Assembly (NCBI GenBank): GCA_965203035.1
Contig: OZ241858.1
Coordinates: 2,604,838 to 2,668,837 of the forward strand
Direction of reading: 5' to 3'
Source of the DNA: Candidatus Spongiisocius sp.
Lineage (GTDB): Bacteria > Actinomycetota > Acidimicrobiia > Spongiisociales > Spongiisociaceae
Length of the DNA stretch: 64,000 nucleotides
Part shown: positions 1 through 64,000 of the stretch, piece by piece
How the letters are laid out: every line of letters starts with the position of its first letter
Numbering within the stretch: the first letter of the stretch is position 1
The notes under the pieces: generated by a model
Database searches by the model: none
What the model saw: the letters and a program-made list of their open reading frames with translations, nothing else
What the model was told of the DNA's origin: nothing
Translations under genes and position numbers: made by a program

Positions 1-384
1 AGGCAACTCCCGGTAGGAGTTCAACTCCGAGGCGAGGTGGGCGAACACCTCCTCGTGGGTGAGGGCCAGCACGAGGTCGGCGCCGCGGCGATCCTCGAAC
101 TTGACCATGATCCCCTCTACGTCGTCCCACCGGCCGGTCTTCTTCCACAGCTCCGCCGGATGGACCACGGGCGCCAGGAACTCCTGGCCGCCGATGGCGT
201 TCATCTCCTCCCGGATGATGTCGGATACCTTCGTGGCGACCCGCATTCCGAGCGGGAGCATCGAATAGGAGCCGGCCATGAGCTGGCGGATGAAACCGCC
301 CCGGACCAGCAGGCGGTGGCTGGCGGCAACCGCATCCGCCGGATCGTCGCGGAGGGTGGGAATGAACGTCCGTGACCAGCGCAC
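1..384 (-). CDS. proS: proline--tRNA ligase, N-terminal 128 codons (gene runs off the left edge of the window)
   Basis: Absent from the ORF track because there is no stop in the window. Reverse-strand translation from GTG at 384 gives VRWSRTFIPTLRDDPADAVAASHRLLVRGGFIRQLMAGSYSMLPLGMRVATKVSDIIREEMNAIGGQEF..., a class II ProRS N-terminus. GGAG lies 6 nt upstream of the GTG. Confidence 0.8.
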   Translation of the reverse strand, partial: MRWSRTFIPTLRDDPADAVAASHRLLVRGGFIRQLMAGSYSMLPLGMRVATKVSDIIREEMNAIGGQEFLAPVVHPAELWKKTGRWDDVEGIMVKFEDRRGADLVLALTHEEVFAHLASELNSYRELP

Positions 385-420
385 CGGAACTCCTACCGGG
401 TAGTCAGAGAAGTCGGGCAG

Positions 421-1629
421 TCATCGAGCCGCGATGTCGGCCACCGCGGCGCGGCGGGCCTCGGCCCGGTTGGCATCCCCCCGGATCCGGATCAGCACCT
501 GGCGGTCCTGGGCGGCCAGGTCGGCGGCCCTATCGTCTGCAGCGGCCATCCGGGCCTCCACGCCCTCGTCGACCAGCTTGCGGGCCTCGTCGAGCAAGGC
601 GTCCACCATCTCGTCCTCCGGCACCACCCGAACCACCTTCCCCTTGATGAACAGGTGCCCGCGGCCCCTCCCGGCGGCGATCCCGAGGTCGGCCTCCCGA
701 GCCTCGCCGGGTCCGTTCACCACGCAGCCCATAACGGCCACCTGGATGGGGAGCTCCGCCTCCTCCAGCCTGGCCTGGGCTGTCTGGGCGACCTCCAGCA
801 CATCGACCTCCGCTCGCCCGCAGCTGGGACAGGCGATCAGGTCCAACCCGGTACGCTCCCGCAGGTCGAGATACTCGAGGAGCTGCCGCCCGGCCTTGGC
901 CTCCTCCACGGGATCGGCGGTCAGCGAGAAGCGGATGGTGTCGCCGATGCCTTCGAGCAGCAGGGTGGCGATGCCGGCCACCGACTTGATCAGTCCACCC
1001 GGTGGAGGGCCCGCCTCGGTGACCCCGAGGTGGAGCGGGTAGCCGACCGTGTCGGCCAGCAGGCGGTAGGAGTCGACCATGGACGGGACATGGGAGTGCT
1101 TGACCGAGATCTTGATGTCGTCGAAGTCCTCCTCGGCCAGGTACTCGATCTCCTTGAGCGCCGACGCCACCAGCGCCTCAGGCGTGGCGGAACCGTATTG
1201 CTTCATCAGATCGCGGTCCAGGCTGCCGGCGTTGACGCCCACCCGGATCGGGATGCCGCGGTCCTTGGCGTCGCGAGCCACGGCCCGGATCTGGTGAGGC
1301 TTCCGGATGTTGCCCGGGTTGAGCCGCAGGCCCTGAACGCCGGCCTCGAGCGCGGCAAGCGCCAGGCGGTACTGGTAATGAATGTCGGCGATGATCGGCA
1401 CCGGCGAGCGAGGCACGATCTCGGCCAGCCCCTCGGCGGCGGCGACATCGTTGCAGGTGATGCGGACGATGTCGGCGCCTGCGCCGGCCAGTGCGTATAC
1501 CTGGGCGAGGGTGCCGTCCACGTCGGCGGTCTTGGTGGTGGTCATCGACTGCACCGAGACCGGAGCGCCGCCCCCCACCGGCACGCGACCCACGTGAATC
1601 TGCCTGGTTCGATCGCGGTGATCCATCAA
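421..1629 (-). CDS. ispG: 4-hydroxy-3-methylbut-2-en-1-yl diphosphate synthase (MEP pathway)
   Basis: 402-aa ORF with VSVQSMTTT, RITCND and NPGNIR segments. The C-terminal CPSCGR and GCVVNGPGE Fe-S motifs are typical of GcpE/IspG. Confidence 0.95.
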   Translation of the reverse strand: MMDHRDRTRQIHVGRVPVGGGAPVSVQSMTTTKTADVDGTLAQVYALAGAGADIVRITCNDVAAAEGLAEIVPRSPVPIIADIHYQYRLALAALEAGVQGLRLNPGNIRKPHQIRAVARDAKDRGIPIRVGVNAGSLDRDLMKQYGSATPEALVASALKEIEYLAEEDFDDIKISVKHSHVPSMVDSYRLLADTVGYPLHLGVTEAGPPPGGLIKSVAGIATLLLEGIGDTIRFSLTADPVEEAKAGRQLLEYLDLRERTGLDLIACPSCGRAEVDVLEVAQTAQARLEEAELPIQVAVMGCVVNGPGEAREADLGIAAGRGRGHLFIKGKVVRVVPEDEMVDALLDEARKLVDEGVEARMAAADDRAADLAAQDRQVLIRIRGDANRAEARRAAVADIAAR

Positions 1630-1740
1630 GCTCCCATGCTACTACCACCCGGTCAGCGGTCAGTGAATGGTGTAACACGGGCCTGTTAGGAACAAGACAC
1701 TAGGTCCGGGGGCCCGAGGAACTCGACTACCGCTAGGTCG

Positions 1741-1790
1741 CCCACTGGCCACTGGCAACCGGCCACTGGCCACTGGCCACTGGCCACTAT
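1741..1790. repeat. 7-bp tandem repeat (CCACTGG)n, seven units of which five are perfect
   Basis: Read directly: cccactgg ccactgg caaccgg ccactgg ccactgg ccactgg ccactat. It lies in the 165-nt spacer between the M50 protease stop (1795) and the ispG start (1629). Confidence 0.9.
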
Positions 1791-1794
1791 TTGG

Positions 1795-2904
1795 CTAGAG
1801 AGTCAGCGGATTGACTATGTCGAGAATGATCGCCACCAGGCCGAGGAACAGCATGAACAGGATCACTACGGCGGCGATGGGGACCAGGTTCCGGTGATCA
1901 ACCCGCCGGCCCGTGACCTTCTCGTAGAGGGCCACGGCGAAATGCCCGCCGTCCAACGGGTACAGGGGCACGCTGTTGAACAGGGCCAGGGTCACGTTCA
2001 CCACGGCCAGGATGAAGACGATGTTGCCGATGCCCACCTCCGAAGCCTGGCTACCGATCCTGACCAGCCCGATGGGACTGACCGGCCTGATCTCTTCAGG
2101 AACATCGCTCTGCCCGGCCAGCACGCCGCCCAATTCGAGCAGCGATCCGGGCCGGACGATGCGGGAGATGGCGTCCAGCGCGCCGGAGATGATCGCCCAC
2201 TCCGCCGCAGCCGCCCGTCCGGCTGCCGTGACGGGCCCGATCGAGACCCGCCGCGCCTCGGGCGAGACCCCTAGGAAGCCGACGGCTTCACCGGTCTGGG
2301 GATGGAAGGAGCCCAGGGTGACCGTCAGCGAGCGGAGACGGCCGTCGCGGACCACTTCGAGGGCGACGGTCTCGCCCGGGCGGCTCATTATCAGCTGCAC
2401 CGCCTGTTCCCAACCTTCCAGGGCCACGCCGTCGATGGCAGTCAGGACGTCTCCGTCCAGCACACCCGCGACGGCGGCCGGACTGGGCACGCCCGGGGAG
2501 ATCTCGGGGCTCACCCTCTGCACTGCGGTGGTCAACTCGGCGGCGCCCGAGTACCAGAACAGGCCGAACAGCAGCACGTACGCCGTCAGGAGGTTGAGCG
2601 TCACCCCGGACAGGACCACCACCGATTTCTTCCAGAAGGGCTGCTCCCGGTACGCCCGGCCTGCGTCGGCCGGGTCGATCCTCTCGCCGATGGTCATGCC
2701 GGCAATCCGCACGTAGCCGCCGAACAAGAGTGCCTTCACGCCGAATTCGGTCTCTCCACGGCGGAATGACCACAGTCGAGGCCCGAAGCCGAGGAAGAAC
2801 TCGGTGGCCTTCATCCCGGTGGCGCGGGCTGCCCAGTAGTGGCCGGCCTCGTGCACGACGATGAACGCCGAGATGGCCACCACCATCAGTATTCCGCCGG
2901 CCAA
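1795..2904 (-). CDS. rseP: M50 site-2 (RIP) zinc metalloprotease with PDZ domain
   Basis: 369 aa with an HEAGH zinc motif near the N-terminus, multiple TM segments and a central PDZ-like region. The C-terminal NSVPLYPLDGG motif and the position between dxr and ispG match actinobacterial rip1. Confidence 0.85.
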   Translation of the reverse strand: MAGGILMVVAISAFIVVHEAGHYWAARATGMKATEFFLGFGPRLWSFRRGETEFGVKALLFGGYVRIAGMTIGERIDPADAGRAYREQPFWKKSVVVLSGVTLNLLTAYVLLFGLFWYSGAAELTTAVQRVSPEISPGVPSPAAVAGVLDGDVLTAIDGVALEGWEQAVQLIMSRPGETVALEVVRDGRLRSLTVTLGSFHPQTGEAVGFLGVSPEARRVSIGPVTAAGRAAAAEWAIISGALDAISRIVRPGSLLELGGVLAGQSDVPEEIRPVSPIGLVRIGSQASEVGIGNIVFILAVVNVTLALFNSVPLYPLDGGHFAVALYEKVTGRRVDHRNLVPIAAVVILFMLFLGLVAIILDIVNPLTL

Positions 2905-2914
2905 ACTCCCTCCT

Positions 2915-4048
2915 CTACCGGCGCTCCACCGCGGAGTGAGCGGCTCGCCGGGCAGCCTGGTCGGCTTCGATCACCACACCGATCGAAGATGCTTCCATTG
3001 CTTGATGACCCTCGAGTACCTCGGCGATCACGGCGGGAATATCGAGAAACCCGATCCGCCGCTCCAGGAAGGCGGCCACGGCCACCTCGTCAGCGGCGTT
3101 GAAGGCCGCCGGGACGGTTCCGCCCGCCCTTCCTGCGGCGTAGGCGAGGTCGAGCGCAGGAAAGGCGTCGCGGTCAACCGCCTCGAACGTCAGATCGGAC
3201 CGGGTCAGGTCGAACCGACCGAAGCCACCAGGTGAGCGTTGCGGATAGGTGAGGGCGTACTGGATCGGGATCCGCATGTCGGTGGCGCCCAGATGAGCCT
3301 TCAGCGATCCGTCCACAAACTCCACCAGCGAGTGGACGATGCTCTGCGGATGGACCACCACATCCACCTTCTCGAATGCCAGACCGAAAAGAAAGTGGGC
3401 CTCTATCACCTCCAGGCCCTTGTTCACCAGCGTGGCCGAGTCGATGGTTATCCGGGGCCCCATGTTCCAGGTGGGATGGGCCAGGGCCTCATCGACTCCC
3501 ACCCGGCCCAGCCGCTCCCTGTCGCGGCCTCGAAAGGGACCGCCGGAAGCTGTCAACACCAGGCGCGAGACCTCGGGAATCCGTTCCCCGACCATGCACT
3601 GGAACAATGCGGAGTGCTCCGAGTCGACCGGAACCAACTCGCCGTGGCGGGCGGCCGCCATCACCAACTCCCCACCCACGACCAGGCTTTCCTTGTTGGC
3701 CAGAGCGAGACGGTTACCGACCTTCAGCGCGGCTATGGAAGCTTCGAGACCCGCCGACCCCACCACCCCGTTGACCACTGTCGAGCCGGGGTGCTGAGCC
3801 ATTTCCACCAGCGCTGCGGCGCCGGAGGCGTAGCGATCGGCGAACTGACGGCGAAAGCGGTCATGGCCGGCCGGGCCGGGCGCCACCGCCACCACGGCGG
3901 CACGGGGGTAGCGGTCGGCCAACCGGGCGAGGTCGTCCCCTGCTCGCCGCGCTGCCAGTCCCACCACCCGGACGCCGAGGCGGTCCGCAACTTCCAGTGT
4001 CTGGCGACCGATGGACCCCGTCGCCCCCAGGACGACAACGGGCTTCAC
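2915..4048 (-). CDS. dxr: 1-deoxy-D-xylulose 5-phosphate reductoisomerase
   Basis: 377 aa with the N-terminal VLGATGSIG NADPH-binding motif. LANKESLV and the SEHSA motif are typical of Dxr. Confidence 0.95.
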   Translation of the reverse strand: MKPVVVLGATGSIGRQTLEVADRLGVRVVGLAARRAGDDLARLADRYPRAAVVAVAPGPAGHDRFRRQFADRYASGAAALVEMAQHPGSTVVNGVVGSAGLEASIAALKVGNRLALANKESLVVGGELVMAAARHGELVPVDSEHSALFQCMVGERIPEVSRLVLTASGGPFRGRDRERLGRVGVDEALAHPTWNMGPRITIDSATLVNKGLEVIEAHFLFGLAFEKVDVVVHPQSIVHSLVEFVDGSLKAHLGATDMRIPIQYALTYPQRSPGGFGRFDLTRSDLTFEAVDRDAFPALDLAYAAGRAGGTVPAAFNAADEVAVAAFLERRIGFLDIPAVIAEVLEGHQAMEASSIGVVIEADQAARRAAHSAVERR

Positions 4049-5154
4049 AGGTGTCCGAACCAGAGATACACCAGATAGGCGGTAGGAATCGCGAACACGA
4101 AGGAGTCCAGCCGATCCAGCACCCCACCGTGGCCGGGCAGGCTGCTACCCATGTCCTTTATGCCGATGGACCGCTTGACCGCCGACTCGGCCAGGTCGCC
4201 GATGGGTCCGAACACGCTGATGGCCGCTGCCAGCGCGATGGCTGATTGCAGGGTGAGCGGCTCGAGCAACCCGAACCTCCCGATGACAACCCCGGCCAGC
4301 ACAGTGATGACAGTGGCGCCGAGGAACCCCTCCACTGTCTTGTTGGGCGAGAGGGTGGGGGCCATGCGGCGTTTCCCGAGCGTGCGCCCGTAGGAAAAGG
4401 CGGCAATGTCGTTGAGAGCGGTCAACACCACCAGCCCGGTGGTCAAGCCCCACGCTTCGGGGGACCGGAAGATCGGCACCGCGAAGGAGGCCAGGACCGG
4501 CGCCCAGGCCACGCCGAGGACCGTGACTCCGATGTTCGCCAGCGGGTAGTTCCGGCCTGCCATCACGAAGAACAGACCCGACAGCAGGATCACGGCTGCC
4601 AGCACCCCGCTCACCGCGGCGGGTCCGGAATCCCACGCCACGTACATGACGGCCGCGGCCCCGGGCAGGCCGACGAACGCCAGCGGCGTGAAACCGACCT
4701 GGCGGACCCCCTGATAGAACTCCGCGACCGCCACCAGGATCAGGAGGCTGACGAACAGGGTGACCCATAGCGACCCCGCGTAAAGGGATCCGAAGAAAAC
4801 CGCGACCGCTGCCAGGCCGGTGGCGATCCGGAGCGCTAGTTCGGAACGGCGGGCCCGGTCGATCTGCTCGATCTGCTCCGGGTCTTCCTCCTCGACCCCG
4901 GTCACATCCTCGAAACCGACCACACTGGTGCCGACCCCCGGGATGGACGCAGCCACTGCCGACTGCTCGACCTCCTCCTCACCTGCCCGCGCTACCGCTT
5001 CGGCCAGGCCCTTGTATTCCCTCGTGGTTGATCGGATGTAGTCGCGGTCGGTGAACTCGTCGGACTCCGGAGGAGAAGCCTCGGAGCCGGCAGGCTGATC
5101 CCCAGCCTCCTCTTCACCTAACTCGGGGGGCGGATCGGTGCCGTCACCAACCAT
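4045..5154 (-). CDS. cdsA: phosphatidate cytidylyltransferase (CDP-diglyceride synthase)
   Basis: 369 aa. The C-terminal multi-TM part ends in KRSIGIKDMGSSLPGHGGVLDRLDS, the CdsA signature. About 110 aa of acidic N-terminal extension makes the true start uncertain. Confidence 0.8.
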   Translation of the reverse strand: MVGDGTDPPPELGEEEAGDQPAGSEASPPESDEFTDRDYIRSTTREYKGLAEAVARAGEEEVEQSAVAASIPGVGTSVVGFEDVTGVEEEDPEQIEQIDRARRSELALRIATGLAAVAVFFGSLYAGSLWVTLFVSLLILVAVAEFYQGVRQVGFTPLAFVGLPGAAAVMYVAWDSGPAAVSGVLAAVILLSGLFFVMAGRNYPLANIGVTVLGVAWAPVLASFAVPIFRSPEAWGLTTGLVVLTALNDIAAFSYGRTLGKRRMAPTLSPNKTVEGFLGATVITVLAGVVIGRFGLLEPLTLQSAIALAAAISVFGPIGDLAESAVKRSIGIKDMGSSLPGHGGVLDRLDSFVFAIPTAYLVYLWFGHL

Positions 5155-5233
5155 GCGTAACCGTTTCCTCAGGGAACTCGGTCCAGAATACCCCCTGGAG
5201 TGCCGATCACGCGGCTATTCCGAACCGAGAGCG

Positions 5234-5776
5234 CTAGATCTGGAGGAGTTCCCGCTCCTTGTTGGCGAGCAACTCGTCTGTCATCGCGATATAGCGGTCG
5301 GTCTGCTGCTGGAGTTGCTTCTCGGACCTCCAGATCTCGTCCTCCGAATCGCCCAGTTCCCCCAGGTCGCTGCGGGTCGACCTCCGTATGTGGCGGATGG
5401 CGATCCGGCCCTCCTCCGCCATGCTGCGGGCCATCTTGACGAGCTGGCGCCGTCGCTCCCCGGTGAGCGGAGGGAAGACCAGGCGGATCACCTTCCCGTC
5501 GCTGGCCGGGTTCAGATCGAGGCCCGACAGGCGGATGGCCCGCTCGATGGCGACCAGATCGTTCGAATCATGAGGGATCACCACCAGCAGGTTCTCGTGG
5601 CTGGCGGTCCTAGCCAGCTCCAGAAGGGCCACCTTCTCCCCGTAATACTCGACCATGACCCTGGAGAGAACCGCCCCGCTGGCCCGATCGGTGCGGAGCG
5701 TCGCGAACTCGCCCTGCGTGTGCTTCACGGCCGCCGCCATTCGCTCCTCGGCATCCTCGAGCAGTTCATCCAGCAT
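5234..5776 (-). CDS. frr: ribosome recycling factor
   Basis: 180 aa with an RRF-like sequence throughout (LRTDRASGAVLSRVMVEYYG ... PPLTGERRRQLVK). Conserved pyrH-frr pairing. Confidence 0.95.
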   Translation of the reverse strand: MLDELLEDAEERMAAAVKHTQGEFATLRTDRASGAVLSRVMVEYYGEKVALLELARTASHENLLVVIPHDSNDLVAIERAIRLSGLDLNPASDGKVIRLVFPPLTGERRRQLVKMARSMAEEGRIAIRHIRRSTRSDLGELGDSEDEIWRSEKQLQQQTDRYIAMTDELLANKERELLQI

Positions 5777-5802
5777 CCGTCAACCTCCTCTCCAGGTGTG
5801 TC

Positions 5803-6513
5803 TCAACACACCCGGGTACCGATCGACTCGCCCCTCACAGCCCTCCGGATGTTACCGGGATCCAGCAACCGGAACACGACGATCGGCAGCCGGTGGTCCA
5901 TGCACATCGTGACAGCGGTGGTGTCCATCACCTTGAGTCCCGCGTTGATGAACTCCATGTAGCTGATCCGGTCCAGCAACCGGGCATCCTCATGAAGCTC
6001 GGGATCCGCGGAGTAGATCCCCTCTACCTTGCTGGCCTTGAGCATCACCTCGGCGCCGATCTCGACCGCCCGGAGGGCGGCAGCCGTGTCGGTGGTGAAG
6101 AACGGATTACCGCTGCCGGCCGCGAAGATCACCGAACGGCCCTTCTCCAGGTGGCGGATGGCTCGCAAGCGGATGTAGGGCTCGGCCAACTGCTGCATCG
6201 TGATCGCCGACTGCACCCGGCATTCCACACCCCGGGCCTCGATCGCGTCGCGCAGGGCCAGGGCGTTGATGACGGTGGCGAGCATTCCCATGTAGTCGGC
6301 GTTGGCCGGGTCCATGCCGGTGGCTGCGGCGGACACACCCCGGAAAATGTTGCCGCCGCCCACCACGATCCCGATCTGGTTCCCGGCCTCCTGCGACTCG
6401 GCGATCTCTCTCGCGACCCCCAGCACTGTCTCGGGAGAAATGCCGTAGCCGATCGCGGGATCGGCAAAGGCCTCCCCGGACAGCTTCAGCAGGACCCGGC
6501 GGACAGGAGCCAT
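5803..6513 (-). CDS. pyrH: UMP kinase
   Basis: 236 aa with VLLKLSGEA and [11 protein letters not shown] motifs. Confidence 0.95.
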
Positions 6514-6624
6514 CTAGGAGGGTTCCGGGGAACCCGGAACGGGAGGGTTCGCACTGGAGGCATCAACTTTCACACGATGCAGTTTGCCACAAGCCGGCCC
6601 CCACCCGGAACGGAGGGATGACCA

Positions 6625-7890
6625 CTAGCCGAATCCCCGCTCGGTCGCGACCACGGACACCGCATCGGCCAGGCCGCCCAGCATGTGGTCGATTTCCGAT
6701 TCGGTTATGACGAACGGCGGGGATATCTGCAGGACGCCGTAGGCCCCCCGCAGGCCGATCGTGATGATTCCCCGCCGGAAAGCGGCGCGGACCACGGCGT
6801 CGAGCAGTCCCGGATCCTCCGCCAAGGCGTCTTCCGATAGCACCACCGCGGCCAGCAGGCCGGCGGAGCGCGTCGAGTCGACCACCGGATGGCTCTCCAG
6901 GCCCCTCACCCCGGACGCGAGGATCGGGCCCAGTTCGGCGACCCTCGCCACCAAGCCCTCCCGCTCGAGAATATCGAGGTTGACCAGGGCGGCCGCGCAG
7001 GATGCGGCGTGGCCCGAGTAGGTGTAGCCGTGGCGGAATATGGCTCGACCGTCCCAGAAGGGCTCCCGTATCCGCGGCGAGATCAGGACCCCGCCCAGGG
7101 GGGCGTAGCCGGAGGTGACACCCTTCGCGAAGGCAATCACATCAGGGGTGAATCCGTAGTGCTGGACACCGAAGTCGCGGCCCACCCGCCCGAATCCGGT
7201 GATCACCTCGTCTGCCACCAGCAGCACGTCGTGAGCGCGGCACAGCCGCTCGATCTCCGGCCAGTAGCCGTCGGCCGGCGGAACGACTCCCCCCGACCCG
7301 ATCACCGGCTCACCCACGAAGGCGGCGATCCGCCCGCTTTCGCGTTCGAAGAGGTCGGCGACCGCCGACGTGTCATGCGTAGGGACGTGGATGACGTGGG
7401 GCACCAGCGGCCCTCCGTAGCCCTCACTGTTGGAGGGAAGCCCGCCGAGTTCGGTACCCCAGGCGTTCATCCCGTGGTAGCTCAGTTCCCGGGTCACGAA
7501 GATCCGCTTCTCGGGCCGGCCGACAGCGTTCCAGTAGCGACGGATCAGCTTGGCGGCGGTCTCGATCGCGTCGCTGCCGCCGGTGGTCATGAACACCACC
7601 GCGTCGTCGATGGGCGCCATCGCCACCAGCCGGTCGGCCAACTCCCTGGTGGGCACGGTGGTGGTGAAACCGAACGTCGAGTAGGCGGCCAGGTCGGCCA
7701 TCTGATCGGCCACCGCCCCGGCGATCTCCCTGCGGCCGTGTCCTACGTTGCAGTACCAGAGCGAGGCCGTGGCGTCCAGGTACCGATTCCCCTCGGTGTC
7801 ATGGATCCACACCCCGTCGCCCCGACTCATCACGATCTCGTTGCCGGGTACGAGGCCCATGTCGGCATACCCGTGCCAGAAACTGGTCAT
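6625..7890 (-). CDS. class III (omega-type) PLP-dependent aminotransferase
   Basis: 421 aa with LLVADEVITGFGRVG and FAKGVTSGYAPLG (Schiff-base Lys region) motifs. Substrate not assignable. Confidence 0.85.
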   Translation of the reverse strand: MTSFWHGYADMGLVPGNEIVMSRGDGVWIHDTEGNRYLDATASLWYCNVGHGRREIAGAVADQMADLAAYSTFGFTTTVPTRELADRLVAMAPIDDAVVFMTTGGSDAIETAAKLIRRYWNAVGRPEKRIFVTRELSYHGMNAWGTELGGLPSNSEGYGGPLVPHVIHVPTHDTSAVADLFERESGRIAAFVGEPVIGSGGVVPPADGYWPEIERLCRAHDVLLVADEVITGFGRVGRDFGVQHYGFTPDVIAFAKGVTSGYAPLGGVLISPRIREPFWDGRAIFRHGYTYSGHAASCAAALVNLDILEREGLVARVAELGPILASGVRGLESHPVVDSTRSAGLLAAVVLSEDALAEDPGLLDAVVRAAFRRGIITIGLRGAYGVLQISPPFVITESEIDHMLGGLADAVSVVATERGFG

Positions 7891-7990
7891 GTCACCCTTT
7901 CCGGATGGTCGCCACTACTGCAAAGCCTCGCTCAGCCTATCCGCGCACCCCCTTTCGACGGTACGGAACGGCCCGTAGACTGGGCGGCCG

Positions 7991-9013
7991 ATGACGCAGG
8001 TGATGACCGTGAGGGGTCCGATCGAGGGCTCGGAACTGGGCGTCACGCTGCCCCACGAGCACGTGCTCATCTCGATGGCCTACGCGTTCCCGGCCACAGG
8101 CCCGGAGGCGACCCTCCCCATCACGATGGACCAGCTCGGGGTGTTGCGCAACGACATGATGCGGAACATCAACACGATCACCCTTGACGAGTCCTCCGAT
8201 CCGGTGGGTGAATTGGCAACAGCACGGCAGGCAGGGGTGGACACCATCGTCGACCTGACTCCTCCCGAGCTGGGTCGGGACCCGGCCGGGTTGGCGCGGA
8301 TCTCCCGGACGACCGGGGTCAACATCATCTGCGGCACCGGCCATTACCTGCGCCTGCAGCAGCGGCCCGGGACGCGCCGTCTGATCGACGGCTCGCCGCC
8401 CGAGGCCATCGCAGAGCCGATGATCCGCGACCTGACGGAAGGCATCGACGACACCGGGATCCGGGCCGGTGTGATCGGCGAGATCGGCCTGTTCTCGCCG
8501 GTCCATCCGGGAGAGCTCAAGACTCTGGAGGCGGCCGTTCTCGCCCATCGGGCCACCGGCGCTCCGCTGTTCGTGCACCTCATGGAGGTGCCGATCGCCG
8601 AGCAAGCTCTCGAGGTGCTGAGCCGGACCGAACCGGACTGGGATCGGGTGGTCTTCTGCCACATGGACTTCGACATCCGGGATCTGACCTGGCACCGGCG
8701 GGCCCTGGCGCGCGGCATCAACGTGGAGTTCGACTTCTTCGGGAGCACGTGGTGGCCGCACGGCTGGTACCTGCACTTCCCCACCGACCCGCAAAGGCTG
8801 GTCGCCCTCAGCCGGTTGGCGGACGAGGGCTACGCAGGGCAATTGCTGGTAAGCCACGACGTGTGTACCCGCCTCCAGCTGACAGCATACGGGGGATTCG
8901 GCTACGGCTACCTACGCTCGGTGGTGCCGGGGATGGTGGAAGCGTTAGGTCTGGACACCACGCTGCTGGACCGGTTCATGGTCGAGAACACCAGGCGGAT
9001 ACTCACCGGATGA
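7991..9013 (+). CDS. phosphotriesterase-homology (amidohydrolase TIM-barrel) protein
   Basis: 340 aa with the N-terminal GVTLPHEHV metal-ligand motif. Later H/D ligands are spaced as in the PTE/PHP family. Confidence 0.75.
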   Translation: MTQVMTVRGPIEGSELGVTLPHEHVLISMAYAFPATGPEATLPITMDQLGVLRNDMMRNINTITLDESSDPVGELATARQAGVDTIVDLTPPELGRDPAGLARISRTTGVNIICGTGHYLRLQQRPGTRRLIDGSPPEAIAEPMIRDLTEGIDDTGIRAGVIGEIGLFSPVHPGELKTLEAAVLAHRATGAPLFVHLMEVPIAEQALEVLSRTEPDWDRVVFCHMDFDIRDLTWHRRALARGINVEFDFFGSTWWPHGWYLHFPTDPQRLVALSRLADEGYAGQLLVSHDVCTRLQLTAYGGFGYGYLRSVVPGMVEALGLDTTLLDRFMVENTRRILTG

Positions 9014-9034
9014 ACATGCCGCAGTAACTTGCTA

Positions 9035-9082
9035 GGTCTGCCCGGGGAACGAATGGCGGGGGGCCATTACCCCGAACAGACC
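9035..9082. terminator. nested GC-rich hairpin between convergent genes (probable bidirectional terminator)
   Basis: The sequence ggtctg cccgggg aacg aatggc ggggg gccatt a ccccg aa cagacc forms nested inverted repeats. It sits 22 nt after the phosphotriesterase-like stop and 1 nt before the tsf stop. Confidence 0.5.
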
Positions 9083-9083
9083 A

Positions 9084-9704
9084 CTAGGCCTCCTGCTCGC
9101 CGACTGCGAGGCGAGCGAACCGCCGGACGCCGATGTTCTCGCCCATCGAGGCGGCCAGCTCGGTCACCATGTCCCCGACCTTGCCCTCGTACTGATCGGT
9201 CCTGATGTACTCCTGCTCGTAGAGCACATTGTCCTTGTAGAAGGACTTGATCCGACCCTCCACGATCCGCTCGACGATCCGCTCCGGCTTGCCCGAGGCT
9301 ACGGCCTCCCTGGCAATCATCTCCTTCTCCCGGTCGACCAGCTCGCCCGGCACATCCTCGGTCCGCACCCACCTGGGCTGGGCGGCGGCGATGTGCATCG
9401 CCACGTCGCGGGCCATCTTCTGGAACCGGTCGCTCTTCGCGACGAAGTCGGTCTCAGATGCCAGCTCCACGATCACCCCGACGGTCGGATAACCGGAGGG
9501 CTGGTGTACGTAGAAGCCGACGGTGCCCTCGTTGGCGTCCCGTCCGGCCCGCTTCTTGGCATCGGCCAGGCCTTTCTCCCGGAGCAGGTCCTTCGCGCTG
9601 TCCATGTCCCCGTCGCAGTCCACCAGGGCTCTCTTGGCGTCCATCATGCCGACCCCGGTGGCCTTGCGCAGAGCCTGTACGTCCTTGGCTGTGAACTGTG
9701 GCAT
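9084..9704 (-). CDS. tsf: translation elongation factor Ts (short form)
   Basis: 206 aa with the N-terminal UBA-like LRKATGVGMMDAKRAL motif. Sits downstream of rpsB. Confidence 0.95.
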   Translation of the reverse strand: MPQFTAKDVQALRKATGVGMMDAKRALVDCDGDMDSAKDLLREKGLADAKKRAGRDANEGTVGFYVHQPSGYPTVGVIVELASETDFVAKSDRFQKMARDVAMHIAAAQPRWVRTEDVPGELVDREKEMIAREAVASGKPERIVERIVEGRIKSFYKDNVLYEQEYIRTDQYEGKVGDMVTELAASMGENIGVRRFARLAVGEQEA

Positions 9705-9778
9705 CTTTGCTCGTCCTTCGATTCAGGTTCTTGTTGGTGGTTCGTGGCTTGGTGTCTGTGCGGTCCGGAGCTACAGCG

Positions 9779-10510
9779 CTAGCTGTCGTCGCCGTCCTCC
9801 TCGGACTTGCCCTCGGCGGCGGCCAGGGCCTTCTCATTCCCGGCGACGCAGGCGTCGGCGATCGCCGAGGCGATGAGGGAAGCCGATCGGATGGCGTCGT
9901 CGTTCCCGGGAATGATGAAATCGATGTCGTCGGGGTTGCAGTTGGAGTCGACCAGGGCGATCACGGGAATGTCCAAACGCACCGCTTCCCGCACCGCGAT
10001 GTGTTCGGTGTTCAGATCGACCACGAACACGGCCGAAGGGGGTCCGCTCATGTCCGCCACGCCGCCCAGAGTCCTCAGGAGATGGGCGTACTCGCGGCGC
10101 AGGCGGAGGCGCTCCTTCTTCGGCAGCTGTTCCATGTCGCCCGAGGTCTCCATGGCCGCCAACTCCTTCATGTAGAAGATGCGCTGGTTGATAGTCTTGA
10201 AGTTGGTGAGCATGCCACCCAGCCAGCGGAAGCTGACGTACGGCATGTCGACCCGCTGGGCGGATTCCTCGATGGCGGAACGGGCCTGTTTCTTGGTGCC
10301 CACGAACAGAACGGCGCCGCCCTCGGCGACCAGATCCCGGACGAAGGCGTGGGCCCTCTGGACCTCCTCCAGCGTCCGGCGCAGGTCGATGATGTGGATC
10401 CCGTTGCGCTCTCCGAAGATGTACGGGGCCATCTTGGGGTTCCAGCGCCGGGTCTGGTGGCCGAAATGAACTCCGGCTTCGAGTAGCTGCTTCATCGTGA
10501 CGGCAGACAA
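9779..10510 (-). CDS. rpsB: 30S ribosomal protein S2
   Basis: 243 aa beginning [19 protein letters not shown]. Confidence 0.95.
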
Positions 10511-10733
10511 CAGTGCCTCCTGTTTCGGTTGTTCCTCCGCCCACCCTTCTCGGAAGCGAGGCGCCGGGCCGTGCCGTGCTCCCCTTCCGAACCTCCCCGA
10601 GCCGGCTGGCTCGACCGCGGGAGGCTGCAGTGAACGTGCGTGATCGGGTCGATACTAGTTGCTGGTTGATGGCTTCTAGCTGGTAGTTGCTTGGCCCACT
10701 ACACGCTACAAACTATCGGCTACCAACTACCGA

Positions 10734-11660
10734 CTACGCGCGGGGGTGGCTCCGTTCGTAGGTGGCTCTCATGTGATGGCGGGTGACCGAGGTGTAGATC
10801 TGGGTGGTCCCCAACTCGACATGGCCCAGGAGTTGCTGGACGGAGGTCAGATCGGCCCCCCGCTCGAGCAGGTGGGTGGCGAAGGAATGGCGTAGTGCGT
10901 GGGGAAAGGTGCCCGCCCGGTCCCGCACCGTCCGGCGCAGTGTCCGGGGGCTCATGGGCACTCCCCGTGCACCCACCCACAGGGCATCTGTGGGACGCTC
11001 GCCCAGGAGAAGGGGCCGGCCCGCCCGCACGTAGCGGTCGATGGCGATCCTGGCCTGCGCCCCCAGCGGGATCATCCGGTGACGGCCGCCCTTCCCCTCG
11101 ACCGCCAACCGATCCAGCCCGACCGTACCGTCCATGGTGAGGGAGGCCAACTCGGATACCCGCAAGCCGGTGGCGTAAAGGGTTTCGAGAATGGCCCGGT
11201 CTCTCAGGGATTTCGGATCGTCCCCGTCGATCGCTTCGAGCAGCGAGGTCGCGGCCCGCTGGGTTAGGGCCTTGGGAAGGGTCCGGCGGGACTTGGGACG
11301 GGCGATACCGTCGGCCGGGTTGGCGCTGAGGATGCCTCTCCTGACCCCATCCGAGAGGAATGCCCGGATGGCTGAGATCTTGCGGGCGACCGAGCGCCGG
11401 GCGTAACCCTCGCCGTCGAGGTGGGCCAGGAACATCCGTATCGACGTCCGGTCGATACCGGCCAATGAGTCGAGGCCCCGGCCCTCGGCATGGCGGAAGA
11501 ACTGGGTGAGATCGCGCCGGTAGGCGGCCACCGTGTGTTCCGACAGCCCCCGCTGGCTCTCCAGGCGGGACAGGTACGCGCCCAGGTCCGCATCCCACCA
11601 TGGGACCGGATCGGGTTCGTGGCTCGGTGGATACCTCGGGGTCGCCGCCATAGTGCTCAT
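10734..11660 (-). CDS. xerC: tyrosine site-specific recombinase, XerC/XerD type
   Basis: 308 aa with the C-terminal catalytic pattern [12 protein letters not shown] ... LLGH ... TQIYT. The position next to rpsB-tsf matches actinobacterial xerC. Confidence 0.8.
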
Positions 11661-11700
11661 CTTGGTCGATTCCGGCCCCGATGCGGTGCATTGGGTCTGG

Positions 11701-12138
11701 TCAGGGGGCTATGACGCCCAAGGAGGTCGCATGCCCGTCCGCCATCTTGTAGGCCCGGATGACCCACTTCGCGTTCCGATCGCGTCCGATGACGAACGAA
11801 ATCCAGTCCGGATCGATCCCTGCGTCCAGGTCGGTGGTGGACGGACGGGCCGGACCCCGCGGGTGGGAGTGGTAGACCGCGCCGATCCTCCACCCGCACT
11901 CGTCCGCCTCCTTGACCACCCCGAAATGCTCGACAGGGTCCAACTCGAAGCGATCCGGATCGGGGTGGACGTTGGTGGTGCGATAGAGACGGACCGGACG
12001 GCCGGCGCCGTCATAGACGATCAGGCCGCAGGCCTCCCGGGGACTGGCTTCGGCGGCATGGGCGATCATCGTTCTGGCCATCGCCGGCAGGAGTCGGGCG
12101 TCGGCCGCGATCACGGAGCCAGCCGCGCCTTTCGCCAA
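11701..12138 (-). CDS. JAMM/MPN+ (Mov34) metalloprotease family protein
   Basis: 145 aa carrying EACG ... [15 protein letters not shown], which is the E / HxH / S / D JAMM motif. Confidence 0.8.
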
Positions 12139-12755
12139 CCGCCTCCTTCGGCGAGGTAGACGACCCGGTCATGCAGGCGGTGTCGCCTGCCCTGCCAGAA
12201 CTCGAACCGTTCGGGACGGACCCTCCAACCTCCCCAATGGGCCGGCCTGGGCACCTCACCATCCTCGAACTCGGCCTCCTTGCCCGTCACCAGGCGTTCG
12301 AGCGCGGCCCGGTCGGGTATCTCCCGGCTCTGCGGGGAAGCAGCGGCCGCGATCCGGGCGCCGCGGGGACGCGAGGCGAAGTACCCATCAGACTCTGCAT
12401 CGCTGACCGCCGCCACCGGCCCCTCGATCCTGACCTGGCGGTGCAGCTCCAGCCAGAGAAAGCAGAAGGCCGCCCGCGGGTTGGCCGCCAATTCCTCCGA
12501 CTTGCGGCTCTCGAGGTTGGTGTAGAACACGAACCCGGACCGGTCGTACCCCTTGAGCAACACCACCCGGGCCGAGGGACGTCCCCGGCCGTCAACGGTG
12601 GCGACCGTCATCGCGTTGGCCTGCGGCATCCCCGCGTCCACAGCCTCGTTGAACCAGCGGTCGAACTGGCGGACCGGGTCCGGATCGGCCTCCCCCATCG
12701 AGAGCCCCTCCGTCTCGTACTCCTCCCGGAGACGAGCCATCCTCCGATCAACCAT
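12111..12755 (-). CDS. pdxH: pyridoxamine 5'-phosphate oxidase
   Basis: 214 aa with RVVLLKGYD, FVFYTNLESRK and FEFWQGRRHRLHDR motifs. Confidence 0.9.
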   Translation of the reverse strand: MVDRRMARLREEYETEGLSMGEADPDPVRQFDRWFNEAVDAGMPQANAMTVATVDGRGRPSARVVLLKGYDRSGFVFYTNLESRKSEELAANPRAAFCFLWLELHRQVRIEGPVAAVSDAESDGYFASRPRGARIAAAASPQSREIPDRAALERLVTGKEAEFEDGEVPRPAHWGGWRVRPERFEFWQGRRHRLHDRVVYLAEGGGWRKARLAP

Positions 12756-12835
12756 AACTGCCCGCTTCTATATCAGTTCTCAATAATTGTAGTCTGACAA
12801 GAAACGCCAGCCTGGATACGAGGACGACCACCGGG

Positions 12836-14116
12836 TCACGGGCCGAGGGCGGTGAGCGGTAGGACCAGGACCCCGTCGTCGCGGCGGTATCCGTATCCCA
12901 CCGCGGTGATCACTACCAGATTGGCGGGCGATCCGATATGGCGGGCGTCGACGACATCGCGCAGTTTGAGGAGAGACTTGGCCGCGGCCTCGATGGCATC
13001 CTCTCCGCCCAGCTTCACTTCGACCGCGATCCAAGCTCCATCACCTCGCTCGACGATCACGTCGATCTCGAGTCCGTTGCTGTCACGGTAATGGGCCAGG
13101 TGGCCGCGGCCGGCCTCTGCGTAGATCCGCAAGTCGCGCACGACCAGCGACTCGAACAGGAAACCGAAGGAGGACAGATCCTTCCGCAACCTGGCAGGAT
13201 TCGCATCCAACGCAGCCACCGCCAGCGAGGGATCCGCCAGATGGCGCTTCGGCATCCGGCGGAGACGGGCGCGAGACCGCAGCGCCACCGACCAGGCAGG
13301 CACATCCTCTACCACGAACAGGCGCTTCAATGAGTCCAGATAAGCGCCCACCGTGCGGGCATCCATCTGCTTGTCACCCGCTGTGTCACTGGCGAGGGTT
13401 CGCGCCGACGCCTCGGTTGCCACGTTCCGGGCCAGAGACCGCAGGAGGCGGGTCACCCCGATCGGGTCTCGAGCCGGCCCTCCCAGCTGGGCGATGTCTG
13501 TCCGGCACACCTCTTGGAGATACGACCTGGCGTAGTCCTGCGCGACAGTCAGTTCCATCCCCACGCAGGCGGGCCATCCGCCGCGGCACGTTGCCTCGAC
13601 CACGTCTCCCAGGTCGGGATCCGGCCGGGAAACGAACACCGGGTCGGGCAGGAACAGGTCGCTCATCGACACCTGGCCCGACGCCAGGCCCGTCTCGTAG
13701 AGCGACATAGGCCGCATCTGGATTCTCATGATGCGGCCGGTTCCGGTATGACGGGTCAAGTCATCAGCCGGCGTCGCCGAGCCGGTCAGGATGAACCGTC
13801 CCGGCCTGCGGCCGTCGTCCCCGGCTGCTCTCACCTGGTTCCAGATTTCGGGCGCAAGCTGCCATTCGTCCAGCAGTCGCGGCTCGGGGCCGTCCAGCAG
13901 TCCGGCGGGATCGACCTGGGCTGCCAGTCGAGCGTCCGGACTCGACCCGAACATCACCTCGCTGCGAGAGTGCTGCCGCCCCGTGGAGGTCTTCCCGCAC
14001 GCCCGCGGCCCCTCCAGCACCACTGCGGGCATGGCCGCCAGCCCGGCCGTCACCCGGGCATCCACGACCCTGGGCAGGTATGGATCGCGTGTTTGGTCGT
14101 CTGCCAAGAGGGTCAT
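12836..14116 (-). CDS. AAA+ ATPase of the COG1373 / AAA_14 + DUF4143 type (paralogue A)
   Basis: 426 aa with Walker A GPRACGKTS and Walker B-like RLLDEWQ. Clear paralogue of 27171..28442: a 64-aa stretch aligned by eye is 48/64 identical. Confidence 0.85.
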   Translation of the reverse strand: MTLLADDQTRDPYLPRVVDARVTAGLAAMPAVVLEGPRACGKTSTGRQHSRSEVMFGSSPDARLAAQVDPAGLLDGPEPRLLDEWQLAPEIWNQVRAAGDDGRRPGRFILTGSATPADDLTRHTGTGRIMRIQMRPMSLYETGLASGQVSMSDLFLPDPVFVSRPDPDLGDVVEATCRGGWPACVGMELTVAQDYARSYLQEVCRTDIAQLGGPARDPIGVTRLLRSLARNVATEASARTLASDTAGDKQMDARTVGAYLDSLKRLFVVEDVPAWSVALRSRARLRRMPKRHLADPSLAVAALDANPARLRKDLSSFGFLFESLVVRDLRIYAEAGRGHLAHYRDSNGLEIDVIVERGDGAWIAVEVKLGGEDAIEAAAKSLLKLRDVVDARHIGSPANLVVITAVGYGYRRDDGVLVLPLTALGP

Positions 14117-14128
14117 CGAACTGAATGT

Positions 14129-14183
14129 ATCAGATGTTGGACCTTCAATGCATCAGTTGTTGGATATCTGATGTAGCAGTTGG
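14129..14183. promoter_or_regulatory. three phased direct repeats (ATCAGWTGTTGGA-like, 23-bp spacing) immediately upstream of ATPase paralogue A
   Basis: atcagatgttgga at 14129, atcagttgttgga at 14152 and a degenerate agcagttgg at 14175. The catcag...ctgatg dyad spans 14151-14172. The spacer is AT-richer than its flanks. Confidence 0.4.
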
Positions 14184-14242
14184 CGGGAGTTTAATGTTCC
14201 ATTCAGGGCGAAGATGCGGCGACTGACCGGTTCCCGGCCGCG

Positions 14243-14986
14243 ATGACACTCGCCGGGCTCGCGACCGCCGAGGAGGCATCCGGCTCCCCCGGCAGTGACC
14301 TGCCCGGAGATACGGACATTGAGGCGGCGGGATCGTTCGAGGACGTGTCGGGTACGCATCGGGCGAGTGTGGAGGTTCTGGCTGAGAAAGGAATCTTCGA
14401 CGGAACGGAGTGCGCCACAGGCCGGTTCTGCCCCAACCTTCCCATCCAGCGCTGGGTGATGGCGGTCTGGCTGGTCCGGGCACTGGACGGCGCCGACCCG
14501 GCCCCCGCCGATCCGGCGCGGTTCGCCGACGTCGACGAACGTGCATGGTGGGCAGTCCATGTGGAACGCCTCGCAGAGCTGGGAATCACCCAGGGATGCG
14601 CGACCGAGCCGGCCCGCTTCTGTCCCGAATCGCCGGTCCCCCGCGCGCAGATGGCCACCTTCCTGACCCGCGCTTTCCGGTTGCCATCCGGGCCGGCGGC
14701 GGGATTCGCAGACGTGGCGGACGGCAGCACCCACCAACCGGGTATCGCCGCCGTGGCCGCGGCCGGGATCACCACCGGATGCAAGGTCGAACCGGCCCGC
14801 TACTGCCCGCAGCGGGCCACCACCCGGGCGCACATGGCCACCTTCCTGACCCGCGCTCTCGAGTTCGACCGTACGAACCCGCCCGGGCCCTCCGGCATCC
14901 CCGCTCCGGGACCTGGTACCAGCAGCTTGGCGAGGATTCCACTCAACCTCTGGTATTTGGGATCACCGGGTGGGGCAACTCGGTGA
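14243..14986 (+). CDS. S-layer-homology (SLH) repeat protein fragment, probably a gene remnant
   Basis: Three repeats of the pattern F(E/A)DV...(GI/GIT)..GC.....FCP......R.QMA.FL.RA. There is no signal peptide or anchoring/catalytic domain, and the ORF ends at an abrupt GC drop. Confidence 0.5.
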   Translation: MTLAGLATAEEASGSPGSDLPGDTDIEAAGSFEDVSGTHRASVEVLAEKGIFDGTECATGRFCPNLPIQRWVMAVWLVRALDGADPAPADPARFADVDERAWWAVHVERLAELGITQGCATEPARFCPESPVPRAQMATFLTRAFRLPSGPAAGFADVADGSTHQPGIAAVAAAGITTGCKVEPARYCPQRATTRAHMATFLTRALEFDRTNPPGPSGIPAPGPGTSSLARIPLNLWYLGSPGGATR

Positions 14987-15011
14987 TCGAGGCCGGGATT
15001 CTCGATGATCG

Positions 15012-15677
15012 TCAGCACCATGGCATCCCCCACACACACTCCTCATATCGTGGTGCAGTCGGCAAAACCACATCCGGCACACTCACAATCTCAATCGTCC
15101 AATACATGTGCTCAAAACTAATTGTCACAAGGTCAGGACTCCACCCCCGAAAATCACGGATCTCGAACGTGTACTCACCACGAAACCCAAACCAACGCTC
15201 ACCGTACTCATCAGATACTGGGGTCAACTCATAGGAACGCCAATCCTCACAACCACTATGAGTACTATACGAACCGAGCGGCTCACTCTTCCAAGAATCC
15301 TCGTCGGGATCATAGGAATCAACAGAGTCTCGATACACACTAAAGACATGACAGTTCAAGTTCAGAGCCTCCAAATCCTCATAGGTAATCCATTCCCGAC
15401 CAAACAAGCCGTAATGCCAATGCTCGCTTACCCACAAGTAAGACATGCCCTCACCATGATCCTGATGTTGACCCAGCAAACTATCATAAGTAACCCTAAT
15501 TATCGTACCAGCCGGTATACTCCCCAGAAATAAGTTACCCCAACTCCCACTATTACCGGTCAATTCGGTTATGACCACACCCGGACGAGAGACCTCACTC
15601 GAATCGGCCACAGCAGGTGACACCGCTCCGACCACAAGCATCACAGCAGTCGCAATAGTCGCCAGTAATTTCCTCAT
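15012..15677 (-). CDS. orphan secreted protein (Trp/Tyr/Asp/Glu-rich), AT-rich foreign-looking gene
   Basis: 221 aa with a Sec signal peptide (MRKLLATIATAVMLVVGAVSPAVA|DSS). Base composition is far more AT-rich than the rest of the window. No family recognised. Confidence 0.7.
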   Translation of the reverse strand: MRKLLATIATAVMLVVGAVSPAVADSSEVSRPGVVITELTGNSGSWGNLFLGSIPAGTIIRVTYDSLLGQHQDHGEGMSYLWVSEHWHYGLFGREWITYEDLEALNLNCHVFSVYRDSVDSYDPDEDSWKSEPLGSYSTHSGCEDWRSYELTPVSDEYGERWFGFRGEYTFEIRDFRGWSPDLVTISFEHMYWTIEIVSVPDVVLPTAPRYEECVWGMPWC

Positions 15678-15769
15678 CCTATGTCCTTAAAGCTGCGTGC
15701 AACAGGCAACTACCCGCCGCGAAACGCCCTGCGTTGGTTGACTACCCGCAGCATGCACGACCTCGACTG

Positions 15770-15793
15770 TTTTGGTGATGCCCGCCACCAAAA
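15770..15793. terminator. hairpin with A/T-tract arms (ttttggtg-atgcccgc-caccaaaa)
   Basis: Perfect 8-bp inverted repeat between the 79-aa ORF and the AT-rich secreted-protein gene. Confidence 0.4.
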
Positions 15794-15861
15794 TGTAAAG
15801 AGACTGGATGGCACCCCCGACCTCACGGGAGAGCGCGGAGCATGCGCTCTTCACAGTCCCC

Positions 15862-16101
15862 TCATGCATGGTAGACCATACCTGCTATCACCTGGTCGAT
15901 GTCATCCGAATCCCACCCCTTTTCGGCAGCTGTGGCAGGCAGACCAGCCAGGATGGACTCCATCATGTCATCAGGTGCGAAGGGGCCTTGTTCTGTTGCC
16001 ATGCAGAACAACACCGTTAGCCCGGCCGCCTCGTTGATGATTTCCCGGTTATCGGTGTCGTACGGGACAAGCACGGTGGTCCGTGGTGGAGGTCTGGACA
16101 T
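15862..16101 (-). CDS. hypothetical acidic 79-aa protein
   Basis: An ORF only, with plausible composition and no recognisable motif. A 21-codon hydrophobic mini-ORF precedes it; its stop abuts this ATG (tgaATG). Confidence 0.35.
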   Translation of the reverse strand: MSRPPPRTTVLVPYDTDNREIINEAAGLTVLFCMATEQGPFAPDDMMESILAGLPATAAEKGWDSDDIDQVIAGMVYHA

Positions 16102-16240
16102 TCACGCAACCGTGGCGATCAGGATGAAGGCGAGCAGAGCCAGCGTGACAGCCGTGGTCCGTTTCATCCCCCGCCGCCTTTGCGGACCCTGTGCCGGGTC
16201 AGCCGGGTCACCTGTCGGGGCGTCGACCGGCCCTGACACG

Positions 16241-16450
16241 TCACTTCGGTTTTCCCACCGAGCCCCCGATCAGGCTGATTAGGGACGGGATGCCCACGAG
16301 CACTAACGCGATCGCAAACATCGGACCGAAACGGCGCCGGCAGACGGCGATAGCGGCGCTGAGAATCTCGCCAACACTGAGCGGACGCAACGGCAGACCG
16401 GCTTCGGTTGCGCTCTTGCGGTCAAACAATGTCACCCCACAACCACTCAC
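16241..16450 (-). pseudogene. N-terminal fragment of a membrane protein (remnant)
   Basis: 69 aa. LRPLSVGEILSAAIAVCRRRFGPMFAIALVLVG resembles the first TM segment of larger membrane proteins, and the ORF stops after about one TM. Confidence 0.3.
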
Positions 16451-16786
16451 ACCAGCGGCTCCACGAACTGGTGTGAGACCAGTGAACCTATCGAGAAACT
16501 AAAGCTCGTGACATGAGCATGAGACTCGGGTCGAAGACAACTCCCCCCTGCGATGAGGACATCGCCTGGCACGTGATCGTGAGACCCGGACGATCTCCGC
16601 GGAGCAGGTAGAGGTGCTGCAGGCGCTAGCGGGCGGCCCGACCAACCGGCCGCTCCAGCCCGCCAACGGCCGGCCGATCACGCTCGAGGGCGTGGCCTCC
16701 CCGCAGGCGTGAGCGCCGAATGACCGCCCCTACATGCTGATCCGGTGGCGCTCCGACTTCCGTCCCGGTCCCGAATAGCCGGTTTG

Positions 16787-18028
16787 CTACGCGGCGGGGT
16801 TGACCAGGCGGCCGACGAATAGGACAGCGCCGGTGTTCTGGTGGACGATGGTCCAGAGGAAGGGGCGGTCGGCGACGATGGTGAGATCCGCGTCGGGCGG
16901 TGCGGACTCTGTGAAGGCCATGGCGGTGGCTGCTGCCGCTTCGGTGCCTTTCTCGTCGACGATCACCTTGGCGCCGTGGAGCGCAGCAGTGATGAAGATG
17001 CCGGGAGCAATACCGTCGAAGCGTGCTCCGGCACAGAACCCCAGCGGACATAGCCATTCGAACAGATCCGTGGGGGGCAACGTCTGTTCCCACTTTGGCA
17101 TGGTGAGATCGACATAGCCCGTTCGGGCGGCATCCTGCAGTCCGGCCAGTGCCTCGGCGTCGAGCGATTCCTCGACGGCTGCGAGACCGGCGGGGTCGTG
17201 GGGGACGATGAGCCACATGGCCAGCTCGCCGCCTTTGTAAGGCAACTCGACGGCGTCGGCGTCCTCAAGCTGAACGAAGCGACGATGGACCGGTTCCCTG
17301 TCACGCATGAACGGCGCCACCACCGACCTGTTGCCGTCGGTGGTGAACGGGCCTTCGGCGGTCAACTCCGGGAGGAACGGCTCGACCCAGTCGGCCTTCA
17401 GGTACACCGTGTTGGCGAGGATCAGCCGCTGGTCCCGGACGACACTCTCGGTGACGATGACCGGGATGAGACCGCGGGTGCGCCCCGACACCCATCGGTT
17501 GATGGCATCGGCCGCAGCGTCGGCGGCTGCGGTGTCGATCGGCTGGATGGCCGCTCCGTATTGAGCAGAAGCGATGTCGACAAACTCGGGCAGCGGCGAG
17601 AAGTCGTCGTCAGGGAACAACCGGGTGGCAACCTCCAAGACGGTGGTATCCACCGATGCTCTGGCCAGTGCCAGATCGGCGGCGTTGGCGGCAGCGTGGA
17701 GATCGATCTCCGGGAACCCGAAGATCCCATCGAGCACCGCCCCGGAGTCGGCCGACGCCCCGGCCCGGCTCAGGCTGAAAGCGATGCCGATGCTCACCGG
17801 GCTGGAGACCGCATTGCCCTCCAGATGCCGATGAAAGCCCCACCCGGCTGCATTGACACCGGCAACCCAATCACCGGCCGGGGCTCCAGGATCAACCGGC
17901 GCCCGATCAACGGTCGGCTCCGGAACCGCCACGGCCGTGTCCGGCGAACCGCACGCCGCTGCGACAAAGCACAGCAAGACCACAAACCCCAGTGCCCTTG
18001 TCATAACAACCTCCAGTGCCGTGGTCAT
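16787..18028 (-). CDS. serpin-family protease inhibitor, probable lipoprotein
   Basis: 413 aa with a lipobox-like signal (LLCFVAAAC|G) and an inhibitory-type hinge/RCL (EKGTEAAAATAMAFTES). The C-terminal serpin signature is DRPFLWTIVHQNTGAVLFVGRLVNP. The start may be the internal Met at 18004. Confidence 0.85.
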   Translation of the reverse strand: MTTALEVVMTRALGFVVLLCFVAAACGSPDTAVAVPEPTVDRAPVDPGAPAGDWVAGVNAAGWGFHRHLEGNAVSSPVSIGIAFSLSRAGASADSGAVLDGIFGFPEIDLHAAANAADLALARASVDTTVLEVATRLFPDDDFSPLPEFVDIASAQYGAAIQPIDTAAADAAADAINRWVSGRTRGLIPVIVTESVVRDQRLILANTVYLKADWVEPFLPELTAEGPFTTDGNRSVVAPFMRDREPVHRRFVQLEDADAVELPYKGGELAMWLIVPHDPAGLAAVEESLDAEALAGLQDAARTGYVDLTMPKWEQTLPPTDLFEWLCPLGFCAGARFDGIAPGIFITAALHGAKVIVDEKGTEAAAATAMAFTESAPPDADLTIVADRPFLWTIVHQNTGAVLFVGRLVNPAA

Positions 18029-18187
18029 GACTATCAGACGCTACAGGGGGCGCTCAGGGTTCCCGAGGTCAACTCGCGACAGCCCGCACCGCGCCAGCTA
18101 ACACATCCGGGGCAGAGGCTGCGCAACGGGAGCTACACCGCCCCGGTTTCTACACCCACCCTGGCACCGATTCCCGGAATCGTGTGA

Positions 18188-18433
18188 AAGCGACAAGGTA
18201 TTTCAAAAGAGCAGGTCCTGCGCAAGCGACCCTACATCGATCCGGCTTGGTGCACCCAGGTCGTGTCTAATCCGATGCACCGAGAACCCCAGCCGGACGG
18301 GCGCGTCCGCTACCGGGGTGAGGTAGCACGCCCCGATGAGACAACACCTCGTTTCCTCCGGGTTGTCATTGGAGGACGGCGAGACCATCCACAATGCCTT
18401 CTTCGATCGCCGGTCCCGGAGGACGGACCATGA
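18188..18433 (+). pseudogene. decayed DUF4258-like (putative toxin) gene
   Basis: The frame opening after TGA at 18185 reads ..ISKEQVLRKRPYIDPAWCTQVVSNPMHREPQPDGRVRYRGEV...RFLRVV with no canonical start. The conserved tail LEDGETIHNAFFDRR is in the +1 frame from about 18369. Confidence 0.4.
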
Positions 18434-18642
18434 GACTCCACTACTACTCGGAGACCGACAGCCTCTACATCGAGTTCAAGCCGATCCCTGGTACCGAAAC
18501 CCGCGAGATCGTCGGTGGGCTGAACGTGGACCTCGATGCCGAGGGCGTAGTGGTCGGCCTCGACATCGACGCGTCGAAGCTACTGGACCTCTCAACTCTC
18601 GAAGCCGAGTCGTTACCCCTGCGCGAGACCGCCGGTATCTAA
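18430..18642 (+). CDS. DUF2283-family small protein (putative antitoxin partner)
   Basis: MRLHYYSETDSLYIEFKPIPGTETREIVGGLNVDLDAEGVVVGLDI is the classic DUF2283 pattern. The ATG at 18430 overlaps the upstream frame's TGA (ATGA). Confidence 0.75.
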   Translation: MRLHYYSETDSLYIEFKPIPGTETREIVGGLNVDLDAEGVVVGLDIDASKLLDLSTLEAESLPLRETAGI

Positions 18643-18814
18643 CTCCGTCACGCGTGGTGCTCCGGAAGGCTCGAGTCGCCGCTGGTGGGCTGCGTGCCGG
18701 CCTGACACACCGTCACCCCCTTCCGGAGGGCGCCTAGATCACGCGCTCCGGTCCCCCTGCGGCCTGACGGTGGGACAGCCGCCTGCGGCGATCAGTCATG
18801 CCCGCGCGGGGCTG

Positions 18815-20202
18815 CTATGCGCGGTCGGACGCAAGCAGTTCCGCGGCCTCTTCGGCCGCGCCGACACCGCTGGCGAGGGCACCGTTGACCGAGGGTACCC
18901 GCGTCCAGTCTCCTGCCAGGAAGAGGTTCGGGATGTCCCTGGCAAGCCGACGCCGCAACTCCGCCACCGCCGTGAACATCCCGGGCGGCCCCATGCAGAC
19001 CGCCTCCGTCCAGCGGTAGACGCGCCAGAACAGCCCTCGTCGTCGGCGGGGAGCGCGGAGCCGGGAGGCGGGTTGCGGCGCGCGTCTGCGAGCATGCGGC
19101 GCTTGATCTCCTCGTCGTCCAGCGTGAGCAACTCCCGCGCGCGGTCGCGCCCGACGAGCAGGTCGAGCGTGCTCGTGCCCGGCGGCGCGCACGAGGGCAG
19201 GTTGATCGAGCGGTCCACCAGCAGCGGCGTGTCGTCCTCCGGGTAGAGCGCGCCGTGCCAGCCCGGCGGGAGCGGCGGGTGGTCGAGGCCGATTACCAGC
19301 CGGCAGCCGGACGAGTACGTAATCCCGCCCAGCGTCTTGCTCATCCCCTCCGGCAGGCCGGGAATGATCCCCGGCACCTGGGAGGGTGGCACGGCGCAGA
19401 TCACCGCGTCTGCCTCGACCGTCCTGCCGTCGACGACCACGCCACTCGCCGCTCCCCCGTCCTGGATGACGAGGCCGCGGACCGGCGTGGAGAGGCGGAT
19501 GTCGTCCGCGCACTCGGAGGCCAGCGCCTCGGCGAGCGCGGCGGAGCCCTGCTCCGGGACATGGAGCCGGTGGGAGTTCACCAGCATCTCCCGCAGGTAG
19601 GTCCGCATGTACGCCTCGCCTGAGCACTCGACGTGGCCCATCGTCATCTCGAGAAAGCCCCGGATGGTCGTCCGCAGTGACGCCGGGACGCCGATGCGCC
19701 GCAGATAGTCGCCGAAGTTCTCGTCCCCGTCGAACTCGGCCAGCCGGCTGTCGCTGGCGAAGCTCAGCTGCCCACTGCGCAGCAGCCCGCGCACCAGCCG
19801 CATGGCCGGCCGCATCGCGCGCGGGGAGAGGAACCCGAGGGCGAGCGCCGCCGGCGCGTTCCTGATCAGGTTGCCCGGGGACAGCCCCGGCGTGGTGGTC
19901 ACCCAGCGGCCGCTGCGGTACCAACCGAGCCGCATCTCCGAGCGGACCAGGGGCAGCCCCAGTTCCGCACAGAGGCGGAAGGCTACGTCGTAGGAGGAAC
20001 AGAAGAAGTCCGCCCCCGTGTCGATCGAGAACCCGTCCACCCGCTCGCCGGCGAGGCGTCCGCCGGCGCGCTCACCGGCCTCGAGCAGGATCGCGGAGAT
20101 GCCCCGCCGCCGGAGGGTGTAGGCGGCTGCCAGCCCGGCGGCGCCACCGCCGACGATGACGACGCGCCTGCTATCCGCCATGCCACCTCTCCGCGGCCAC
20201 AC
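18815..20202 (-). pseudogene. FAD-dependent amine/protoporphyrinogen/phytoene-desaturase-type oxidoreductase, interrupted by a 1-nt frameshift
   Basis: The N-terminal frame (20202 down to about 19040) has VVIVGGGAAGLAAAYTLRRRG...EAGERAGGR. The genuine C-terminus (LFWRVYRWTEAVCMGPPG...NLFLAGDWTRVPSVNGALASG) is in another frame ending at 18815. The likely start is MADSRR at 20181. Confidence 0.7.
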
Positions 20203-20533
20203 GGGCGAGCGCTTCGCCCGAAGGCCGGGCCCCTACGGTTGCGGCGTGCTCCCGCACGGTCCCGGCGGGGCATCCCCCTACTCGGCGGGTCCGTGCATCG
20301 TGGGCTCGCCCTTGACCCGGCACCCGCGCGCTGGAGTGGCCTTCCCGTGTGTAGTGGCCCCCGGTGCAAGACCGCACACACACGCCCTTGTCCACGCCGT
20401 TCAGTGTGCAAAAGTTAACGATCAGGTACCTTACACATATTGATGGATCCCCAAGTGCATGAGTTACGTGAGTGAATGCTCAGGAACCCGTCAGACCCCT
20501 CAGAAAAAGGGCATCAGCGAAAACCAGTGGTCT

Positions 20534-20890
20534 TGGTGGAGGTGCGGGGAATCGAACCCCGGTCCGTCGGTACTTCGGTGGCGGCGTCTCCGAGCGCAGC
20601 CGATGGCGAGCCTTCAGGCGGCCGGACTCCATCGGCGAGTGACCGTCCGCCCTACACCCGGATTGATCTCGATTCCCCGGTCCGGGCATCCCGGAGAGCC
20701 CATCCTGCTAAGCGACGCCCACTCCGAAGGGGGCAGGAACCCCTCCGGGGGACGGGCTACCTTTCTCTAGGCAGCCAGTGCAAGGTTTGGCTTGGCACTT
20801 ATGGTTGTTACCGGCTATTTAGCGAGGACTCCGGTGACCTCGGCTCGCTTCCGACACCTCTACTACCGACGTCGAAACCTGTTCACCCCC
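20534..20890 (-). ncRNA. ssrA: tmRNA (transfer-messenger RNA)
   Basis: The reverse strand starts GGGGGTGAACAGGTTTCGACG and ends GGACCGGGGTTCGATTCCCCGCACCTCCACCA. The internal tag frame is GCCAAGCCAAACCTTGCACTGGCTGCCTAG (20767..20796), encoding AKPNLALAA*. smpB lies 1 kb away. Confidence 0.95.
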
Positions 20891-21035
20891 AATGGGAGAT
20901 TGTCCGAGCAGTCTACACCCACCCCGTGACAAGCAGCCGCGGCGGCAACGCGGGCTACCGCGTGGCGAAAGAGGAAAGGTGGATCACCCTTGGGACTGCA
21001 GCGTCCTGGAGTGGACTACCGGTCGCATCGGTGTT

Positions 21036-21443
21036 CTAGCTGAAGCTCTCCGCGATTCGAAGCAGTGAGCGCATAGACCGCAGGGCGCGCTTCGTTTCGG
21101 AGATCGTCGGGTTGCGACTGTCGTATTGGGCCTTGTACTTCACGGAAAGCAGGGTACGCAAATGGTATCCGGCGTCTTGTCCCATACCCGGAGCCTGACG
21201 AAGGAGCGCTACCGCAGCGCTATGGTCGCTGCCGACGGAGCGCTTCCCTAGGGTCCTGCAACAGATCACATCGGCGGCAGCGATCCCGGCTAACACTGCA
21301 TTGCTTACAGCCACGGAGCGCTGTGGACCCTCCGTCGAGGTAGGGTCCAGTTCTGCCGTGAGAGCGAACGCCTGCGCCTTCCTGAACCGTGTTGGAGCGT
21401 AGGAACCATGGCACGGCACAGTGCGTTCCCTGGCACGTGTCAT
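21036..21443 (-). CDS. HEPN-domain protein (putative toxin of a HEPN/MNT pair)
   Basis: 135 aa, all-helical-looking, with an Rx4-6H motif (GKRSVGSDH). There is a 4-nt ATGA overlap with the upstream nucleotidyltransferase gene. Confidence 0.6.
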   Translation of the reverse strand: MTRARERTVPCHGSYAPTRFRKAQAFALTAELDPTSTEGPQRSVAVSNAVLAGIAAADVICCRTLGKRSVGSDHSAAVALLRQAPGMGQDAGYHLRTLLSVKYKAQYDSRNPTISETKRALRSMRSLLRIAESFS

Positions 21444-21829
21444 ATACCGTGAGAGAGAAGATCCACACCGTCGCGAGCCAGCGAACCCGCAAATCCGTCC
21501 GACAGATGCTCGTACTCACCGTCAGTGAACACCAACGGTATGCAGACCCTGCCGGCAACACCATCCACTACCTGAGCGATCCTCATAGAGGCGTCCCACC
21601 GGGTGTCCTCATCAACCGCATTAGGCCAAACCAGAACCATGTCGACGTCGCTGTCCGGACGATCCTCACCGCGTGCAACCGATCCGAACAGTATGGCCTG
21701 AGAAACTCCGTGAGCGTGGGCTCTCACGGCCGAGGCGATCCGGTCAGTCAGCGAAGGGGCCTCGTTTCCCGCGACACTACCGGCCGACATGGCTCGCATG
21801 CTCCAGTCCCTCCCGATTCGCAGGTACAA
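21440..21829 (-). CDS. minimal nucleotidyltransferase (MNT, putative antitoxin)
   Basis: LFGSVARGEDRPDSDVDMVLV matches the GSxxRG...SDxD pol-beta-type NTase motif. The true start is probably an internal Met (MRAMSAG / MSAG). Confidence 0.8.
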   Translation of the reverse strand: MYLRIGRDWSMRAMSAGSVAGNEAPSLTDRIASAVRAHAHGVSQAILFGSVARGEDRPDSDVDMVLVWPNAVDEDTRWDASMRIAQVVDGVAGRVCIPLVFTDGEYEHLSDGFAGSLARDGVDLLSHGI

Positions 21830-21934
21830 GGTAGCGTACCTTCACTTGGCATAGCTACCTGCCCACCCTACGGCCGGTCCGCTTCCCGGCGACCCGCGAC
21901 ACGCAGCCGCGGCGGTGAGGATCGCGCCAAACAC

Positions 21935-22414
21935 TCACCCTGATCGGCGCCGGTCTGACATGGCTCGGCGGGCCTCCCGCTCCATGTCGCGGGCCTTCAA
22001 CTTCTCCCGCTTGTCGTAGCGGCGGGACCCTCGGCCGACCCCGATCAGCACCTTGACCCGCCCGTTCTTCCAGTACATCCTGACCGGCACGATGGTGAGG
22101 CGCTGTTCCTGAACGCGCCGGTTGATCCGCTCGATCTCCCGGCTGTGGAGGAGCAGCTTGCGTTCACGCTTGGCTTCGTGGCCACCGTGACGGGCCATCT
22201 CGTAGGGAGCGATGTGCATCCCCACCAGCCACATCTCGCCGCGGCGTACCAGGCCGTAGGCCTCTCGCAGCTGGACCTGGCCCGCCCGCAGGCTCTTCAC
22301 CTCGGAGCCGGTCAGCACGATGCCGGCCTCGTACTCCTCCTCGAACACGTAGTCGAACCGCGCCCGGCGGTTGGAGGCGATGCGCGATCCCGGATCCTTC
22401 TTCTTCGGATTCAC
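21935..22414 (-). CDS. smpB: SsrA-binding protein
   Basis: 159 aa containing NRRARFDYVFEEEYEAGIVLTGSEVKSLR. Confidence 0.95.
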   Translation of the reverse strand: MNPKKKDPGSRIASNRRARFDYVFEEEYEAGIVLTGSEVKSLRAGQVQLREAYGLVRRGEMWLVGMHIAPYEMARHGGHEAKRERKLLLHSREIERINRRVQEQRLTIVPVRMYWKNGRVKVLIGVGRGSRRYDKREKLKARDMEREARRAMSDRRRSG

Positions 22415-22436
22415 GATCTCACCCTATGAACAGACG

Positions 22437-23648
22437 TCAGCGCGGAAGGTAGAGCATGGGATCGACCGGGCTGCCCACCTCCCGCACCTCGAAGTGCAGG
22501 TGGGGGCCGGTGCAGAAGCCGGTGCATCCGACGTACGCCACCACATCGCCGGCCTGGACCCGCGCGCCCTCGCTCACCGCGATCCGCGACGCATGGGCGT
22601 AAAGAGTCGACAGGCCCCCGCCGTGGTCCACCACCACGGTCCGCCCGTAGCCTCCCCACGTCCCCGCCAGGATCACCGTCCCGTTGGCGGCGGAATGGAT
22701 GGGCTCCCCGGTGCTGCCTCGCAGGTCGATCCCGGTGTGGAGGCGGCGGTCCCCGAATATGGGATGGACGCGCCACCCGTAGGGCGAGGTGAGGGCGCCG
22801 CCCACCGGCCAGGCCAGCACGCCGGGCGCCCGTCCCTCCCGAACCTGGCGCCGGAGGATCTCGAGCTCGATCCGCTTGGACTCGGCCTCGAGGGCAGCCA
22901 CGTGATCCTCGTGGTCCTCTATCTCACCGATCACCTCGGCCAGCAACGCCTCCTGCTTGACCAGCTCCTCGCCGAGTTGCTCCCGCGCCAGGGCCACCTC
23001 CGCCTGGTACTGCTCGGCCAGGGCCTGCTCCTCCAGCAGCCGGGCGAGCAGTTCCGCCTCACGCTCCTGTTCCCGGACCAGTTCCTGCTGGCGGGTCACC
23101 TCCTGGCGCTCCAGGATCTCGAGCGAATGGAGCAGCAACTCCGTGTCCTCCAGTAGGCGGCGGGAATACTCCAGCCTGATCGAGTTGGACTCCGGGTCCC
23201 ACGCACCGGCGAACAGGGAATTGATCCCGGTGGCGCTGCTCATGTACATCTCGACGGTCCGACCCCGCAGCGACTCCCCTGTTGTTCGCTGGTCCAGCCT
23301 GGTCTTGGCCAGTTCGGCGTCCATCAACCTGACCCGGCGGCTGAGGCCTGTGAATGCATCCTGGCTGACCGCCAGCGCCGCGTCCGCCGAGGTCAGCTGG
23401 TCCTCCGCCGCCCAGAGCCGGACCCTCAGCTCCTCCATGCGGAGCTCCGTCTCCTCGATCAGCTCGACGTAGGCCGTGCGCTCCGCCTCGGCGCCTTCGA
23501 TCAGGCGCTCCAGTTCGGCCATCTGCCGCTCTACCTGGGAAAGGCGATCCTCCTCGTTCTGGGCCTTGACCAGTGCCGGTGCGGCTGCGGTGATCCCAAG
23601 CACGGCCACGACCAATCCCCCGACCAGCATGCGCCGGCGCACGGTCAC
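22437..23648 (-). CDS. coiled-coil M23 (LytM-type) peptidoglycan endopeptidase, EnvC/PcsB-like FtsEX partner
   Basis: 403 aa with an N-terminal signal/TM and about 250 aa of Glu/Leu/Arg-rich coiled coil. The C-terminal M23 domain has intact metal ligands (HTGIDL ... GPHLHFEV). Confidence 0.9.
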   Translation of the reverse strand: MTVRRRMLVGGLVVAVLGITAAAPALVKAQNEEDRLSQVERQMAELERLIEGAEAERTAYVELIEETELRMEELRVRLWAAEDQLTSADAALAVSQDAFTGLSRRVRLMDAELAKTRLDQRTTGESLRGRTVEMYMSSATGINSLFAGAWDPESNSIRLEYSRRLLEDTELLLHSLEILERQEVTRQQELVREQEREAELLARLLEEQALAEQYQAEVALAREQLGEELVKQEALLAEVIGEIEDHEDHVAALEAESKRIELEILRRQVREGRAPGVLAWPVGGALTSPYGWRVHPIFGDRRLHTGIDLRGSTGEPIHSAANGTVILAGTWGGYGRTVVVDHGGGLSTLYAHASRIAVSEGARVQAGDVVAYVGCTGFCTGPHLHFEVREVGSPVDPMLYLPR

Positions 23649-24517
23649 ACCCTCAGGAAGCGTCTCAGCCCGAGGCTGCTCCCGATGAATCCCGCCAGGC
23701 CGCCGAAGGCGAGGATCAGGATGGCCCGGCTCAGCAGGAACCCGGGGTCAACCTGGAAGCGGATCAGAATGTCGGTCGGGATTCGCTCCAGCAGGTTGTG
23801 ACTGGCGAACACCGCCGCCGCCGCAAGACCCCCTCCCATTAAGCCAACCGTGGCGCCTTCGATGATGAACGGGACGCGGATGAACCAGTTGCCGGCGCCC
23901 ACCAGCTTCATGATGGCGATCTCCTCCCGCCGGGCGTAGATCGCCATGCGGATGGTGTTGGCGATCAGGACCACGGCCGACGCACCCATGAGCACCACCA
24001 GGCCGATACCGATGGAGTTGAGGACTCCGGTCAGGCTGAGCAGCCGTTCGATCCCCTCGCTGAACACCGAGAGGCGCCGCAGGAGCGGGTGGCCCACCAG
24101 CCGGAACTGGACCTCCTGGTAGGTCGATATGTCGTCTAGTTCCACCCGGATCGAGGCAGGAAGATCAGCTGCCGTCACGGTCGCCGCCAGCGCCGGCTGG
24201 TCGCTGTATATCTCCAGGAACTCCTGGTAGGCACCTGCCTTGTCCATGTACCAGGCGTTCTTAACCTCCGGATAGTCGTTGATCTGCGCCAGGAGCTCGC
24301 TGTGGGCCACCGGACCTCCCTCATCCTTGAGGAAGATGATCAGGTGGTCACCCTCTTGCCATTGCAGGGTGTTGACCCGCACCAGCTCGTTGAACACCAG
24401 GGCGCCGAACGCCAGGGCCAGGGACACGAACACGGCCAAGACCGCGCCGGTCGCCACCAAGGCGTTGCGGCGCAGATTGACGAAGGCCTCGCCGATCAGG
24501 AAGAGGAGGGTGCTCAC
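23645..24517 (-). CDS. ftsX: cell-division ABC transporter permease
   Basis: 290 aa with 4 TM segments and a periplasmic loop. It overlaps ftsE and the M23 gene by 4 nt each. Confidence 0.9.
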   Translation of the reverse strand: MSTLLFLIGEAFVNLRRNALVATGAVLAVFVSLALAFGALVFNELVRVNTLQWQEGDHLIIFLKDEGGPVAHSELLAQINDYPEVKNAWYMDKAGAYQEFLEIYSDQPALAATVTAADLPASIRVELDDISTYQEVQFRLVGHPLLRRLSVFSEGIERLLSLTGVLNSIGIGLVVLMGASAVVLIANTIRMAIYARREEIAIMKLVGAGNWFIRVPFIIEGATVGLMGGGLAAAAVFASHNLLERIPTDILIRFQVDPGFLLSRAILILAFGGLAGFIGSSLGLRRFLRV

Positions 24518-25206
24518 GTCTCGTCGGAGGATTCGTAGCCTGACTCGCCCTGATCACGGACCACCCGTCCCCGGTCGAGCTGGACCACCCGGCGGCGCAT
24601 CGCATCGACGATGGCGAAGTCGTGTGTGGCCATCATCACCGTGGTTCCGGTGCGGTTGATCCGGTCGAGCAGCCTCATGATGCCCACCGAGGTGGCCGGG
24701 TCGAGGTTGCCGGTCGGCTCATCGGCCAGCAGGATCGGCGGCCGGTTGACGAAGGCGCGGGCGATGGACACCCTTTGCTGCTCGCCGCCCGACAGTTGCC
24801 GGGGATAGCGGTCGGTCTTGGCCGACAGACCCACTAGTTCCAACACCGTATTGACCTGGCGGCGCACGATGGAGCGAGGACAACCGGTCACCTTGAGGGC
24901 GAAGGCCACGTTCTCTGCCACCGTCTTGTTGGGCAGCAGCTTGAAGTCCTGGAACACGGTTCCGACGGTGCGGCGGAGGTACGGAACCCGCCAGGTGGGG
25001 AGCTTGGTGATGTCCTTACCCGCCACCCAGATCTTGCCTCGGGTGACTTTTTCCTCTCGTAGGCACATCCGGATCAGCGTGGACTTGCCCGAACCGGACG
25101 GACCCACCAGGAAGACGAACTCGCCCTTGCGAACGTCCATGCTCACTTCCTGGACCGCCACCACCCCACCGTCATAGACCTTGGCAACATTATGCAGTCG
25201 GATCAT
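24514..25206 (-). CDS. ftsE: cell-division ABC transporter ATP-binding protein
   Basis: 230 aa with GPSGSGKST, LSGGEQQRVSIARA and ILLADEPTGNLD. Confidence 0.95.
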   Translation of the reverse strand: MIRLHNVAKVYDGGVVAVQEVSMDVRKGEFVFLVGPSGSGKSTLIRMCLREEKVTRGKIWVAGKDITKLPTWRVPYLRRTVGTVFQDFKLLPNKTVAENVAFALKVTGCPRSIVRRQVNTVLELVGLSAKTDRYPRQLSGGEQQRVSIARAFVNRPPILLADEPTGNLDPATSVGIMRLLDRINRTGTTVMMATHDFAIVDAMRRRVVQLDRGRVVRDQGESGYESSDET

Positions 25207-25269
25207 GAACGTCCCTGTCCCACCGAGTCCGGAAGCGTACGGGATGCTGAGATTACCAACGGGCCCTGC

Positions 25270-26428
25270 CTACTCAAAGGGTTTAGAGGATGCGCGAACC
25301 CCTGCGTCCCCTCGATCCTGACGCTCCCGATTGGCCCGGCGCCAGTGCAGGTAGGACTCGGTGAGTCTCTGCAGCGCACCGTCCAGCACTCCCTGGACAT
25401 TGCCGATCTCGAGACCGGTGCGAAGGTCCTTCACCTGCTGGTAGGGCTGGAGCACGTAGGATCGGATCTGGCGCCCCCACGCCGCCTCGGTCTGCTCCCC
25501 GCGGATCTGATCCAACTCCTTTTGCTGGCGAACCCGGGCCAACTCGGCCAGCTTCGCCTTGAGGAGGCCCATGGCCCTGGCCCGGTTCTGGATCTGGGAC
25601 CGTTCCGCCTGGCATGCCACCACGATGCCCGTCGGCAGATGGGTGAGCCGGACCGCCGAGTCGGTGGTGTTCACGTGCTGCCCGCCGGCGCCCTGGGAGC
25701 GGTAGGTGTCGATCCGGAGGTCGTCCGGGCTGATCTCAACCGCTGCGTCCTCCACCAGCGGCACCACGTCCACCCCGGCGAATGAGGTGTGGCGTCGGGC
25801 GTTCGAGTCGAACGGGGATATGCGAACCAGGCGGTGGACGCCACGCTCGGCCTCCAGGACCGCATACGCATGCTCACCCTCGACAGTCAGGGTCGCCGAC
25901 TTGATGCCGGCCTCCTCGCCCGACTGGAGGTCGTCGATCTCATGTTGCAGACCGAGGTCGGTCAGGTACCGGGCGTACATCCGGACCATCATCTCCGCCC
26001 AGTCCTGCGCGTCCACGCCCCCCGCGCCGGCATGCACGCTCAGGATGGCGGCATGGTCGTCGTACTCGCCGAAGTAGAGGGACTCCTCCTCGAGAACACC
26101 GATGCGTCGCTCGGTGGCGGCAAGATCGCGCGACACCTCCTCCAGGGTCGCCGAGTCGCCTTCCTCCCTTGCCATCTCGACCAGGATGTCGGCGTCCTCA
26201 AGGTCGTTCTCCATGGATTCGACCCGGTTGACCAGGCGTTCGATGCGGCCCAGCCGGCGGGTCAGGCGGGTGGCCCGATCAGGGTCGTCCCAGAGGTCGG
26301 GAAGGGCGACCTGCTCTCTCAGCTCGACCAGCTCGCCGAGCTTGGAATCGACATCAAAGGAACCTCCGGGCGTCCGATAGGCGGGCGCGCAGGTCGTCGA
26401 TCAGCGGGCGGGGGTCGGTGCGGTCCAT
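25270..26428 (-). CDS. prfB: peptide chain release factor 2 (requires programmed +1 frameshift)
   Basis: Frame 0 from ATG 26428 reads MDRTDPRPLIDDLRARLSDARRFL then TGA (26354-26356). The +1 frame continues DVDSKLGELVELREQVALPDLWDDP... into the 314-aa track ORF, which carries SPF and GGQ (SQGAGGQHVN). Confidence 0.9.
26353..26368 (-). promoter_or_regulatory. prfB autoregulatory +1 frameshift site
   Basis: The mRNA sense reads cGGAGGttcCTTTGAt. This is an internal Shine-Dalgarno-like GGAGG 3 nt before the slippery CUU followed by an in-frame UGA, as at the E. coli prfB site. Confidence 0.85.
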
Positions 26429-26632
26429 AACGGACGGGAGGTTAGCCCCGATTCTCCATGAACCCGGGATTCGCACCGTGAATGCTCGGGAGCGGGCCCC
26501 GGCCGGTGTCCGGGGAACATCGAGGATCGGGGCGAGCGGGCCGACTGCGCAACCCTTGCGCCGCCGATCCGGGCCCGGCGAGGCGCGAAATACAGCCGCA
26601 TTAGGAAACGCTTCCCGGATAGAATCCCGGGT

Positions 26633-26983
26633 ATGGGACGGCTACTCGCAGCGATCACCAGCAGGTGGCGCGCTGTTATCGCCGAATGGGCGGCCCGCCG
26701 CGAGGGGGCCCGCCATCTCCCCCGCGACATCTTCACGGCTGCCCGCCACATCGTGGGTCCCACCGGGTACGCCTGGTCCGGCACCTGGCAGCGACTCGAC
26801 GAGGACGGCGCAAACTACCTGCGATCCTTCGATCCGAAGATCCCCGCCAGCGTGTTCCTATCCCCCAGCGACCTGACCAGATCCATCCACCCCGTACCGC
26901 TCGGCGAACGCTGCATCGAGGACTGGGCGGAACCGGTACCACCGGACAACGCCTACGCCTCTCCGCCGGAGCAAACCGACTGA
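26633..26983 (+). CDS. hypothetical 116-aa protein
   Basis: An ORF with strongly G/C-biased third positions, which suggests it is coding. No motif recognised. First gene of the prfB-secA insert. Confidence 0.45.
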   Translation: MGRLLAAITSRWRAVIAEWAARREGARHLPRDIFTAARHIVGPTGYAWSGTWQRLDEDGANYLRSFDPKIPASVFLSPSDLTRSIHPVPLGERCIEDWAEPVPPDNAYASPPEQTD

Positions 26984-27060
26984 GAACGGTGGATAACGTC
27001 GTAGCTCATCAGTGACTCGATAAAGAACCGCGCCGCAAAGAGGCAACACCTGGTCCATAT

Positions 27061-27139
27061 TGTAGGATCATCCTGGTCTAGTACGTAGGATGAACTGTAT
27101 CCATCCTGTAGGATGAAAACCATCCATCCTGTAGGATGA
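27061..27139. promoter_or_regulatory. four phased TGTAGGATGA repeats (23-24 bp spacing), two embedded in CCATCCTGTAGGATGA dyads
   Basis: Copies at 27061 (tgtaggatca), 27084 (cgtaggatga), 27108 and 27130 (tgtaggatga). catcct-gt-aggatg dyads lie at 27102-27115 and 27125-27138. The spacer is AT-rich and ends just before the ATPase gene. Confidence 0.5.
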
Positions 27140-27170
27140 CATGACGGTTACAGGAGAACCCGGACGGAGA

Positions 27171-28442
27171 ATGAACGAGGAGCTCACACCCCACGGCTAC
27201 ATGCCGCGCCTCGTTGACCCCGAAGTCCGATCCATTCTCGAAGGGTCTCCCGGGCTGGTCATCGATGGTCCTAAGAGTTGCGGCAAGACATGGACAGCAT
27301 TACATCACGCCCGCAGTGCAGTGATGCTCGACCGTGACCTTGATGCGCGCCTTGCGGTTGCATTGAACCCGAGCCGCCTACTCGAGGGGCGCTACCCTCG
27401 CCTGCTGGACGAATGGCAGACGGCGCCGGACGTATGGAACGCCGTTCGGGCCGCTTGCGATGACGGAACCGGTCCCGGTCGGTTCATCCTGACCGGCTCG
27501 GCCGTACCGGCCGATGACACCACGAGGCACTCGGGCGCCGGTCGAATCCGACGGATACGGATGCGCCCCATGTCACTGCTGGAGTCCGGCGCGTCAACCG
27601 GCGCGGTCTCGTTCGAGGGGCTTCTCGAGGGCGCGGCATGCGACGCCGGCCGCCCCGACATGGACTTCGGTGGTGTCATCGACTCCGTTTGCCGCGGGGG
27701 CTGGCCTCGCCTCCTCGATCTCACCACGAACCAGACGCAGCAGGAACTCCGGGGGTACCTGGAAGAGTTATGCCGAACCGACATCTCCGCCGTCGATGCG
27801 ACGCCTCGTGATCCGGTCGGTGTCAGCCGCCTACTTGCCTCGTTGGCGCGAAATGTGGCCACCGAAGCATCCGTCTCGAAACTCGCAGCCGACACGGGTG
27901 GGGAGCGACCGGTCAACCGCACCACCGCCAAGGCCTACCTGCAGGCTCTCGAGCGGTTGTTCGTGGTGGAAGACCTGCCACGATGGCCCATCCACCTCCG
28001 CTCCCGCAAGCCACTCCGTGGCGCGCCCAAACGGCATCTGGTCGACCCGTCGCTGGCCGCGGCACGACTCAGGGCCACGCCAGACCGCTTGGCAACCGAA
28101 CTCAGCTACCTCGGGTTTCTGTTCGAGTCGCTGGTCGTGCGGGACCTGCGTATCTACTCGCAGGGCGCCGACTCGGTTGTTTGGCATTACCGGGACGCCG
28201 ACGATCTGGAAGTCGACGCCATAGTCGAGGCCGGTGACGGCCGCTGGATCGCCGTCGAAGTCAAACTGGGCGGTTCCCAACTCATCGATGCCGGCGCATC
28301 CTCCCTGCTGAGACTTCGTGCCAAGGCAGTCGCAGACGGACTCCAGCCACCTGCCAAGCTCTTGGTGGTCACAGCAACCGGTTACGGGTACGAACGGGCC
28401 GACGGAGTGGCGGTCGCACCTGTGACCGCGCTCGGTCCCTGA
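27171..28442 (+). CDS. AAA+ ATPase of the COG1373 / AAA_14 + DUF4143 type (paralogue B)
   Basis: Walker A GPKSCGKTW and RLLDEWQ. The start at 27171 (GGAGA then ATG; MNEELTPHGYMPRLVD) aligns with paralogue A. The track start at 27141 is in frame but overlaps the repeat array. Confidence 0.85.
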   Translation: MNEELTPHGYMPRLVDPEVRSILEGSPGLVIDGPKSCGKTWTALHHARSAVMLDRDLDARLAVALNPSRLLEGRYPRLLDEWQTAPDVWNAVRAACDDGTGPGRFILTGSAVPADDTTRHSGAGRIRRIRMRPMSLLESGASTGAVSFEGLLEGAACDAGRPDMDFGGVIDSVCRGGWPRLLDLTTNQTQQELRGYLEELCRTDISAVDATPRDPVGVSRLLASLARNVATEASVSKLAADTGGERPVNRTTAKAYLQALERLFVVEDLPRWPIHLRSRKPLRGAPKRHLVDPSLAAARLRATPDRLATELSYLGFLFESLVVRDLRIYSQGADSVVWHYRDADDLEVDAIVEAGDGRWIAVEVKLGGSQLIDAGASSLLRLRAKAVADGLQPPAKLLVVTATGYGYERADGVAVAPVTALGP

Positions 28443-28580
28443 CCAAGCCTCGGAGTCGATCTCGACGTACGGGCCTCCATCGGGATAGTGCCGAGGAAGA
28501 CGAGGACAGGTCGACCCGCGAAGCCTCGACCCTGGGTTTCGTTGCCCGGTATCGGGCTGACTGGGCGTTTCAGTACGCTC

Positions 28581-30581
28581 CTAGAGGCCGAGCGTCCACC
28601 AGTGCCTTCGGCGCCGGAGCCGATGGCCGATGAACCTCTCCAGGCTCGCTCTGTGCAACACCGTGCGGTCACCGCCGCTGGAGGCTTCATCGATGAGGGT
28701 GGAGGGGAGGTCGTCCCAACTGAAGCCGCGCCTGCCGAAGGCGTCCCGCTGTTCCCAGACGACGATGTTGTCGCCCTCGATGGTCCAGCCGTTGGGCGTC
28801 TCGCCTTCCCTCCTGGCATAGGCCGGCTCGCGGAGCAGAGATAGGACTCGCGACCTAACCCGGTCATAACGCTTGTCGGCGTAGGCCAGCCACTTCACCT
28901 CCCGGCACCATGGCGGAGCGATACCGCCGGACGCTCCGGCCAGGATCCCGCTGAGGGTGCTCGACGAGACGGCTAGCCAGTCCTCGGGAAGCGGGTCGTC
29001 TTCCAGCCGAGCCATCACGTCGACCAGGTAGCGGCGGTAGAGGTGACCCGTCATCTCCCCGCGTATCTTCCGGACGCGGCTTTGCAGACGCTGCCGGAGT
29101 TGCTCGTCGTGTGCGGGCAGGGCTGTCGTCGTGTAGACGGTCAGGCTTCTCTTCACGATCTCGTCGGGGAATGAATGGGGCTCTGCGTTCATCGACAGTA
29201 CGAACCCCGGGTACTCGGTCACCTGCGGCGGGTACTCGTCTTTGATCAGATCCTTGCCGTGGGTGTTGAAGGCCCTCCGCCCTATGTCGTCGAAGACCAC
29301 GGGGTGGCGCTTGTAGGCATGCTGCAGGCCGCGAAGCTTGGCCGTGGTGAAGCTTCTCTTCTCGACGGTGTGGGGGCGACCGAACATCGACGCCATAAGG
29401 GTGTCCACGAGGCTGGTCTTGCCGCAGTTGGACTTGCCGAAGATGATCGCGAAGGACGGGTATCGCACCACGTCGCTGTCGCGCAGGTGAGCAAGGGAGC
29501 GCAGATCGCAGATCAGGGGTGAGAAGTACAGCCAGGCCATGAAGGTGAAGTAGTCCCGCTGGAGCATCGGCACATCGCCCTCGAAGGCGCCCTCGTAGTT
29601 GCCGAAGAATTGGAGCACCAGCCGGGAGTCGTTCTCCACCGAGGCGCGGTCCCAGTCCAGGGAGAACTTCTCATCCGACAGCACGGCCGTGCGGTTCACC
29701 CGGTCTATCGACAGGAAACGGCTGGCGGCCTCGTCGGTTGACTTGACGAGACGTATGCGGCTTAGCTCACGCTTGATCTTGGGCGTGATCCGCTGCCTTC
29801 CGCCGCGCAACGGCGGTAGCGCGGCTGACAGGCGAGGTCTCAGCACGCTCGCCACCTTCTCGATCCGCTCCACCTGCGCCGGCGCGGAGACTTCGGCGTC
29901 GGCGGGTACGATCGGCTCGATGACCACGGTCGTGGAGTCGTCCGACAGCACCGGCGCCTGGGGTACCTCGATCTCGGTGCGGACGATCCGCTGCTCGGGC
30001 AGCGCTATCTCGTCGGAACCCGAGTCGCGGATCGTGTCGAACATGCGGCCGTAGTGATGCCATGCCTGCTCGTCGTCATCGAACACGACCAGTGTCTCGG
30101 GCTGCTGTCCCCCGAAGGCCCGCTCGGAGAGGTTGGCGGATCCGACGATCACACGCGTCCGGTCGCCGCCGGCCAGCAGGAACAACTTGGCGTGGGCAAC
30201 CGAGTTGCGCAGCACGCGGAAGGTTGCCTGCCCCGCGGTCACCTTCGCGAGGATGCGATGGTGCCTCTCGTCCTTCAGACCCATGATCGCTGTGCGCGTC
30301 CCATCGGTGGCGACCTTCTGGAAGGCGAGCACGTCGACCATGTTCCCGAGCGTCGCCTCGGACCCGAAGACGCATTCGAACCTCGCGAAGGAGAAGTCGT
30401 CCAACATCTTGACGATTGCTCCGGCGCTGGCCGAATAGGTCAGGACTCTGAGGCTCTCGAAACCCTCGAAGAGGGTCCAGTCGAACTTCTCCTCCTCCAG
30501 ATACCTGGCTCTGACAACCCGGAGCCCGGCGCCGTCATCCAACCCAAGCGTCGGCGTCGGCGAAGATTCCAACTTCGGCAC
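28581..30581 (-). CDS. PLD/HKD-family nuclease domain fused to a P-loop (SF3/AAA-like) NTPase; unassigned, candidate defence effector
   Basis: 666 aa. Motifs are VAHAKLFLLAGGDRTRVIVGSANLS (aa 128-152), Walker A AIIFGKSNCGKTSLV (aa 378-392), Walker B HPVVFDD (aa 426-432) and FVLSMN (aa 460-465). Confidence 0.8.
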   Translation of the reverse strand: MPKLESSPTPTLGLDDGAGLRVVRARYLEEEKFDWTLFEGFESLRVLTYSASAGAIVKMLDDFSFARFECVFGSEATLGNMVDVLAFQKVATDGTRTAIMGLKDERHHRILAKVTAGQATFRVLRNSVAHAKLFLLAGGDRTRVIVGSANLSERAFGGQQPETLVVFDDDEQAWHHYGRMFDTIRDSGSDEIALPEQRIVRTEIEVPQAPVLSDDSTTVVIEPIVPADAEVSAPAQVERIEKVASVLRPRLSAALPPLRGGRQRITPKIKRELSRIRLVKSTDEAASRFLSIDRVNRTAVLSDEKFSLDWDRASVENDSRLVLQFFGNYEGAFEGDVPMLQRDYFTFMAWLYFSPLICDLRSLAHLRDSDVVRYPSFAIIFGKSNCGKTSLVDTLMASMFGRPHTVEKRSFTTAKLRGLQHAYKRHPVVFDDIGRRAFNTHGKDLIKDEYPPQVTEYPGFVLSMNAEPHSFPDEIVKRSLTVYTTTALPAHDEQLRQRLQSRVRKIRGEMTGHLYRRYLVDVMARLEDDPLPEDWLAVSSSTLSGILAGASGGIAPPWCREVKWLAYADKRYDRVRSRVLSLLREPAYARREGETPNGWTIEGDNIVVWEQRDAFGRRGFSWDDLPSTLIDEASSGGDRTVLHRASLERFIGHRLRRRRHWWTLGL

Positions 30582-30624
30582 CGGCCGGAGTCCTTTCCAT
30601 TCGGGGGATTCGGACGATATCAGT

Positions 30625-30639
30625 GGCGTGTGACACGCC
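30625..30639. terminator. short hairpin ggcgtg-tga-cacgcc just after the secA stop
   Basis: Perfect 6-bp inverted repeat 5 nt downstream of the secA stop codon. It is weak and has no clear U-tract. Confidence 0.3.
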
Positions 30640-30644
30640 GATTC

Positions 30645-33296
30645 CTATCGGGCGCGGGCGGCCGCCATGCAGTCAGGGGTCTTGGAGCACCGCTTGGCCT
30701 TGAGGCCCGACCCGCACGGACACGGGGCGTTGCGCCCCACCTTGGCCGACTTGGCCTGCTTGGGCCGCCGCGGTCCCGAACCCGCAGTGACGTTGAGCCG
30801 GGGTCGGGCCCGGCGCCGGGCCTCCGCCACCTCGACCCGGTACAGGTAGCGAGCGGTGTCACGCTTCACGGAGTCCACCAGGTAGCTGAACATCTCGTAG
30901 CCCTCGCGGCGGTACTCGGTCAGGGGATCCCGCTGTCCCATCGCCCTCAGGCCGATCCCGGCCCGCAGGTAGTCCATCTCCGACAGGTGATCCCGCCACT
31001 TGTTGTCGATGATCGATAGGGCGAGACCCTGCTCGATGCGGCGCATCACCTCGGGAGTCAGCTCGCTCTCCCGCTCCTCGAAGCGGCGAACCGCGTCATC
31101 GGCAACCACCTCGACCACCTCGTCGACAGACCTGGCCGCAGCCGCCAGGTCACCGGGTGACAGATCGGACGAGTACAGGACCTGGAGTTCCCTGAGCAAT
31201 CCGTCCCAGTCCCATTCCGACGGGGGCAGGTCCTCGGGCAGGCCGTCCCTGACGGTGGCCTCGACCGACTCCTCCACCCACTCCACCACCAGGTCCCGGC
31301 TCTTCCGGGTGCGAAGGATGCTGTCCCGCCACTCGTAGATCACCTCGCGCTGGCGGTTCATCACCTCGTCGTACTTGAGGACGTTCTTCCGGATCTCGAA
31401 GTTCTGCGACTCGACCTGCGACTGGGCCCGCTCCACGGCCTTGGTGACCATCTTCGCCTCGATCGGGACCTCGTCCGGCATCCTGAGGCGCTCCATGATC
31501 GTGCTGACCCGATCGCTGGCGAACCTCCTCATCAGGTCATCGCCCAGGGAGAGGTAGAAGCGTGACTCCCCCGGATCGCCCTGACGCCCCGACCGTCCCC
31601 GGAGCTGGTTGTCGATCCGGCGGCTCTCGTGGCGCTCGGTCCCGAGCACGTAGAGACCCCCGGCCTCCAGCACCTGCCGGCGGGTCTCCTCGGTCCCGGC
31701 CTGATTGGTCTCGAGCAGTTCCCGGTATTCCCTCTCCCAGGAAGGAGTGTCCGGCGGCAGGTCGGGGCGCTTCCGCATGGCGGCGCGCGCCAAGCCCTCC
31801 GGGTTGCCGCCCAACTGGATGTCGACGCCGCGGCCGGCCATGTTGGTGGCCACCGTGACCGCCCCGGGCCGGCCGGCCTGGGCGATGATCTCGGCCTCCC
31901 GGGCGTGGTGCTTGGCGTTCAGGACCTCATGGGATATTCCCCGCCTCGCCAGCAATCTGGACACCCGTTCGGACTTCTCGATCGAGACCGTGCCCACCAG
32001 CACCGGCTGGCCCGCCCGGTGGCGCTCCTCGATGTCCTCGGCCAGCGCCAGGTACTTGGCGTCCTCGGTCTTGTAGATCACATCGGGCTGGTCGACCCTC
32101 GCAACCGAGACGTGGGTGGGAACCTCCATGACCTCCAACCCGTAGATCTGCGAGAACTCGGAGGCCTCGGTCATGGCGGTGCCGGTCATCCCCGCCAGCT
32201 TGCCGTAGAGGCGGAAGTAGTTCTGGAGGGTGATCGCCGCCAGGGTCTGGTTCTCCTCCTTGATCCGGACTCCCTCCTTGGCCTCGATGGCCTGGTGGAG
32301 ACCTTCCGAATAGCGGCGGCCTTCGAGAACCCGCCCGGTGAACTCGTCGACGATCATCACCTGGCCCTGCGAGACCAGGTACTCGACGTCGCGGTTGTAG
32401 AGCGCCTTGGCCCGGAGCGCCTGCTCGAGATGGTGGACGAAGTCGACCGCGGCATGGTCGTACATGTTCTCCACGCCCAGCATCCGCTCGACCTGGGCAA
32501 CACCGTCCTCGGTGGTCAGCACCTGCCGCTTGCCGTAGTCGACCTCGTAGTGGGCCCCTTCCCGGAGACCCCGCACCAGCCGGGCGAACTCCCGGTACCA
32601 GCGGGCGTTGTCGCCCACCTGCCCGGAGATGATGAGGGGGGTGCGGGCCTCGTCCACCAGGATCGAGTCCACCTCATCCACGATGCCGAAGCTATGGCCG
32701 CGCTGTACCCGGAGATGCATGGACATGGCCATGTTGTCGCGCAGGTAGTCGAATCCGAACTCGTTGTTCGTGCCGTAGGTGACGTCCGCCTCGTAGGCGG
32801 GCTTGCGCGAGGCCGGATCGTCGCCCGCCTGGATGAGGCCCACGGAGAGGCCGAGCATCCGGTAGATGCCGCCCATCCACTCCGCATCTCGGGAAGCCAG
32901 GTAGTCGTTGACGGTCACGACATGCACCCCGGCCCCGGCGAGGGCGTTCAGGTAGACCGGCATGGTGGAGACGAGCGTCTTGCCCTCGCCGGTCCGCATC
33001 TCGGCGATCATGCCACGGTGGAGAGCTCCGGCGCCGATCACCTGGACGTCGTAGTGACGCTGGCCGAGCGTCCGCTTGGCGGCCTCCCGGACCGTGGCGA
33101 AGGCTTCCACCTCCAGATCGTCCAAGGATTCTCCGGATTCGAGACGCTCCCGGAACTCGACGGTCTTGCCGGCGAGAGCGGCGTCTTCGAGTTCCTCCAA
33201 CTGCGGCTCCATCCGGTTGACACGCTCCGCCAGGGCTTGGAGGGTCTTCAGGTTCTTGGACTCACCGGCGCGCAGCACCTTGCTGAGCAGCGACAT
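30645..33296 (-). CDS. secA: preprotein translocase ATPase SecA
   Basis: 883 aa with MRTGEGKTL Walker A and the DEVDSILVDEARTPLIISG motif. C-terminal zinc finger CPCGSGLKAKRC. Confidence 0.97.
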   Translation of the reverse strand: MSLLSKVLRAGESKNLKTLQALAERVNRMEPQLEELEDAALAGKTVEFRERLESGESLDDLEVEAFATVREAAKRTLGQRHYDVQVIGAGALHRGMIAEMRTGEGKTLVSTMPVYLNALAGAGVHVVTVNDYLASRDAEWMGGIYRMLGLSVGLIQAGDDPASRKPAYEADVTYGTNNEFGFDYLRDNMAMSMHLRVQRGHSFGIVDEVDSILVDEARTPLIISGQVGDNARWYREFARLVRGLREGAHYEVDYGKRQVLTTEDGVAQVERMLGVENMYDHAAVDFVHHLEQALRAKALYNRDVEYLVSQGQVMIVDEFTGRVLEGRRYSEGLHQAIEAKEGVRIKEENQTLAAITLQNYFRLYGKLAGMTGTAMTEASEFSQIYGLEVMEVPTHVSVARVDQPDVIYKTEDAKYLALAEDIEERHRAGQPVLVGTVSIEKSERVSRLLARRGISHEVLNAKHHAREAEIIAQAGRPGAVTVATNMAGRGVDIQLGGNPEGLARAAMRKRPDLPPDTPSWEREYRELLETNQAGTEETRRQVLEAGGLYVLGTERHESRRIDNQLRGRSGRQGDPGESRFYLSLGDDLMRRFASDRVSTIMERLRMPDEVPIEAKMVTKAVERAQSQVESQNFEIRKNVLKYDEVMNRQREVIYEWRDSILRTRKSRDLVVEWVEESVEATVRDGLPEDLPPSEWDWDGLLRELQVLYSSDLSPGDLAAAARSVDEVVEVVADDAVRRFEERESELTPEVMRRIEQGLALSIIDNKWRDHLSEMDYLRAGIGLRAMGQRDPLTEYRREGYEMFSYLVDSVKRDTARYLYRVEVAEARRRARPRLNVTAGSGPRRPKQAKSAKVGRNAPCPCGSGLKAKRCSKTPDCMAAARAR

Positions 33297-33307
33297 GTTC
33301 CCCGTTT

Positions 33308-33355
33308 CTCGTGTAGCAGGCAGGACTCGTGTAGCAGGCAGGGCTCGTCAGGACG
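33308..33355. repeat. 18-bp tandem repeat (2.7 copies) in the secA 5' leader
   Basis: ctcgtgtagcaggcagga / ctcgtgtagcaggcaggg / ctcgtcaggacg, starting 12 nt upstream of the secA ATG. Confidence 0.85.
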
Positions 33356-33595
33356 ACCCGCCGAGAGTCATGCTATTCGCCCCCGGAGCGTCTGTGAACC
33401 CCCTCATCGGCGCGCCGATGGTAAGCGCAACACGCTGCGCCTTCGCATGCGGGCCACGGGTGGTCATGGCCCGGGCTCGCGTTCTTGCCTCGCGGCGCCA
33501 GGCTGGGACACCTCGGCCGTCCGGGGTAGTCGTCCCGACTCCCTGACGTGGTTACTGCCATCGAAACGTGGCAATCGGGTCACAGCGTCAGACCG

Positions 33596-34147
33596 CTATG
33601 CCGGCTCGATCAACTCCAGCCGCCCGCCTGCGGACAGGTAGAGAACGTTGAGATCCCCGGTTTCGACGTTGGAGAAGAGGACCACCGCCTCTCCCTCCTC
33701 CTCCATGACGATTGCGGCCTCCTCGGGGGTCATCGGCTTGCCGACCGGCCGACGCACCCGGGAGATGGAGGGATACCGCTCGTCGGGTTGATCGGAACGC
33801 CGGCGAGGACCGCCGGCGCGCACTTCGGGCTTGGGCCGATGGCGGCGGCGGTCGCTGAGCCTCCGAGAGAGCCGGCGCAGCCTGCGTTCGAAGTGGTCCG
33901 ATGCGGCGTCGACGGAACGGCGTACGGTGTCGCCCTCCCCCGTCGCCCTGACCAGCTGGCCGGCCGCCCGGGCGGACAGCTCGGCCCGGAAGCGGTGATC
34001 GCTGTCGTGGCTCTTGACCCTGGTGAGGCGCACATCGACATCACCGAGGCGGTCGAAGAACTTGGCCGTCCGGTTGACGCGCTCCACTGCGTGGGCGCGG
34101 GTCTCATCGGTCAGCCGGATTCCTCGCCCTCTCATCCGGACCTCCAT
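33596..34147 (-). CDS. hpf: ribosome hibernation-promoting factor (long HPF)
   Basis: 183 aa with an N-terminal S30AE/RaiA-like domain, a basic linker and a C-terminal dimerisation domain (VVLFSNVETGDLNVLY). The start may be the internal Met at 34135. Confidence 0.85.
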   Translation of the reverse strand: MEVRMRGRGIRLTDETRAHAVERVNRTAKFFDRLGDVDVRLTRVKSHDSDHRFRAELSARAAGQLVRATGEGDTVRRSVDAASDHFERRLRRLSRRLSDRRRHRPKPEVRAGGPRRRSDQPDERYPSISRVRRPVGKPMTPEEAAIVMEEEGEAVVLFSNVETGDLNVLYLSAGGRLELIEPA

Positions 34148-34760
34148 GAGCCGATCCTAGCCGCCCGCCGCCCCCACCCGACCGGGATCGGGTGAGCGTG
34201 ATCGCCGAGGAGACAGCGCCCCGGCAGGCTCCCGCCGCCGAACTCAGCGTGGCGCCGGTGGTCAGCACATCGTCCACCAGCACCGCTCCCCAGGGCGGGC
34301 GCGCCACCGCCCGGAACCGCAGGCCGCCACGGCGCCTGGTCCGGATCTGGCTCTTGTGGAGCAGGGGGGCGCGCAGCACGTCTGCCACCGGCAGGCCGGC
34401 CGTCCGGCCAAGTGCCCTGGCCAACGCCCTGCCGGGGTCGGTGCCGAACCTGGCCCGGCGAGGCAGCGATCTGGGTACCGGCACCAGGGCGGTAGCACCG
34501 GCGGGAAGTAGATCGACCATGAAAGGCGCCAGTCCCGAGGCGACGCGGTCGGCTCCCCGGTACTTCATGGCGTGGACAGCGCTGCGGATCGGACCGTCGT
34601 GAACCAGTAACGAGCGCACCAGCACGCCCGACGGGAGCCTCACCTCGCCGCCGGGTTGCAGGGAGGCCTCGCAGGCGGGGCAGACCGCCGACCGCTCCGT
34701 CGATCTCCTCCGGGGAGTCCTTGCCGATGGGTTCCACCACCCGCACACCACGCACACCAT
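34104..34760 (-). CDS. comF: ComF-family phosphoribosyltransferase-domain protein
   Basis: 218 aa with N-terminal Cys pairs (CVVCG ... CPACE) and a C-terminal PRTase motif (VLVDDVLTTGAT). Confidence 0.8.
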   Translation of the reverse strand: MVCVVCGWWNPSARTPRRRSTERSAVCPACEASLQPGGEVRLPSGVLVRSLLVHDGPIRSAVHAMKYRGADRVASGLAPFMVDLLPAGATALVPVPRSLPRRARFGTDPGRALARALGRTAGLPVADVLRAPLLHKSQIRTRRRGGLRFRAVARPPWGAVLVDDVLTTGATLSSAAGACRGAVSSAITLTRSRSGGGGGRLGSAHGGPDERARNPADR

Positions 34761-34816
34761 GCCCCTGTTCTATAGGGACCCTGTGACAGTTTCCCGTGGC
34801 GGCGGGACCCAGGACG

Positions 34817-36175
34817 TCAGGAGGAGTCGATCACGCCCCGTACCCGGTCCACGAGCTCGTCCAGCGACCCGGAATCGGGCGCTTCGGCGTTGAGGCGGAG
34901 CAACTGTTCGGTGTTGGAGGGCCGGACGTTGAACCAGCTGTCTCCCAGGTCGACCGTCAGCCCGTCGAGCCGGTCCGGAGAGGCGCCGGAGAAGGCGGAC
35001 TCCACTGCCCGGAGCGCAGCGGTCGGGTCGGTCACCACAAAGTTGATCTCACCCGACATGGCGTACGGCTCGTAGCCGCGCCTCAGCTCGGACAGGGGGA
35101 CGCCGGCCCCGGTCAGGACGGTCAGCAGCACCAGCATGGCCAGGGTCGCGCTGTCCGCCCCGTAGTTGTCGCCGAAGTAGTAGTGGCCCGAGTGCTCACC
35201 CCCGAAGACCGCATCCTCCTCCGCCATGACCGCCTTGATGAACGAATGGCCCACCCGGGTGCGGACCGGCACTCCCCCCGCGGACCGGACGGCTTCGGCC
35301 ACGCTCCTCGAGCAGATCAGGTTGTGGACGATCCGGGCACCCGGTCGCCGGGCCAGGAACCAGCGCGCGATGATGGCGGTGGTGGTGCTCCCCGGGAGGG
35401 GAACTCCCTGCTCGTCCACGAACACCGCCCGATCGGCGTCCCCGTCGAAGGCCACCCCCACGTCGGCCTCCTGCTCGCGCACCAGGTGGACCAGGTCGGT
35501 GAGGTTATCGGGATCGAGAGGGTCGGCCGGATGGTTGGGAAAGGTACCGTCCGGCTCCAGGTAGAGGCCCATCAAGGTGGACGAGGGCAAATGCCGGAAG
35601 AGCCGGTTGACCACCGGCCCGGCCATCCCGTTCCCCCCGTCGACCGCCACCCGCAGCTCCCCGATACCGGCCGGGTCGACGATTCCGAACACATGCTCGA
35701 GGTAGCCGGGCAGAGCGTCATGGTGGGTAATGCCGCCCCGGGATGCGGGGCGGGAGTCCCCGGTCCACGAACGGGCGATGTCCCGGATCTGCTCCAATCC
35801 CGAACCCGATCCGATCGGCGCCGCCCCGCGATGGCAGAACTTGAGTCCGTTGTAACCGGCCGGGTTGTGGGAAGCGGTGACGACAGCTCCCGGTATCCGG
35901 TGCCGGCCCGAGTAGTAATAGACGACCTCGGTGGGAACCAGGCCCAGGTCGATGACATCGCACCCCTGAGATGTGATCCCTTCCTGGAAGGCCGTCGCCA
36001 ACGATTCCGAGGAAGGCCGGCAGTCGCGTCCCACAGCTACCGTCCGGGTGCCCGTGACCCGGGCGAGACCCACTCCGATGCGTTCGGCGATCTCCTCGTC
36101 GAGTTCCCCCCTATCCACCCGACCCCGTACGTCGTAGGCCTTGAAGATTCGGTCGAAAGGGTCGGGGCTTCCCAA
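34817..36175 (-). CDS. manB: phosphomannomutase/phosphoglucomutase
   Basis: 452 aa with the active-site loop VVTASHNPAGYNGLK and the Mg site FDGDADR. Confidence 0.9.
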   Translation of the reverse strand: MGSPDPFDRIFKAYDVRGRVDRGELDEEIAERIGVGLARVTGTRTVAVGRDCRPSSESLATAFQEGITSQGCDVIDLGLVPTEVVYYYSGRHRIPGAVVTASHNPAGYNGLKFCHRGAAPIGSGSGLEQIRDIARSWTGDSRPASRGGITHHDALPGYLEHVFGIVDPAGIGELRVAVDGGNGMAGPVVNRLFRHLPSSTLMGLYLEPDGTFPNHPADPLDPDNLTDLVHLVREQEADVGVAFDGDADRAVFVDEQGVPLPGSTTTAIIARWFLARRPGARIVHNLICSRSVAEAVRSAGGVPVRTRVGHSFIKAVMAEEDAVFGGEHSGHYYFGDNYGADSATLAMLVLLTVLTGAGVPLSELRRGYEPYAMSGEINFVVTDPTAALRAVESAFSGASPDRLDGLTVDLGDSWFNVRPSNTEQLLRLNAEAPDSGSLDELVDRVRGVIDSS

Positions 36176-36371
36176 AAGACATCCTGAACTAGTGGTCCGT
36201 CTGCGAATTAGCTAGGCGTGCTCTGCTTGCCATCGGAATACCACACCTCCACTCCACAGACAGATCACAGTGGTCTGTAACGGCAGGCCGGCTCCGTTCC
36301 CGGCAGGCATGAGCACGACTCTTTTGCGGCGGTAGCCGGTTCCGATCCTACACTCGCGCCCGGTAACGACC

Positions 36372-37070
36372 ATGACCACACCGAAGATCACCATCATCAT
36401 CCCGGTCCACAACGAGGCCGGTTTCTTGGGACCCGCGCTGGCCCGGATGCGGCGCCAGGTAGACGCGGTGACTCCCCGCTACCGGGTCATCCTGGTGGAG
36501 AACGGATCGACCGACCGCACCCACGCCGAGGCTCTGGAAGTGGCGGGCGCCGATCCCCGCCTGGATGTGCTCCGGATCGGCGCCGCTGACTACGGGCTCG
36601 CCATCCGCACCGGGATGGAGGCGTCAGGGAGCTCGGGATGGCTGGTGGTGTTCGACATCGACTACCACTCCGGAGACTTCCTGCGACGGGTTGTGGAACT
36701 CGGCGAGACGGCCGATGTGGTGATCGCCTCGAAGCGGGCGCCCGGTTCCCAGGACCGGCGACCTTGGATACGCCGCCTGGCCACCCGGGTGTTCAACCTG
36801 GCGCTCCGCACCGTGGTCGGATCCGGGCTGTCCGACACCCACGGCATCAAGGCGCTCCGTGCCCAGGTGGTTGAGGCGCTGCTCCCGCAAGTGCGCCTGA
36901 CCGAGGATCTGTTCGACACCGAACTGCTCCTGCGGGCCGAGCGGGCCGGGTACCGCATCGTAGAGGTCCCGATCGTCGTGGAGGAGTTGAGGGAAGCCCG
37001 GTCCTCGCTGCTCCGCCGGGTTCCGCGGACCCTACGAGGACTGATCACGCTCCGCCGGAGCCTGCGCTAG
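36372..37070 (+). CDS. family 2 glycosyltransferase (polyprenol-phosphate sugar synthase-like)
   Basis: 232 aa with IIIPVHNEA and ILVENGSTDRT (DxD region). The size and pattern are those of Ppm/GtrB-type GT2 enzymes. Confidence 0.8.
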   Translation: MTTPKITIIIPVHNEAGFLGPALARMRRQVDAVTPRYRVILVENGSTDRTHAEALEVAGADPRLDVLRIGAADYGLAIRTGMEASGSSGWLVVFDIDYHSGDFLRRVVELGETADVVIASKRAPGSQDRRPWIRRLATRVFNLALRTVVGSGLSDTHGIKALRAQVVEALLPQVRLTEDLFDTELLLRAERAGYRIVEVPIVVEELREARSSLLRRVPRTLRGLITLRRSLR

Positions 37071-37222
37071 ACCCGTCCCGCCCCGCGTCCGCAGCCAAGA
37101 ACGCCCGAGTCGCCCGCCGGAAATCCGCAATCGTGCAACCTCAGGCTTCGAGCACCGCAAACGGCGCCACGAACCTGAGGATCAGGGCGCCGCATGCGGT
37201 GCCCTGGGCATCAAGAGTGCCC

Positions 37223-39742
37223 CTACCCGGCGCCGGTGGCCCGCAGGGAGGGGTGGCGGAGGCCTTCGGGGGAAGGCGCGGCAGGAGGAGTCTTCGGCCG
37301 GCGGGCGGCGGTGACCAACCAGACGATCAGAACGATGAAACCGGCGAGGGTCGACCACAACCCGGCTATCTCCACCCAGGTGTTCTCGAAGCGCAGTTCG
37401 ACGTCCCTGGCCGTGGGCACCACCACCATGAAGGCCGGGGTGGCCCGCCACGGACCCTCGGCGCCGTAAGCCGTCCAGTTGGGGAAGTAGGAGACCTTGA
37501 TCAGGTGGGGAAGTCCCACGCCGGTGGTGGTGAACGACACGCGGTGGTCCTCCAGCACCACATCGGACACCTCCACGCTCGAGTCGGTGGCGATCGGGAC
37601 GGTGGTGCCCTCCAGTTCGGGAGTGATCCGCTCCCAGTGCGGGGGACCATCCGCCGCGACCCACTGGTCCACGAGGCCGATGTCCTCGTACCACTCGAGC
37701 GCCACGTCCACGAAATCCGGCTCGGTGTCCTCGGTGAAGATGCCGACCAGGGATGGCACGAGTCTGGTACCGGGCTCCTCGAAGACCCAGGGCCGGTTGA
37801 CCGCCACGTCCACCAGAGAGCTCTCGGCAAGGGAGTAGATCCGGAACGGGGGCGAATCCACCACGAAGGTGAAGTCCGCATGCCGGTCGGCCCTGTCCTT
37901 GGCCGCATCGGTGAAGGCCACGTAGTAGGCCACGTTGAAGAGACGCATGTGCACGGCGCCCCGCTCGAGGTCGGCGTTGTGGTAGGCCAGCCCGGGAATC
38001 GGGTTCGAGGCCGAGCTGCTCATCTCGGAGCTGTTCAGGAAGTGGAACGGGGTCGTGAGCGAGGACTCGAAGTACAGGCCCTCCATCGAGGGGTGAGTGC
38101 CCTCGGTCCAGTAGGGGAACAGCATCGGCGCCATGGGGGTGCCGTACTTGTTCAGCTCGCTGTTGCCCTCCCAATGGACCCGGCCGGGCGGCAAGGCGTC
38201 CACCGCCGCCATCACCCCTTCGTACTCGGGCCAGCTCGCCTTACCCTCGTATCCGAGGTAGTTCCAGCGCGCCCATGCGCCCACGTAGTTCTCCTCGGCG
38301 GCCACGCCCACGAACACGGTTCCGGTGATGGCCACGCACGCCAGGACGGGAACGACCGTACGGGTGGCCGGCCGCGCCCGGCGTCCCACCAGCCACAGCA
38401 GGAGGATCCCCGCCGCCATGAGCAGCATGTCCGGACCCGAGATCCGCGCGATCAGCGGCTCCAGCCGCAACGCCGCAACCCAGCCGTCCGCACCCTGGAG
38501 GTCCCTGGCAGGGTCCCCGATGTCCGGCCCGAACACCAGCACCAGGACGGCGCCCACGATGCCGGACTGGATCCACCATCTGGGCGTTCGCTCCGGGAGA
38601 CGGCGGCAGGCCGCCACGGCCAGCAGGCCGACCGCGATTCCGGCGAAGAGGTGCAGCCCGTAGAACCAGTGAGGAAGTGCCCGGCCGTTCCACAGCTTGG
38701 CGCCCTGGCTGAGCAGGAAGAAAGCCGGAATCGGCACCAGCGTCAGGGCAGCCGGTCCCACAGCCCGCCCGGTCCGGCGCAAGGCCACCACCAGCCCGAT
38801 CACGCCCAGGATGGCCACGGGCCACAGTTCCACCGGGACCAGCTCATCGAACCCCGCCAGCGGCTGCCAGTTCATCTCGGTCGTGTGCCGGAGCCGGATC
38901 ACCAGCGGCAACGCCCAGAATGCAGTCAACATGAACCCCAGCGCCCAGGTCCCCGGCACGATCCACCAGGACAGTCCGGCGCGCTCCCGGCGGGCGCCGG
39001 TCCGGAGACGCTCGTACCAGTTCGAGCGACCCACCAGCACGAACAGCGACGCGAACACCACCCCCATGGTCGTGATCACGTGGCAGAGGGCGGTGCCCGC
39101 CAGAGCGGCGGCCGCTCCCAAGAAGTACCGCCCGGTCTGTCCGCCATCGCCGTGTAAGGCCCTGATCAGGCACCCCAGGTAGACGAGCGAGAAGGCGAAC
39201 GACCACGAATACGAGAATTCGCCGGCCAGGCTGGAGGCGATGGTCCCGCCGAATATGTTGGGGGTCGGGGTCTCCATGAAGGCGTAGGCGCCGCCCGCCG
39301 CCGCGGCGACCGCGGCAACCGGACGAGCGAACCCCATCGACCGGACGAGGAAATACGTGGCCGGGGCGAGCGCCACCAGCCCCACCACCGTCATCGTCTT
39401 GAACGCCACCCCGTATGGCAGCACCAGGTCGAGGGCGACGATGGCCAGCGACGGCAGGGGAAAGTAGAAATAGAAGATCGGGAACCCGGCGAACCAGTGG
39501 TTCGACCAACCCATGATCCGGCCGGACGGGAGCAGCACATCCCGCAGGTAGGCGGGGCCGAGCACGTGAGCGCCCATGTCGCCGCCGGTCGGAGTGTTGG
39601 CGACCAGCAACAGGTGGGGCGCTACCGCCAGAAGGGTCGCCACCGAGACCATCGCCACCATGACGGCCGAGGTCCGCGCCGACCATGCCCGCGATCGGAT
39701 CCCGTCTCCGACCGACCGGCGCTGATCGGGGCTTCCGGTCAT
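37223..39742 (-). CDS. large polytopic membrane protein with C-terminal extracytoplasmic domain (GT-C-like glycosyltransferase candidate)
   Basis: 839 aa with more than 12 hydrophobic segments in the first roughly 480 aa, a soluble domain, and a terminal TM. Last gene of a 4-gene translationally coupled operon. Confidence 0.65.
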   Translation of the reverse strand: MTGSPDQRRSVGDGIRSRAWSARTSAVMVAMVSVATLLAVAPHLLLVANTPTGGDMGAHVLGPAYLRDVLLPSGRIMGWSNHWFAGFPIFYFYFPLPSLAIVALDLVLPYGVAFKTMTVVGLVALAPATYFLVRSMGFARPVAAVAAAAGGAYAFMETPTPNIFGGTIASSLAGEFSYSWSFAFSLVYLGCLIRALHGDGGQTGRYFLGAAAALAGTALCHVITTMGVVFASLFVLVGRSNWYERLRTGARRERAGLSWWIVPGTWALGFMLTAFWALPLVIRLRHTTEMNWQPLAGFDELVPVELWPVAILGVIGLVVALRRTGRAVGPAALTLVPIPAFFLLSQGAKLWNGRALPHWFYGLHLFAGIAVGLLAVAACRRLPERTPRWWIQSGIVGAVLVLVFGPDIGDPARDLQGADGWVAALRLEPLIARISGPDMLLMAAGILLLWLVGRRARPATRTVVPVLACVAITGTVFVGVAAEENYVGAWARWNYLGYEGKASWPEYEGVMAAVDALPPGRVHWEGNSELNKYGTPMAPMLFPYWTEGTHPSMEGLYFESSLTTPFHFLNSSEMSSSASNPIPGLAYHNADLERGAVHMRLFNVAYYVAFTDAAKDRADRHADFTFVVDSPPFRIYSLAESSLVDVAVNRPWVFEEPGTRLVPSLVGIFTEDTEPDFVDVALEWYEDIGLVDQWVAADGPPHWERITPELEGTTVPIATDSSVEVSDVVLEDHRVSFTTTGVGLPHLIKVSYFPNWTAYGAEGPWRATPAFMVVVPTARDVELRFENTWVEIAGLWSTLAGFIVLIVWLVTAARRPKTPPAAPSPEGLRHPSLRATGAG

Positions 39743-40119
39743 GCCTGCATCTTCCGAACCGCCCTCCGCAGGGCCATGGGCCTCGGTACCTGGACGAACG
39801 AAGCCACCTGCTTGCCGTCGGCGCCGACCACCGCGCCCACCGGAATCTCGTCCACCCCGACTCGGGTCAGGAGGTCGGGATGCTCCTCCCAGCTCCGCTC
39901 GGCGAAGCCCGACTCACCCAGCACCTCGCGGTAGGCGAGCCGGGCCGCATCACACGCATCACACCCGGCGGCGGTGAACAGGTAGACACCGGGACCGTCG
40001 AGGTTCCCTTCGACGGAAAGAGGGTTGCGGGGCCGTTTCGGACGGAAACCGGCCACGGCCGCCACCACTCCTGCCGCCGCCAGGACCACCAGCAGACGAA
40101 CCACGAACCCGTCAGCCAA
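39739..40119 (-). CDS. membrane-anchored thioredoxin/glutaredoxin-fold protein (CxxC)
   Basis: 126 aa with an N-terminal TM segment, then YLFTAAGCDACDAAR (CxxC). It overlaps both neighbours (8 nt and 4 nt). Confidence 0.5.
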   Translation of the reverse strand: MADGFVVRLLVVLAAAGVVAAVAGFRPKRPRNPLSVEGNLDGPGVYLFTAAGCDACDAARLAYREVLGESGFAERSWEEHPDLLTRVGVDEIPVGAVVGADGKQVASFVQVPRPMALRRAVRKMQA

Positions 40120-41416
40120 TCGGGATCGCCCCAGAGAACATGACGCGCCCGGGCGCGGTCCCCAGCCATCCCACCGTCATAGGGCCGTCGGACGTGACCC
40201 GGACGCCGGCCACCGCCGGATCGGCGATATGGACGGTGCGCACAGAGTTGGCGGGGATCCCGATCACGTTGGCCCGGGTCCTTCCCTGGGGGGTGAGCGT
40301 CCGGTAGCTGACGGTCAACTCGGTGACCCCGGCGTTGAGCAGCCTGAGCCGGCTTCCGGACGAGACCACTCCCGGCCCAGGCACCAGCCATCCGGTAGCC
40401 GTGGTCCGAGCCCCGACGGTCGCCGCGACGCCGGTCTCCGAGCGGGCCACGACGACCGCGCCGAAGGGGCCGTCGCCTGTCACCCGCGCGCCGAACCCGG
40501 AAGAACTCAGGCCCTCGAGTGACACGCGCGCCTGCCCGGGCCCCTCGATGCGACCCTCCAGGGTGGGGAGCAGCCCACCGGATTCGTCGAAGACCTCGAT
40601 CAGGAAGTTGACCGGGATCGACGCTTCATTGGTCAGGACCAGGTCACTCCGTAGCCCGACCGCGCCCGCTACCGGGAACTCCCAGCCGTCAGCGGCGCCG
40701 GATCCGGGCCACACCGCCGAATCCGCGCCGGTATCGAGCACCATCACCGGGATGACCGATCCCGTGACCGGTCGCACGACAATCGACAGTGACTCCCGGC
40801 GGGGAAGTAACTCATCGAGCGCCACCACCCGGGTGCGCCGGGCCGGAACCGTCAACCCCTCCAGCGCTTCTCCTGCCTCGATACCCAACTCGCTGAACGC
40901 CCATAGGTCGACCCGGGCGTCGGCGGTGAAGGGATTGAAGAGCCGGAGGACCAGGCTCTCGCCCTCGATCGTGGAACCTCCCGGCAGGTGCCAGGAGTCC
41001 GGAATCGTCCCGGAGCAGAGGTCACCCGCCAGCAGACCCTCACCTGCGGCCACGACGCCGACCGCGCCCCCGTTCCCGGAGAACTCGACCAGCGCGGAAC
41101 TGGCGCCGACCTGACGCGGATTCTCGACCCTGGCCGCCGTGTTCGAGTCGGTCCGTCCCGATATGCGGTCCTCTACAGAGCCGCCCTCGAGGAAAGAAAG
41201 ATCGAAACCGGCCGGACCCTCTCCCAGCACGCTGTACGCCGAGCTCCTGAGGCTGTCAGAACGCGACCAGGGACAGTGGGCGAAGTGGGATACCCCGCCG
41301 GTCGGCGCCTCCGACCGGCTGATCTCGGCGATCGGAGCGGGCGGCCCCGGAGCCGGTAGCGCGGTGACGACCACTACGGCAAGGGCCACCAAGACCAGCC
41401 CGAGTATGCGGGTCAT
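40112..41416 (-). CDS. secreted/anchored beta-rich protein (DUF5719-like; tentative recognition)
   Basis: 434 aa with an N-terminal signal/anchor. In my memory of actinobacterial annotations this family sits next to a large membrane GT2. Assignment is by context and composition only. Confidence 0.55.
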   Translation of the reverse strand: MTRILGLVLVALAVVVVTALPAPGPPAPIAEISRSEAPTGGVSHFAHCPWSRSDSLRSSAYSVLGEGPAGFDLSFLEGGSVEDRISGRTDSNTAARVENPRQVGASSALVEFSGNGGAVGVVAAGEGLLAGDLCSGTIPDSWHLPGGSTIEGESLVLRLFNPFTADARVDLWAFSELGIEAGEALEGLTVPARRTRVVALDELLPRRESLSIVVRPVTGSVIPVMVLDTGADSAVWPGSGAADGWEFPVAGAVGLRSDLVLTNEASIPVNFLIEVFDESGGLLPTLEGRIEGPGQARVSLEGLSSSGFGARVTGDGPFGAVVVARSETGVAATVGARTTATGWLVPGPGVVSSGSRLRLLNAGVTELTVSYRTLTPQGRTRANVIGIPANSVRTVHIADPAVAGVRVTSDGPMTVGWLGTAPGRVMFSGAIPIG

Positions 41417-44199
41417 GCCGGTTGCTCCCCGGCCTCACGCCTGGCACGCACCAGCGACAGGCCCGCCAGAAGGATCACTACGGCGCCTGCCGCCCGCGCC
41501 TGGAACCGGAAGGAATCCACCCCTCCGAAAGTGGCGACTCCCGCCTCGGCCGGCACCCGGTTGGCCCAGCCGTCCTGTTGCCAGGCGCCGGGACCCCACC
41601 GGTGGTCGGCATTCTCCGCAATCCGGACCGAGCCTCCGAGCTGTCTGCCCGCGTAGTCAGGCGCCACCCACGACCACGCCACACCCCCGTCGGTCACTGC
41701 CCTGTAGGCGGGCACATCGTTCTCCCACACCCCGCCGGATTCCCCCACGAAGAGGCCGGCGAGCGGTCGCATATCCAGCTGTGCGCCCAGCACATCCGCG
41801 AGAGGGCTGGGGCCGGTGGCCGCCACCCAGCGGATACCGAACCGCGCCAGCAACTCCCCCGGTCGAAGCTCCTGCCCGGCAATCAACCCGACCAGGGTTT
41901 CCTCGAGGACCGCATCTCCCAGGCGCGCCTCGGGGAGCCAGGCCTGCGGGTAGTCCAGGTTGCCACCTATCAGGCGGTACGGCGTGCCGTCCGGCAGCAC
42001 CCGGTGCTCACCAGGAAGGGTTTCCGGCGGCCCGGTCAGCAGGACCCGGTCGGCACCATGGGATCCGGCCCGGCTGGAGGCGAACGCGAAGGCGCCGAAC
42101 CGGTCGTCCGGTAGCCCCATACGGCCGGCCGGGGCAGCGATCAGGGCAGTCAGGCCGACAAGGATGGCTGCCGCCATGGCCGCGTAAGCGGGCGCAGATC
42201 GCAAGAGCGAGACGTCCACGCCGAGTGAGGCCGGCGCATCCAGAGCACCGGCGACAACCAGCGCCAGGCCGCCGGCGGCGGCAATCAGGCCGGCGGTCGT
42301 GGCCTCCTGGCCCGCGCCCAGGGAACCGGCCCGCGCCACGAGAAACCCGACCGACCCGATCACGACACCCGTTACTGCTACCGACAGTGACCGGCCACGG
42401 GCAACCGCCGTGGCCGCTGCGCCCGCCACCAGCAGCGGAACGGCCACCCACCAGGACGGATCCGGGTGGAACGGGATCCCGCTCCCCAGCACTTCGGATA
42501 CCCCGCGACCGCTCAGCCACGGCAGCAAGACCGGCAGGGCGAGCACCGATCCGGCCGCGCCGACGACCAGGGGGCGGCTACGCCCCGCCACGACCGCCCA
42601 GACCAGTCCGAACAGCAGCGGTATCACGATCGAGAGCGGGACGAAGGCAGCCGAGACGGCGGTCGCGAGACCGACCCTGGCCAGGCGCCCGGTCCAGCCC
42701 CGACCTGTCTCCGGATCGGGCGCCACCGCCCCCGCCAGTGACCAGGGAACCCCGCCGAGCGCCAGGATGCCGGGCCAGTAGCCCTCCCCGGCCAGCCACA
42801 GCGTCGGGAACCCGGCCACGAACACCGCCCCGGCCACCAGGCGCGCCCCGCGGCTGAGGCCGAGCCTGCGGACCAGGGCCACCATGCCGGCCACGCCCGA
42901 GGCGACCGCGCCCACCGTGAGGATGCCGGCGGCCCCGCCCCGGTTTCCCAGGAGCAGCTGGAGGGCGGCGGTTGCCCCGACCGAAGGATGCATGGGCTCG
43001 GGACTGCCCAGACCGCCCAGATGCCATCCTCCGGCATAGGCACGCAGGGTGTTCCAGGCCGATTCCGCCAGGGGCAGCACGTATCCGGTCGCCGGCAGTC
43101 CCTCAGCGATGATGGAGCGGGTAAGCACCAGAACCAGCGCCAAGCCCAGCACCGTCGTGATCACATCCGGTCGCTGCCAGAAGGCCGGCGAGGCGCGATC
43201 GTCCGGCTCCCCGTAGTCGGCGCCGGCGCCGAGCAGGGCGCCCAGTTCGGCCGCGACCTCGCGCAACTCCAGCGAGCCGCGGACCTGGAAGCGGAACAGC
43301 TCGGCATCGGACTCCATGGAGGTCGTCGGGGCGCGCCGCCGGGCCTGCAGGGTCGACGGCAGGTAGAGGAGGTTCCAGGCCCAGGTGCGAATCCAGTCCA
43401 CCGGCCCGGTGAGGGAACCCTTCGGGAGCCGGTAGAGCCAGGTCGCGAGGCCTACCAGGAACAGGGCCGGTAGGGCCCACAGCAGGGTCACGAGCGAGTA
43501 GGTCTTGAGCATGGTCCGGAGCCGTCCGGCCTGCTCCCGCCACGTGGTGGGCCGCTGGGCGCCGCTGGCCCGGCTGAACACCTCCGAGCCCGGGGTCACG
43601 ATCACCCGGCCGCCCACCACCCGCGCCCTCTGGCAGATGTCCAGGCCGAAGGACAGGTAGGGCAGGGTGTGATCCAACCCGCCCAGTCCTTCGGCAAGAT
43701 CCCTTCTGACGAGCAGCGAGGCCGGCTCCAGGAACGCCACATCCCGGATGACGTCGAACTGCTCCTGATCGATCTCTCCCCTCTCGAGGCCCGTGTACGG
43801 GAAACCGAACACGTCGGTGGGCCCGCCCACGGACAGCAGGCGGTCGGGATGGTCGGTGTCGAGCACCTTCGAGCCCACCACCGACGCCTCGAGGCTCTCG
43901 GCGGCGTCGATCAGCGCGGCCAGGGCGTCAGGTCGGGCAGTGGTCCGGGAGTCCAGCATCCACAGGTAGTCAACCGGACCGTCAACCATGTCCAGCGCCT
44001 CCGACAGCCGCCGGGCCGTCTTGGGCCGGTCCGTCTCCGGAGCGACATCCGGACTCCGGTCGGCGATGACCACCACATCCTCGACCTCGTAGACTTGCGG
44101 CTCGATGCTTGCCAGCACGTCGGCTATGTCGTCTCCCCGGCGAGCCACCACCAGCGCCAGGACGCGCGGCTTCGGTGAGGGAGAAGAGGGTTGGGTCAT
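41413..44199 (-). CDS. GT2 glycosyltransferase fused to a large polytopic membrane domain
   Basis: 928 aa. The N-terminal roughly 230 aa are GT2-like (LALVVARRGDD ... VVVIADRS ... YLWMLDS), followed by many TM segments. Confidence 0.8.
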   Translation of the reverse strand: MTQPSSPSPKPRVLALVVARRGDDIADVLASIEPQVYEVEDVVVIADRSPDVAPETDRPKTARRLSEALDMVDGPVDYLWMLDSRTTARPDALAALIDAAESLEASVVGSKVLDTDHPDRLLSVGGPTDVFGFPYTGLERGEIDQEQFDVIRDVAFLEPASLLVRRDLAEGLGGLDHTLPYLSFGLDICQRARVVGGRVIVTPGSEVFSRASGAQRPTTWREQAGRLRTMLKTYSLVTLLWALPALFLVGLATWLYRLPKGSLTGPVDWIRTWAWNLLYLPSTLQARRRAPTTSMESDAELFRFQVRGSLELREVAAELGALLGAGADYGEPDDRASPAFWQRPDVITTVLGLALVLVLTRSIIAEGLPATGYVLPLAESAWNTLRAYAGGWHLGGLGSPEPMHPSVGATAALQLLLGNRGGAAGILTVGAVASGVAGMVALVRRLGLSRGARLVAGAVFVAGFPTLWLAGEGYWPGILALGGVPWSLAGAVAPDPETGRGWTGRLARVGLATAVSAAFVPLSIVIPLLFGLVWAVVAGRSRPLVVGAAGSVLALPVLLPWLSGRGVSEVLGSGIPFHPDPSWWVAVPLLVAGAAATAVARGRSLSVAVTGVVIGSVGFLVARAGSLGAGQEATTAGLIAAAGGLALVVAGALDAPASLGVDVSLLRSAPAYAAMAAAILVGLTALIAAPAGRMGLPDDRFGAFAFASSRAGSHGADRVLLTGPPETLPGEHRVLPDGTPYRLIGGNLDYPQAWLPEARLGDAVLEETLVGLIAGQELRPGELLARFGIRWVAATGPSPLADVLGAQLDMRPLAGLFVGESGGVWENDVPAYRAVTDGGVAWSWVAPDYAGRQLGGSVRIAENADHRWGPGAWQQDGWANRVPAEAGVATFGGVDSFRFQARAAGAVVILLAGLSLVRARREAGEQPA

Positions 44200-44262
44200 G
44201 GGTGCCCCATTGTGTTACGGAACGAGCCACAAGACAATAACCGTCACCCCGGATCCCGGCCC

Positions 44263-45198
44263 GTGACACGACGGGTCGCGCTCCTGTCCGGCGGGGTCGG
44301 CGGCGCCCGCCTGGCCCGAGGGTTCGAGCACCTGGAGGATGTCGAGTCCACTGTGGTGGTGAACGTGGGGGATGACGACACCTTCTACGGGTGGTCGGTG
44401 TCCCCGGACGTGGACACGGTGCTCTACACGCTGGCCGGGCAGGAAGGCCCGCACGGCTGGGGTCGAGCCGGCGACACCTCGGTGCTGATGGACCATCTGG
44501 CCGGCCTCGGGGTCGACACCCGCTTCCGGATCGGTGACGCCGACGCCGCTCTCAATCTCTACCGGACCATGCGGCTACGGGGCGGCGATCCCCTCCATGC
44601 AGTCACAGCCGACCTGGCCGCGATGATGGGAGTGCGCTCGACGGTGATTCCCGCCACTGACGATCGGCTCCGGACGGAGGTGCGGACGGGCCCCGGCCAT
44701 TGGATGTCATTCCAGGAGTACTTCGTGCTGCGAGGCCATCGGGACGACGTGGCGGAGGTCAGGTTCACCGGAGAGGCGACGGCCCGTCCCGCGCCGGGGG
44801 TGCTGGAGGCGATCGCGGACGCCGACGCGGTGGTGATCGCACCTTCCAACCCTCCGCTCTCCGTCTGGCCCATCCTGGCGGTCCGAGGCATCGCGACGGA
44901 GGTGCGGGACGCCCGCCGGGTGATGGCGGTCAGCCCGCTGTTCGGAGGCCGGGCGCTCAAGGGGCCCGCTGACCGGGTATTGACCTCGCTGGGCTTCCCG
45001 CCCGGCAATGCCGGCGTGGTGGCGGCCTATCCCGGCCTGATAGGGGACCTCTTCATCGACAGCACCGACCAGGCCGACGTACCCGCCCTTACCGGCTCGG
45101 GGTTGTCGGTTCACGCCGGGTCCACCCGCATCGCGGAGGTGGAGCAGGCGATCGGGTTGGCCCGGCGCATGATGACCCTGCTGGGAGCCGCCTCGTGA
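44263..45198 (+). CDS. cofD: 2-phospho-L-lactate (or EPPG) transferase, F420 biosynthesis
   Basis: VALLSGGVGGARLARG at the N-terminus, with the CofD/FbiA pattern throughout. The GTG at 44263 is preferred over the track start at 44191, which would overlap the divergent GT2 gene. Confidence 0.9.
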   Translation: MTRRVALLSGGVGGARLARGFEHLEDVESTVVVNVGDDDTFYGWSVSPDVDTVLYTLAGQEGPHGWGRAGDTSVLMDHLAGLGVDTRFRIGDADAALNLYRTMRLRGGDPLHAVTADLAAMMGVRSTVIPATDDRLRTEVRTGPGHWMSFQEYFVLRGHRDDVAEVRFTGEATARPAPGVLEAIADADAVVIAPSNPPLSVWPILAVRGIATEVRDARRVMAVSPLFGGRALKGPADRVLTSLGFPPGNAGVVAAYPGLIGDLFIDSTDQADVPALTGSGLSVHAGSTRIAEVEQAIGLARRMMTLLGAAS

Positions 45199-45896
45199 GC
45201 ATTTCGATCTCCCCCGTGGGGGGCATTCCCGAGGCCGAACCCGGCGATGACGTGGCCGCGATGCTGATCGAAGGATTGGCGGCGACCGGGCTGGAGCCTG
45301 CGGACGGGGATGTGCTGGTCGTCACCCACAAGCTGGTCTCGAAGGCCGAGGGCCGTATCGAGGACATCGGCGACGACCCGGAGGCCCGCCTCCGGCTCAT
45401 CGAACGGGAGGCATCGGCCGTTCTCCGCCGCCGCGAGGAGCTGGTGATCACGGAGACGCATCACGGGTTCGTGTGCGCCAACGCCGGCGTCGACAAGTCC
45501 AACGTTCGCTCAGGCTCGGTGGTGCTCCTTCCCATCGCCCCGGACCGGTCGGCCCGGCGGATACGCGCCCGCCTCCGGCAGGCGCTCGGAGTGACGATCG
45601 GGGTGGTCATCACCGACACGTTCGGGAGGGCGTGGCGCCACGGCCTGACCGATGTGGCCATCGGCGTCGCCGGTATCCCGGCCATCGTGGACTACCGCGG
45701 GACGGCCGACACCTACGGCAACACCCTCGAGGTGACGGAAGTGGCGCTGGCAGACGAGTTGGCCGCTGCAGCCGACCTCGTGATGGGCAAGGCCAAGGGC
45801 ATCCCCGCCGCCCTGATCCACGGAGTGGAGTACCCACCGGGTGAAGGTTCGAGCGCCGACCTGGTCCGGAGTCCTGCCCAGGACATGTTCCGCTAG
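45195..45896 (+). CDS. cofE: coenzyme F420-0:L-glutamate ligase (stand-alone CofE domain)
   Basis: 233 aa with VVVTHKLVSKAEGR, NAGVDKSN and DTFGRAWRHGLTDVAIG. There is a 4-nt overlap with cofD. Confidence 0.9.
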   Translation: MSISISPVGGIPEAEPGDDVAAMLIEGLAATGLEPADGDVLVVTHKLVSKAEGRIEDIGDDPEARLRLIEREASAVLRRREELVITETHHGFVCANAGVDKSNVRSGSVVLLPIAPDRSARRIRARLRQALGVTIGVVITDTFGRAWRHGLTDVAIGVAGIPAIVDYRGTADTYGNTLEVTEVALADELAAAADLVMGKAKGIPAALIHGVEYPPGEGSSADLVRSPAQDMFR

Positions 45897-45977
45897 CCGT
45901 ACCGCATTCTGAGGCGTCTTTCTCGGGTATCGAGGACCGGCACCCTGCTGGAATCAGGGTCATCGACACCGGCAACA

Positions 45978-46014
45978 GGATGGGGGCCACGAGTGAAGTT
46001 CGTGGCCCCCATCC
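45978..46014. terminator. strong hairpin between convergent genes (bidirectional terminator candidate)
   Basis: ggatgggggccacg - agtgaagtt - cgtggcccccatcc forms a perfect 14-bp stem with a 9-nt loop. Confidence 0.7.
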
Positions 46015-46073
46015 TCACAATCCGTCGCCGGTAAGCGCCTTCAATCGGCTTACCGGATCGCCTGTGACCTGAG

Positions 46074-46487
46074 CTACCCGCTCTTGGCCGGCGCCATGTC
46101 GCGCATGATCACGAGGAAGGCGAGAGCGTGCCCGAAGATGATGTGGCCGTAGAAGCTAGCCCCCAACCCGAACTGGAACACGTCGTTTCCGGCGATGAGA
46201 GGCATGATGAGGTTGCCGCCCACGACCCACCAGATCAGACCGTAGATCAGGCCGCCCACCACGATCGTCACCAAGGGATTACCCAGCTTCACGTTGGGTA
46301 CGAATAGGGCGGTGTAGACCGCACCGATGACGGCACTGAAGATGACGTGCATAATGAAGCCTACGAAGTCGTTGGAGTTGATCATTCCGCCGACCATGTC
46401 CTGCATGCCGCCGCCTGCATAGGCGAGGAACAAGTACCCGGCCATCACACCGGGGATGACACCCCTCCTCAGGTCCTCGCTATTCAT
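46074..46487 (-). CDS. small polytopic membrane protein, family not recognised
   Basis: 137 aa with four Gly-rich hydrophobic segments. The gene is somewhat AT-richer than its neighbours. Confidence 0.65.
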   Translation of the reverse strand: MNSEDLRRGVIPGVMAGYLFLAYAGGGMQDMVGGMINSNDFVGFIMHVIFSAVIGAVYTALFVPNVKLGNPLVTIVVGGLIYGLIWWVVGGNLIMPLIAGNDVFQFGLGASFYGHIIFGHALAFLVIMRDMAPAKSG

Positions 46488-46695
46488 GCTGCTCCTTTCG
46501 GATCGCCCGTGCTACGGGTCTGGCAACATTACCTTGAGACCGGCTGGTGCACCGGCTGGTGCATTGCCTAGGCACCAGAGTTCATGCGTTCTGCATACGG
46601 TGGCGTGCCGCCTTCTCCATCCAAGGAGGACACCGTGCGAAGCGCCGGATTTTAGGAAGGAGCGGTTTTCGGCGTTCTTCGGTGGCCTGCGGGCG

Positions 46696-47655
46696 CTAGT
46701 TCTCGGCAAACCAGGAGACGGTCGCCTCGATGCCTTCCTCCAGGGAGGTACGGGGGCTCCAATCGAGATCCCGGCGCGCCCGGCCGCACTCGAGGGCGGA
46801 GCGGGGAACGTCGCCCGCACGCGGGGGTCCATGGTTCGCCCCGCCGCCGAAGCGGGCTTCGCGGGCCACCGCCTTGAACAACTCAAGGGTGCTGGTCTCG
46901 ATCCCGGTACCGATGTTGTAGACACCTCCTCCTCCCTTTTCCCCCGCCAGCACCAGGGCATCGACCACATCCTCGACGTACACGTAGTCCCTGGTGTCAT
47001 CACCGGTCCCGAAGATGGTCGGGCGGGTCCTGTCCATGCAGGCCCTGGCGAAGATCGCCACCACCCCGCCCTCGCCCGAGGAGTCCTGCCGCGGCCCGTA
47101 GATGTTGGCCGGGCGCACGACGGCGTAGTCCAGACCTCGAAGCCGCTTCCACATCTCCAGGTACTGCTCGGCCACCAACTTGGAGAGGCCGTAGGGCGAC
47201 TCCGGATGCTCGGGAGTGTCGTCGGGAGTGGGAAGCGGGGCGTCCCGGCCGTAAATGGCGCCCCCGGTGGAGACGAACACCAGCCGGGGCATCCCGGCCA
47301 GCCGCGCCGCCTCCAGCAGGTTGAGAGTGCCGGTGATGTTGATATCCGCATCCGGGCCGGGATCGGCGACGGAAGCCGCCACCGACGTCTGGGCGGCCAG
47401 ATGGAAGATCCGGTCGGGAGCAAACTTGGCGACCGCGGCGGCCAGATGCTCGGAGCGGATGTCGAGTTGATGGACGCTGACCTTCCCGAACCGGCGGGCG
47501 TCGGCCAGGCGGGAAAGGCGGCCTGCCGAAAGGTCGTCCAGCACCAGGACCTCCCAGCCGTCGGAGACCAGCCGGTCGACCAGACTCGATCCGAGAAAGC
47601 CGGCTCCCCCGGTTACTAGGGCTCGTCCCTGCGTGGGATTCCGGGTCCAGATCAT
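46696..47655 (-). CDS. NAD-dependent nucleotide-sugar epimerase/dehydratase (GalE-like)
   Basis: The start MIWTRNPTQGRALVTGGAGFLGS at 47655 overlaps the ugd stop (ATGA). YGLSK matches the catalytic YxxxK. The 524-aa track ORF is over-extended. Confidence 0.9.
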   Translation of the reverse strand: MIWTRNPTQGRALVTGGAGFLGSSLVDRLVSDGWEVLVLDDLSAGRLSRLADARRFGKVSVHQLDIRSEHLAAAVAKFAPDRIFHLAAQTSVAASVADPGPDADINITGTLNLLEAARLAGMPRLVFVSTGGAIYGRDAPLPTPDDTPEHPESPYGLSKLVAEQYLEMWKRLRGLDYAVVRPANIYGPRQDSSGEGGVVAIFARACMDRTRPTIFGTGDDTRDYVYVEDVVDALVLAGEKGGGGVYNIGTGIETSTLELFKAVAREARFGGGANHGPPRAGDVPRSALECGRARRDLDWSPRTSLEEGIEATVSWFAEN

Positions 47656-48995
47656 GCCGGAGCCGTTCCCACGCCCCGGTAGGAGAGCCCCGCTGCTCTG
47701 AACGCCGGCCCATCCAGGAGGTTGCGCGCGTCGACCACCGCCGAACCCCGCATCGCCTCCTTCACCGCCACCGGGTCCACCTGGCGGAACCGGGGCCACT
47801 CGGTCGCGACCAGCAGGACGTCGGCCCCGTCCACCGCCGCCAACGGATCTGGCACAATCTCCATCCCGAGCAGCGACAGGACGGCTCGGGGATCGTAGGC
47901 GCGGACCGCGGCGCCCTCCGAAATCAGCCTCCGGGCGAGATCGGCCGCCGGCGACTCCCGAACGTCGTCCGTCCCCGCCTTGAACGCCAGACCCCACAGG
48001 CCCACCGTCGCGCCGGACAGCGTGCCACCCACGGCCGAGGCCACCTTGCCCACGATCCGGCGTCTCTGCTCGTCGTTGACCTCCATCACGGCCCGGAGCA
48101 ACCGGAAGTCGTAGCCGTGCCCTTCCGCGATGGCCCCCAGCGCCCGCGTGTCCTTCGGCAGGCAAGATCCTCCGTAACCGGGCCCTGGATCGAGGTAGTC
48201 GGGGCCGATCCGCTGGTCGCGCCCCATTGCCTTGAGTACCTTGCCGGCGTCGGCGCCCACCTCCTCGCACAGGTTGGCTATCGAGTTCACGAAGCTGAGC
48301 CGGGTCGCCAGATAGGCATTGGCGGCGTACTTGATCATCTCCGCGGAGGCGGGATCGACCTCCTCCCGTTCTCCCGGAAGGTCGCCGTACACACCGGATG
48401 CGAGGATTTCCGCCGCCTCGGGGTCTGTCGAGCCGATGACGATCCGGTCCGGGTTGCGGAAGTCCTCCACCGCCGAGCCCTCCCGGAGGAACTCGGGATT
48501 GGACAGGACCCTCACATCCCGTTCCGCGATGGCCGGCATCTGCGAGATCCGCCGGGCAGTGCCCACCGGGACTGTGGACTTGATGGCCAGGATCGAGCCG
48601 GCCGGCAACGAGGCCGCCATGTCGGCGACCGCCCGGTCCAGGATGGAAGTATCCACCGCTCCGCCGTCGTCCGAGGGGGTGGGCAGGGCGACGAAGACCA
48701 CCGATGCGCCATCGACCGCCTCGCGGTTGGACGCGTGGAAGCTGAGCAACCCCGCAGCCCGCGCCTCGGATATGAGATCCTCCAGGTCCGGCTCGTAGAC
48801 AGGCATCCGTCCGGCCAGGAGGTCATCGAGTCGAGCGTCATCGCGCTCCCCCAGCCGAACCTCATGGCCGAGTTCGGCCAGTCCGCCCGCTTGTACGAGG
48901 CCCACGTAGCCGGCCCCGATCACCGCTATCCGCATCCTTTTCGGGTTACCTTCCCCTGCCGGCGCCTCCCCGTCTTCCGGCCCGGGACGGCTCAC
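47652..48995 (-). CDS. ugd: UDP-glucose/GDP-mannose 6-dehydrogenase family
   Basis: MRIAVIGAGYVGLV Rossmann motif and catalytic GGSCLPKD. The start is either GTG 48995 or ATG 48935. Confidence 0.9.
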   Translation of the reverse strand: MSRPGPEDGEAPAGEGNPKRMRIAVIGAGYVGLVQAGGLAELGHEVRLGERDDARLDDLLAGRMPVYEPDLEDLISEARAAGLLSFHASNREAVDGASVVFVALPTPSDDGGAVDTSILDRAVADMAASLPAGSILAIKSTVPVGTARRISQMPAIAERDVRVLSNPEFLREGSAVEDFRNPDRIVIGSTDPEAAEILASGVYGDLPGEREEVDPASAEMIKYAANAYLATRLSFVNSIANLCEEVGADAGKVLKAMGRDQRIGPDYLDPGPGYGGSCLPKDTRALGAIAEGHGYDFRLLRAVMEVNDEQRRRIVGKVASAVGGTLSGATVGLWGLAFKAGTDDVRESPAADLARRLISEGAAVRAYDPRAVLSLLGMEIVPDPLAAVDGADVLLVATEWPRFRQVDPVAVKEAMRGSAVVDARNLLDGPAFRAAGLSYRGVGTAPA

Positions 48996-48996
48996 A

Positions 48997-50418
48997 TCAA
49001 CCGCCGAGAGCCGCTTCGGCGGCCAGCGCGTCGGCGCCCAGGATCACCACCGCATCCAGACTGTCATCAACCGAGCCCGCCTCGACCAGCCCGAAGCCCA
49101 GCATTTCCACCACCTGCCGACCGATCTCGTGGTCATAAGGACGCACCCTCACCACCGTGCTGTCGAAGTCGAAGGAGGCGGCATCCCCCACTCCAACCGA
49201 TTGTGACACTCCGTCATGGCCCTCGAACCAGGCCGCCCACATCCGGGCTTGCTCGTCGCCACCGTTGCCGTTCAGTACCTTCAGCCGGAGCTCCTGCATC
49301 GGATCCGGCTCCGCGGTCGGCGCAGGCGCACCGGAGAAGGCAGCCAGAACCACGGCTGCCTCCGCCTGTCTCGGATGCAGGTAGTAGACGCCATCCTCCG
49401 TGCTCTCCCATACCGGCAACGAGTAGACGTCGATGTCCGCCCTGTTCAGGCCCCGCGCCGCCCAGCCCAGTTCCAGGAGACGCCGGGTGTCCAGACCGGC
49501 ATCAATGACCAGATGCTCGCCTGCGGCTCGGAGCACGGCCCCGATGTCGAACACGATCGACCAACGCTTGGCGGACTCCAGCATGGCGAACAGCAGGCTC
49601 TGCTGCCGGCGGATCCTGCCCAGGTCGTTGGCGTCGATGCTGACCCAGGCGTTGCCCCGGCGCTCCTGGTAACCCCGGGACCTGGCGTAGGCCAGCGCCT
49701 CCTTACCGTCCAGGAGTTGAACGCCCGCGTCGACGTCGAGACCCGACTTGAGGTCACGGGCCGGATAGGCGAAGGTGATCTCGACTCCGCCCAGCGCGTC
49801 GACGATGCTGGCGAACCCGTAGAAGTCCATCTGGACGTAGTGGTCGATCTGGACTCCGGTCAGTTCCTCGACCGTCGAGACCATCAGGTCGGCCCCGCCC
49901 AGAGCCAGGGCGGCATTCAGCTTGGACGTCCCGTACTCGCCGAGATCGACCTGCAGGTCACGGGGCAGGCTGAGAACCCTGGCCCTGTCGCCGTCGAGGG
50001 TGGCGAGCATGATCACATCGGCCCGGTTGCCGTCCAGCCGGTCGTTGATCTCCAGTTCGTCGGGGAGGCCCTCACGGGTGTCTCCCCCGATCACCAGAAA
50101 GGTGACCGGTGGCAGGGGTTCGGCCGGCACCTCTTCAGCGGCAGCGGCACCTGGGTCGGTAGGGACGGTGGAACCGGCCGGGATGGTCGTGGAGGGCGCC
50201 ACCGGCGTGACGGGCGCCGGATCCCGGGCCAGGCTCGGGATTGAGGTGGTCGGAATGGCCTCGATGGCCTCCCGAGCGCCCACCAGGTAGTAGAGAATCC
50301 CCCCGAACACCACCACATTGACAGCCACCAGGCCGATGATGAGCCGCATCCACCGCCGTCGGGTCGGTGAGGGCACGGGCGCGGTAACGCTGTCCTTGGT
50401 GGGATCTTCGCTGGTCAT
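48997..50418 (-). CDS. LytR-CpsA-Psr (LCP) family cell-wall glycopolymer ligase
   Basis: 473 aa with an N-terminal TM segment, an LCP core (FLVIGGDTR ... DVIMLATLD ... SLPRDL) and a C-terminal LytR_C-like domain. Confidence 0.9.
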   Translation of the reverse strand: MTSEDPTKDSVTAPVPSPTRRRWMRLIIGLVAVNVVVFGGILYYLVGAREAIEAIPTTSIPSLARDPAPVTPVAPSTTIPAGSTVPTDPGAAAAEEVPAEPLPPVTFLVIGGDTREGLPDELEINDRLDGNRADVIMLATLDGDRARVLSLPRDLQVDLGEYGTSKLNAALALGGADLMVSTVEELTGVQIDHYVQMDFYGFASIVDALGGVEITFAYPARDLKSGLDVDAGVQLLDGKEALAYARSRGYQERRGNAWVSIDANDLGRIRRQQSLLFAMLESAKRWSIVFDIGAVLRAAGEHLVIDAGLDTRRLLELGWAARGLNRADIDVYSLPVWESTEDGVYYLHPRQAEAAVVLAAFSGAPAPTAEPDPMQELRLKVLNGNGGDEQARMWAAWFEGHDGVSQSVGVGDAASFDFDSTVVRVRPYDHEIGRQVVEMLGFGLVEAGSVDDSLDAVVILGADALAAEAALGG

Positions 50419-50451
50419 GGGAAGGTCAGACGATATTACCCGCGCCGGCCG

Positions 50452-50640
50452 TCAGCCACAGCACGTGTCCATGGAAGAGCCCGACCAGGGATGATCCGAC
50501 CTAGCCACCTCGCCGACGATCTCGCCCTTCCGTCCCCGGCAGTCCGGACACACCCAAGCCTTCGGCACGCTGGCGCCCTCCACGACCAGCGTCCGGTATT
50601 CGTGACCGCAGTCAGGACAGGCGATTACCAGGACCGGCAC
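50452..50640 (-). CDS. small zinc-ribbon protein (FmdB-like, 2 x CxxC)
   Basis: A GTG at 50640 is preceded by GGAGGA. The product is VPVLVIACPDCGHEY...VCPDCRG. It overlaps the 3' end of the upstream lyase gene by 29 nt. Confidence 0.55.
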   Translation of the reverse strand: MPVLVIACPDCGHEYRTLVVEGASVPKAWVCPDCRGRKGEIVGEVARSDHPWSGSSMDTCCG

Positions 50641-52168
50641 GGCTTCCTCCCTGGTCGTTTGCTTGACCCTCTGCCAAGGCGTCGGCTTCGGCGAGTAGAG
50701 ACTCCACGGCTGCATCCTGGGCGATTCTCGAGGCTGCCGCCCACTCTAGGGAATCCCGGACCCTTAACGACACCGAGGCACAGTGCTCCAGCACGCGGTG
50801 TGGCGCCGATCCACCGATCGAGTTGCGGGAGGCGACGATGGCCGCGACATCCTCGGTGTCCGGGGCGGCCATCGTCGGATCGGTTCGGCCCGGTTCCATC
50901 CCGGCGGAACGGACCGCCTCGGCCAGGCGTGTAGCCGTCACCCGCTCCTCCCCCGCCCTGACCGCTTCCGCCACCGCCCGGGCCACGACCCGGTAGGCGG
51001 TCCGGTAGTCCACACCCTGGTCCAGGACCAGCCGGTCGGCCAGGTCCGTGGCGTTGGTGAAGTTCGTCCCGGCCGCAGCGGCCAGCTTCGCGACGTCGAC
51101 CTTGAGCGAGCCGACAACCTCGGTCGCCAGGGACACCAGCCGGGTGGCCAGTTCTGTCGCCCCGACCACCTCCCCGTACAGGTAGAGCCAGTTGTCGGTG
51201 CGGGCGGACGGAGTTCGCTGGGTAACCATCAAGCCGGTCGTCTTACCGATCAGGGTGCCGCATCCGCCGCGGATCACCGCCAAGGCATAGGGGTTGCGCT
51301 TCTGCGGGAGGAGCACCGAGGCCCGCGACGACGATCCTCCCAGCGTCACGTAGCCGAACTGCGGGCTGGCGAAGATCTCAAGATCCTCTGCCAGGCGATC
51401 GACCGCCAGTGCTGACTGCATCGCCGCAACCCCGCAGTCGATCATCGGATCGCCGGACCACATGCCATCCCGGATATGGGCGGTGGGCTGTTCGAACCCC
51501 AGCCTGGCGGCCATGCGCGACCGGTCCACCGGGATCGGCGTCCCGCCGACACCTCCCGATCCGGCCGGTGATTGGTTGACCAGCCGGTAACAACGGCGGA
51601 TACGGTCGAGGTTCCTGGCCCCCGGCTCGGCGAATCCGGCCAGATAGTGCCCGAATGAGGACGGCTGGGCGGGCTGCAGATAGGTCGTGTCGTTCCACAG
51701 CACATCAGCCAGCTCCTCGGACCGGAGCGCCAGCACGTCAGTCCATCCGGCAACCGCGTCGTGGAGCGCCAGGAGCCGTTCCCGGAGCGCCAAGCGGATG
51801 GCGATACGCCCTGCTTCCCGCCTGGTTCGGCCGGTAGGGAGCCACCCGGCCCCGGTGCCCAGCCGGCGTTCGAGCTCGCGTTCACGGCTGTTGTAGGCGT
51901 CCCCGTACGCCGGGTCATAGGGGAAGGCAGCCGGGTCGGTCGCCCTAAAGTCGAGCAGTTCCCGGCACAGCGCCGCCGCTGCAGCCCTCGGCACCACCCC
52001 CGACTCGGCCAGCTCGAGAACATGGCCGAGGTCGGCCAGGCACAGTCCCTCGTGGAGGATGGCGGCATCCGCCACCTCGAGGCGGTAACCGGCCGCGACC
52101 AATTCCGGGGACGGGCCTGATCCGAGCCGTCCCTCCGCTCCCAGATAGCCTTCCGGCGGCGGGATCAT
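50612..52168 (-). CDS. argininosuccinate-lyase-like member of the aspartase/fumarase (lyase I) superfamily
   Basis: The start MIPPPEGY at 52168 forms an ATGA overlap with the upstream gene. The signature-loop variant is SSRASVLLPQKRNP. The 644-aa track ORF is over-extended. Confidence 0.85.
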   Translation of the reverse strand: MIPPPEGYLGAEGRLGSGPSPELVAAGYRLEVADAAILHEGLCLADLGHVLELAESGVVPRAAAAALCRELLDFRATDPAAFPYDPAYGDAYNSRERELERRLGTGAGWLPTGRTRREAGRIAIRLALRERLLALHDAVAGWTDVLALRSEELADVLWNDTTYLQPAQPSSFGHYLAGFAEPGARNLDRIRRCYRLVNQSPAGSGGVGGTPIPVDRSRMAARLGFEQPTAHIRDGMWSGDPMIDCGVAAMQSALAVDRLAEDLEIFASPQFGYVTLGGSSSRASVLLPQKRNPYALAVIRGGCGTLIGKTTGLMVTQRTPSARTDNWLYLYGEVVGATELATRLVSLATEVVGSLKVDVAKLAAAAGTNFTNATDLADRLVLDQGVDYRTAYRVVARAVAEAVRAGEERVTATRLAEAVRSAGMEPGRTDPTMAAPDTEDVAAIVASRNSIGGSAPHRVLEHCASVSLRVRDSLEWAAASRIAQDAAVESLLAEADALAEGQANDQGGSRAGPGNRLS

Positions 52169-53112
52169 GCCGCCGAACTCCCGCAGAACAGGTTGAGGGT
52201 GCCGCCGGTGACCAGGAACAGGACGGTCCCCTCCACCTCGCCGGCCCGCCGGATCAGGTCTGCAAGGGCGCTGGAACCGTATTCCGGATCGAGGAAGACA
52301 CCCTCGGTGCGCGCCATCATTCCGGCGGCGGCGTCCAAGCCGGCAGGATCGGGATCCAGCTGGTCGTGGATCCGCCACCGGACCGGGTACCGGTGCGCCA
52401 CGTCCAGGAGATCGAGGGATGCCTCGGATATCTCCTCGATGCGCCGCCGACACTCCTCTACGGGCCGATGCACCGCCGCACCCACCACCAGCGGTCCGCC
52501 GGCCCGCCGCCGGTAACCGGCCACCAGGCCGGCCATCGTGCCGCACGACCCCGCCGCCAGCCAGACTGCGTTTGGCCTGATTCCCGCCCTGCGCACCTGG
52601 CCGTCGATCTCCTCGACGGCGTCCACGTATCCCAGCGCCCCGACCGGGCCGGCACCGCCCCTGCCCACCACGTACGGGCGCCGGCCCTCACCGAGCAGGC
52701 GCTCCTCCACCCGTTGCAGGAGCGGGTCGACCGAGGAGCGAACCGGGCTCCTCGTGAAGCGGATCCGGAGGTTGCCCAGCCGGTCGAGCAGGTCAACGCC
52801 GCTGGTCCCGGCCGGCGGCCGGTCCCCGAACAGCACCACCTCGCAGTCCAGGCCTCGGGCGGCCGCCGCGGCCGCCGCGGTAAGTACCCAGTTGGATCGC
52901 GGCCCTCCCCCGGTGACGAATACATCGGCCCCGGCCGCGCGGCAGGCGCCCATATGGAACTCGATCGCCCGAGCCTTGTTACCGCCCAGACCCACGCCGG
53001 TGAGGTCATCGCGCTTGAGCCAGACCGTCAGGCCGAGTTCCTCGGAGAGCCGGGGCGCGAACGTCAAGGGCGTCGGCAGGTTGGCAAGGGCGATCCTGGC
53101 CGGAGCCTTCAA
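52165..53112 (-). CDS. PLP-dependent enzyme of the ACC deaminase / D-cysteine desulfhydrase family
   Basis: 315 aa with LANLPTPL and LKRDDLTGVGLGGNKARAIEF (PLP Lys). Confidence 0.85.
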   Translation of the reverse strand: MKAPARIALANLPTPLTFAPRLSEELGLTVWLKRDDLTGVGLGGNKARAIEFHMGACRAAGADVFVTGGGPRSNWVLTAAAAAAARGLDCEVVLFGDRPPAGTSGVDLLDRLGNLRIRFTRSPVRSSVDPLLQRVEERLLGEGRRPYVVGRGGAGPVGALGYVDAVEEIDGQVRRAGIRPNAVWLAAGSCGTMAGLVAGYRRRAGGPLVVGAAVHRPVEECRRRIEEISEASLDLLDVAHRYPVRWRIHDQLDPDPAGLDAAAGMMARTEGVFLDPEYGSSALADLIRRAGEVEGTVLFLVTGGTLNLFCGSSAA

Positions 53113-54455
53113 CCCGCCGCCCTTATCACCCGATCCACGAACAGGGGGGCTGCACCCATCACCCGGTCGAGGTCCGCCTGCTCCTCGATCTCCGAGCGGT
53201 TCAGGTGGGCCGGAACCCGGGGATCGCTCATCAGCGCATCGGCGAACGACAGCCCTTCCCCGACTCCTCGCATAGCCGCCTCGTAAACGATGTCGTGGGC
53301 GGTGTGCTTACCGACCCGATCGGCCAGCAACCGCATCACCGGCTCGGCGAACACGAAGCCGCGCCGAGCGTCGATGTTGGCCCGCATCCGCTCCTCATCG
53401 GCTTCCAGTCCCTCCACCAGCATCACCGCGTAGCGGGTGGCCGACAGGGTCAGGGCGGCGGCATCCGGAAGGGCGATCCATTCGGCCTTCCAGGCTCGGC
53501 CGTCCCGCTCGTGGAGCTGGACCATCGCCTCGGTCATCACGGCTGCGTCAGCCCGCACCAGCCGGGCGAGGGTGTCCAGGTGCTCCGACAACTCCGGGTT
53601 GCGCTTCTGGGGCATGGTGATGCTCCCCACCGTTCCCTCGATGAAGGGCTCGCGGACCTCACCTATCTCCAGGCGTTGCAGCTCCATGATCTCGTTGCCG
53701 ATCTTGGCGATGGTGGTGGCCACCATCGCGAGCAGGTGTACGAACTCGGCCGGTCCGTCCCGGCTGGTGATCCAGGGTATTGAGGGGACGCCCAAGCCCA
53801 TCCGGCGGGCGAAGGCATCCAGCAGATCGATGGCTCGGTCGCCCCAGAACTCCAGGGTTCCGAGCGCGCCACCCAGCTGGACCACTTCCCACCGGTGCCG
53901 CCCCTCCGCCAGCCTCCGGCGGTGCCGGCCCAGCTCGGCCGCCCACACGGCCGTCTTGAAGCCGAACGGGATGGGCAGTCCCGGCTGGGCGTGGGTACGA
54001 CCCATCATCGGGGTGGTGCGATGGTCACGCGCCAGCACCAGAGCGGCGGCCTCGAGACGGGCCAGATCCCGTTCCAGCAGATCACCGACGGATCGCATCA
54101 CCGTCGCGGTCCAGGTGTCGGTGAGGTCCTGGACCGTCGCTCCGTAGTAGACCCACTCGCGGGCGGACGGCGGGAGGGTGGCCCGCAACACCCGGATGAG
54201 GCCCAGGGTGGAGTGGCCGGTGGCCCGGGTCTCCGCTGCGATCCGATCCAGGTCGATCTCGCCTTCGGTGGCGTAGTCCCTGATGCACCCGGCGGCCTCC
54301 GCGGGGACCAGACCTACCTCGGCCTGCGCCTCGGCGAGCGTGGCGAGGATGTCGAGCCAGGCCCGGAAGCGGGCTTCCTCCCCCAGCAGGGATCGGGCCT
54401 CCTCGGTGCTCCACAGATGCCCGTAGACGACCGAGTCGCCCAGGTGGATGCTCAT
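53109..54455 (-). CDS. adenylosuccinate lyase / 3-carboxymuconate cycloisomerase-like lyase I superfamily enzyme
   Basis: The start MSIHLGDSVVYG at 54455 forms an ATGA overlap with the upstream gene. GRTHAQPG is present, and the signature loop is GSITMPQKRNPELSE. Confidence 0.85.
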   Translation of the reverse strand: MSIHLGDSVVYGHLWSTEEARSLLGEEARFRAWLDILATLAEAQAEVGLVPAEAAGCIRDYATEGEIDLDRIAAETRATGHSTLGLIRVLRATLPPSAREWVYYGATVQDLTDTWTATVMRSVGDLLERDLARLEAAALVLARDHRTTPMMGRTHAQPGLPIPFGFKTAVWAAELGRHRRRLAEGRHRWEVVQLGGALGTLEFWGDRAIDLLDAFARRMGLGVPSIPWITSRDGPAEFVHLLAMVATTIAKIGNEIMELQRLEIGEVREPFIEGTVGSITMPQKRNPELSEHLDTLARLVRADAAVMTEAMVQLHERDGRAWKAEWIALPDAAALTLSATRYAVMLVEGLEADEERMRANIDARRGFVFAEPVMRLLADRVGKHTAHDIVYEAAMRGVGEGLSFADALMSDPRVPAHLNRSEIEEQADLDRVMGAAPLFVDRVIRAAG

Positions 54456-55360
54456 CCGACGGGGACCGGCGCCTCGACACCCGCCAGCAGCCGTAAGGCC
54501 TGCCTCACCTCGTCGAGATTGGCTCCCCAGGGCACCACCGCCCGGTTGCCGTCGAAATCCATACCCCGCTCCAGCATGCAGCACTTGATGAGCCATCGGC
54601 CGTCAGGGTCGGCCTCCTCTACCCGGCGCCTGGGGCAGATGTCGACCTGGGGCGGCTCGCTGCCGTAGAAGTGACGGTGAAACTGCATCGAGCGCTCGCA
54701 TCCGATCATCACCCACTCCTCGGCGGCAGCCGGACGGGTGTCGAGGTACGCCGTGTCGGCGGCCAACTCGGTGCCCGCTCCCCGGCACGGAAGGAGGTAG
54801 GACTCCGACGGTGCAGTGGCCGCCAGGTCGCCGAAGGTCACCTCGTTGAGCACCAGATCCACCGGCGGTAGGTCCTCGTCGAACTCCACCGCTTGCTGGG
54901 CCTGGACCAGCAACTTGGCCGGCGCCGGCGGGGTGACTTCGGTGACGAAGATGCGCACCGGGTCAGGCTCCCAGATGAAGTTGATGTGCTCGAACTGGCC
55001 CTTTACCACGAACCCGGAGACACCGGGGCGTCCGTGACGTCTCGCCGCACCGGCCAGCGCGGTGGCATTCCCCACGTCGACTGCGGGGGCTTCGATGAGT
55101 TGGGTGCGGTCCGGACCCGACCAGACCTCGACACCCACCACGGGCACGAACAGGTCGTCGGACCGGGCCCGGGCTACCGACGCCAGGCCCACGGCTTCGT
55201 CGTGGATGAGGGCGATGTAGTCGGTGCGCCGGTAGACCTCCCGGCCCATGAGATACTCCCGCATGAAGGCGGGGTCCGGTAGCTCGTCGACGTGCTGGAC
55301 CGACAACCCCCGGTAGGGGTGGGCGCGGGCGTTCGGTGAGGGTTGCTCGGCTACCAGCAT
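54452..55360 (-). CDS. orphan 302-aa protein with C-terminal Cys-rich module; first gene of the coupled lyase/PLP operon
   Basis: An ORF with good coding composition. The C-terminal third carries LLPCRG, IGCERS, DICPRR and IKCCMLERG. No family recognised. Confidence 0.65.
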   Translation of the reverse strand: MLVAEQPSPNARAHPYRGLSVQHVDELPDPAFMREYLMGREVYRRTDYIALIHDEAVGLASVARARSDDLFVPVVGVEVWSGPDRTQLIEAPAVDVGNATALAGAARRHGRPGVSGFVVKGQFEHINFIWEPDPVRIFVTEVTPPAPAKLLVQAQQAVEFDEDLPPVDLVLNEVTFGDLAATAPSESYLLPCRGAGTELAADTAYLDTRPAAAEEWVMIGCERSMQFHRHFYGSEPPQVDICPRRRVEEADPDGRWLIKCCMLERGMDFDGNRAVVPWGANLDEVRQALRLLAGVEAPVPVG

Positions 55361-55444
55361 GCCATCACGGTCCGGATGCGCAACGCATGCGGTGATTCTA
55401 GGAGCATCACGTCCCCTCCCGTCGGCGCCGCCCTCCGCCGAGAT

Positions 55445-55663
55445 CTACGTATGGGATAGTGACTGGAACGCCGAGAGCAGAATCGCTGTCGCGATGCCGA
55501 CAACACCTACCACAATGCCCAACATCCAGTAGGTCGATATGGTGATCCGCCGCTCGACGGTGAGCAGGGCGTCGGCTATGGCCGTTCGGTTGTCGGCCTT
55601 CACCACTTCGTCCTTGGCGTCTACCAACTCTCGGAACCCTTCCGGATATGACTTGGCCGTCAT
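55445..55663 (-). CDS. small single-pass membrane protein
   Basis: 72 aa. The polar N-terminal half is followed by one TM segment (WMLGIVVGVVGIATAILLSAF). Confidence 0.45.
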   Translation of the reverse strand: MTAKSYPEGFRELVDAKDEVVKADNRTAIADALLTVERRITISTYWMLGIVVGVVGIATAILLSAFQSLSHT

Positions 55664-56081
55664 GGGGCACTCCTTCCTTCAACCGGCGCGCCACCCCGGC
55701 GAAGACCCTTGCCTACCCGTCGCTTAGTAACGGTAAGAAGCATACCACCTTCTAAAACCTCCAGCACGCCACTGCGGCACGTTGGAGAATCATGTGGGAC
55801 CACGACCGGCCCTGCCAAAGCGTGGGGCCGCCCCGGAGAGGGCGGCCCCGCACGGTTCGGCTCTGCTAGGGCGTGTTCACGCTACGCGCGTTCGTTCGCT
55901 ATCGCGGGTCCCGTGGTCGGTCTGTGGGGCGGCGGTGGGATATGGCGCCGCCAGCGGCGTCTATGGCAAGGACTGCTGACGAAGGCGTACCCGCAGGGTA
56001 CGTTGAGGAGGCAGGACGCAGCCAGAGTCGCCGCTGGTGGTCCAGAGCACGCCGACCGCAACACAGACCGACCACGATCAA

Positions 56082-57188
56082 CTACTTCAGTTCGCTCCGG
56101 ACGATCTCGGCGCCGGAGACCATCGCGTGGAGCTTGTCCTGGGCGATGTAGCGCTGCAGCAGGATGAGCCCGCAGTCGGTGGTGACGCCGAGCTGGTTGG
56201 CCGGCACGTGCTCGAGCAGTCTCCGGATCCGCCCGGCGACCTGCTCCGCCGTCTCGGTGATGGTCGACTTGACGTCGATCACACCGGCCCAGAACTGGAC
56301 GTTCTCGGGTACCGGATTGTCGCGGATCACTTCGAGGCCGGACAGGTCATCCGAGCGCCGCCCGCAGTTCTCGAGGTTGAGAACACTGATGTTGGCCTCG
56401 TAGGACTTGGGCACCACGGAGGCGGTCGCGGATGGCTCGTCGCCCTCCCGGATGGTCAGATCGAAGATCTCACCGGCGCCGGCCGTATCGTCCGGGAAGT
56501 AGGCGGGGGTGCCGCCCCAGTTGCCCCAACAGATGTGGACGATGATCTTGGCGTTCTGGACACCTTCCACAGCCCGGTTGAAGGCCTCGATGGCCCAGGG
56601 TTCGTAGAAGTACGGCCAGGTGAACTCGTCCAGCTGGATGAAGTCGATCCCCATGGCGTCGACCTCCAGGATGTCCTCGTTCACGGCCGCGGCGATGGCC
56701 ATGGCCCGATCCTCGGCGGCCTCGTAGTGGAGATCGTTGGTGGCCTGGGCGAGGACCTGGATGCCGGTGTACTGGACCTTGGTGGCCTTGTTCGTGGCCT
56801 GCTTCAGGGCCCGGGCCTGCTCGACCATGATGGCGCCCCGCCGCTTGACCTCCTGGGTGAGCGTGCCGGCATGGAGGCGGCTGTAGATCGGGAAGCCCAG
56901 GAAGCCGCCCTTCAGGTCGTATCCCAACCGCTTGTAGTAGTAGTAGAGAGCCTGATCGGCGTAGTTGTCGCCGTGGAGCCGCCCATCGGTGATGATGTCG
57001 AGACCGGCGTTCTCCTGGTCCCTGGCAAGCGCTCCCACCGCGTCTTCCAACGCTTCCCGGATGTAGGCATCCGGCGGCTCCTGGTCCCCCGTCCAGTCCC
57101 GTACGCAGTTGGCGTCCCACCACCTCGGGTTCGGATAGTTCCCGACCATCGAAGTCGGAATCAATACCTCTTCACCTTTGATCTGCAC
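56082..57188 (-). CDS. cobalamin-independent methionine-synthase-like (MetE C-terminal / UROD-fold) methyltransferase
   Basis: 368 aa carrying only the single catalytic-type domain. Zn-ligand-like motifs are IVHICWGNW and TTDCGL. Confidence 0.8.
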   Translation of the reverse strand: MQIKGEEVLIPTSMVGNYPNPRWWDANCVRDWTGDQEPPDAYIREALEDAVGALARDQENAGLDIITDGRLHGDNYADQALYYYYKRLGYDLKGGFLGFPIYSRLHAGTLTQEVKRRGAIMVEQARALKQATNKATKVQYTGIQVLAQATNDLHYEAAEDRAMAIAAAVNEDILEVDAMGIDFIQLDEFTWPYFYEPWAIEAFNRAVEGVQNAKIIVHICWGNWGGTPAYFPDDTAGAGEIFDLTIREGDEPSATASVVPKSYEANISVLNLENCGRRSDDLSGLEVIRDNPVPENVQFWAGVIDVKSTITETAEQVAGRIRRLLEHVPANQLGVTTDCGLILLQRYIAQDKLHAMVSGAEIVRSELK

Positions 57189-57382
57189 ATCCCCTCCATT
57201 CGAGAGAGAGATTCACGAGCCGCCCTTAGTTAGGTCCTGCGACCCGTGCTGCGGGTCCTGCGCGCCTCCTTTATTGGACGATGGGTACCAGTCCGGACCC
57301 TTATGTGACGAGGGTAGCAAAGTGCGGAATACCGGATCGGGTCGCGCCGAGCCCCGGTACCTCATCGATCCCGGATGGTCGG

Positions 57383-58123
57383 TCAACGCAGGGACCAGCC
57401 GCCGTCCACGACGAGCCCGTGGCCGGTCATGTATGAGAGGTTGCCCGACGCGAGGAGGACGATGGCCTCGGCGATGTCCTCGGGCTGGGCGACCCGGCCG
57501 AGGGGGATGCCGGCCTCGATGGCTGCCCTGAGGTCGGGCTGGTCGAGCCGCCATTTCGTCATCGGCGTCTCCGCCATCCCAGGACACACCGCGTTGGACC
57601 GGATACCGTCACCGGCGTAGTCGAGGGCTATCGACCGGGCCAGCAGCAGGGCCGCCGCCTTGGAGACCGAATACGCCGACCGGGCCGGGAACGGGTCCAT
57701 CCCCGCCACCGATGCCACGGTGATTATGTGCCCGGACCGGCGGGGAACCATCGATGAGAGGGCCGCACGCGAACACAGGTAGGCACCCCTCACGTTGACC
57801 CCCATGACCCGGTCCCACTCGTCGACCGGAGTCTCGTGGAGGCGGGTGGCTTCCAGGGAGCCGGTGATCCCGGCGTTGTTGATCAGCACGTCGACCGGAC
57901 CCAGTGTCTCCTCCACGGCGCCGAAAGCCTCAGAGACGTCGCCTGCCACGGCTATGTCCACTCCCAACCCGAGTCCGTCGCCCGCCGCTTCGGAGGCGCC
58001 GGCGGCGTCGAGGTCGAACACGCCCAGCCGGAACCCCTCGCTCCTAAGGCGCTCGCATGTCGCCAGCCCTATACCCGACCCACCTCCGGTCACCACAGCC
58101 ACCCTTGGCGCCTGGTTCGCCAT
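57383..58123 (-). CDS. short-chain dehydrogenase/reductase
   Basis: The start MANQAPRVAVVTGGGSGIG at 58123 has GGAGG 7 nt upstream. YSVSKAA matches YxxxK. The 389-aa track ORF is over-extended. Confidence 0.9.
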   Translation of the reverse strand: MANQAPRVAVVTGGGSGIGLATCERLRSEGFRLGVFDLDAAGASEAAGDGLGLGVDIAVAGDVSEAFGAVEETLGPVDVLINNAGITGSLEATRLHETPVDEWDRVMGVNVRGAYLCSRAALSSMVPRRSGHIITVASVAGMDPFPARSAYSVSKAAALLLARSIALDYAGDGIRSNAVCPGMAETPMTKWRLDQPDLRAAIEAGIPLGRVAQPEDIAEAIVLLASGNLSYMTGHGLVVDGGWSLR

Positions 58124-58237
58124 CCATACCTCCAGACAGAATCGAGATCCCACAGGATACGTCCGCGCGCCCATGACGAACCACATGACGGGCAGGCACG
58201 ACCCGCCAGGGCCGCGCCGCGACCCTCCCCGTTTACC

Positions 58238-59734
58238 ATGGCCGCCCAGATGACCCCGCCCCGAGCCGTCGCTTCCTTGCGGTCCCTCGTTCTTCCCCGT
58301 CTCGGCTGGATCGTGGCCTCGCTGATCGCCCTGACGGTGCTCGTGGCCTGGTTGCCCGACCTGGATCTCCCTCTCGGCGACAGTGATGACGGACGGCTTC
58401 TCGCCCGCTTCGGCTTGGCGGCCCGCAACTTCTGGGAACTCGGACCGCTCGAGTCCGGTCTCGGCGCCCGCGTCGATCCGTACATCCGGGGCGAGTACGG
58501 GATCGAACCGGGGGCGGCAGCCCCTGTGGAGGCCACGACCTACGCCCACCACCCACCGCTCCAGGTCTTCCTGGCGATCCTCTCGGTCGGGATGATGGGA
58601 GACAGCCCGGTCTCGCAGCGCATCGTGGGCTTCCTGATCGGGGCGGCGACGGTGCTGTTCATGGCCGCTTTGGGCCGGTCCGTAGGCATGAGCTGGGGTC
58701 CGATACTCCTAGCCACGGGCGCCATGGCCGCCACCGGGTTCTTCTTCGTTTACGCAAGGATGGGCGGGGGCTTCTCGCTGATCGCGGCCTCCCTCGCCAT
58801 GGTCGCGTACCTGCGGAAAGTGGACAACCCACCCAGGTGGATCCTGCCGGTCGCGGCGGTCCTGTCCTTCGTCACGGCCATGCAGTCCTGGATAGCAATC
58901 GCCGCGCTGGGCCTGGCCGTAATCTGGCTGTTCACCGCCAAGCGCACGGCGGCGGCCACCCGGTGGGTGGCGTGCGGCGCCATCGCAGGCTTGGCAGTCA
59001 CCGGGATATGGCTCCTGGCCAACACCCCCACCGACGAGTTGGCCAGACAGGTGACCACCCGGGTCGACACCGCCGACTACACGATGGGAGAGTTCCTCGC
59101 CCGCCAGTGGCGCCTCGCAGGAGAGCTGACCCCCGTGTGGTTACGCGCCCTGGCCCCCTTCGCTCTGGTCGCCGGCCTAATGGATCGCCGCACCCGGATA
59201 CCGGTGGCCATCACGCTGGCAGTGGCGGCCGCCTTGACGTTCGGGACGAGCCAGGGCGCCTGGGTTCACCGCCTCTGGAACTTCCCCTGGCTGGCCCCGG
59301 TCACCATCGGGACCATCGCCCTCGGCGACATGGTGCGGCGAAGGATCAACCACCGTTGGGCCGCGGTCCTCGGCGCGGCGGGTGCGATCGTGGTGGCAGT
59401 CACGTTCTACGGTCTCTTCCACGGACCGACCCGGGACTCATACCTGCTGGCACCCGCCCGGGCAGGCGCCATCGTCGCCCAGGCACAGGCGCCGGAGGGA
59501 ATCATGTGGGTGACCCCCGGCATCCCGGCGCCCCGCTGGGTCTCCTACTACCTGGACGTCCCGGTTTGGACGATCGCGGAGCGCTACGCCGACCGGGTCG
59601 GCCCGGACGACCTCGTGCTGGCGCGCACCGACAGGAACCTGGATGGGATCGTCCTCCCCGAGGACTCCATACTCGAGGACGGGCGCTACCGGTTGGTGGA
59701 TGGCGGCCTGATCGAGGACCCCGGCGAGTCCTGA
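58238..59734 (+). CDS. polytopic membrane protein, ArnT/PMT-like GT-C glycosyltransferase candidate
   Basis: From ATG 58238 the product is 498 aa with about 11 hydrophobic segments. An acidic first loop (LPLGDSDDGR) and a C-terminal soluble tail are present. The 632-aa track ORF is over-extended. Confidence 0.6.
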   Translation: MAAQMTPPRAVASLRSLVLPRLGWIVASLIALTVLVAWLPDLDLPLGDSDDGRLLARFGLAARNFWELGPLESGLGARVDPYIRGEYGIEPGAAAPVEATTYAHHPPLQVFLAILSVGMMGDSPVSQRIVGFLIGAATVLFMAALGRSVGMSWGPILLATGAMAATGFFFVYARMGGGFSLIAASLAMVAYLRKVDNPPRWILPVAAVLSFVTAMQSWIAIAALGLAVIWLFTAKRTAAATRWVACGAIAGLAVTGIWLLANTPTDELARQVTTRVDTADYTMGEFLARQWRLAGELTPVWLRALAPFALVAGLMDRRTRIPVAITLAVAAALTFGTSQGAWVHRLWNFPWLAPVTIGTIALGDMVRRRINHRWAAVLGAAGAIVVAVTFYGLFHGPTRDSYLLAPARAGAIVAQAQAPEGIMWVTPGIPAPRWVSYYLDVPVWTIAERYADRVGPDDLVLARTDRNLDGIVLPEDSILEDGRYRLVDGGLIEDPGES

Positions 59735-59805
59735 CCCAACCCGCCTCCCACAACCAACTCGGACTGCCGGTGTCCGGGCTCATCCCAAGGCGTAGGATTA
59801 ACGCT

Positions 59806-60573
59806 ATGAAACTAAGAGGACGCGCCGCCCTCATCACCGGCGCCGGGTCGGGCATAGGCAGGGCCACCGCCGAACTGTTCGCGAGCGAGGGTGCCGGCGT
59901 TGCGATACTCGATCGCGACGCATCGGCTGCCGGAGCAACTGCCTCGGCCATCTCGGCCACGGGCGCGGAGGCCCATCCGGTAGTTGCAGACGTATCCTCA
60001 TCGGAGGAGATCTCCCACGCCGTGGCAAGCGCCACCCGGCTCCTCGGTCGCCTCGACATCGTCTACAACAACGCCGGCGTCGGCTCCACCGGTTCGGTGG
60101 TGGACGCCACCGAGGAGGACTGGGATCGCTGCTTCGCCGTCAACGCGAAAGGCACCTACCTCACGTCGCAGGCCGCCATTCCTCATCTGGAAGCAGCCGG
60201 CGGGGGGTCGATCATCAACCAGGCGTCCGTAGCCGCCCTGGTCGGTATCCAGGGGTTCGCCGCCTACTGCGCCGCCAAGGGTGCGGTGGTCTCCCTCACC
60301 CGCGCCATGGCGATCGACCTTGCTCCGATGGGGATCCGGGTTAACGCCCTCTGCCCGGGCACCGTCTACACGCCGCTCATGGAACCGCTCATGCGTGAAC
60401 GCGGAGGCGGGAGTATCGAGCGTGGCCTGGAGATCACGGCCGCCAAGTACCCGATAGGGCGCCTCGGAACGCCTGTGGAGATAGCCAACGCCGCGCTGTT
60501 CCTGGCATCGGATGACGCCAGCTTCGTCACCGGCACCGTCTTCACGGTGGATGGCGGCATGACCGCCCAGTAG
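59806..60573 (+). CDS. short-chain dehydrogenase/reductase
   Basis: MKLRGRAALITGAGSGIGRA, with NNAG and YCAAKGA (YxxxK). Confidence 0.9.
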   Translation: MKLRGRAALITGAGSGIGRATAELFASEGAGVAILDRDASAAGATASAISATGAEAHPVVADVSSSEEISHAVASATRLLGRLDIVYNNAGVGSTGSVVDATEEDWDRCFAVNAKGTYLTSQAAIPHLEAAGGGSIINQASVAALVGIQGFAAYCAAKGAVVSLTRAMAIDLAPMGIRVNALCPGTVYTPLMEPLMRERGGGSIERGLEITAAKYPIGRLGTPVEIANAALFLASDDASFVTGTVFTVDGGMTAQ

Positions 60574-60675
60574 GAGGGTGCTGAAAAATGTCCGGTTGGC
60601 CCGACACGTCAGCAACGAAGACCCTGCTCGATCCATCCCCGGCCAACCCATCCCCGTCTTTTTCAGCACCCTCCT
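60572..60675. repeat. 104-nt intergenic element bounded by perfect 17-bp inverted repeats
   Basis: aggagggtgctgaaaaa (60572-60588) pairs with tttttcagcaccctcct (60659-60675). A nested ggttggcc (60594-60601) / ggccaacc (60641-60648) pair lies inside. Confidence 0.8.
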
Positions 60676-60687
60676 GGAACCGCCCCG

Positions 60688-61602
60688 ATGCCGGTACACC
60701 TCGCGCCTGACAAGCTGGCCGACCTCGATACCGCGGTCGCGATGGTGCAACCCGGCTCGATGGTGGCACTGGGGGGAGGCCTCTCGGCCCGGCTTCCGAT
60801 GGCGCTGGTCCGGGGGTTGATCAGGGCCGGGATCGGAGACCTCCATGTGGTCGGTTCCGCCCACTCCATCGACGTGGACCTGCTGGCCGCGGCCGGAGCG
60901 ATCTCGATCTGCGAGGAGAGCTACGTGGGCTACGAGCAGGATCACGGTCTGGCGCCGGCCTTCCGGAGAGCGGCTCAGGAGGGGCTGCTCGAAGCAAGGG
61001 AGAGCTGCTGCGACACCATCCTCACCCAGCTCCGGGCCGCCGAGATGGGCCTTTCCTTCCTTCCCGTCCAAGGCGTCAAGGGGACCGACATCGAGAGGCT
61101 GCATCCCGAGTACTCCCGGGTGACCTGTCCCCTCACCGGGCACGAGTACGTGGCCGTGCCGCCCCTGGCGCCGGACGCGGCGGTGGTCCACGCCCCCATC
61201 GGTGATCGTCGGGGGAACCTCCACTTCGAGCAGCCCTACGTCCTCGACGAACGGTTCGCCATAGCCTCTGCCATGACGATCGCCACCGTCGACCGGATCG
61301 TCTCCACCGAAGAGGTGGCGGCGGCGGGCATCGTCATCCCGTACTACCGGGTCGCGGCGGTGGTAGAGGCGCCGTTCGGCGCCCATCCCAGCTCCTGCTA
61401 TCCCGGCTACGCGTACGACCGGGCTCATCTGGCCACGTGGGTGGCCGCCGCCCGGACGGCGGAAGGCGCGGAGAGCTACCTGCGCCGCTACGTCACCGGG
61501 GTAGACGAGGACGGCTACCGCCGGCTGATCGGCGCCGACCGGCTGGAGCATCTGACCAGCTATCGGGCTTCCGACGGCGCATGGATGGAGATGTTCCGGT
61601 GA
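60688..61602 (+). CDS. CoA-transferase, subunit A-like (glutaconate/3-oxoacid CoA-transferase family)
   Basis: 304 aa beginning AVAMVQPGSMVALGGGLSARLPMALVRGLIRAG, with the family I CoA-transferase alpha pattern. Confidence 0.8.
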   Translation: MPVHLAPDKLADLDTAVAMVQPGSMVALGGGLSARLPMALVRGLIRAGIGDLHVVGSAHSIDVDLLAAAGAISICEESYVGYEQDHGLAPAFRRAAQEGLLEARESCCDTILTQLRAAEMGLSFLPVQGVKGTDIERLHPEYSRVTCPLTGHEYVAVPPLAPDAAVVHAPIGDRRGNLHFEQPYVLDERFAIASAMTIATVDRIVSTEEVAAAGIVIPYYRVAAVVEAPFGAHPSSCYPGYAYDRAHLATWVAAARTAEGAESYLRRYVTGVDEDGYRRLIGADRLEHLTSYRASDGAWMEMFR

Positions 61603-62408
61603 GCTATCGATTCGGTCTTGACGAGCTCTTCGTGGCCGAGCTCGCCCGAACCGTCCGGGATGCCGAGGTTGTCTTCCACGGCTTCGGTAGCCCGTGCGCC
61701 ACGGTCGCCATGCACCTCGCCAAACGCACCCATGCCCCGAATGCCCTGCTGATCGAGGGCGCCACCTACGCGGTCAACCCCTCTCCCGCATTCATCCCAC
61801 CCACCAGCAACGACCACTCCCTGAAGCGCGGAGCGGCCTACTCGATGCGCTTCGAGGAGGCGTTCGACATGTCGGTCCGAGGCGACGTGGACCACATGTT
61901 CCTATCGGGACTCCAGATCGACTCCTACGGGAACACCAACGTCACCGCGGTGGGCACGATGCCCCGCCCGAAGGTGAAGCTGGGTGGAGGGGGCGGCGGA
62001 TGCAACATGTCGGCCACCATCAAACGGCTCACCCTGTGGACCACCAACCACCGGTCGGGGCGGTGCCTGGTCGAGAAGTGCGACTTCATCACGGACATCG
62101 GCCACCTGACCCCGGAGGGGACCCGGTCCGAGCTCGGCTACACCGGAAGCGGCCCCGAGGTGCTTGTCACCGAACTGGCTGTGTTCGACTACCCCGAGGG
62201 TCGGGCCCGGCTCCGGAGGCTGTTTCCCGATGTGACACTCGGCGACGTGACCGCCGCCACCGGCTTCGAGTTCGCCGTGGCGCCCGATCTGGCAACCGTG
62301 GATACGCCTTCCCGGCACCAGATCGAACTGGTGAGGGCCATCGATCCCCTCAACGTACGCCGGCGGGAGTTCGGCCCTGCCGAGCTTGAGCGGACCTTCT
62401 CCCTATGA
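61599..62408 (+). CDS. CoA-transferase, subunit B-like
   Basis: The GTG at 61599 overlaps the subunit A stop (GTGA). The 269-aa product contains GFGSPCATVAMHLAK ... LSGLQIDSYGNTN. Confidence 0.75.
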   Translation: MSYRFGLDELFVAELARTVRDAEVVFHGFGSPCATVAMHLAKRTHAPNALLIEGATYAVNPSPAFIPPTSNDHSLKRGAAYSMRFEEAFDMSVRGDVDHMFLSGLQIDSYGNTNVTAVGTMPRPKVKLGGGGGGCNMSATIKRLTLWTTNHRSGRCLVEKCDFITDIGHLTPEGTRSELGYTGSGPEVLVTELAVFDYPEGRARLRRLFPDVTLGDVTAATGFEFAVAPDLATVDTPSRHQIELVRAIDPLNVRRREFGPAELERTFSL

Positions 62409-64000
62409 CCCTCGACTCGTTTTTCGAACCGGCGCGCGTCGCCGTCGTAGGGGCGTCTGACCGTCCCGGCAAGGTCGGTTCGGTTATCTGGAAGAACCTG
62501 GCGGACTTTGACGGCGAGGTCATCCCCGTAACCACTTCGGCGGACCGCGTCGGGGGCGTGCGGTCGGTCCCGAGCCTGGCCGAGATAGAGGGGAAGGTCG
62601 ACCTGGCGATCCTGGTCGTGCCCGCCCGGGCGGCGCCGGTCATCGCCCGCCAGGCCGCCGCCAAGGGAGTGGGCGGGATCGTGGTACTCGCGGGAGGGTT
62701 CGCCGAGACCGGGCCGGCCGGGGCCGCCCTCCAGGCCGAGCTGGTCGAGGCGGCCGGTCCGGTCCGGATCGTCGGACCCAACTGCTTCGGTATCCAGAAC
62801 ATCGCACGAGGCCTCAATGCGTCCATCACGATGGCAGGTGAGATCGAGGCGGGGCAGGTAGCCCTGGTCACTCAGTCGGGCGCGTACGGGATGGCGATCC
62901 ACTCGCTGGCGCTGGACGAGAACCTGCGCTTCGGAAAGGTGTATTCATCCGGCAACAAGGCCGACATCGGCGACCACGAGGTCATCCGCTACTTCCATGA
63001 GGATCCCGGCACCGGCATCGTCTGCCTGCTGGCGGAGTCGGTGACTGACGGGGCCGAACTGGCCGCGGCCATCCGGGCTGCCAGCCCGACCATGCCGGTG
63101 ATCGTCACCAAGACCGGTCGGTCGGAGGCCGGGGCTCGAGCGGCACTGTCCCACACCGGGGCGCTTGGCACTGACGACGCCGTGTTCCGGGCCGCCATGG
63201 GCCAGGCCGGGGCGATCACCGTCCGGTCTGGTCTGGAGATGCTCGACGTGGCGCGGGTGCTGGCCACCCAGCCCCTGCCGCAAGGCAATCGGGCGGCCAT
63301 CATCACCAACTCGGGCGGGGTGGGTGTCGAGCTGGCCGACATGCTCGAGGACGAGGGCATGGAGGTCCCCGAATTGTCGCCCGGCCTCAGGGATCGCATC
63401 GCCGAACGCCTGCCCCCGATCGGCAGCGCCCGCAACCCGGTGGACATGACTCCCATCTGGTCACGGTTCGCCGAGCTCTACCCGTGGTTGACCGCCACGC
63501 TGGCCCGCTCCGGCGAGGTGGATCTGGTGATCCCGGTCCTGCTCCAGCGAGCCGCCATGGACGAGGCCACTCTGGTCGCGCTGCGGGACACCGTGGCGGA
63601 GCTGAGGGCCGGGGGAAACCGGGTACCTGTCTACTGCTGCTGGGTGACCCCTAGAGAGGGTCGCGGCATGGCCGGGATGCTCCAGTCGGCGGGGATTCCC
63701 TGCCTGGAGTGGCCGGAGCGCGTAGCTCGAGCCGTCGGGCACGCGGTGCGCTACGCCGCCAAGCGCGGGAGCATCACCCCGCCGGGGCGGGTGGAACCCG
63801 CCGAACCCATCGGCCTGGCGGACGGACCGGTCCCCGCCACCGGAGCCGCCCGTGTCCTGGCCGGCTACGGGATCAGCACCGTCGAGAGCACGTTGTGCAC
63901 CACCGCGGACGCAACTCGAGCGGCGGCGGAGCGCCTGGCGGGACCGGTGGTGATGAAGACCGCCGTCCCCTCCGTCGCTCATCGGGCCGAGGTCGACGGG
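62405..64000 (+). CDS. ADP-forming acyl-/acetyl-CoA synthetase (fused CoA-binding + ATP-grasp), 3'-truncated by window edge
   Basis: Absent from the ORF track because there is no stop in the window. ATG 62405 overlaps the upstream stop (ATGA). The translation is MTLDSFFEPARVAVVGASDRPGKVG..IVGPNCFGI..LSHTGALGTDD..VVMKTAVPSVAHRAEVDG. Confidence 0.85.
   Translation, partial: MTLDSFFEPARVAVVGASDRPGKVGSVIWKNLADFDGEVIPVTTSADRVGGVRSVPSLAEIEGKVDLAILVVPARAAPVIARQAAAKGVGGIVVLAGGFAETGPAGAALQAELVEAAGPVRIVGPNCFGIQNIARGLNASITMAGEIEAGQVALVTQSGAYGMAIHSLALDENLRFGKVYSSGNKADIGDHEVIRYFHEDPGTGIVCLLAESVTDGAELAAAIRAASPTMPVIVTKTGRSEAGARAALSHTGALGTDDAVFRAAMGQAGAITVRSGLEMLDVARVLATQPLPQGNRAAIITNSGGVGVELADMLEDEGMEVPELSPGLRDRIAERLPPIGSARNPVDMTPIWSRFAELYPWLTATLARSGEVDLVIPVLLQRAAMDEATLVALRDTVAELRAGGNRVPVYCCWVTPREGRGMAGMLQSAGIPCLEWPERVARAVGHAVRYAAKRGSITPPGRVEPAEPIGLADGPVPATGAARVLAGYGISTVESTLCTTADATRAAAERLAGPVVMKTAVPSVAHRAEVDG

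Follow-up and report, generated by a model that had tools for sequence, protein, structure and literature searches.

What kind of enzyme is encoded by a single gene that joins a PLD nuclease to a P-loop ATPase, and what is such a gene doing between secA and prfB in Candidatus Spongiisocius sp.? An earlier note had drawn attention to a 666-residue ORF of this kind in the window, by which we mean the entire 64,000-nucleotide stretch of DNA that was analysed. The ORF list contains it as claimed, every motif string quoted in that note was recovered by script at its exact position, and an AAGGA Shine-Dalgarno-like motif is present in the upstream sequence 9 nt 5' of the start codon. The layout of this gene, hereafter the fusion gene, and of its surroundings is given in Table 1.

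Table 1. Features of the fusion gene and its surroundings in the window
Feature	Position	Strand	Description or basis
Fusion gene	28581..30581	-	666 aa, GTG start; ORF call and translation
PLD (HKD) nuclease domain, aa 34-190	30012..30482	-	Pfam, Foldseek, AF2
HKD motif VAHAKLFLLAGGDRTRVIVGSANLS, aa 128-152 (H130, K132, G147, S148, N150, S152)	30126..30200	-	Script, 66-sequence alignment
Linker, aa 191-289, variable	29715..30011	-	Low pLDDT, column entropy
Collar (aa 290-370) and AAA+ ATPase core (aa 371-490)	29112..29714	-	Structure model, Foldseek
Walker A AIIFGKSNCGKTSLV, aa 378-392	29406-29450	-	Script
Walker B HPVVFDD, aa 426-432	29286-29306	-	Script
FVLSMN, aa 460-465, with sensor-1/motif-C Asn465	29187-29204	-	Script
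Candidate arginine finger R478	29148-29150	-	Invariant in alignment
Helical lid (aa 491-560) and small variable C-terminal alpha/beta domain (aa 561-666)	28584..29111	-	Predicted secondary structure
AAA_14 + DUF4143 (COG1373-type) ATPase gene	27141..28442	+	Pfam; convergent to fusion gene
4.2-kb insertion	26429..30644		Fusion gene, DUF4143 gene, ~0.7 kb unassigned sequence
secA	30645-33296	-	Ends 64 nt 5' of the fusion gene start codon
26-nt upstream element GTGTCACACGCCACTGATATCGTCCG	30611..30636	-	Starts 8 nt past the secA stop codon

Domain architecture and catalytic residues

At its N terminus the protein carries a single-HKD PLD nuclease domain of the BfiI/NgoAVII/SauUSI type, and the earlier assignment to the Nuc/BfiI/NgoFVII-type single-HKD nucleases is one on which PLDc_2, RE_NgoFVII, and Foldseek agree. 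Pfam PLDc_2 scored 27.6 bits on aa 104-183 against a gathering threshold of 27, and the RE_NgoFVII match to the fusion protein was weak; among 66 diverse homologues, 65 matched PLDc_2 and 59 matched RE_NgoFVII. For the PLD domain, whose AF2 model had a pLDDT mostly above 85, Foldseek returned R.NgoAVII (4rct; 1.5e-5), SauUSI (7clg; 4.8e-5), and BfiI (2c1l) and, as weaker matches in fold, Tdp1 and phosphatidylserine synthase. Residues H130, K132, S148, N150, S152, and E162 of the HKD region were invariant over the 66 sequences, which, together with the PLDc_2 score and the homologue matches, indicates that the motifs are not a product of chance. The canonical Asp four residues past the Lys is replaced by Ala137, with E162, located 10 residues past the HKD motif span and outside aa 128-152, invariant instead. 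The H130-K132-N150-E162 spacing is almost equal to that of H105-K107-N125-E136 in BfiI.

The linker and the C-terminal region had been described as carrying nothing recognizable; this stands for aa 191-289, a low-confidence segment, and fails for the remainder, which is structured in the models. The linker (pLDDT 48-82) showed the highest column entropy of all regions and varied in length from 90 to 117 aa across homologues. In the models, aa 290-370 form a collar packing against the ATPase, and aa 491-666 form a helical lid followed by a small alpha/beta domain. The latter (aa 561-666) is the least conserved folded region; its counterpart in Cch/Rep would be the C-terminal winged helix, an analogy that makes it a candidate for DNA recognition.

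The model of the C-terminal half (aa 290-666; pLDDT 95.4) adopts an AAA+ ATPase fold, for which Foldseek retrieved SCCmec Cch (5dgk; 7e-7), SV40/JCV large T, poxvirus D5, and papillomavirus E1, and the structure matches in BFVD were phage primase-helicases (COG3378). These matches and the invariant motif-C Asn bear out the proposal that the P-loop is SF3-helicase-like rather than of SF1/SF2 type, and the SF2 motor domains DEAD, ResIII, and Helicase_C had no Pfam match in the fusion protein. TM-scores against known helicases were low (0.23-0.38, at 10-15% identity), and comparing either the fusion protein or a 66-sequence profile with PDB chains by sequence yielded noise only, leaving fold comparison as the one informative approach. 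The compact AAA+ core contains the SF3-type set of Walker A, Walker B, motif-C Asn, and trailing Arg, separated in homologues by median spacings of 44 (A-B), 35 (B-C), and 13 (C-R) residues. G382, G387, K388, N465, R478, and D534 were invariant over the 66 sequences, and Walker B D432 was conserved in at least 90% of them, in keeping with the motif assignments made earlier. The Pfam RNA_helicase (SF3) model gave 18 bits, below its cut-off of 21.5, and reached E<=0.01 in 7/66 homologues; the closest fold match of the ATPase is the SF6/MCM-like Cch and not an SF3 protein. No beta-hairpin (motif B') was predicted between Walker B and sensor 1 in the C-terminal-half model, which makes true translocation uncertain, but K447 is nearly invariant in the homologues. 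Cch and Rep follow a three-tier plan of collar, ATPase, and C-terminal DNA-binding domain (PMC9371898). Our models represent monomers, and a hexameric ring with unwinding activity is predicted by likeness to SF3/SF6 proteins.

A mobile gene in an insertion between secA and prfB

In 27 of the 30 related loci that we compared, secA directly neighbours prfB, with a gap of 194-753 bp as against 4.4 kb in the window, which confirms that the fusion gene lies in a non-core insert; the prfB start and frameshift were located in the window. The neighbouring gene, previously read as a COG1373 ATPase, indeed encodes Pfam AAA_14 and DUF4143 domains. The position directly downstream of secA is accurate in the literal sense (64 nt, same strand) and incidental otherwise, the insert being syntenic in L003, the only sister genome with the same arrangement. 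An operon role with secA was considered and rejected, since the other secA-prfB loci are devoid of the fusion gene and a conserved upstream element of its own accompanies the gene. Alignment of upstream sequences showed GTGTCACACGCCACTGATATCGTCCG to be common to context A (the window and L003) and context B (L001, L002, L004, L020, and L008), with unrelated sequence 5' of the element between the two contexts. GTGTCACACGCCACTGATATCGTCCG thus travels with the fusion gene and is a putative promoter or operator, and the unit common to different contexts comprises the ORF and ~50-65 bp upstream. No convincing direct or inverted repeats were found flanking the insert, no tRNA was found at the insertion site (the sole RNA gene is a tmRNA at 20.5 kb), and no sigma-70-like promoter was found. 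Within one bacterial family, the gene occupies at least three genomic contexts; the independent contexts in the clade number about three and not six, because many DUF4143-linked loci proved in the flank scan to share a molybdopterin-oxidoreductase/CoA-transferase neighbourhood.

The DUF4143 ATPase is a clade-specific companion that co-travels with the fusion gene only within the Acidimicrobiia clade. Its orthologues (78-90% identity) lie next to the fusion gene in convergent orientation in the window and at six other loci, distributed over contexts A (window, L003), B (L001, L004, L008, L020), and C (L006), and their identity tracks that of the fusion proteins (77-93%). One to three unrelated ORFs sometimes lie between the two genes. 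The partner was absent from L005, L007, L012, the Chloroflexi loci, the plasmids, and the distant homologues, and L019 had a 36%-identity DUF4143 paralogue only, 5.5 kb off. The DUF4143 protein of the window matches the PADLOC candidate PDC-S01 (1.4e-65), and a second COG1373 paralogue is located at 12839-14107.

Family distribution and genomic neighbourhoods

The fusion protein belongs to a family that is widespread, horizontally moving, and experimentally uncharacterized; clustering at 90% leaves at least 1187 proteins, and clustering at 50% leaves 807 representatives. Members occur in Acidimicrobiia, Chloroflexi, Rubrobacter, and Thermus, in four or more bacterial phyla, and on plasmids, those of Acetobacter and Komagataeibacter carrying them among toxin-antitoxin genes. 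As the earlier note had anticipated, homologues are patchily distributed rather than fixed at one locus, their contexts varying across loci, phyla, and plasmids. They are full-length (650-780 aa) down to ~21% identity with constant domain architecture, and an excisionase-type HTH_17 precedes the nuclease domain at the N terminus of 9 of the 66. The invariance of both catalytic sets over the 66 sequences at identities as low as ~21% indicates that both activities have been co-selected. A phage origin of the fusion gene was dropped from consideration after PHROGs gave no match to the protein and the family was not found in 50,697 phage records.

The protein had been called unrecognized and possibly undescribed. 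It matches no named system of PADLOC v2 beyond the HKD motif, which leaves that part of the claim standing, whereas a Pfam entry and NCBI names do exist: PF27394 "Aq_aa27" is precomputed on all 120 homologues listed, including P0001 (93% identity), and by this proxy the fusion protein almost certainly belongs to it, and the NCBI labels read 'restriction endonuclease PLD domain-containing protein' or 'NgoFVII family restriction endonuclease'. A literature search on PF27394/Aq_aa27 and on PLD combined with ATPase or SF3 helicase themes found no description of the family. NCBIfam returned DrmC alone, at sub-threshold strength (19.6 bits vs a cut-off of 133), and PADLOC v2.0.0 matches to PLD systems were confined to aa 124-172 (E 1.6e-6 to 0.025).

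The neighbourhoods of homologues include one with CBASS (SMODS and patatin), GmrSD, and HEPN genes and an HTH and M78 gene immediately 5', another with CBASS and IS elements, contexts with HepT/MNT or SLFN_AlbA_2, and one with SNF2, HATPase_c_3, and a methyltransferase, in which N6_N4_Mtase lies ~7.7 kb downstream. On the Acetobacter plasmid, the gene lies in an accessory toxin-antitoxin region, ~3.7 kb from the mobF relaxase and on the opposite strand. The 148 flanking ORFs of 13 MAG loci were mostly metabolic genes with few defence matches, so enrichment in defence islands is anecdotal in this small sample. The insert in the window holds no methyltransferase; among the 148 flanking ORFs, Type II methyltransferase matches apparently trace to one ORF (the output being per model and not per ORF), and none adjoined the homologue gene in the further loci inspected, including the Acetobacter plasmid. 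No integrase or other element genes consistently adjoined the homologues.

Comparison with known systems

Set beside described enzymes, the fusion protein is rated an NTP-dependent PLD restriction-like enzyme. SauUSI (7clg), a Type IV ATP-dependent restriction endonuclease in which PLD is coupled to an ATPase, is likewise a single polypeptide that combines an N-terminal single-HKD PLD domain with an NTPase motor and C-terminal DNA recognition (here putative), and has no cognate methyltransferase, a modular logic described in PMC12191111. SauUSI differs in using an SF2 helicase as motor and an SRA-like domain as sensor, whereas the fusion protein has a Rep/Cch/SF3-like AAA+ module expected to form rings, and no sequence similarity exists between the two outside the PLD domain. 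BfiI, NgoAVII, and NgoFVII (2c1l, 4rct) share the nuclease domain type but come with methyltransferases, which the fusion gene does not; BfiI/NgoFVII-type enzymes have a C-terminal B3-like pseudobarrel DNA-binding domain, to which the fusion protein had no match, and NgoAVII/CglI need a separate SF2-type ATPase subunit, which the fusion protein does not show. END nucleases (END-PaCF1) and other PLD-NTD modification-dependent nucleases are also single-gene and free of methyltransferases, with a BfiI-like PLD NTD and an exchangeable C-terminal module, but at the C terminus END carries an inactive EndoIII/OGG-like sensor without an NTPase in place of the predicted ATPase ring module. Such END-type PLD defences were missed by DefenseFinder and PADLOC until tested (PMC12191111).

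The fold and the collar-ATPase-C-terminal layout are shared with SCCmec Cch, SaPI Rep (SF6/SF3), large T, E1, D5, and P4-type primase-helicases, as are Walker A, Walker B, the sensor-1 Asn, and a following Arg, all invariant or nearly so in the 66 homologues of the fusion protein. These proteins differ in having primase or origin-binding N termini and in residing in replication modules, in contrast to the nuclease N terminus and solitary gene of the fusion protein. The likeness to Mokosh (MkoB/MkoC), DISARM (DrmC), and Azaca (ZacB) is the HKD nuclease motif, and the PADLOC matches to ZacB (1.6e-6) and DrmC (0.005) end with it; all three are multi-gene systems with SF1/SF2 helicases and partners, none of which adjoins the fusion gene.

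Proposed function and alternatives

The reading that we favor, with somewhat better than an even chance of being right, is a stand-alone NTP-dependent restriction-like DNA endonuclease encoded by an accessory, horizontally transferred gene for defence against DNA of phages or plasmids; this protective function is what we infer from architecture and context. Under this model, the C-terminal two-thirds of the protein (collar, AAA+ core, lid, and small C-terminal domain) would form a ring like those of the self-loading Rep/Cch/SF3 helicases, which would bind or translocate on DNA with ATP at the subunit interfaces (K388, D431/D432, N465, and the arginine finger R478), and the variable C-terminal domain would supply DNA recognition. 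The N-terminal domains would form dimers of the kind known from BfiI and Nuc, each dimer creating one metal-independent active site (H130, K132, N150, E162) that would cut through a phospho-histidine intermediate, with cleavage presumably coupled to the ATPase. Since no methyltransferase accompanies the gene, self DNA would be spared through what the enzyme recognizes, for example a base modification, a foreign structure in the DNA, or an intermediate of replication. Among validated single-gene defences are nucleases in which a BfiI-like PLD N-terminal domain is joined to a variable C-terminal sensor (PMC12191111). The restriction-type PLD domain, the accessory and mobile nature of the gene, a PDC-S01 candidate in the window itself, and the defence-type neighbours of homologues speak for this reading, and the mostly metabolic flanks of the 13 MAG loci, the failure of PADLOC models to extend beyond the HKD motif, the low TM-scores, the sub-threshold Pfam SF3 score, and the lack of a predicted beta-hairpin between Walker B and sensor 1 speak against it. 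As a rule, helicases with the fold of the ATPase half serve mobile elements in replication, which also counts against defence. Tentatively, we also entertain a bolder form, in which the protein would represent an undescribed class of immune nuclease: a self-loading ring helicase of the replication-initiator type, derived from mobile elements, would act as sensor and motor, loading on foreign DNA where it meets origins or forks or where the variable C-terminal domain recognizes a site, and ring assembly would join three PLD pairs and thereby license metal-independent cleavage.

Each of the alternatives draws on part of the same evidence. The convergent DUF4143 orthologues in three flanking contexts, together with the PDC-S01 match of the DUF4143 protein in the window, would fit a two-gene system in which the PLD-ATPase and the AAA_14/DUF4143 ATPase divide, for example, the roles of sensor and effector between them; we consider this improbable, given that the pairing is limited to one Acidimicrobiia clade and is missing from plasmids, Chloroflexi, and distant homologues, that unrelated ORFs may separate the genes, that COG1373 genes are multi-copy here, and that convergent orientation rules out co-transcription. 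A little less probable still is a Rep-like replication or mobilization protein of a small mobile element, whose PLD domain would nick DNA through a phospho-histidine link and whose Cch/SF3-like ring would unwind from the nick, in the manner of HUH-SF3 Rep. In structure, the ATPase half is closest without exception to replication initiator-helicases of mobile elements or viruses, which are built on a three-tier plan ending in a C-terminal DNA-binding domain (PMC9371898). The gene also changes loci and is found on plasmids, and some homologues begin with the excisionase-type HTH_17. However, the mobile unit is merely the ORF with its short upstream stretch, flanking repeats and consistently adjoining integrase or element genes are missing, the family is missing from the phage records, the Acetobacter copy lies in a toxin-antitoxin region away from mobF, and the PLD domain is nearest to restriction nucleases.

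We regard as very unlikely a housekeeping role after secA, whether as a host enzyme of DNA repair or chromosome maintenance or as a phospholipid-acting PLD. The 64-nt distance from secA on the same strand, the metabolic genes flanking many homologues, and the weak resemblance in fold to Tdp1 and phosphatidylserine synthase would suit such a role, but secA linkage is restricted to the window and one sister genome with 27/30 secA-prfB loci empty, the distribution is patchy across phyla and includes plasmids, nuclease-type PLD families score highest, and the gene brings its own upstream element.

Implications

For annotation, the two-module architecture replaces 'phospholipase D-like' and 'NgoFVII family restriction endonuclease'. 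PLD nucleases work in the absence of metal ions and by way of a covalent intermediate, and on account of these properties an NTP-gated PLD nuclease could serve as an enzyme tool. If the predicted defence function holds, the family would be a compact single-gene defence missed by current detectors, spanning hundreds of sequence clusters in at least four phyla and on plasmids; the fusion protein would be a tractable model of how ATPase ring assembly gates a dimerization-dependent nuclease, and the helicase module that mobile elements use to start replication would have been recruited against them. If the tentative reading as an undescribed class is true, NTP-dependent restriction would gain a third motor class, a Rep/Cch/SF3-type AAA+ ring, beside the SF2 translocases and the McrB GTPase.

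Results

The 666-aa ORF is real, and a script recovered all peptides quoted from it in the earlier note at exactly the residues and nucleotides claimed. Its start codon is preceded, at a distance of 9 nt, by a Shine-Dalgarno-like AAGGA. Pfam assigned aa 104-183 to PLDc_2 at the gathering threshold, with a weaker RE_NgoFVII match; these models matched 65 and 59, respectively, of 66 diverse full-length homologues (best E 5.6e-10). The P-loop region had no above-threshold match in the local Pfam library, the top one, to the SF3 family RNA_helicase, scoring 18 bits against a 21.5-bit cut-off. An AlphaFold2 model built from the 66-sequence alignment reached a mean pLDDT of 87.9, and a separate model of aa 290-666 reached a pLDDT of 95.4 and a pTM of 0.92. 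PDB fold matches of the N-terminal domain were the NgoAVII R-protein (4rct, 1.5e-5), SauUSI (7clg), and BfiI (2c1l), while for the C-terminal part Cch, the SCCmec helicase, came first (5dgk, 7e-7), ahead of SV40/JCV large T antigen, poxvirus D5/E5, papillomavirus E1, and NrS-1. Among predicted viral structures, phage COG3378/D5-type primase-helicases, DUF927 proteins, and polyomavirus helicases were matched. The proposed nuclease-plus-NTPase architecture is thus borne out by Pfam and fold matches for the PLD domain and by fold matches for the AAA+ half. The helicase matches had low TM-scores (0.23-0.38) and identities of 10-15%, and the likeness of the modelled ATPase half to Cch/SF3 helicases is a resemblance in predicted fold and layout, short of proven family membership. 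Cch and the SaPI Rep helicases have a three-tier plan with a C-terminal winged-helix DNA-binding domain, which the collar, AAA+, and C-terminal layout of the fusion protein parallels (PMC9371898).

Features of the fusion gene, its product, and the surrounding window (motifs located by script)
Feature	Position (nt)	Strand	Residues (aa)	Remarks
tmRNA	20534-20890	-		tag peptide AKPNLALAA
smpB	21935-22414	-
prfB (RF2)	25270-26428	-		start ATG at 26428
DUF4143 gene	27141-28442	+		AAA_14 + DUF4143 ATPase (Pfam); convergent to fusion gene
Fusion gene	28581-30581	-	666 codons	GTG start (ORF listing and translation)
secA	30645-33296	-		five SecA Pfam domains
Disordered segment			1-33
PLD nuclease domain			34-190
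HKD segment	30126-30200	-	128-152
Linker			191-289	variable, low confidence
Collar			290-370	beta-hairpin and two long helices
AAA+ core			371-490
Walker A	29406-29450	-	378-392
Walker B		-	426-432	HPVVFDD
FVLSMN motif		-	460-465
Helical lid			491-560
Small alpha/beta domain			561-666

Twelve positions were invariant in the 66-sequence alignment, which extends to ~21% identity (H130, K132, S148, N150, S152, E162, G382, G387, K388, N465, R478, and D534), and D432 and K447 were kept in at least 90% of it; because both sets are invariant, the nuclease and ATPase sites are maintained jointly across the family. Conservation was highest in the PLD and ATPase cores and lowest in the linker and the C-terminal domain, a variability that would be expected if the latter sets specificity. 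An extra N-terminal HTH_17, an excisionase/MerR-like DNA-binding domain, was present in 9 of the 66 homologues. A sub-branch of ~750-780 aa in which this domain precedes the PLD domain comprises L021, L022 (protein P0158), and eight other alignment members.

The family holds at least 1187 proteins by word-indexed search, the best 120 of which are all full-length with 66-93% identity, and an exhaustive search, after clustering at 50%, yielded 807 representatives, of which 183 had E<=1e-30; most full-length members measure 650-780 aa. In the source records the proteins bear generic names ("phospholipase D-like domain-containing protein", "NgoFVII family restriction endonuclease", "restriction endonuclease PLD domain-containing protein"). 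The suggestion of an undescribed module with an unrecognised P-loop held in part: no named defence system covers the protein, PADLOC v2 matches (ZacB, DrmC) being confined to the HKD motif and the NCBIfam DrmC score falling far under its cut-off, but precomputed annotation already labels the family as Pfam PF27394, Aq_aa27. That name resembles a locus tag, presumably Aquifex aeolicus aq_aa27. No description of the family emerged from the literature searches.

The fusion gene begins 64 nt downstream of secA on the same strand, in agreement with the adjacency first noted, within a conserved minus-strand block of core genes (secA-prfB-ftsE-ftsX-M23 peptidase-smpB-ssrA) that ends with smpB and tmRNA. 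prfB carries a programmed +1 frameshift (SD-like GGAGG at 26363-26367, then CTT TGA T at 26353-26359, minus strand), and the 314-aa ORF at 25270-26214 is its post-frameshift portion alone. In 30 related metagenomic loci carrying both genes, secA and prfB lie on the same strand, and the gap between them, measured up to the post-frameshift part of prfB, is 194-753 bp in 27 of the 30 and 4.4 kb in the window; 26429-30644 is therefore an insertion, as the proposal of a non-core insert had it. Among the collections searched, only L003, an Acidimicrobiia MAG locus with 85-95% DNA identity, is syntenic over the whole region. A 116-aa ORF between prfB and the DUF4143 gene (26633-26983, plus strand) had no Pfam match; its DNA is conserved in L003 alone (85%) and lies outside the cassette of the other contexts. 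In other lineages, secA-prfB insertions hold an apolipoprotein N-acyltransferase gene with a DDE transposase fragment (L055, 6140-10000) and a DUF7847 gene (L034, 4440-5750); insertion at this junction may be recurrent.

The closest homologues come from sponge-associated Acidimicrobiia (Ca. Spongiisociaceae) and more distant ones from Dehalococcoidia/Chloroflexi and Rubrobacter. Acidimicrobiia loci place the gene in at least three contexts: secA-prfB (A), a molybdopterin-oxidoreductase/CoA-transferase neighbourhood (B), and a SIMPL/VWA neighbourhood (C). DNA similarity between A and B spans the ORF and ~50-65 bp upstream, including a conserved 26-nt element (30611-30636) that begins 8 nt past the secA stop, so the gene brings along a putative regulatory region, and its placement behind secA is incidental.

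Elsewhere, homologues neighbour CBASS, GmrSD, and HEPN genes together with an HTH + M78 peptidase pair directly 5' of the homologue, CBASS with IS elements, a convergent SLFN_AlbA_2 gene, HepT/MNT toxin-antitoxin genes, or an SNF2/HATPase_c_3/methyltransferase cluster, and on Acetobacter and Komagataeibacter plasmids they lie among toxin-antitoxin modules. Directly 5' of the L017 homologue (~5.7-Mb genome) is a same-strand pair of HTH_3 and Peptidase_M78 (ImmA/IrrE-type) genes (9039-9976); such pairs regulate some defence and prophage genes, which hints at regulated expression in this lineage. A ~370-aa ORF on Thermus oshimai plasmid pTHEOS02 (L028, 7887-8999), matching the ATPase half alone (query aa 314-509) without PLD and adjoining a transposase gene, is probably a decayed copy. 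None of the phage records searched encodes the fusion protein. Weighing against a link to defence genes, metabolic families predominated among 148 flanking ORFs pooled from 13 MAG loci, with two integrases and Type II methyltransferase model matches apparently to one ORF; the defence-island association of the family is suggestive. No conserved methyltransferase partner occurred across the neighbourhoods examined.

Discussion

The best-supported putative function of the fusion protein is that of an NTP-dependent, single-polypeptide, restriction-like nuclease. A two-gene system with the DUF4143 ATPase, the COG1373-type neighbour reported previously, is unlikely. This ATPase matches the PADLOC candidate PDC-S01 (1.4e-65), and orthologues with 78-90% identity face the fusion gene in convergent orientation in all three contexts, in some cases separated from it by unrelated ORFs, which argues that the two genes moved jointly within the clade. 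The pairing is absent outside the Acidimicrobiia clade. A second AAA_14/DUF4143-type gene lies in the window (12839-14107, minus strand; 56% identical), and this genome has COG1373 ATPases in multiple copies. On these grounds we regard the DUF4143 gene beside the fusion gene not as a defining partner but as a companion specific to the clade or an adjacent independent defence gene. Just 5' of its start, at 27057-27137 (plus strand), the near-palindrome ATCCTGTAGGAT (within CATCCTGTAGGATG) occurs twice exactly and once in degenerate form, at spacings of ~23 and 46 bp; these repeats resemble operator sites. The syntenic L003 has one exact copy, and the remaining 111 loci have none. That the fusion protein is instead a Rep-like nickase-helicase from a cryptic mobile element is quite improbable, and a housekeeping repair or lipid enzyme is very improbable.

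For a restriction-like nuclease, single-HKD enzymes such as Nuc and BfiI offer a guide: one active site needs two PLD domains, and cleavage is metal-independent, via a phospho-histidine intermediate. Cch/SF3-type AAA+ ATPases hydrolyse ATP at subunit interfaces within rings, which fits the invariant R478 if it acts in trans at such an interface. Given the two-PLD requirement and a ring-type ATPase, a ring assembling on DNA would bring the nuclease domains together in pairs as well. SauUSI provides a precedent for a restriction enzyme combining PLD and NTPase, as do NgoAVII/CglI on separate subunits, and END nucleases, with BfiI-like PLD domains and swappable C-terminal modules, provide one for single-gene PLD defence without a methyltransferase (PMC12191111). 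The motor class is what sets the fusion protein apart. Its family, PF27394, is large, spans phyla and is uncharacterised, and the fusion itself is unusual and mechanistically suggestive.

Follow-up and report, generated by a model that had tools for sequence, protein, structure and literature searches.

Operon organization and assignment to coenzyme M synthesis

The four coupled genes xcbA-xcbD-xcbE-xcbC of Candidatus Spongiisocius sp. very probably encode all but one of the five enzymes in the bacterial route to coenzyme M (CoM, 2-mercaptoethanesulfonate); the remaining one, ComA/XcbB, is predicted from a gene 11 kb away, and the flanking genes appear to encode enzymes that use CoM. The window analysed was a stretch of 64,000 nucleotides (GCA_965203035.1 OZ241858.1:2604838-2668837). 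Candidates for all five Xcb enzymes, XcbA to XcbE, are encoded in the genome. For each of the four operon proteins the best NCBIfam match was the corresponding Xcb model, with only XcbA and XcbD scoring above the curated cut-offs.

All four genes lie on the minus strand, where the preliminary description had placed them: xcbA at 54452..55360 (302 aa, ATG start), xcbD at 53109..54455 (448 aa, ATG start), xcbE at 52165..53112 (315 aa, TTG start), and xcbC at 50612..52168 (518 aa, ATG start). Three ATGA start/stop overlaps had been described. Two of them, at 54452-54455 and 52165-52168, were as reported; positions 53109-53112 read TTGA, the start codon of xcbE being TTG and not ATG, and still form a 4-nt start/stop overlap. 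Because the same coupled arrangement recurs in related genomes, it is not a product of chance. The protein motifs quoted earlier (GSITMPQKRNP, GGNKAR, and SSRASVLLPQKRNP) were all found. What was observed directly, as given below, is to which families the proteins belong, which hallmark residues they keep, and how the genes are arranged and distributed among related genomes.

XcbA, the predicted last enzyme of the pathway

The 302-aa protein had been taken for an orphan. This was rejected, as a profile search matched it to Pfam DUF7714 (E 8e-79) and to the NCBIfam XcbA model NF052538 (360 bits, cut-off 150). It is 54% identical to a protein of Nocardioides JS614 and 41% identical to the characterised Xanthobacter XcbA, and is assigned as the predicted [2Fe-2S] sulfoethanethioaldehyde reductase for the last step of CoM synthesis. 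Its only five cysteines (192, 221, 242, 260, and 261), together with His125 and His228, were invariant in 25 homologues, and these cysteines would be able to hold the putative [2Fe-2S] cluster.

The two lyases, XcbD and XcbC

ArgH and PurB have the same aspartase/fumarase fold as the two operon lyases, with Lyase_1 plus ASL_C2 or ADSL_C domains. The ADSL-like lyase is assigned as the putative 3-sulfopropionylcysteine synthase XcbD, having scored 672 bits against NF052536 (cut-off 600) and only 262 bits against the NCBIfam purB model (cut-off 326). Identities were 58% to XcbD of JS614 and 45% to that of Xanthobacter. In the alignment, the loop GSITMPxKxNPE was common to the operon protein and XcbD, with GSITMP standing for GSSAMP of the PurB counterpart GSSAMPHK. 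A tree placed the protein in a clade with Xanthobacter XcbD (SH-aLRT 97), apart from the PurB of the same genome.

For the ASL-like lyase, which carries the odd loop, the assignment is XcbC, the predicted phosphosulfolactate phosphate-lyase. Its best NCBIfam match was the XcbC model NF052535 (402 bits, under the cut-off of 575), and it reached 224 bits against the argH model (cut-off 279.5). It is 58% identical to JS614 XcbC and 40% identical to Xanthobacter XcbC. The odd loop SSRASVLLPQKRNP is common to characterised XcbC, and the hallmark RAS-x-(L/I)-(L/M)-PQKRNP is kept, RASxLLPQKRNP replacing GSSAMPHKKNP. Two further hallmarks of XcbC were observed in the alignment, T-R-R-E in place of S-R-N-D of ArgH and a Tyr where the T-H-L-Q motif of ArgH has its His. 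In the tree the protein grouped with Xanthobacter and JS614 XcbC (SH-aLRT 92), apart from the ArgH of the same genome.

An ArgH or PurB identity for the operon lyases was rejected, as both fell below the equivalog cut-offs, and a true ArgH (460 bits) and a true PurB (373 bits), each above its cut-off, are encoded elsewhere in the genome. The earlier suggestion of a dedicated small-molecule pathway, separate from arginine and purine metabolism, was supported by these copies and by the branching of both lyases away from them, with their Xcb counterparts. The chemistry proposed with it was wrong. It had been suggested that an amine, N-succinylated or derived from aspartate (aminopolycarboxylate or opine-like), could be made or degraded by the pathway with release of fumarate, and both lyases do belong to the aspartase/fumarase superfamily. 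However, one falls in the clade of XcbC and the other in that of XcbD, for which the substrates of characterised enzymes are phosphosulfolactate and sulfoacrylate plus cysteine, respectively (PMC9457059), the family assignments of all four proteins are XcbC, XcbD, XcbE, and XcbA (functions in PMC9457059), and the genomic context consists of CoM users and comA. We therefore regard this C-N chemistry as almost certainly incorrect.

XcbE and the possibility of a different product

The PLP enzyme has the fold of D-Cys desulfhydrase/ACC deaminase and is assigned as a predicted XcbE. Its best NCBIfam match was NF052537 XcbE with 230 bits, under the cut-off of 450, followed by CuyA with 195 bits; it is 46% identical to JS614 XcbE and 41% identical to Xanthobacter XcbE. 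The GGNK lysine motif for PLP was present in all homologues aligned.

Against the CoM assignment are the scores of XcbE, 230 bits for a cut-off of 450, and of XcbC, 402 bits for a cut-off of 575, both under curated cut-offs that are of the narrow "exception" type, the position of comA outside the operon, the tiny RNA fragments over xcbD and xcbC, and the negative search for a monooxygenase (both given below), which leaves the epoxide without an evident source. The same low scores, with identities of only 40-41% of these two proteins to the Xanthobacter enzymes, would be expected if XcbC and XcbE had diverged so that the product of the four enzymes was not CoM but a relative of it, another sulfonated thiol or thioether. 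This is very unlikely in our opinion, since the XcbC/XcbD hallmark residues and the PLP lysine motif are kept, the adjacent EaCoMT (77%) and 2-KPCC (66%) resemble CoM-specific enzymes, and the equally diverged JS614-type clusters belong to CoM-dependent degraders of ethene and vinyl chloride (PMC8727900).

Small genes and repeat around the operon

A 62-aa protein with six cysteines of zinc-ribbon type is encoded at 50452..50640 on the minus strand. The small ORF noted previously at the 3′ end of the operon is real: it starts with GTG at 50640 behind the Shine-Dalgarno sequence GGAGGA, it overlaps the xcbC stop and the last 29 nt of that gene, and it is conserved, as 17 loci of Acidimicrobiia have a copy 3′ of the xcb genes with 52-97% identity. 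Profile searches gave Zn-ribbon, rubredoxin, and FmdB matches, all weak. Among 12 copies aligned, C8, C11, C31, C34, C60, and C61, an HPW motif, and the C-terminal CC pair were invariant.

Upstream of xcbA, an ORF for a 72-aa small membrane protein (55445..55663, minus strand) has an ATG start behind GGAAGGAG. It had no family match in the profile search and has a counterpart of 66-78% identity at the same position in L003, L006, L007, and L018, which are the four closest loci. A dispersed repeat of approximately 215 bp (55866..56081) lies between the EaCoMT gene and the xcb genes. It had 60 blastn matches in the genome, more than 15 of them near full-length at 86-94% identity and some in tandem arrays. 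DNA contigs of other strains skip this repeat, from 55852/55865 to 56082/56087, and depth peaks there.

Predicted epoxide carboxylase island and comA

EaCoMT, 2-KPCC, two HPCDH-like SDRs, a CoA-transferase, and an acyl-CoA synthetase make up the rest of a predicted epoxide carboxylase island of the propylene type. The XecA-like EaCoMT (56082..57188, minus strand, 368 aa) matched Pfam Meth_synt_2 and is 77% identical to Xanthobacter XecA over the full length, with the zinc-ligand motifs H-x-C and TTDCG kept in the alignment. The SDR resembling R-2-hydroxypropyl-CoM dehydrogenase (57383..58123, minus strand) is 48% identical to XecD and 58% identical to the JS614 SDR adjoining the 2-KPCC homologue of that strain; both sulfonate-binding arginines of XecD (R-S-A-Y and W-R-L-D) were retained in the alignment. 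A 498-aa polytopic membrane protein (58238..59734, plus strand) had no family match, is missing at the matching position in several relatives, and is probably not part of the pathway.

The remaining genes of the island within the window are on the plus strand. The SDR resembling S-HPCDH (XecE) is encoded at 59806..60573 and is 61% identical to JS614 SDR1 and 53% identical to XecE over 194 aa. CoA-transferase subunits A (60688..61602; Pfam CoA_trans, 65% to the JS614 etn-cluster CoA-transferase) and B (61599..62405; 68% to the second JS614 CoA-transferase) are joined by a GTGA overlap, and the ADP-forming acyl-CoA synthetase (62405..64000; Pfam and NCBIfam matches, 50% to the JS614 enzyme) leaves the window, its gene ending approximately 480 nt past the edge. 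It is followed, outside the window, by 2-KPCC (L002:4576-6159; 790 bits to PDB 1mo9, 66% to XecC), in which the redox C-x4-C pair and the FLNPTH motif replacing the His-Glu dyad were identical in the alignment, and by comA/xcbB (L002:6156-7022; TIGR03849, 300 bits, cut-off 280), which is translationally coupled to 2-KPCC.

Proposed pathway

The bacterial CoM route was solved biochemically in 2022, each Xcb step having been shown in vitro with enzymes of Xanthobacter Py2 (Wu 2022, PMC9457059): XcbC eliminates phosphate from phosphosulfolactate, XcbD adds cysteine to sulfoacrylate with formation of a C-S bond, and XcbA is the Fe-S reductase yielding CoM (PMC9457059). By analogy to that reconstitution, from which all enzymatic activities are drawn here, ComA would join sulfite and PEP to phosphosulfolactate, XcbC would eliminate phosphate to give sulfoacrylate, and XcbD would add L-cysteine across its double bond to form 3-sulfopropionyl-cysteine. 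The PLP enzyme XcbE would then decarboxylate and cleave this compound to sulfoethanethioaldehyde, which XcbA would reduce to CoM. A true Xsc encoded in the genome (860 bits) may offer an internal source of sulfite.

The CoM formed would be used by EaCoMT for opening a short epoxide, most likely epoxypropane because the enzymes are of the Py2 type. The two SDRs would oxidise 2-hydroxypropyl-CoM, and 2-KPCC would convert 2-ketopropyl-CoM to acetoacetate by reductive cleavage and carboxylation, regenerating CoM. The product would be activated by the CoA-transferase and the acyl-CoA synthetase.

Comparison with known systems

All five enzyme families are also present in X. autotrophicus Py2 (xcbABCDE on plasmid pXAUT01; PMC9457059). 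Both systems have the loop hallmarks of XcbC and XcbD, the lysine for PLP, and the five cysteines of XcbA in common, and also the location of the xcb genes next to EaCoMT, 2-KPCC, and two SDRs. The systems differ in gene order (A-D-E-C here, with comA apart and coupled to 2-KPCC, and A-B-C-D-E in Py2), in sequence (40-45% identity between operon enzymes), in location (chromosome of Acidimicrobiia and proteobacterial plasmid, respectively), and in that no alkene monooxygenase was found in the genome studied here.

The order xcbA-D-E-C is the same in Nocardioides sp. JS614 (pNOCA01), in which comA-xcbA-xcbD-xcbE-xcbC is accompanied by etn genes; Mycolicibacterium chubuense NBB4 has the same type of cluster (PMC8727900). 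The operon enzymes are 46-58% identical to those of JS614, and both clusters have the two-subunit CoA-transferase, the acyl-CoA synthetase, SDRs, and an LLM oxidoreductase of the F420 type (52%). In contrast, EaCoMT, 2-KPCC, and ComA are of the Xanthobacter (propylene) type, ComA being 56% identical to that of Py2 and 37% to that of JS614; etnABCD is missing, and the cluster described here has two additional genes, for the zinc-ribbon protein and the small membrane protein. The archaeal pathway of methanogens (ComA-ComE) has only the first step, ComA, in common, all later steps being replaced by XcbC, XcbD, XcbE, and XcbA (PMC9457059).

Distribution and source of the epoxide

Synteny of the whole island extended to at least 16 species of Acidimicrobiia from sponges, and XcbA was present in 23 of the 29 genomes of the family. 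EaCoMT was covered by sponge metatranscriptome contigs; for xcbD and xcbC the RNA contigs yielded only tiny fragments, approximately 92% identical.

No match to PF02332, PF02461, or PF04896, representing soluble di-iron (SDIMO) and copper (CuMMO) monooxygenases, was detected in the single-contig genome (96.75% complete); as a positive control, PF02332 was detected on the plasmids of JS614 and Py2. SDIMO (PF02332) was found in 10 of 29 genomes of the family and in only 1 of 11 of the genus, compared with 9 of 11 for XcbA. The negative result in this genome, these counts, and the contigs 90-95% alike that occur beside near-identical ones in sponge DNA runs and may represent related strains, are consistent with a reading in which the operon makes CoM but, in this genus, not for alkene assimilation. 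The island would then serve to scavenge or detoxify epoxides that come from other organisms, such as SDIMO-bearing sister genera or sponge ammonia oxidisers through co-oxidation, or CoM would have another thiol role. We consider this a serious possibility, although somewhat short of probable, as the epoxide could be made within the cell by a different oxygenase that escaped recognition (P450, flavin, or LLM linked to F420), and the complete carboxylase and CoA-activation set looks assimilatory and not merely protective.

The type of CoM pathway is already known; the genome that carries it here belongs to sponge-associated Acidimicrobiia, and no alkene monooxygenase was detected in it. A more speculative proposal, which we put forward tentatively, is that in this genus the island works without an alkene monooxygenase of its own and the cells live on or detoxify small epoxides from neighbours in the sponge, with the zinc-ribbon protein as an undescribed additional component. 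The candidate producers would be sister genera with a ToMO/Xamo-like di-iron monooxygenase or alkene-co-oxidising ammonia oxidisers, and the zinc-ribbon protein, which is specific to the family and always located after the xcb genes, could serve, for example, as redox partner of XcbA. If true, this would constitute an epoxide cross-feeding link within the sponge holobiont.

Identification of the operon

The four minus-strand genes listed in the preliminary description, here called A to D, were found again in the window at the same coordinates. NCBIfam models placed gene A (54452-55360; 302 aa; Pfam DUF7714), previously regarded as an orphan, in the XcbA family (360 bits; cut-off, 150), and identified gene B (53109-54455; 448 aa) as xcbD (672 bits; cut-off, 600). 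The best NCBIfam matches of gene C (52165-53112; 315 aa) and gene D (50612-52168; 518 aa) were XcbE, with 230 bits, under the cut-off of 450, and XcbC, with 402 bits, under the cut-off of 575, respectively; gene D scored only 224 bits on the argH model, against a cut-off of 279.5. ATGA overlaps had been reported at all three junctions and were present at A/B and C/D; the B/C overlap reads TTGA, and the start codon of gene C is therefore TTG. Scanning of the region 50200-58400 for promoters and terminators gave no signal above chance.

By their sequences, genes A to D (xcbA, xcbD, xcbE, and xcbC) are identified as coding for enzymes of the bacterial coenzyme M (CoM) pathway reconstituted from Xanthobacter autotrophicus Py2 and solved in 2022 (PMC9457059). 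In this pathway, XcbB/ComA yields phosphosulfolactate, XcbC eliminates phosphate to form sulfoacrylate, XcbD adds cysteine, the PLP enzyme XcbE produces sulfoethanethioaldehyde, and XcbA, a [2Fe-2S] protein, reduces this aldehyde to CoM (PMC9457059). The operon had been correctly observed, and the system is of an already known kind, bacterial CoM biosynthesis with epoxide carboxylase.

Comparison with characterised Xcb enzymes

Annotated reference clusters from Xanthobacter and Nocardioides JS614 were retrieved for protein-by-protein comparison. Identities to the Xanthobacter proteins were 41% (XcbA), 45% (XcbD), 41% (XcbE), and 40% (XcbC), and those to the JS614 proteins were 54%, 58%, 46%, and 58%, respectively. 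The JS614 cluster is arranged comA-xcbA-xcbD-xcbE-xcbC, with the xcb genes in the same order as here. The signature loop of gene D, S-R-A-S-V-L-L-P-Q-K-R-N-P, is present as first noted; it is not odd, being a hallmark of characterised XcbC. Other XcbC hallmarks, read from our own alignment, were T-R-R-E at the position of S-R-N-D in ArgH and Tyr in place of the His in ArgH T-H-L-Q. The G-S-I-T-M-P motif is common to the operon protein and characterised XcbD, whereas PurB has G-S-S-A-M-P, and the GGNK lysine is retained in the aligned XcbE.

The operon XcbA has five Cys in total, and all five, together with His125 and His228, were invariant across 25 homologues, a set including the nine-Cys Xanthobacter protein. 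This comparison leaves five of the nine Cys in the characterised XcbA, along with two His, as invariant, which helps to locate the Fe-S and catalytic sites. The structure model of XcbA was confident (pLDDT 89); Foldseek comparison with solved structures in the PDB revealed no clear relative (best E value, 3e-3; TM ≤ 0.23), and VIA-align gave Z scores of at most 7.1, confined to the generic alpha/beta C-terminal half.

Genes B and D had been proposed to be C-N lyases of a pathway for an N-succinylated compound such as an aminopolycarboxylate, outside arginine and purine metabolism. True ArgH (460 bits) and true PurB (373 bits) are encoded elsewhere in the genome. In a maximum-likelihood tree, obtained by a quick search with ArgH and PurB on long branches and therefore used for coarse grouping alone, both operon lyases grouped with their Xcb counterparts, apart from the ArgH and PurB of this genome. 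The separation from arginine and purine metabolism was thus borne out, since the operon lyases neither cluster with ArgH and PurB nor are the only such copies. The same grouping led us to reject the N-succinyl or aminopolycarboxylate pathway, and the C-N lyase chemistry did not hold, genes A to D matching CoM pathway enzymes instead.

The neighbouring epoxide-carboxylase island

The source genome is a single contig of 3.67 Mb, in which the window is G000:C1:2604838-2668837. Upstream of the xcb genes and on the same strand are a 72-aa membrane ORF, the gene for epoxyalkane:CoM transferase (EaCoMT; 56082-57188), and an SDR gene. EaCoMT is 77% identical to XecA, with the zinc motifs present, and the SDR retains both sulfonate-binding arginines of R-HPCDH. 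The divergent genes encode a second SDR, a two-subunit CoA-transferase, an ADP-forming acyl-CoA synthetase, and, in the locus running past the window end (L002), 2-KPCC (L002:4576-6159), to which comA (L002:6156-7022) is coupled. Against PDB 1mo9, 2-KPCC scored 790 bits; it shares 66% identity with XecC and has both the redox Cys pair and the FLNPTH motif intact. For the comA product, the TIGR03849 score was 300 bits and the identity to Xanthobacter XcbB was 56%. The island is a mosaic of two types: the Xanthobacter (propylene) type accounts for the CoM users and ComA, and the actinobacterial JS614 type for xcbA, xcbD, xcbE, xcbC, and the CoA-activation genes.

About 6.3 kb past the window end lies a minus-strand gene for an F420-type luciferase-like (LLM) oxidoreductase (L002:10281-11219), to which the LLM gene beside the JS614 xcb genes is 52% identical. 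Such a gene also adjoins comA in locus L019 and recurs as an accessory of CoM islands; the window itself contains genes for F420 biosynthesis at approximately 44.2-45.9 kb. A third SDR gene (L002:12085-12849, plus strand), a paralogue of the SDR gene at 59806-60573 and 57% identical to JS614 SDR1, adjoins a dienelactone-hydrolase-like gene. A true sulfoacetaldehyde acetyltransferase, Xsc (G000:C1:370419-372104, minus strand; 860 bits), could serve as an internal sulfite supply and would fit taurine or sulfonate use. Many other ThDP-enzyme paralogues are encoded in the genome.

A 62-aa CxxC...CxxC zinc-ribbon ORF (50452-50640, minus strand), with a GTG start at 50640 preceded by GGAGGA, overlaps the last 29 nt of gene D, in agreement with the preliminary description. 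Its gene always follows the xcb genes in Candidatus Spongiisociaceae and was absent from the Xanthobacter, JS614, Dormibacterota, Kribbella, and Chloroflexota clusters. Alignment of 12 copies showed six Cys, an HPW motif, and a C-terminal CC pair to be invariant. Complex prediction with XcbA gave a score of 0.02, uninformative in either direction. The genes 3' of it are cell-envelope genes (LCP and UDP-glucose dehydrogenase), which are outside the CoM pathway.

Two repeats were observed nearby. A dispersed repeat of approximately 215 bp (55866-56081) lies directly after the EaCoMT stop codon, in the 418-nt gap upstream of the 72-aa ORF. It had 60 blastn matches in the genome, more than 15 being near-full-length with 86-94% identity, and some copies form tandem arrays, at approximately 5.3-5.8 kb and 3.554-3.555 Mb of the genome. 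In sponge metagenomes, other strains do not carry the repeat at this position. A 104-nt inverted-repeat element (60572-60675) between the SDR and CoA-transferase genes is also multi-copy (27 blastn matches).

Metatranscriptome contigs from two sponge runs of one study covered EaCoMT with 98-99% and approximately 90% identity, a weak hint that it is transcribed. For xcbD and xcbC, RNA contigs of only 160-220 nt (~92% identity; one study) were found, and expression of the xcb genes is not claimed from them; gaps in RNA coverage were not counted as evidence against expression. DNA runs covered the whole region.

Epoxide source and distribution in the family

A monooxygenase is the usual feeder of the CoM/epoxide pathway. 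No SDIMO (PF02332) was matched in the source genome by a search that was positive on the JS614 and Py2 plasmids, and no CuMMO (PF02461, PF04896) was matched there in a search run without a positive control. SDIMO is encoded in 10 of the 29 family genomes, distributed over two sister genera (g4, 7/8; g3, 2/2) and the source genus (1/11), and all ten also have XcbA. The loci in relatives G025, G010, G011, and G008 (L041-L044, respectively) encode a ToMO/Xamo-like di-iron monooxygenase; the alpha subunit, examined in G010, is ToMO/T4MO-like (557 bits) and 46% identical to XamoA. The distance from SDIMO to the CoM island is approximately 0.3 Mb in G010 and more than 1 Mb in G008, G011, and G013. 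Gene content suggests that, between them, members of the family can epoxidise alkenes or aromatics and then carboxylate the products in a CoM-dependent manner, and that the source genus retains the epoxide and CoM part alone. With most of the family, including the source genome, lacking a monooxygenase, the origin of the epoxide in the sponge becomes a testable question.

MAGs with Acidimicrobiia or Candidatus Spongiisociaceae in their titles contained the closest XcbA homologues (67-89% identical); the isolate names of some suggest sponge origin. Near-identical DNA was detected in runs of eight studies, mostly labelled sponge metagenome. The island, including the zinc-ribbon gene, is syntenic in at least 16 Acidimicrobiia/Spongiisociaceae species, and XcbA is present in 23 of the 29 genomes of the GTDB family. 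Four species (loci L009, L010, L012, and L014) have no xcbC between xcbE and the zinc-ribbon gene (~13190-13260 in each); loss was ruled out, XcbC of 373-384 bits being encoded elsewhere in those genomes.

Bacterial CoM use has so far been described mostly from a few cultured alkene degraders. A literature search for sponges or Acidimicrobiia with CoM or epoxide metabolism found no relevant report. The finding is modestly new, in a lineage and habitat for which no published description was found; it adds no new enzymology, the pathway having already been solved. A full island for CoM synthesis and use is near-universal and vertically kept in an uncultured family of sponge symbionts (23 of 29 species).
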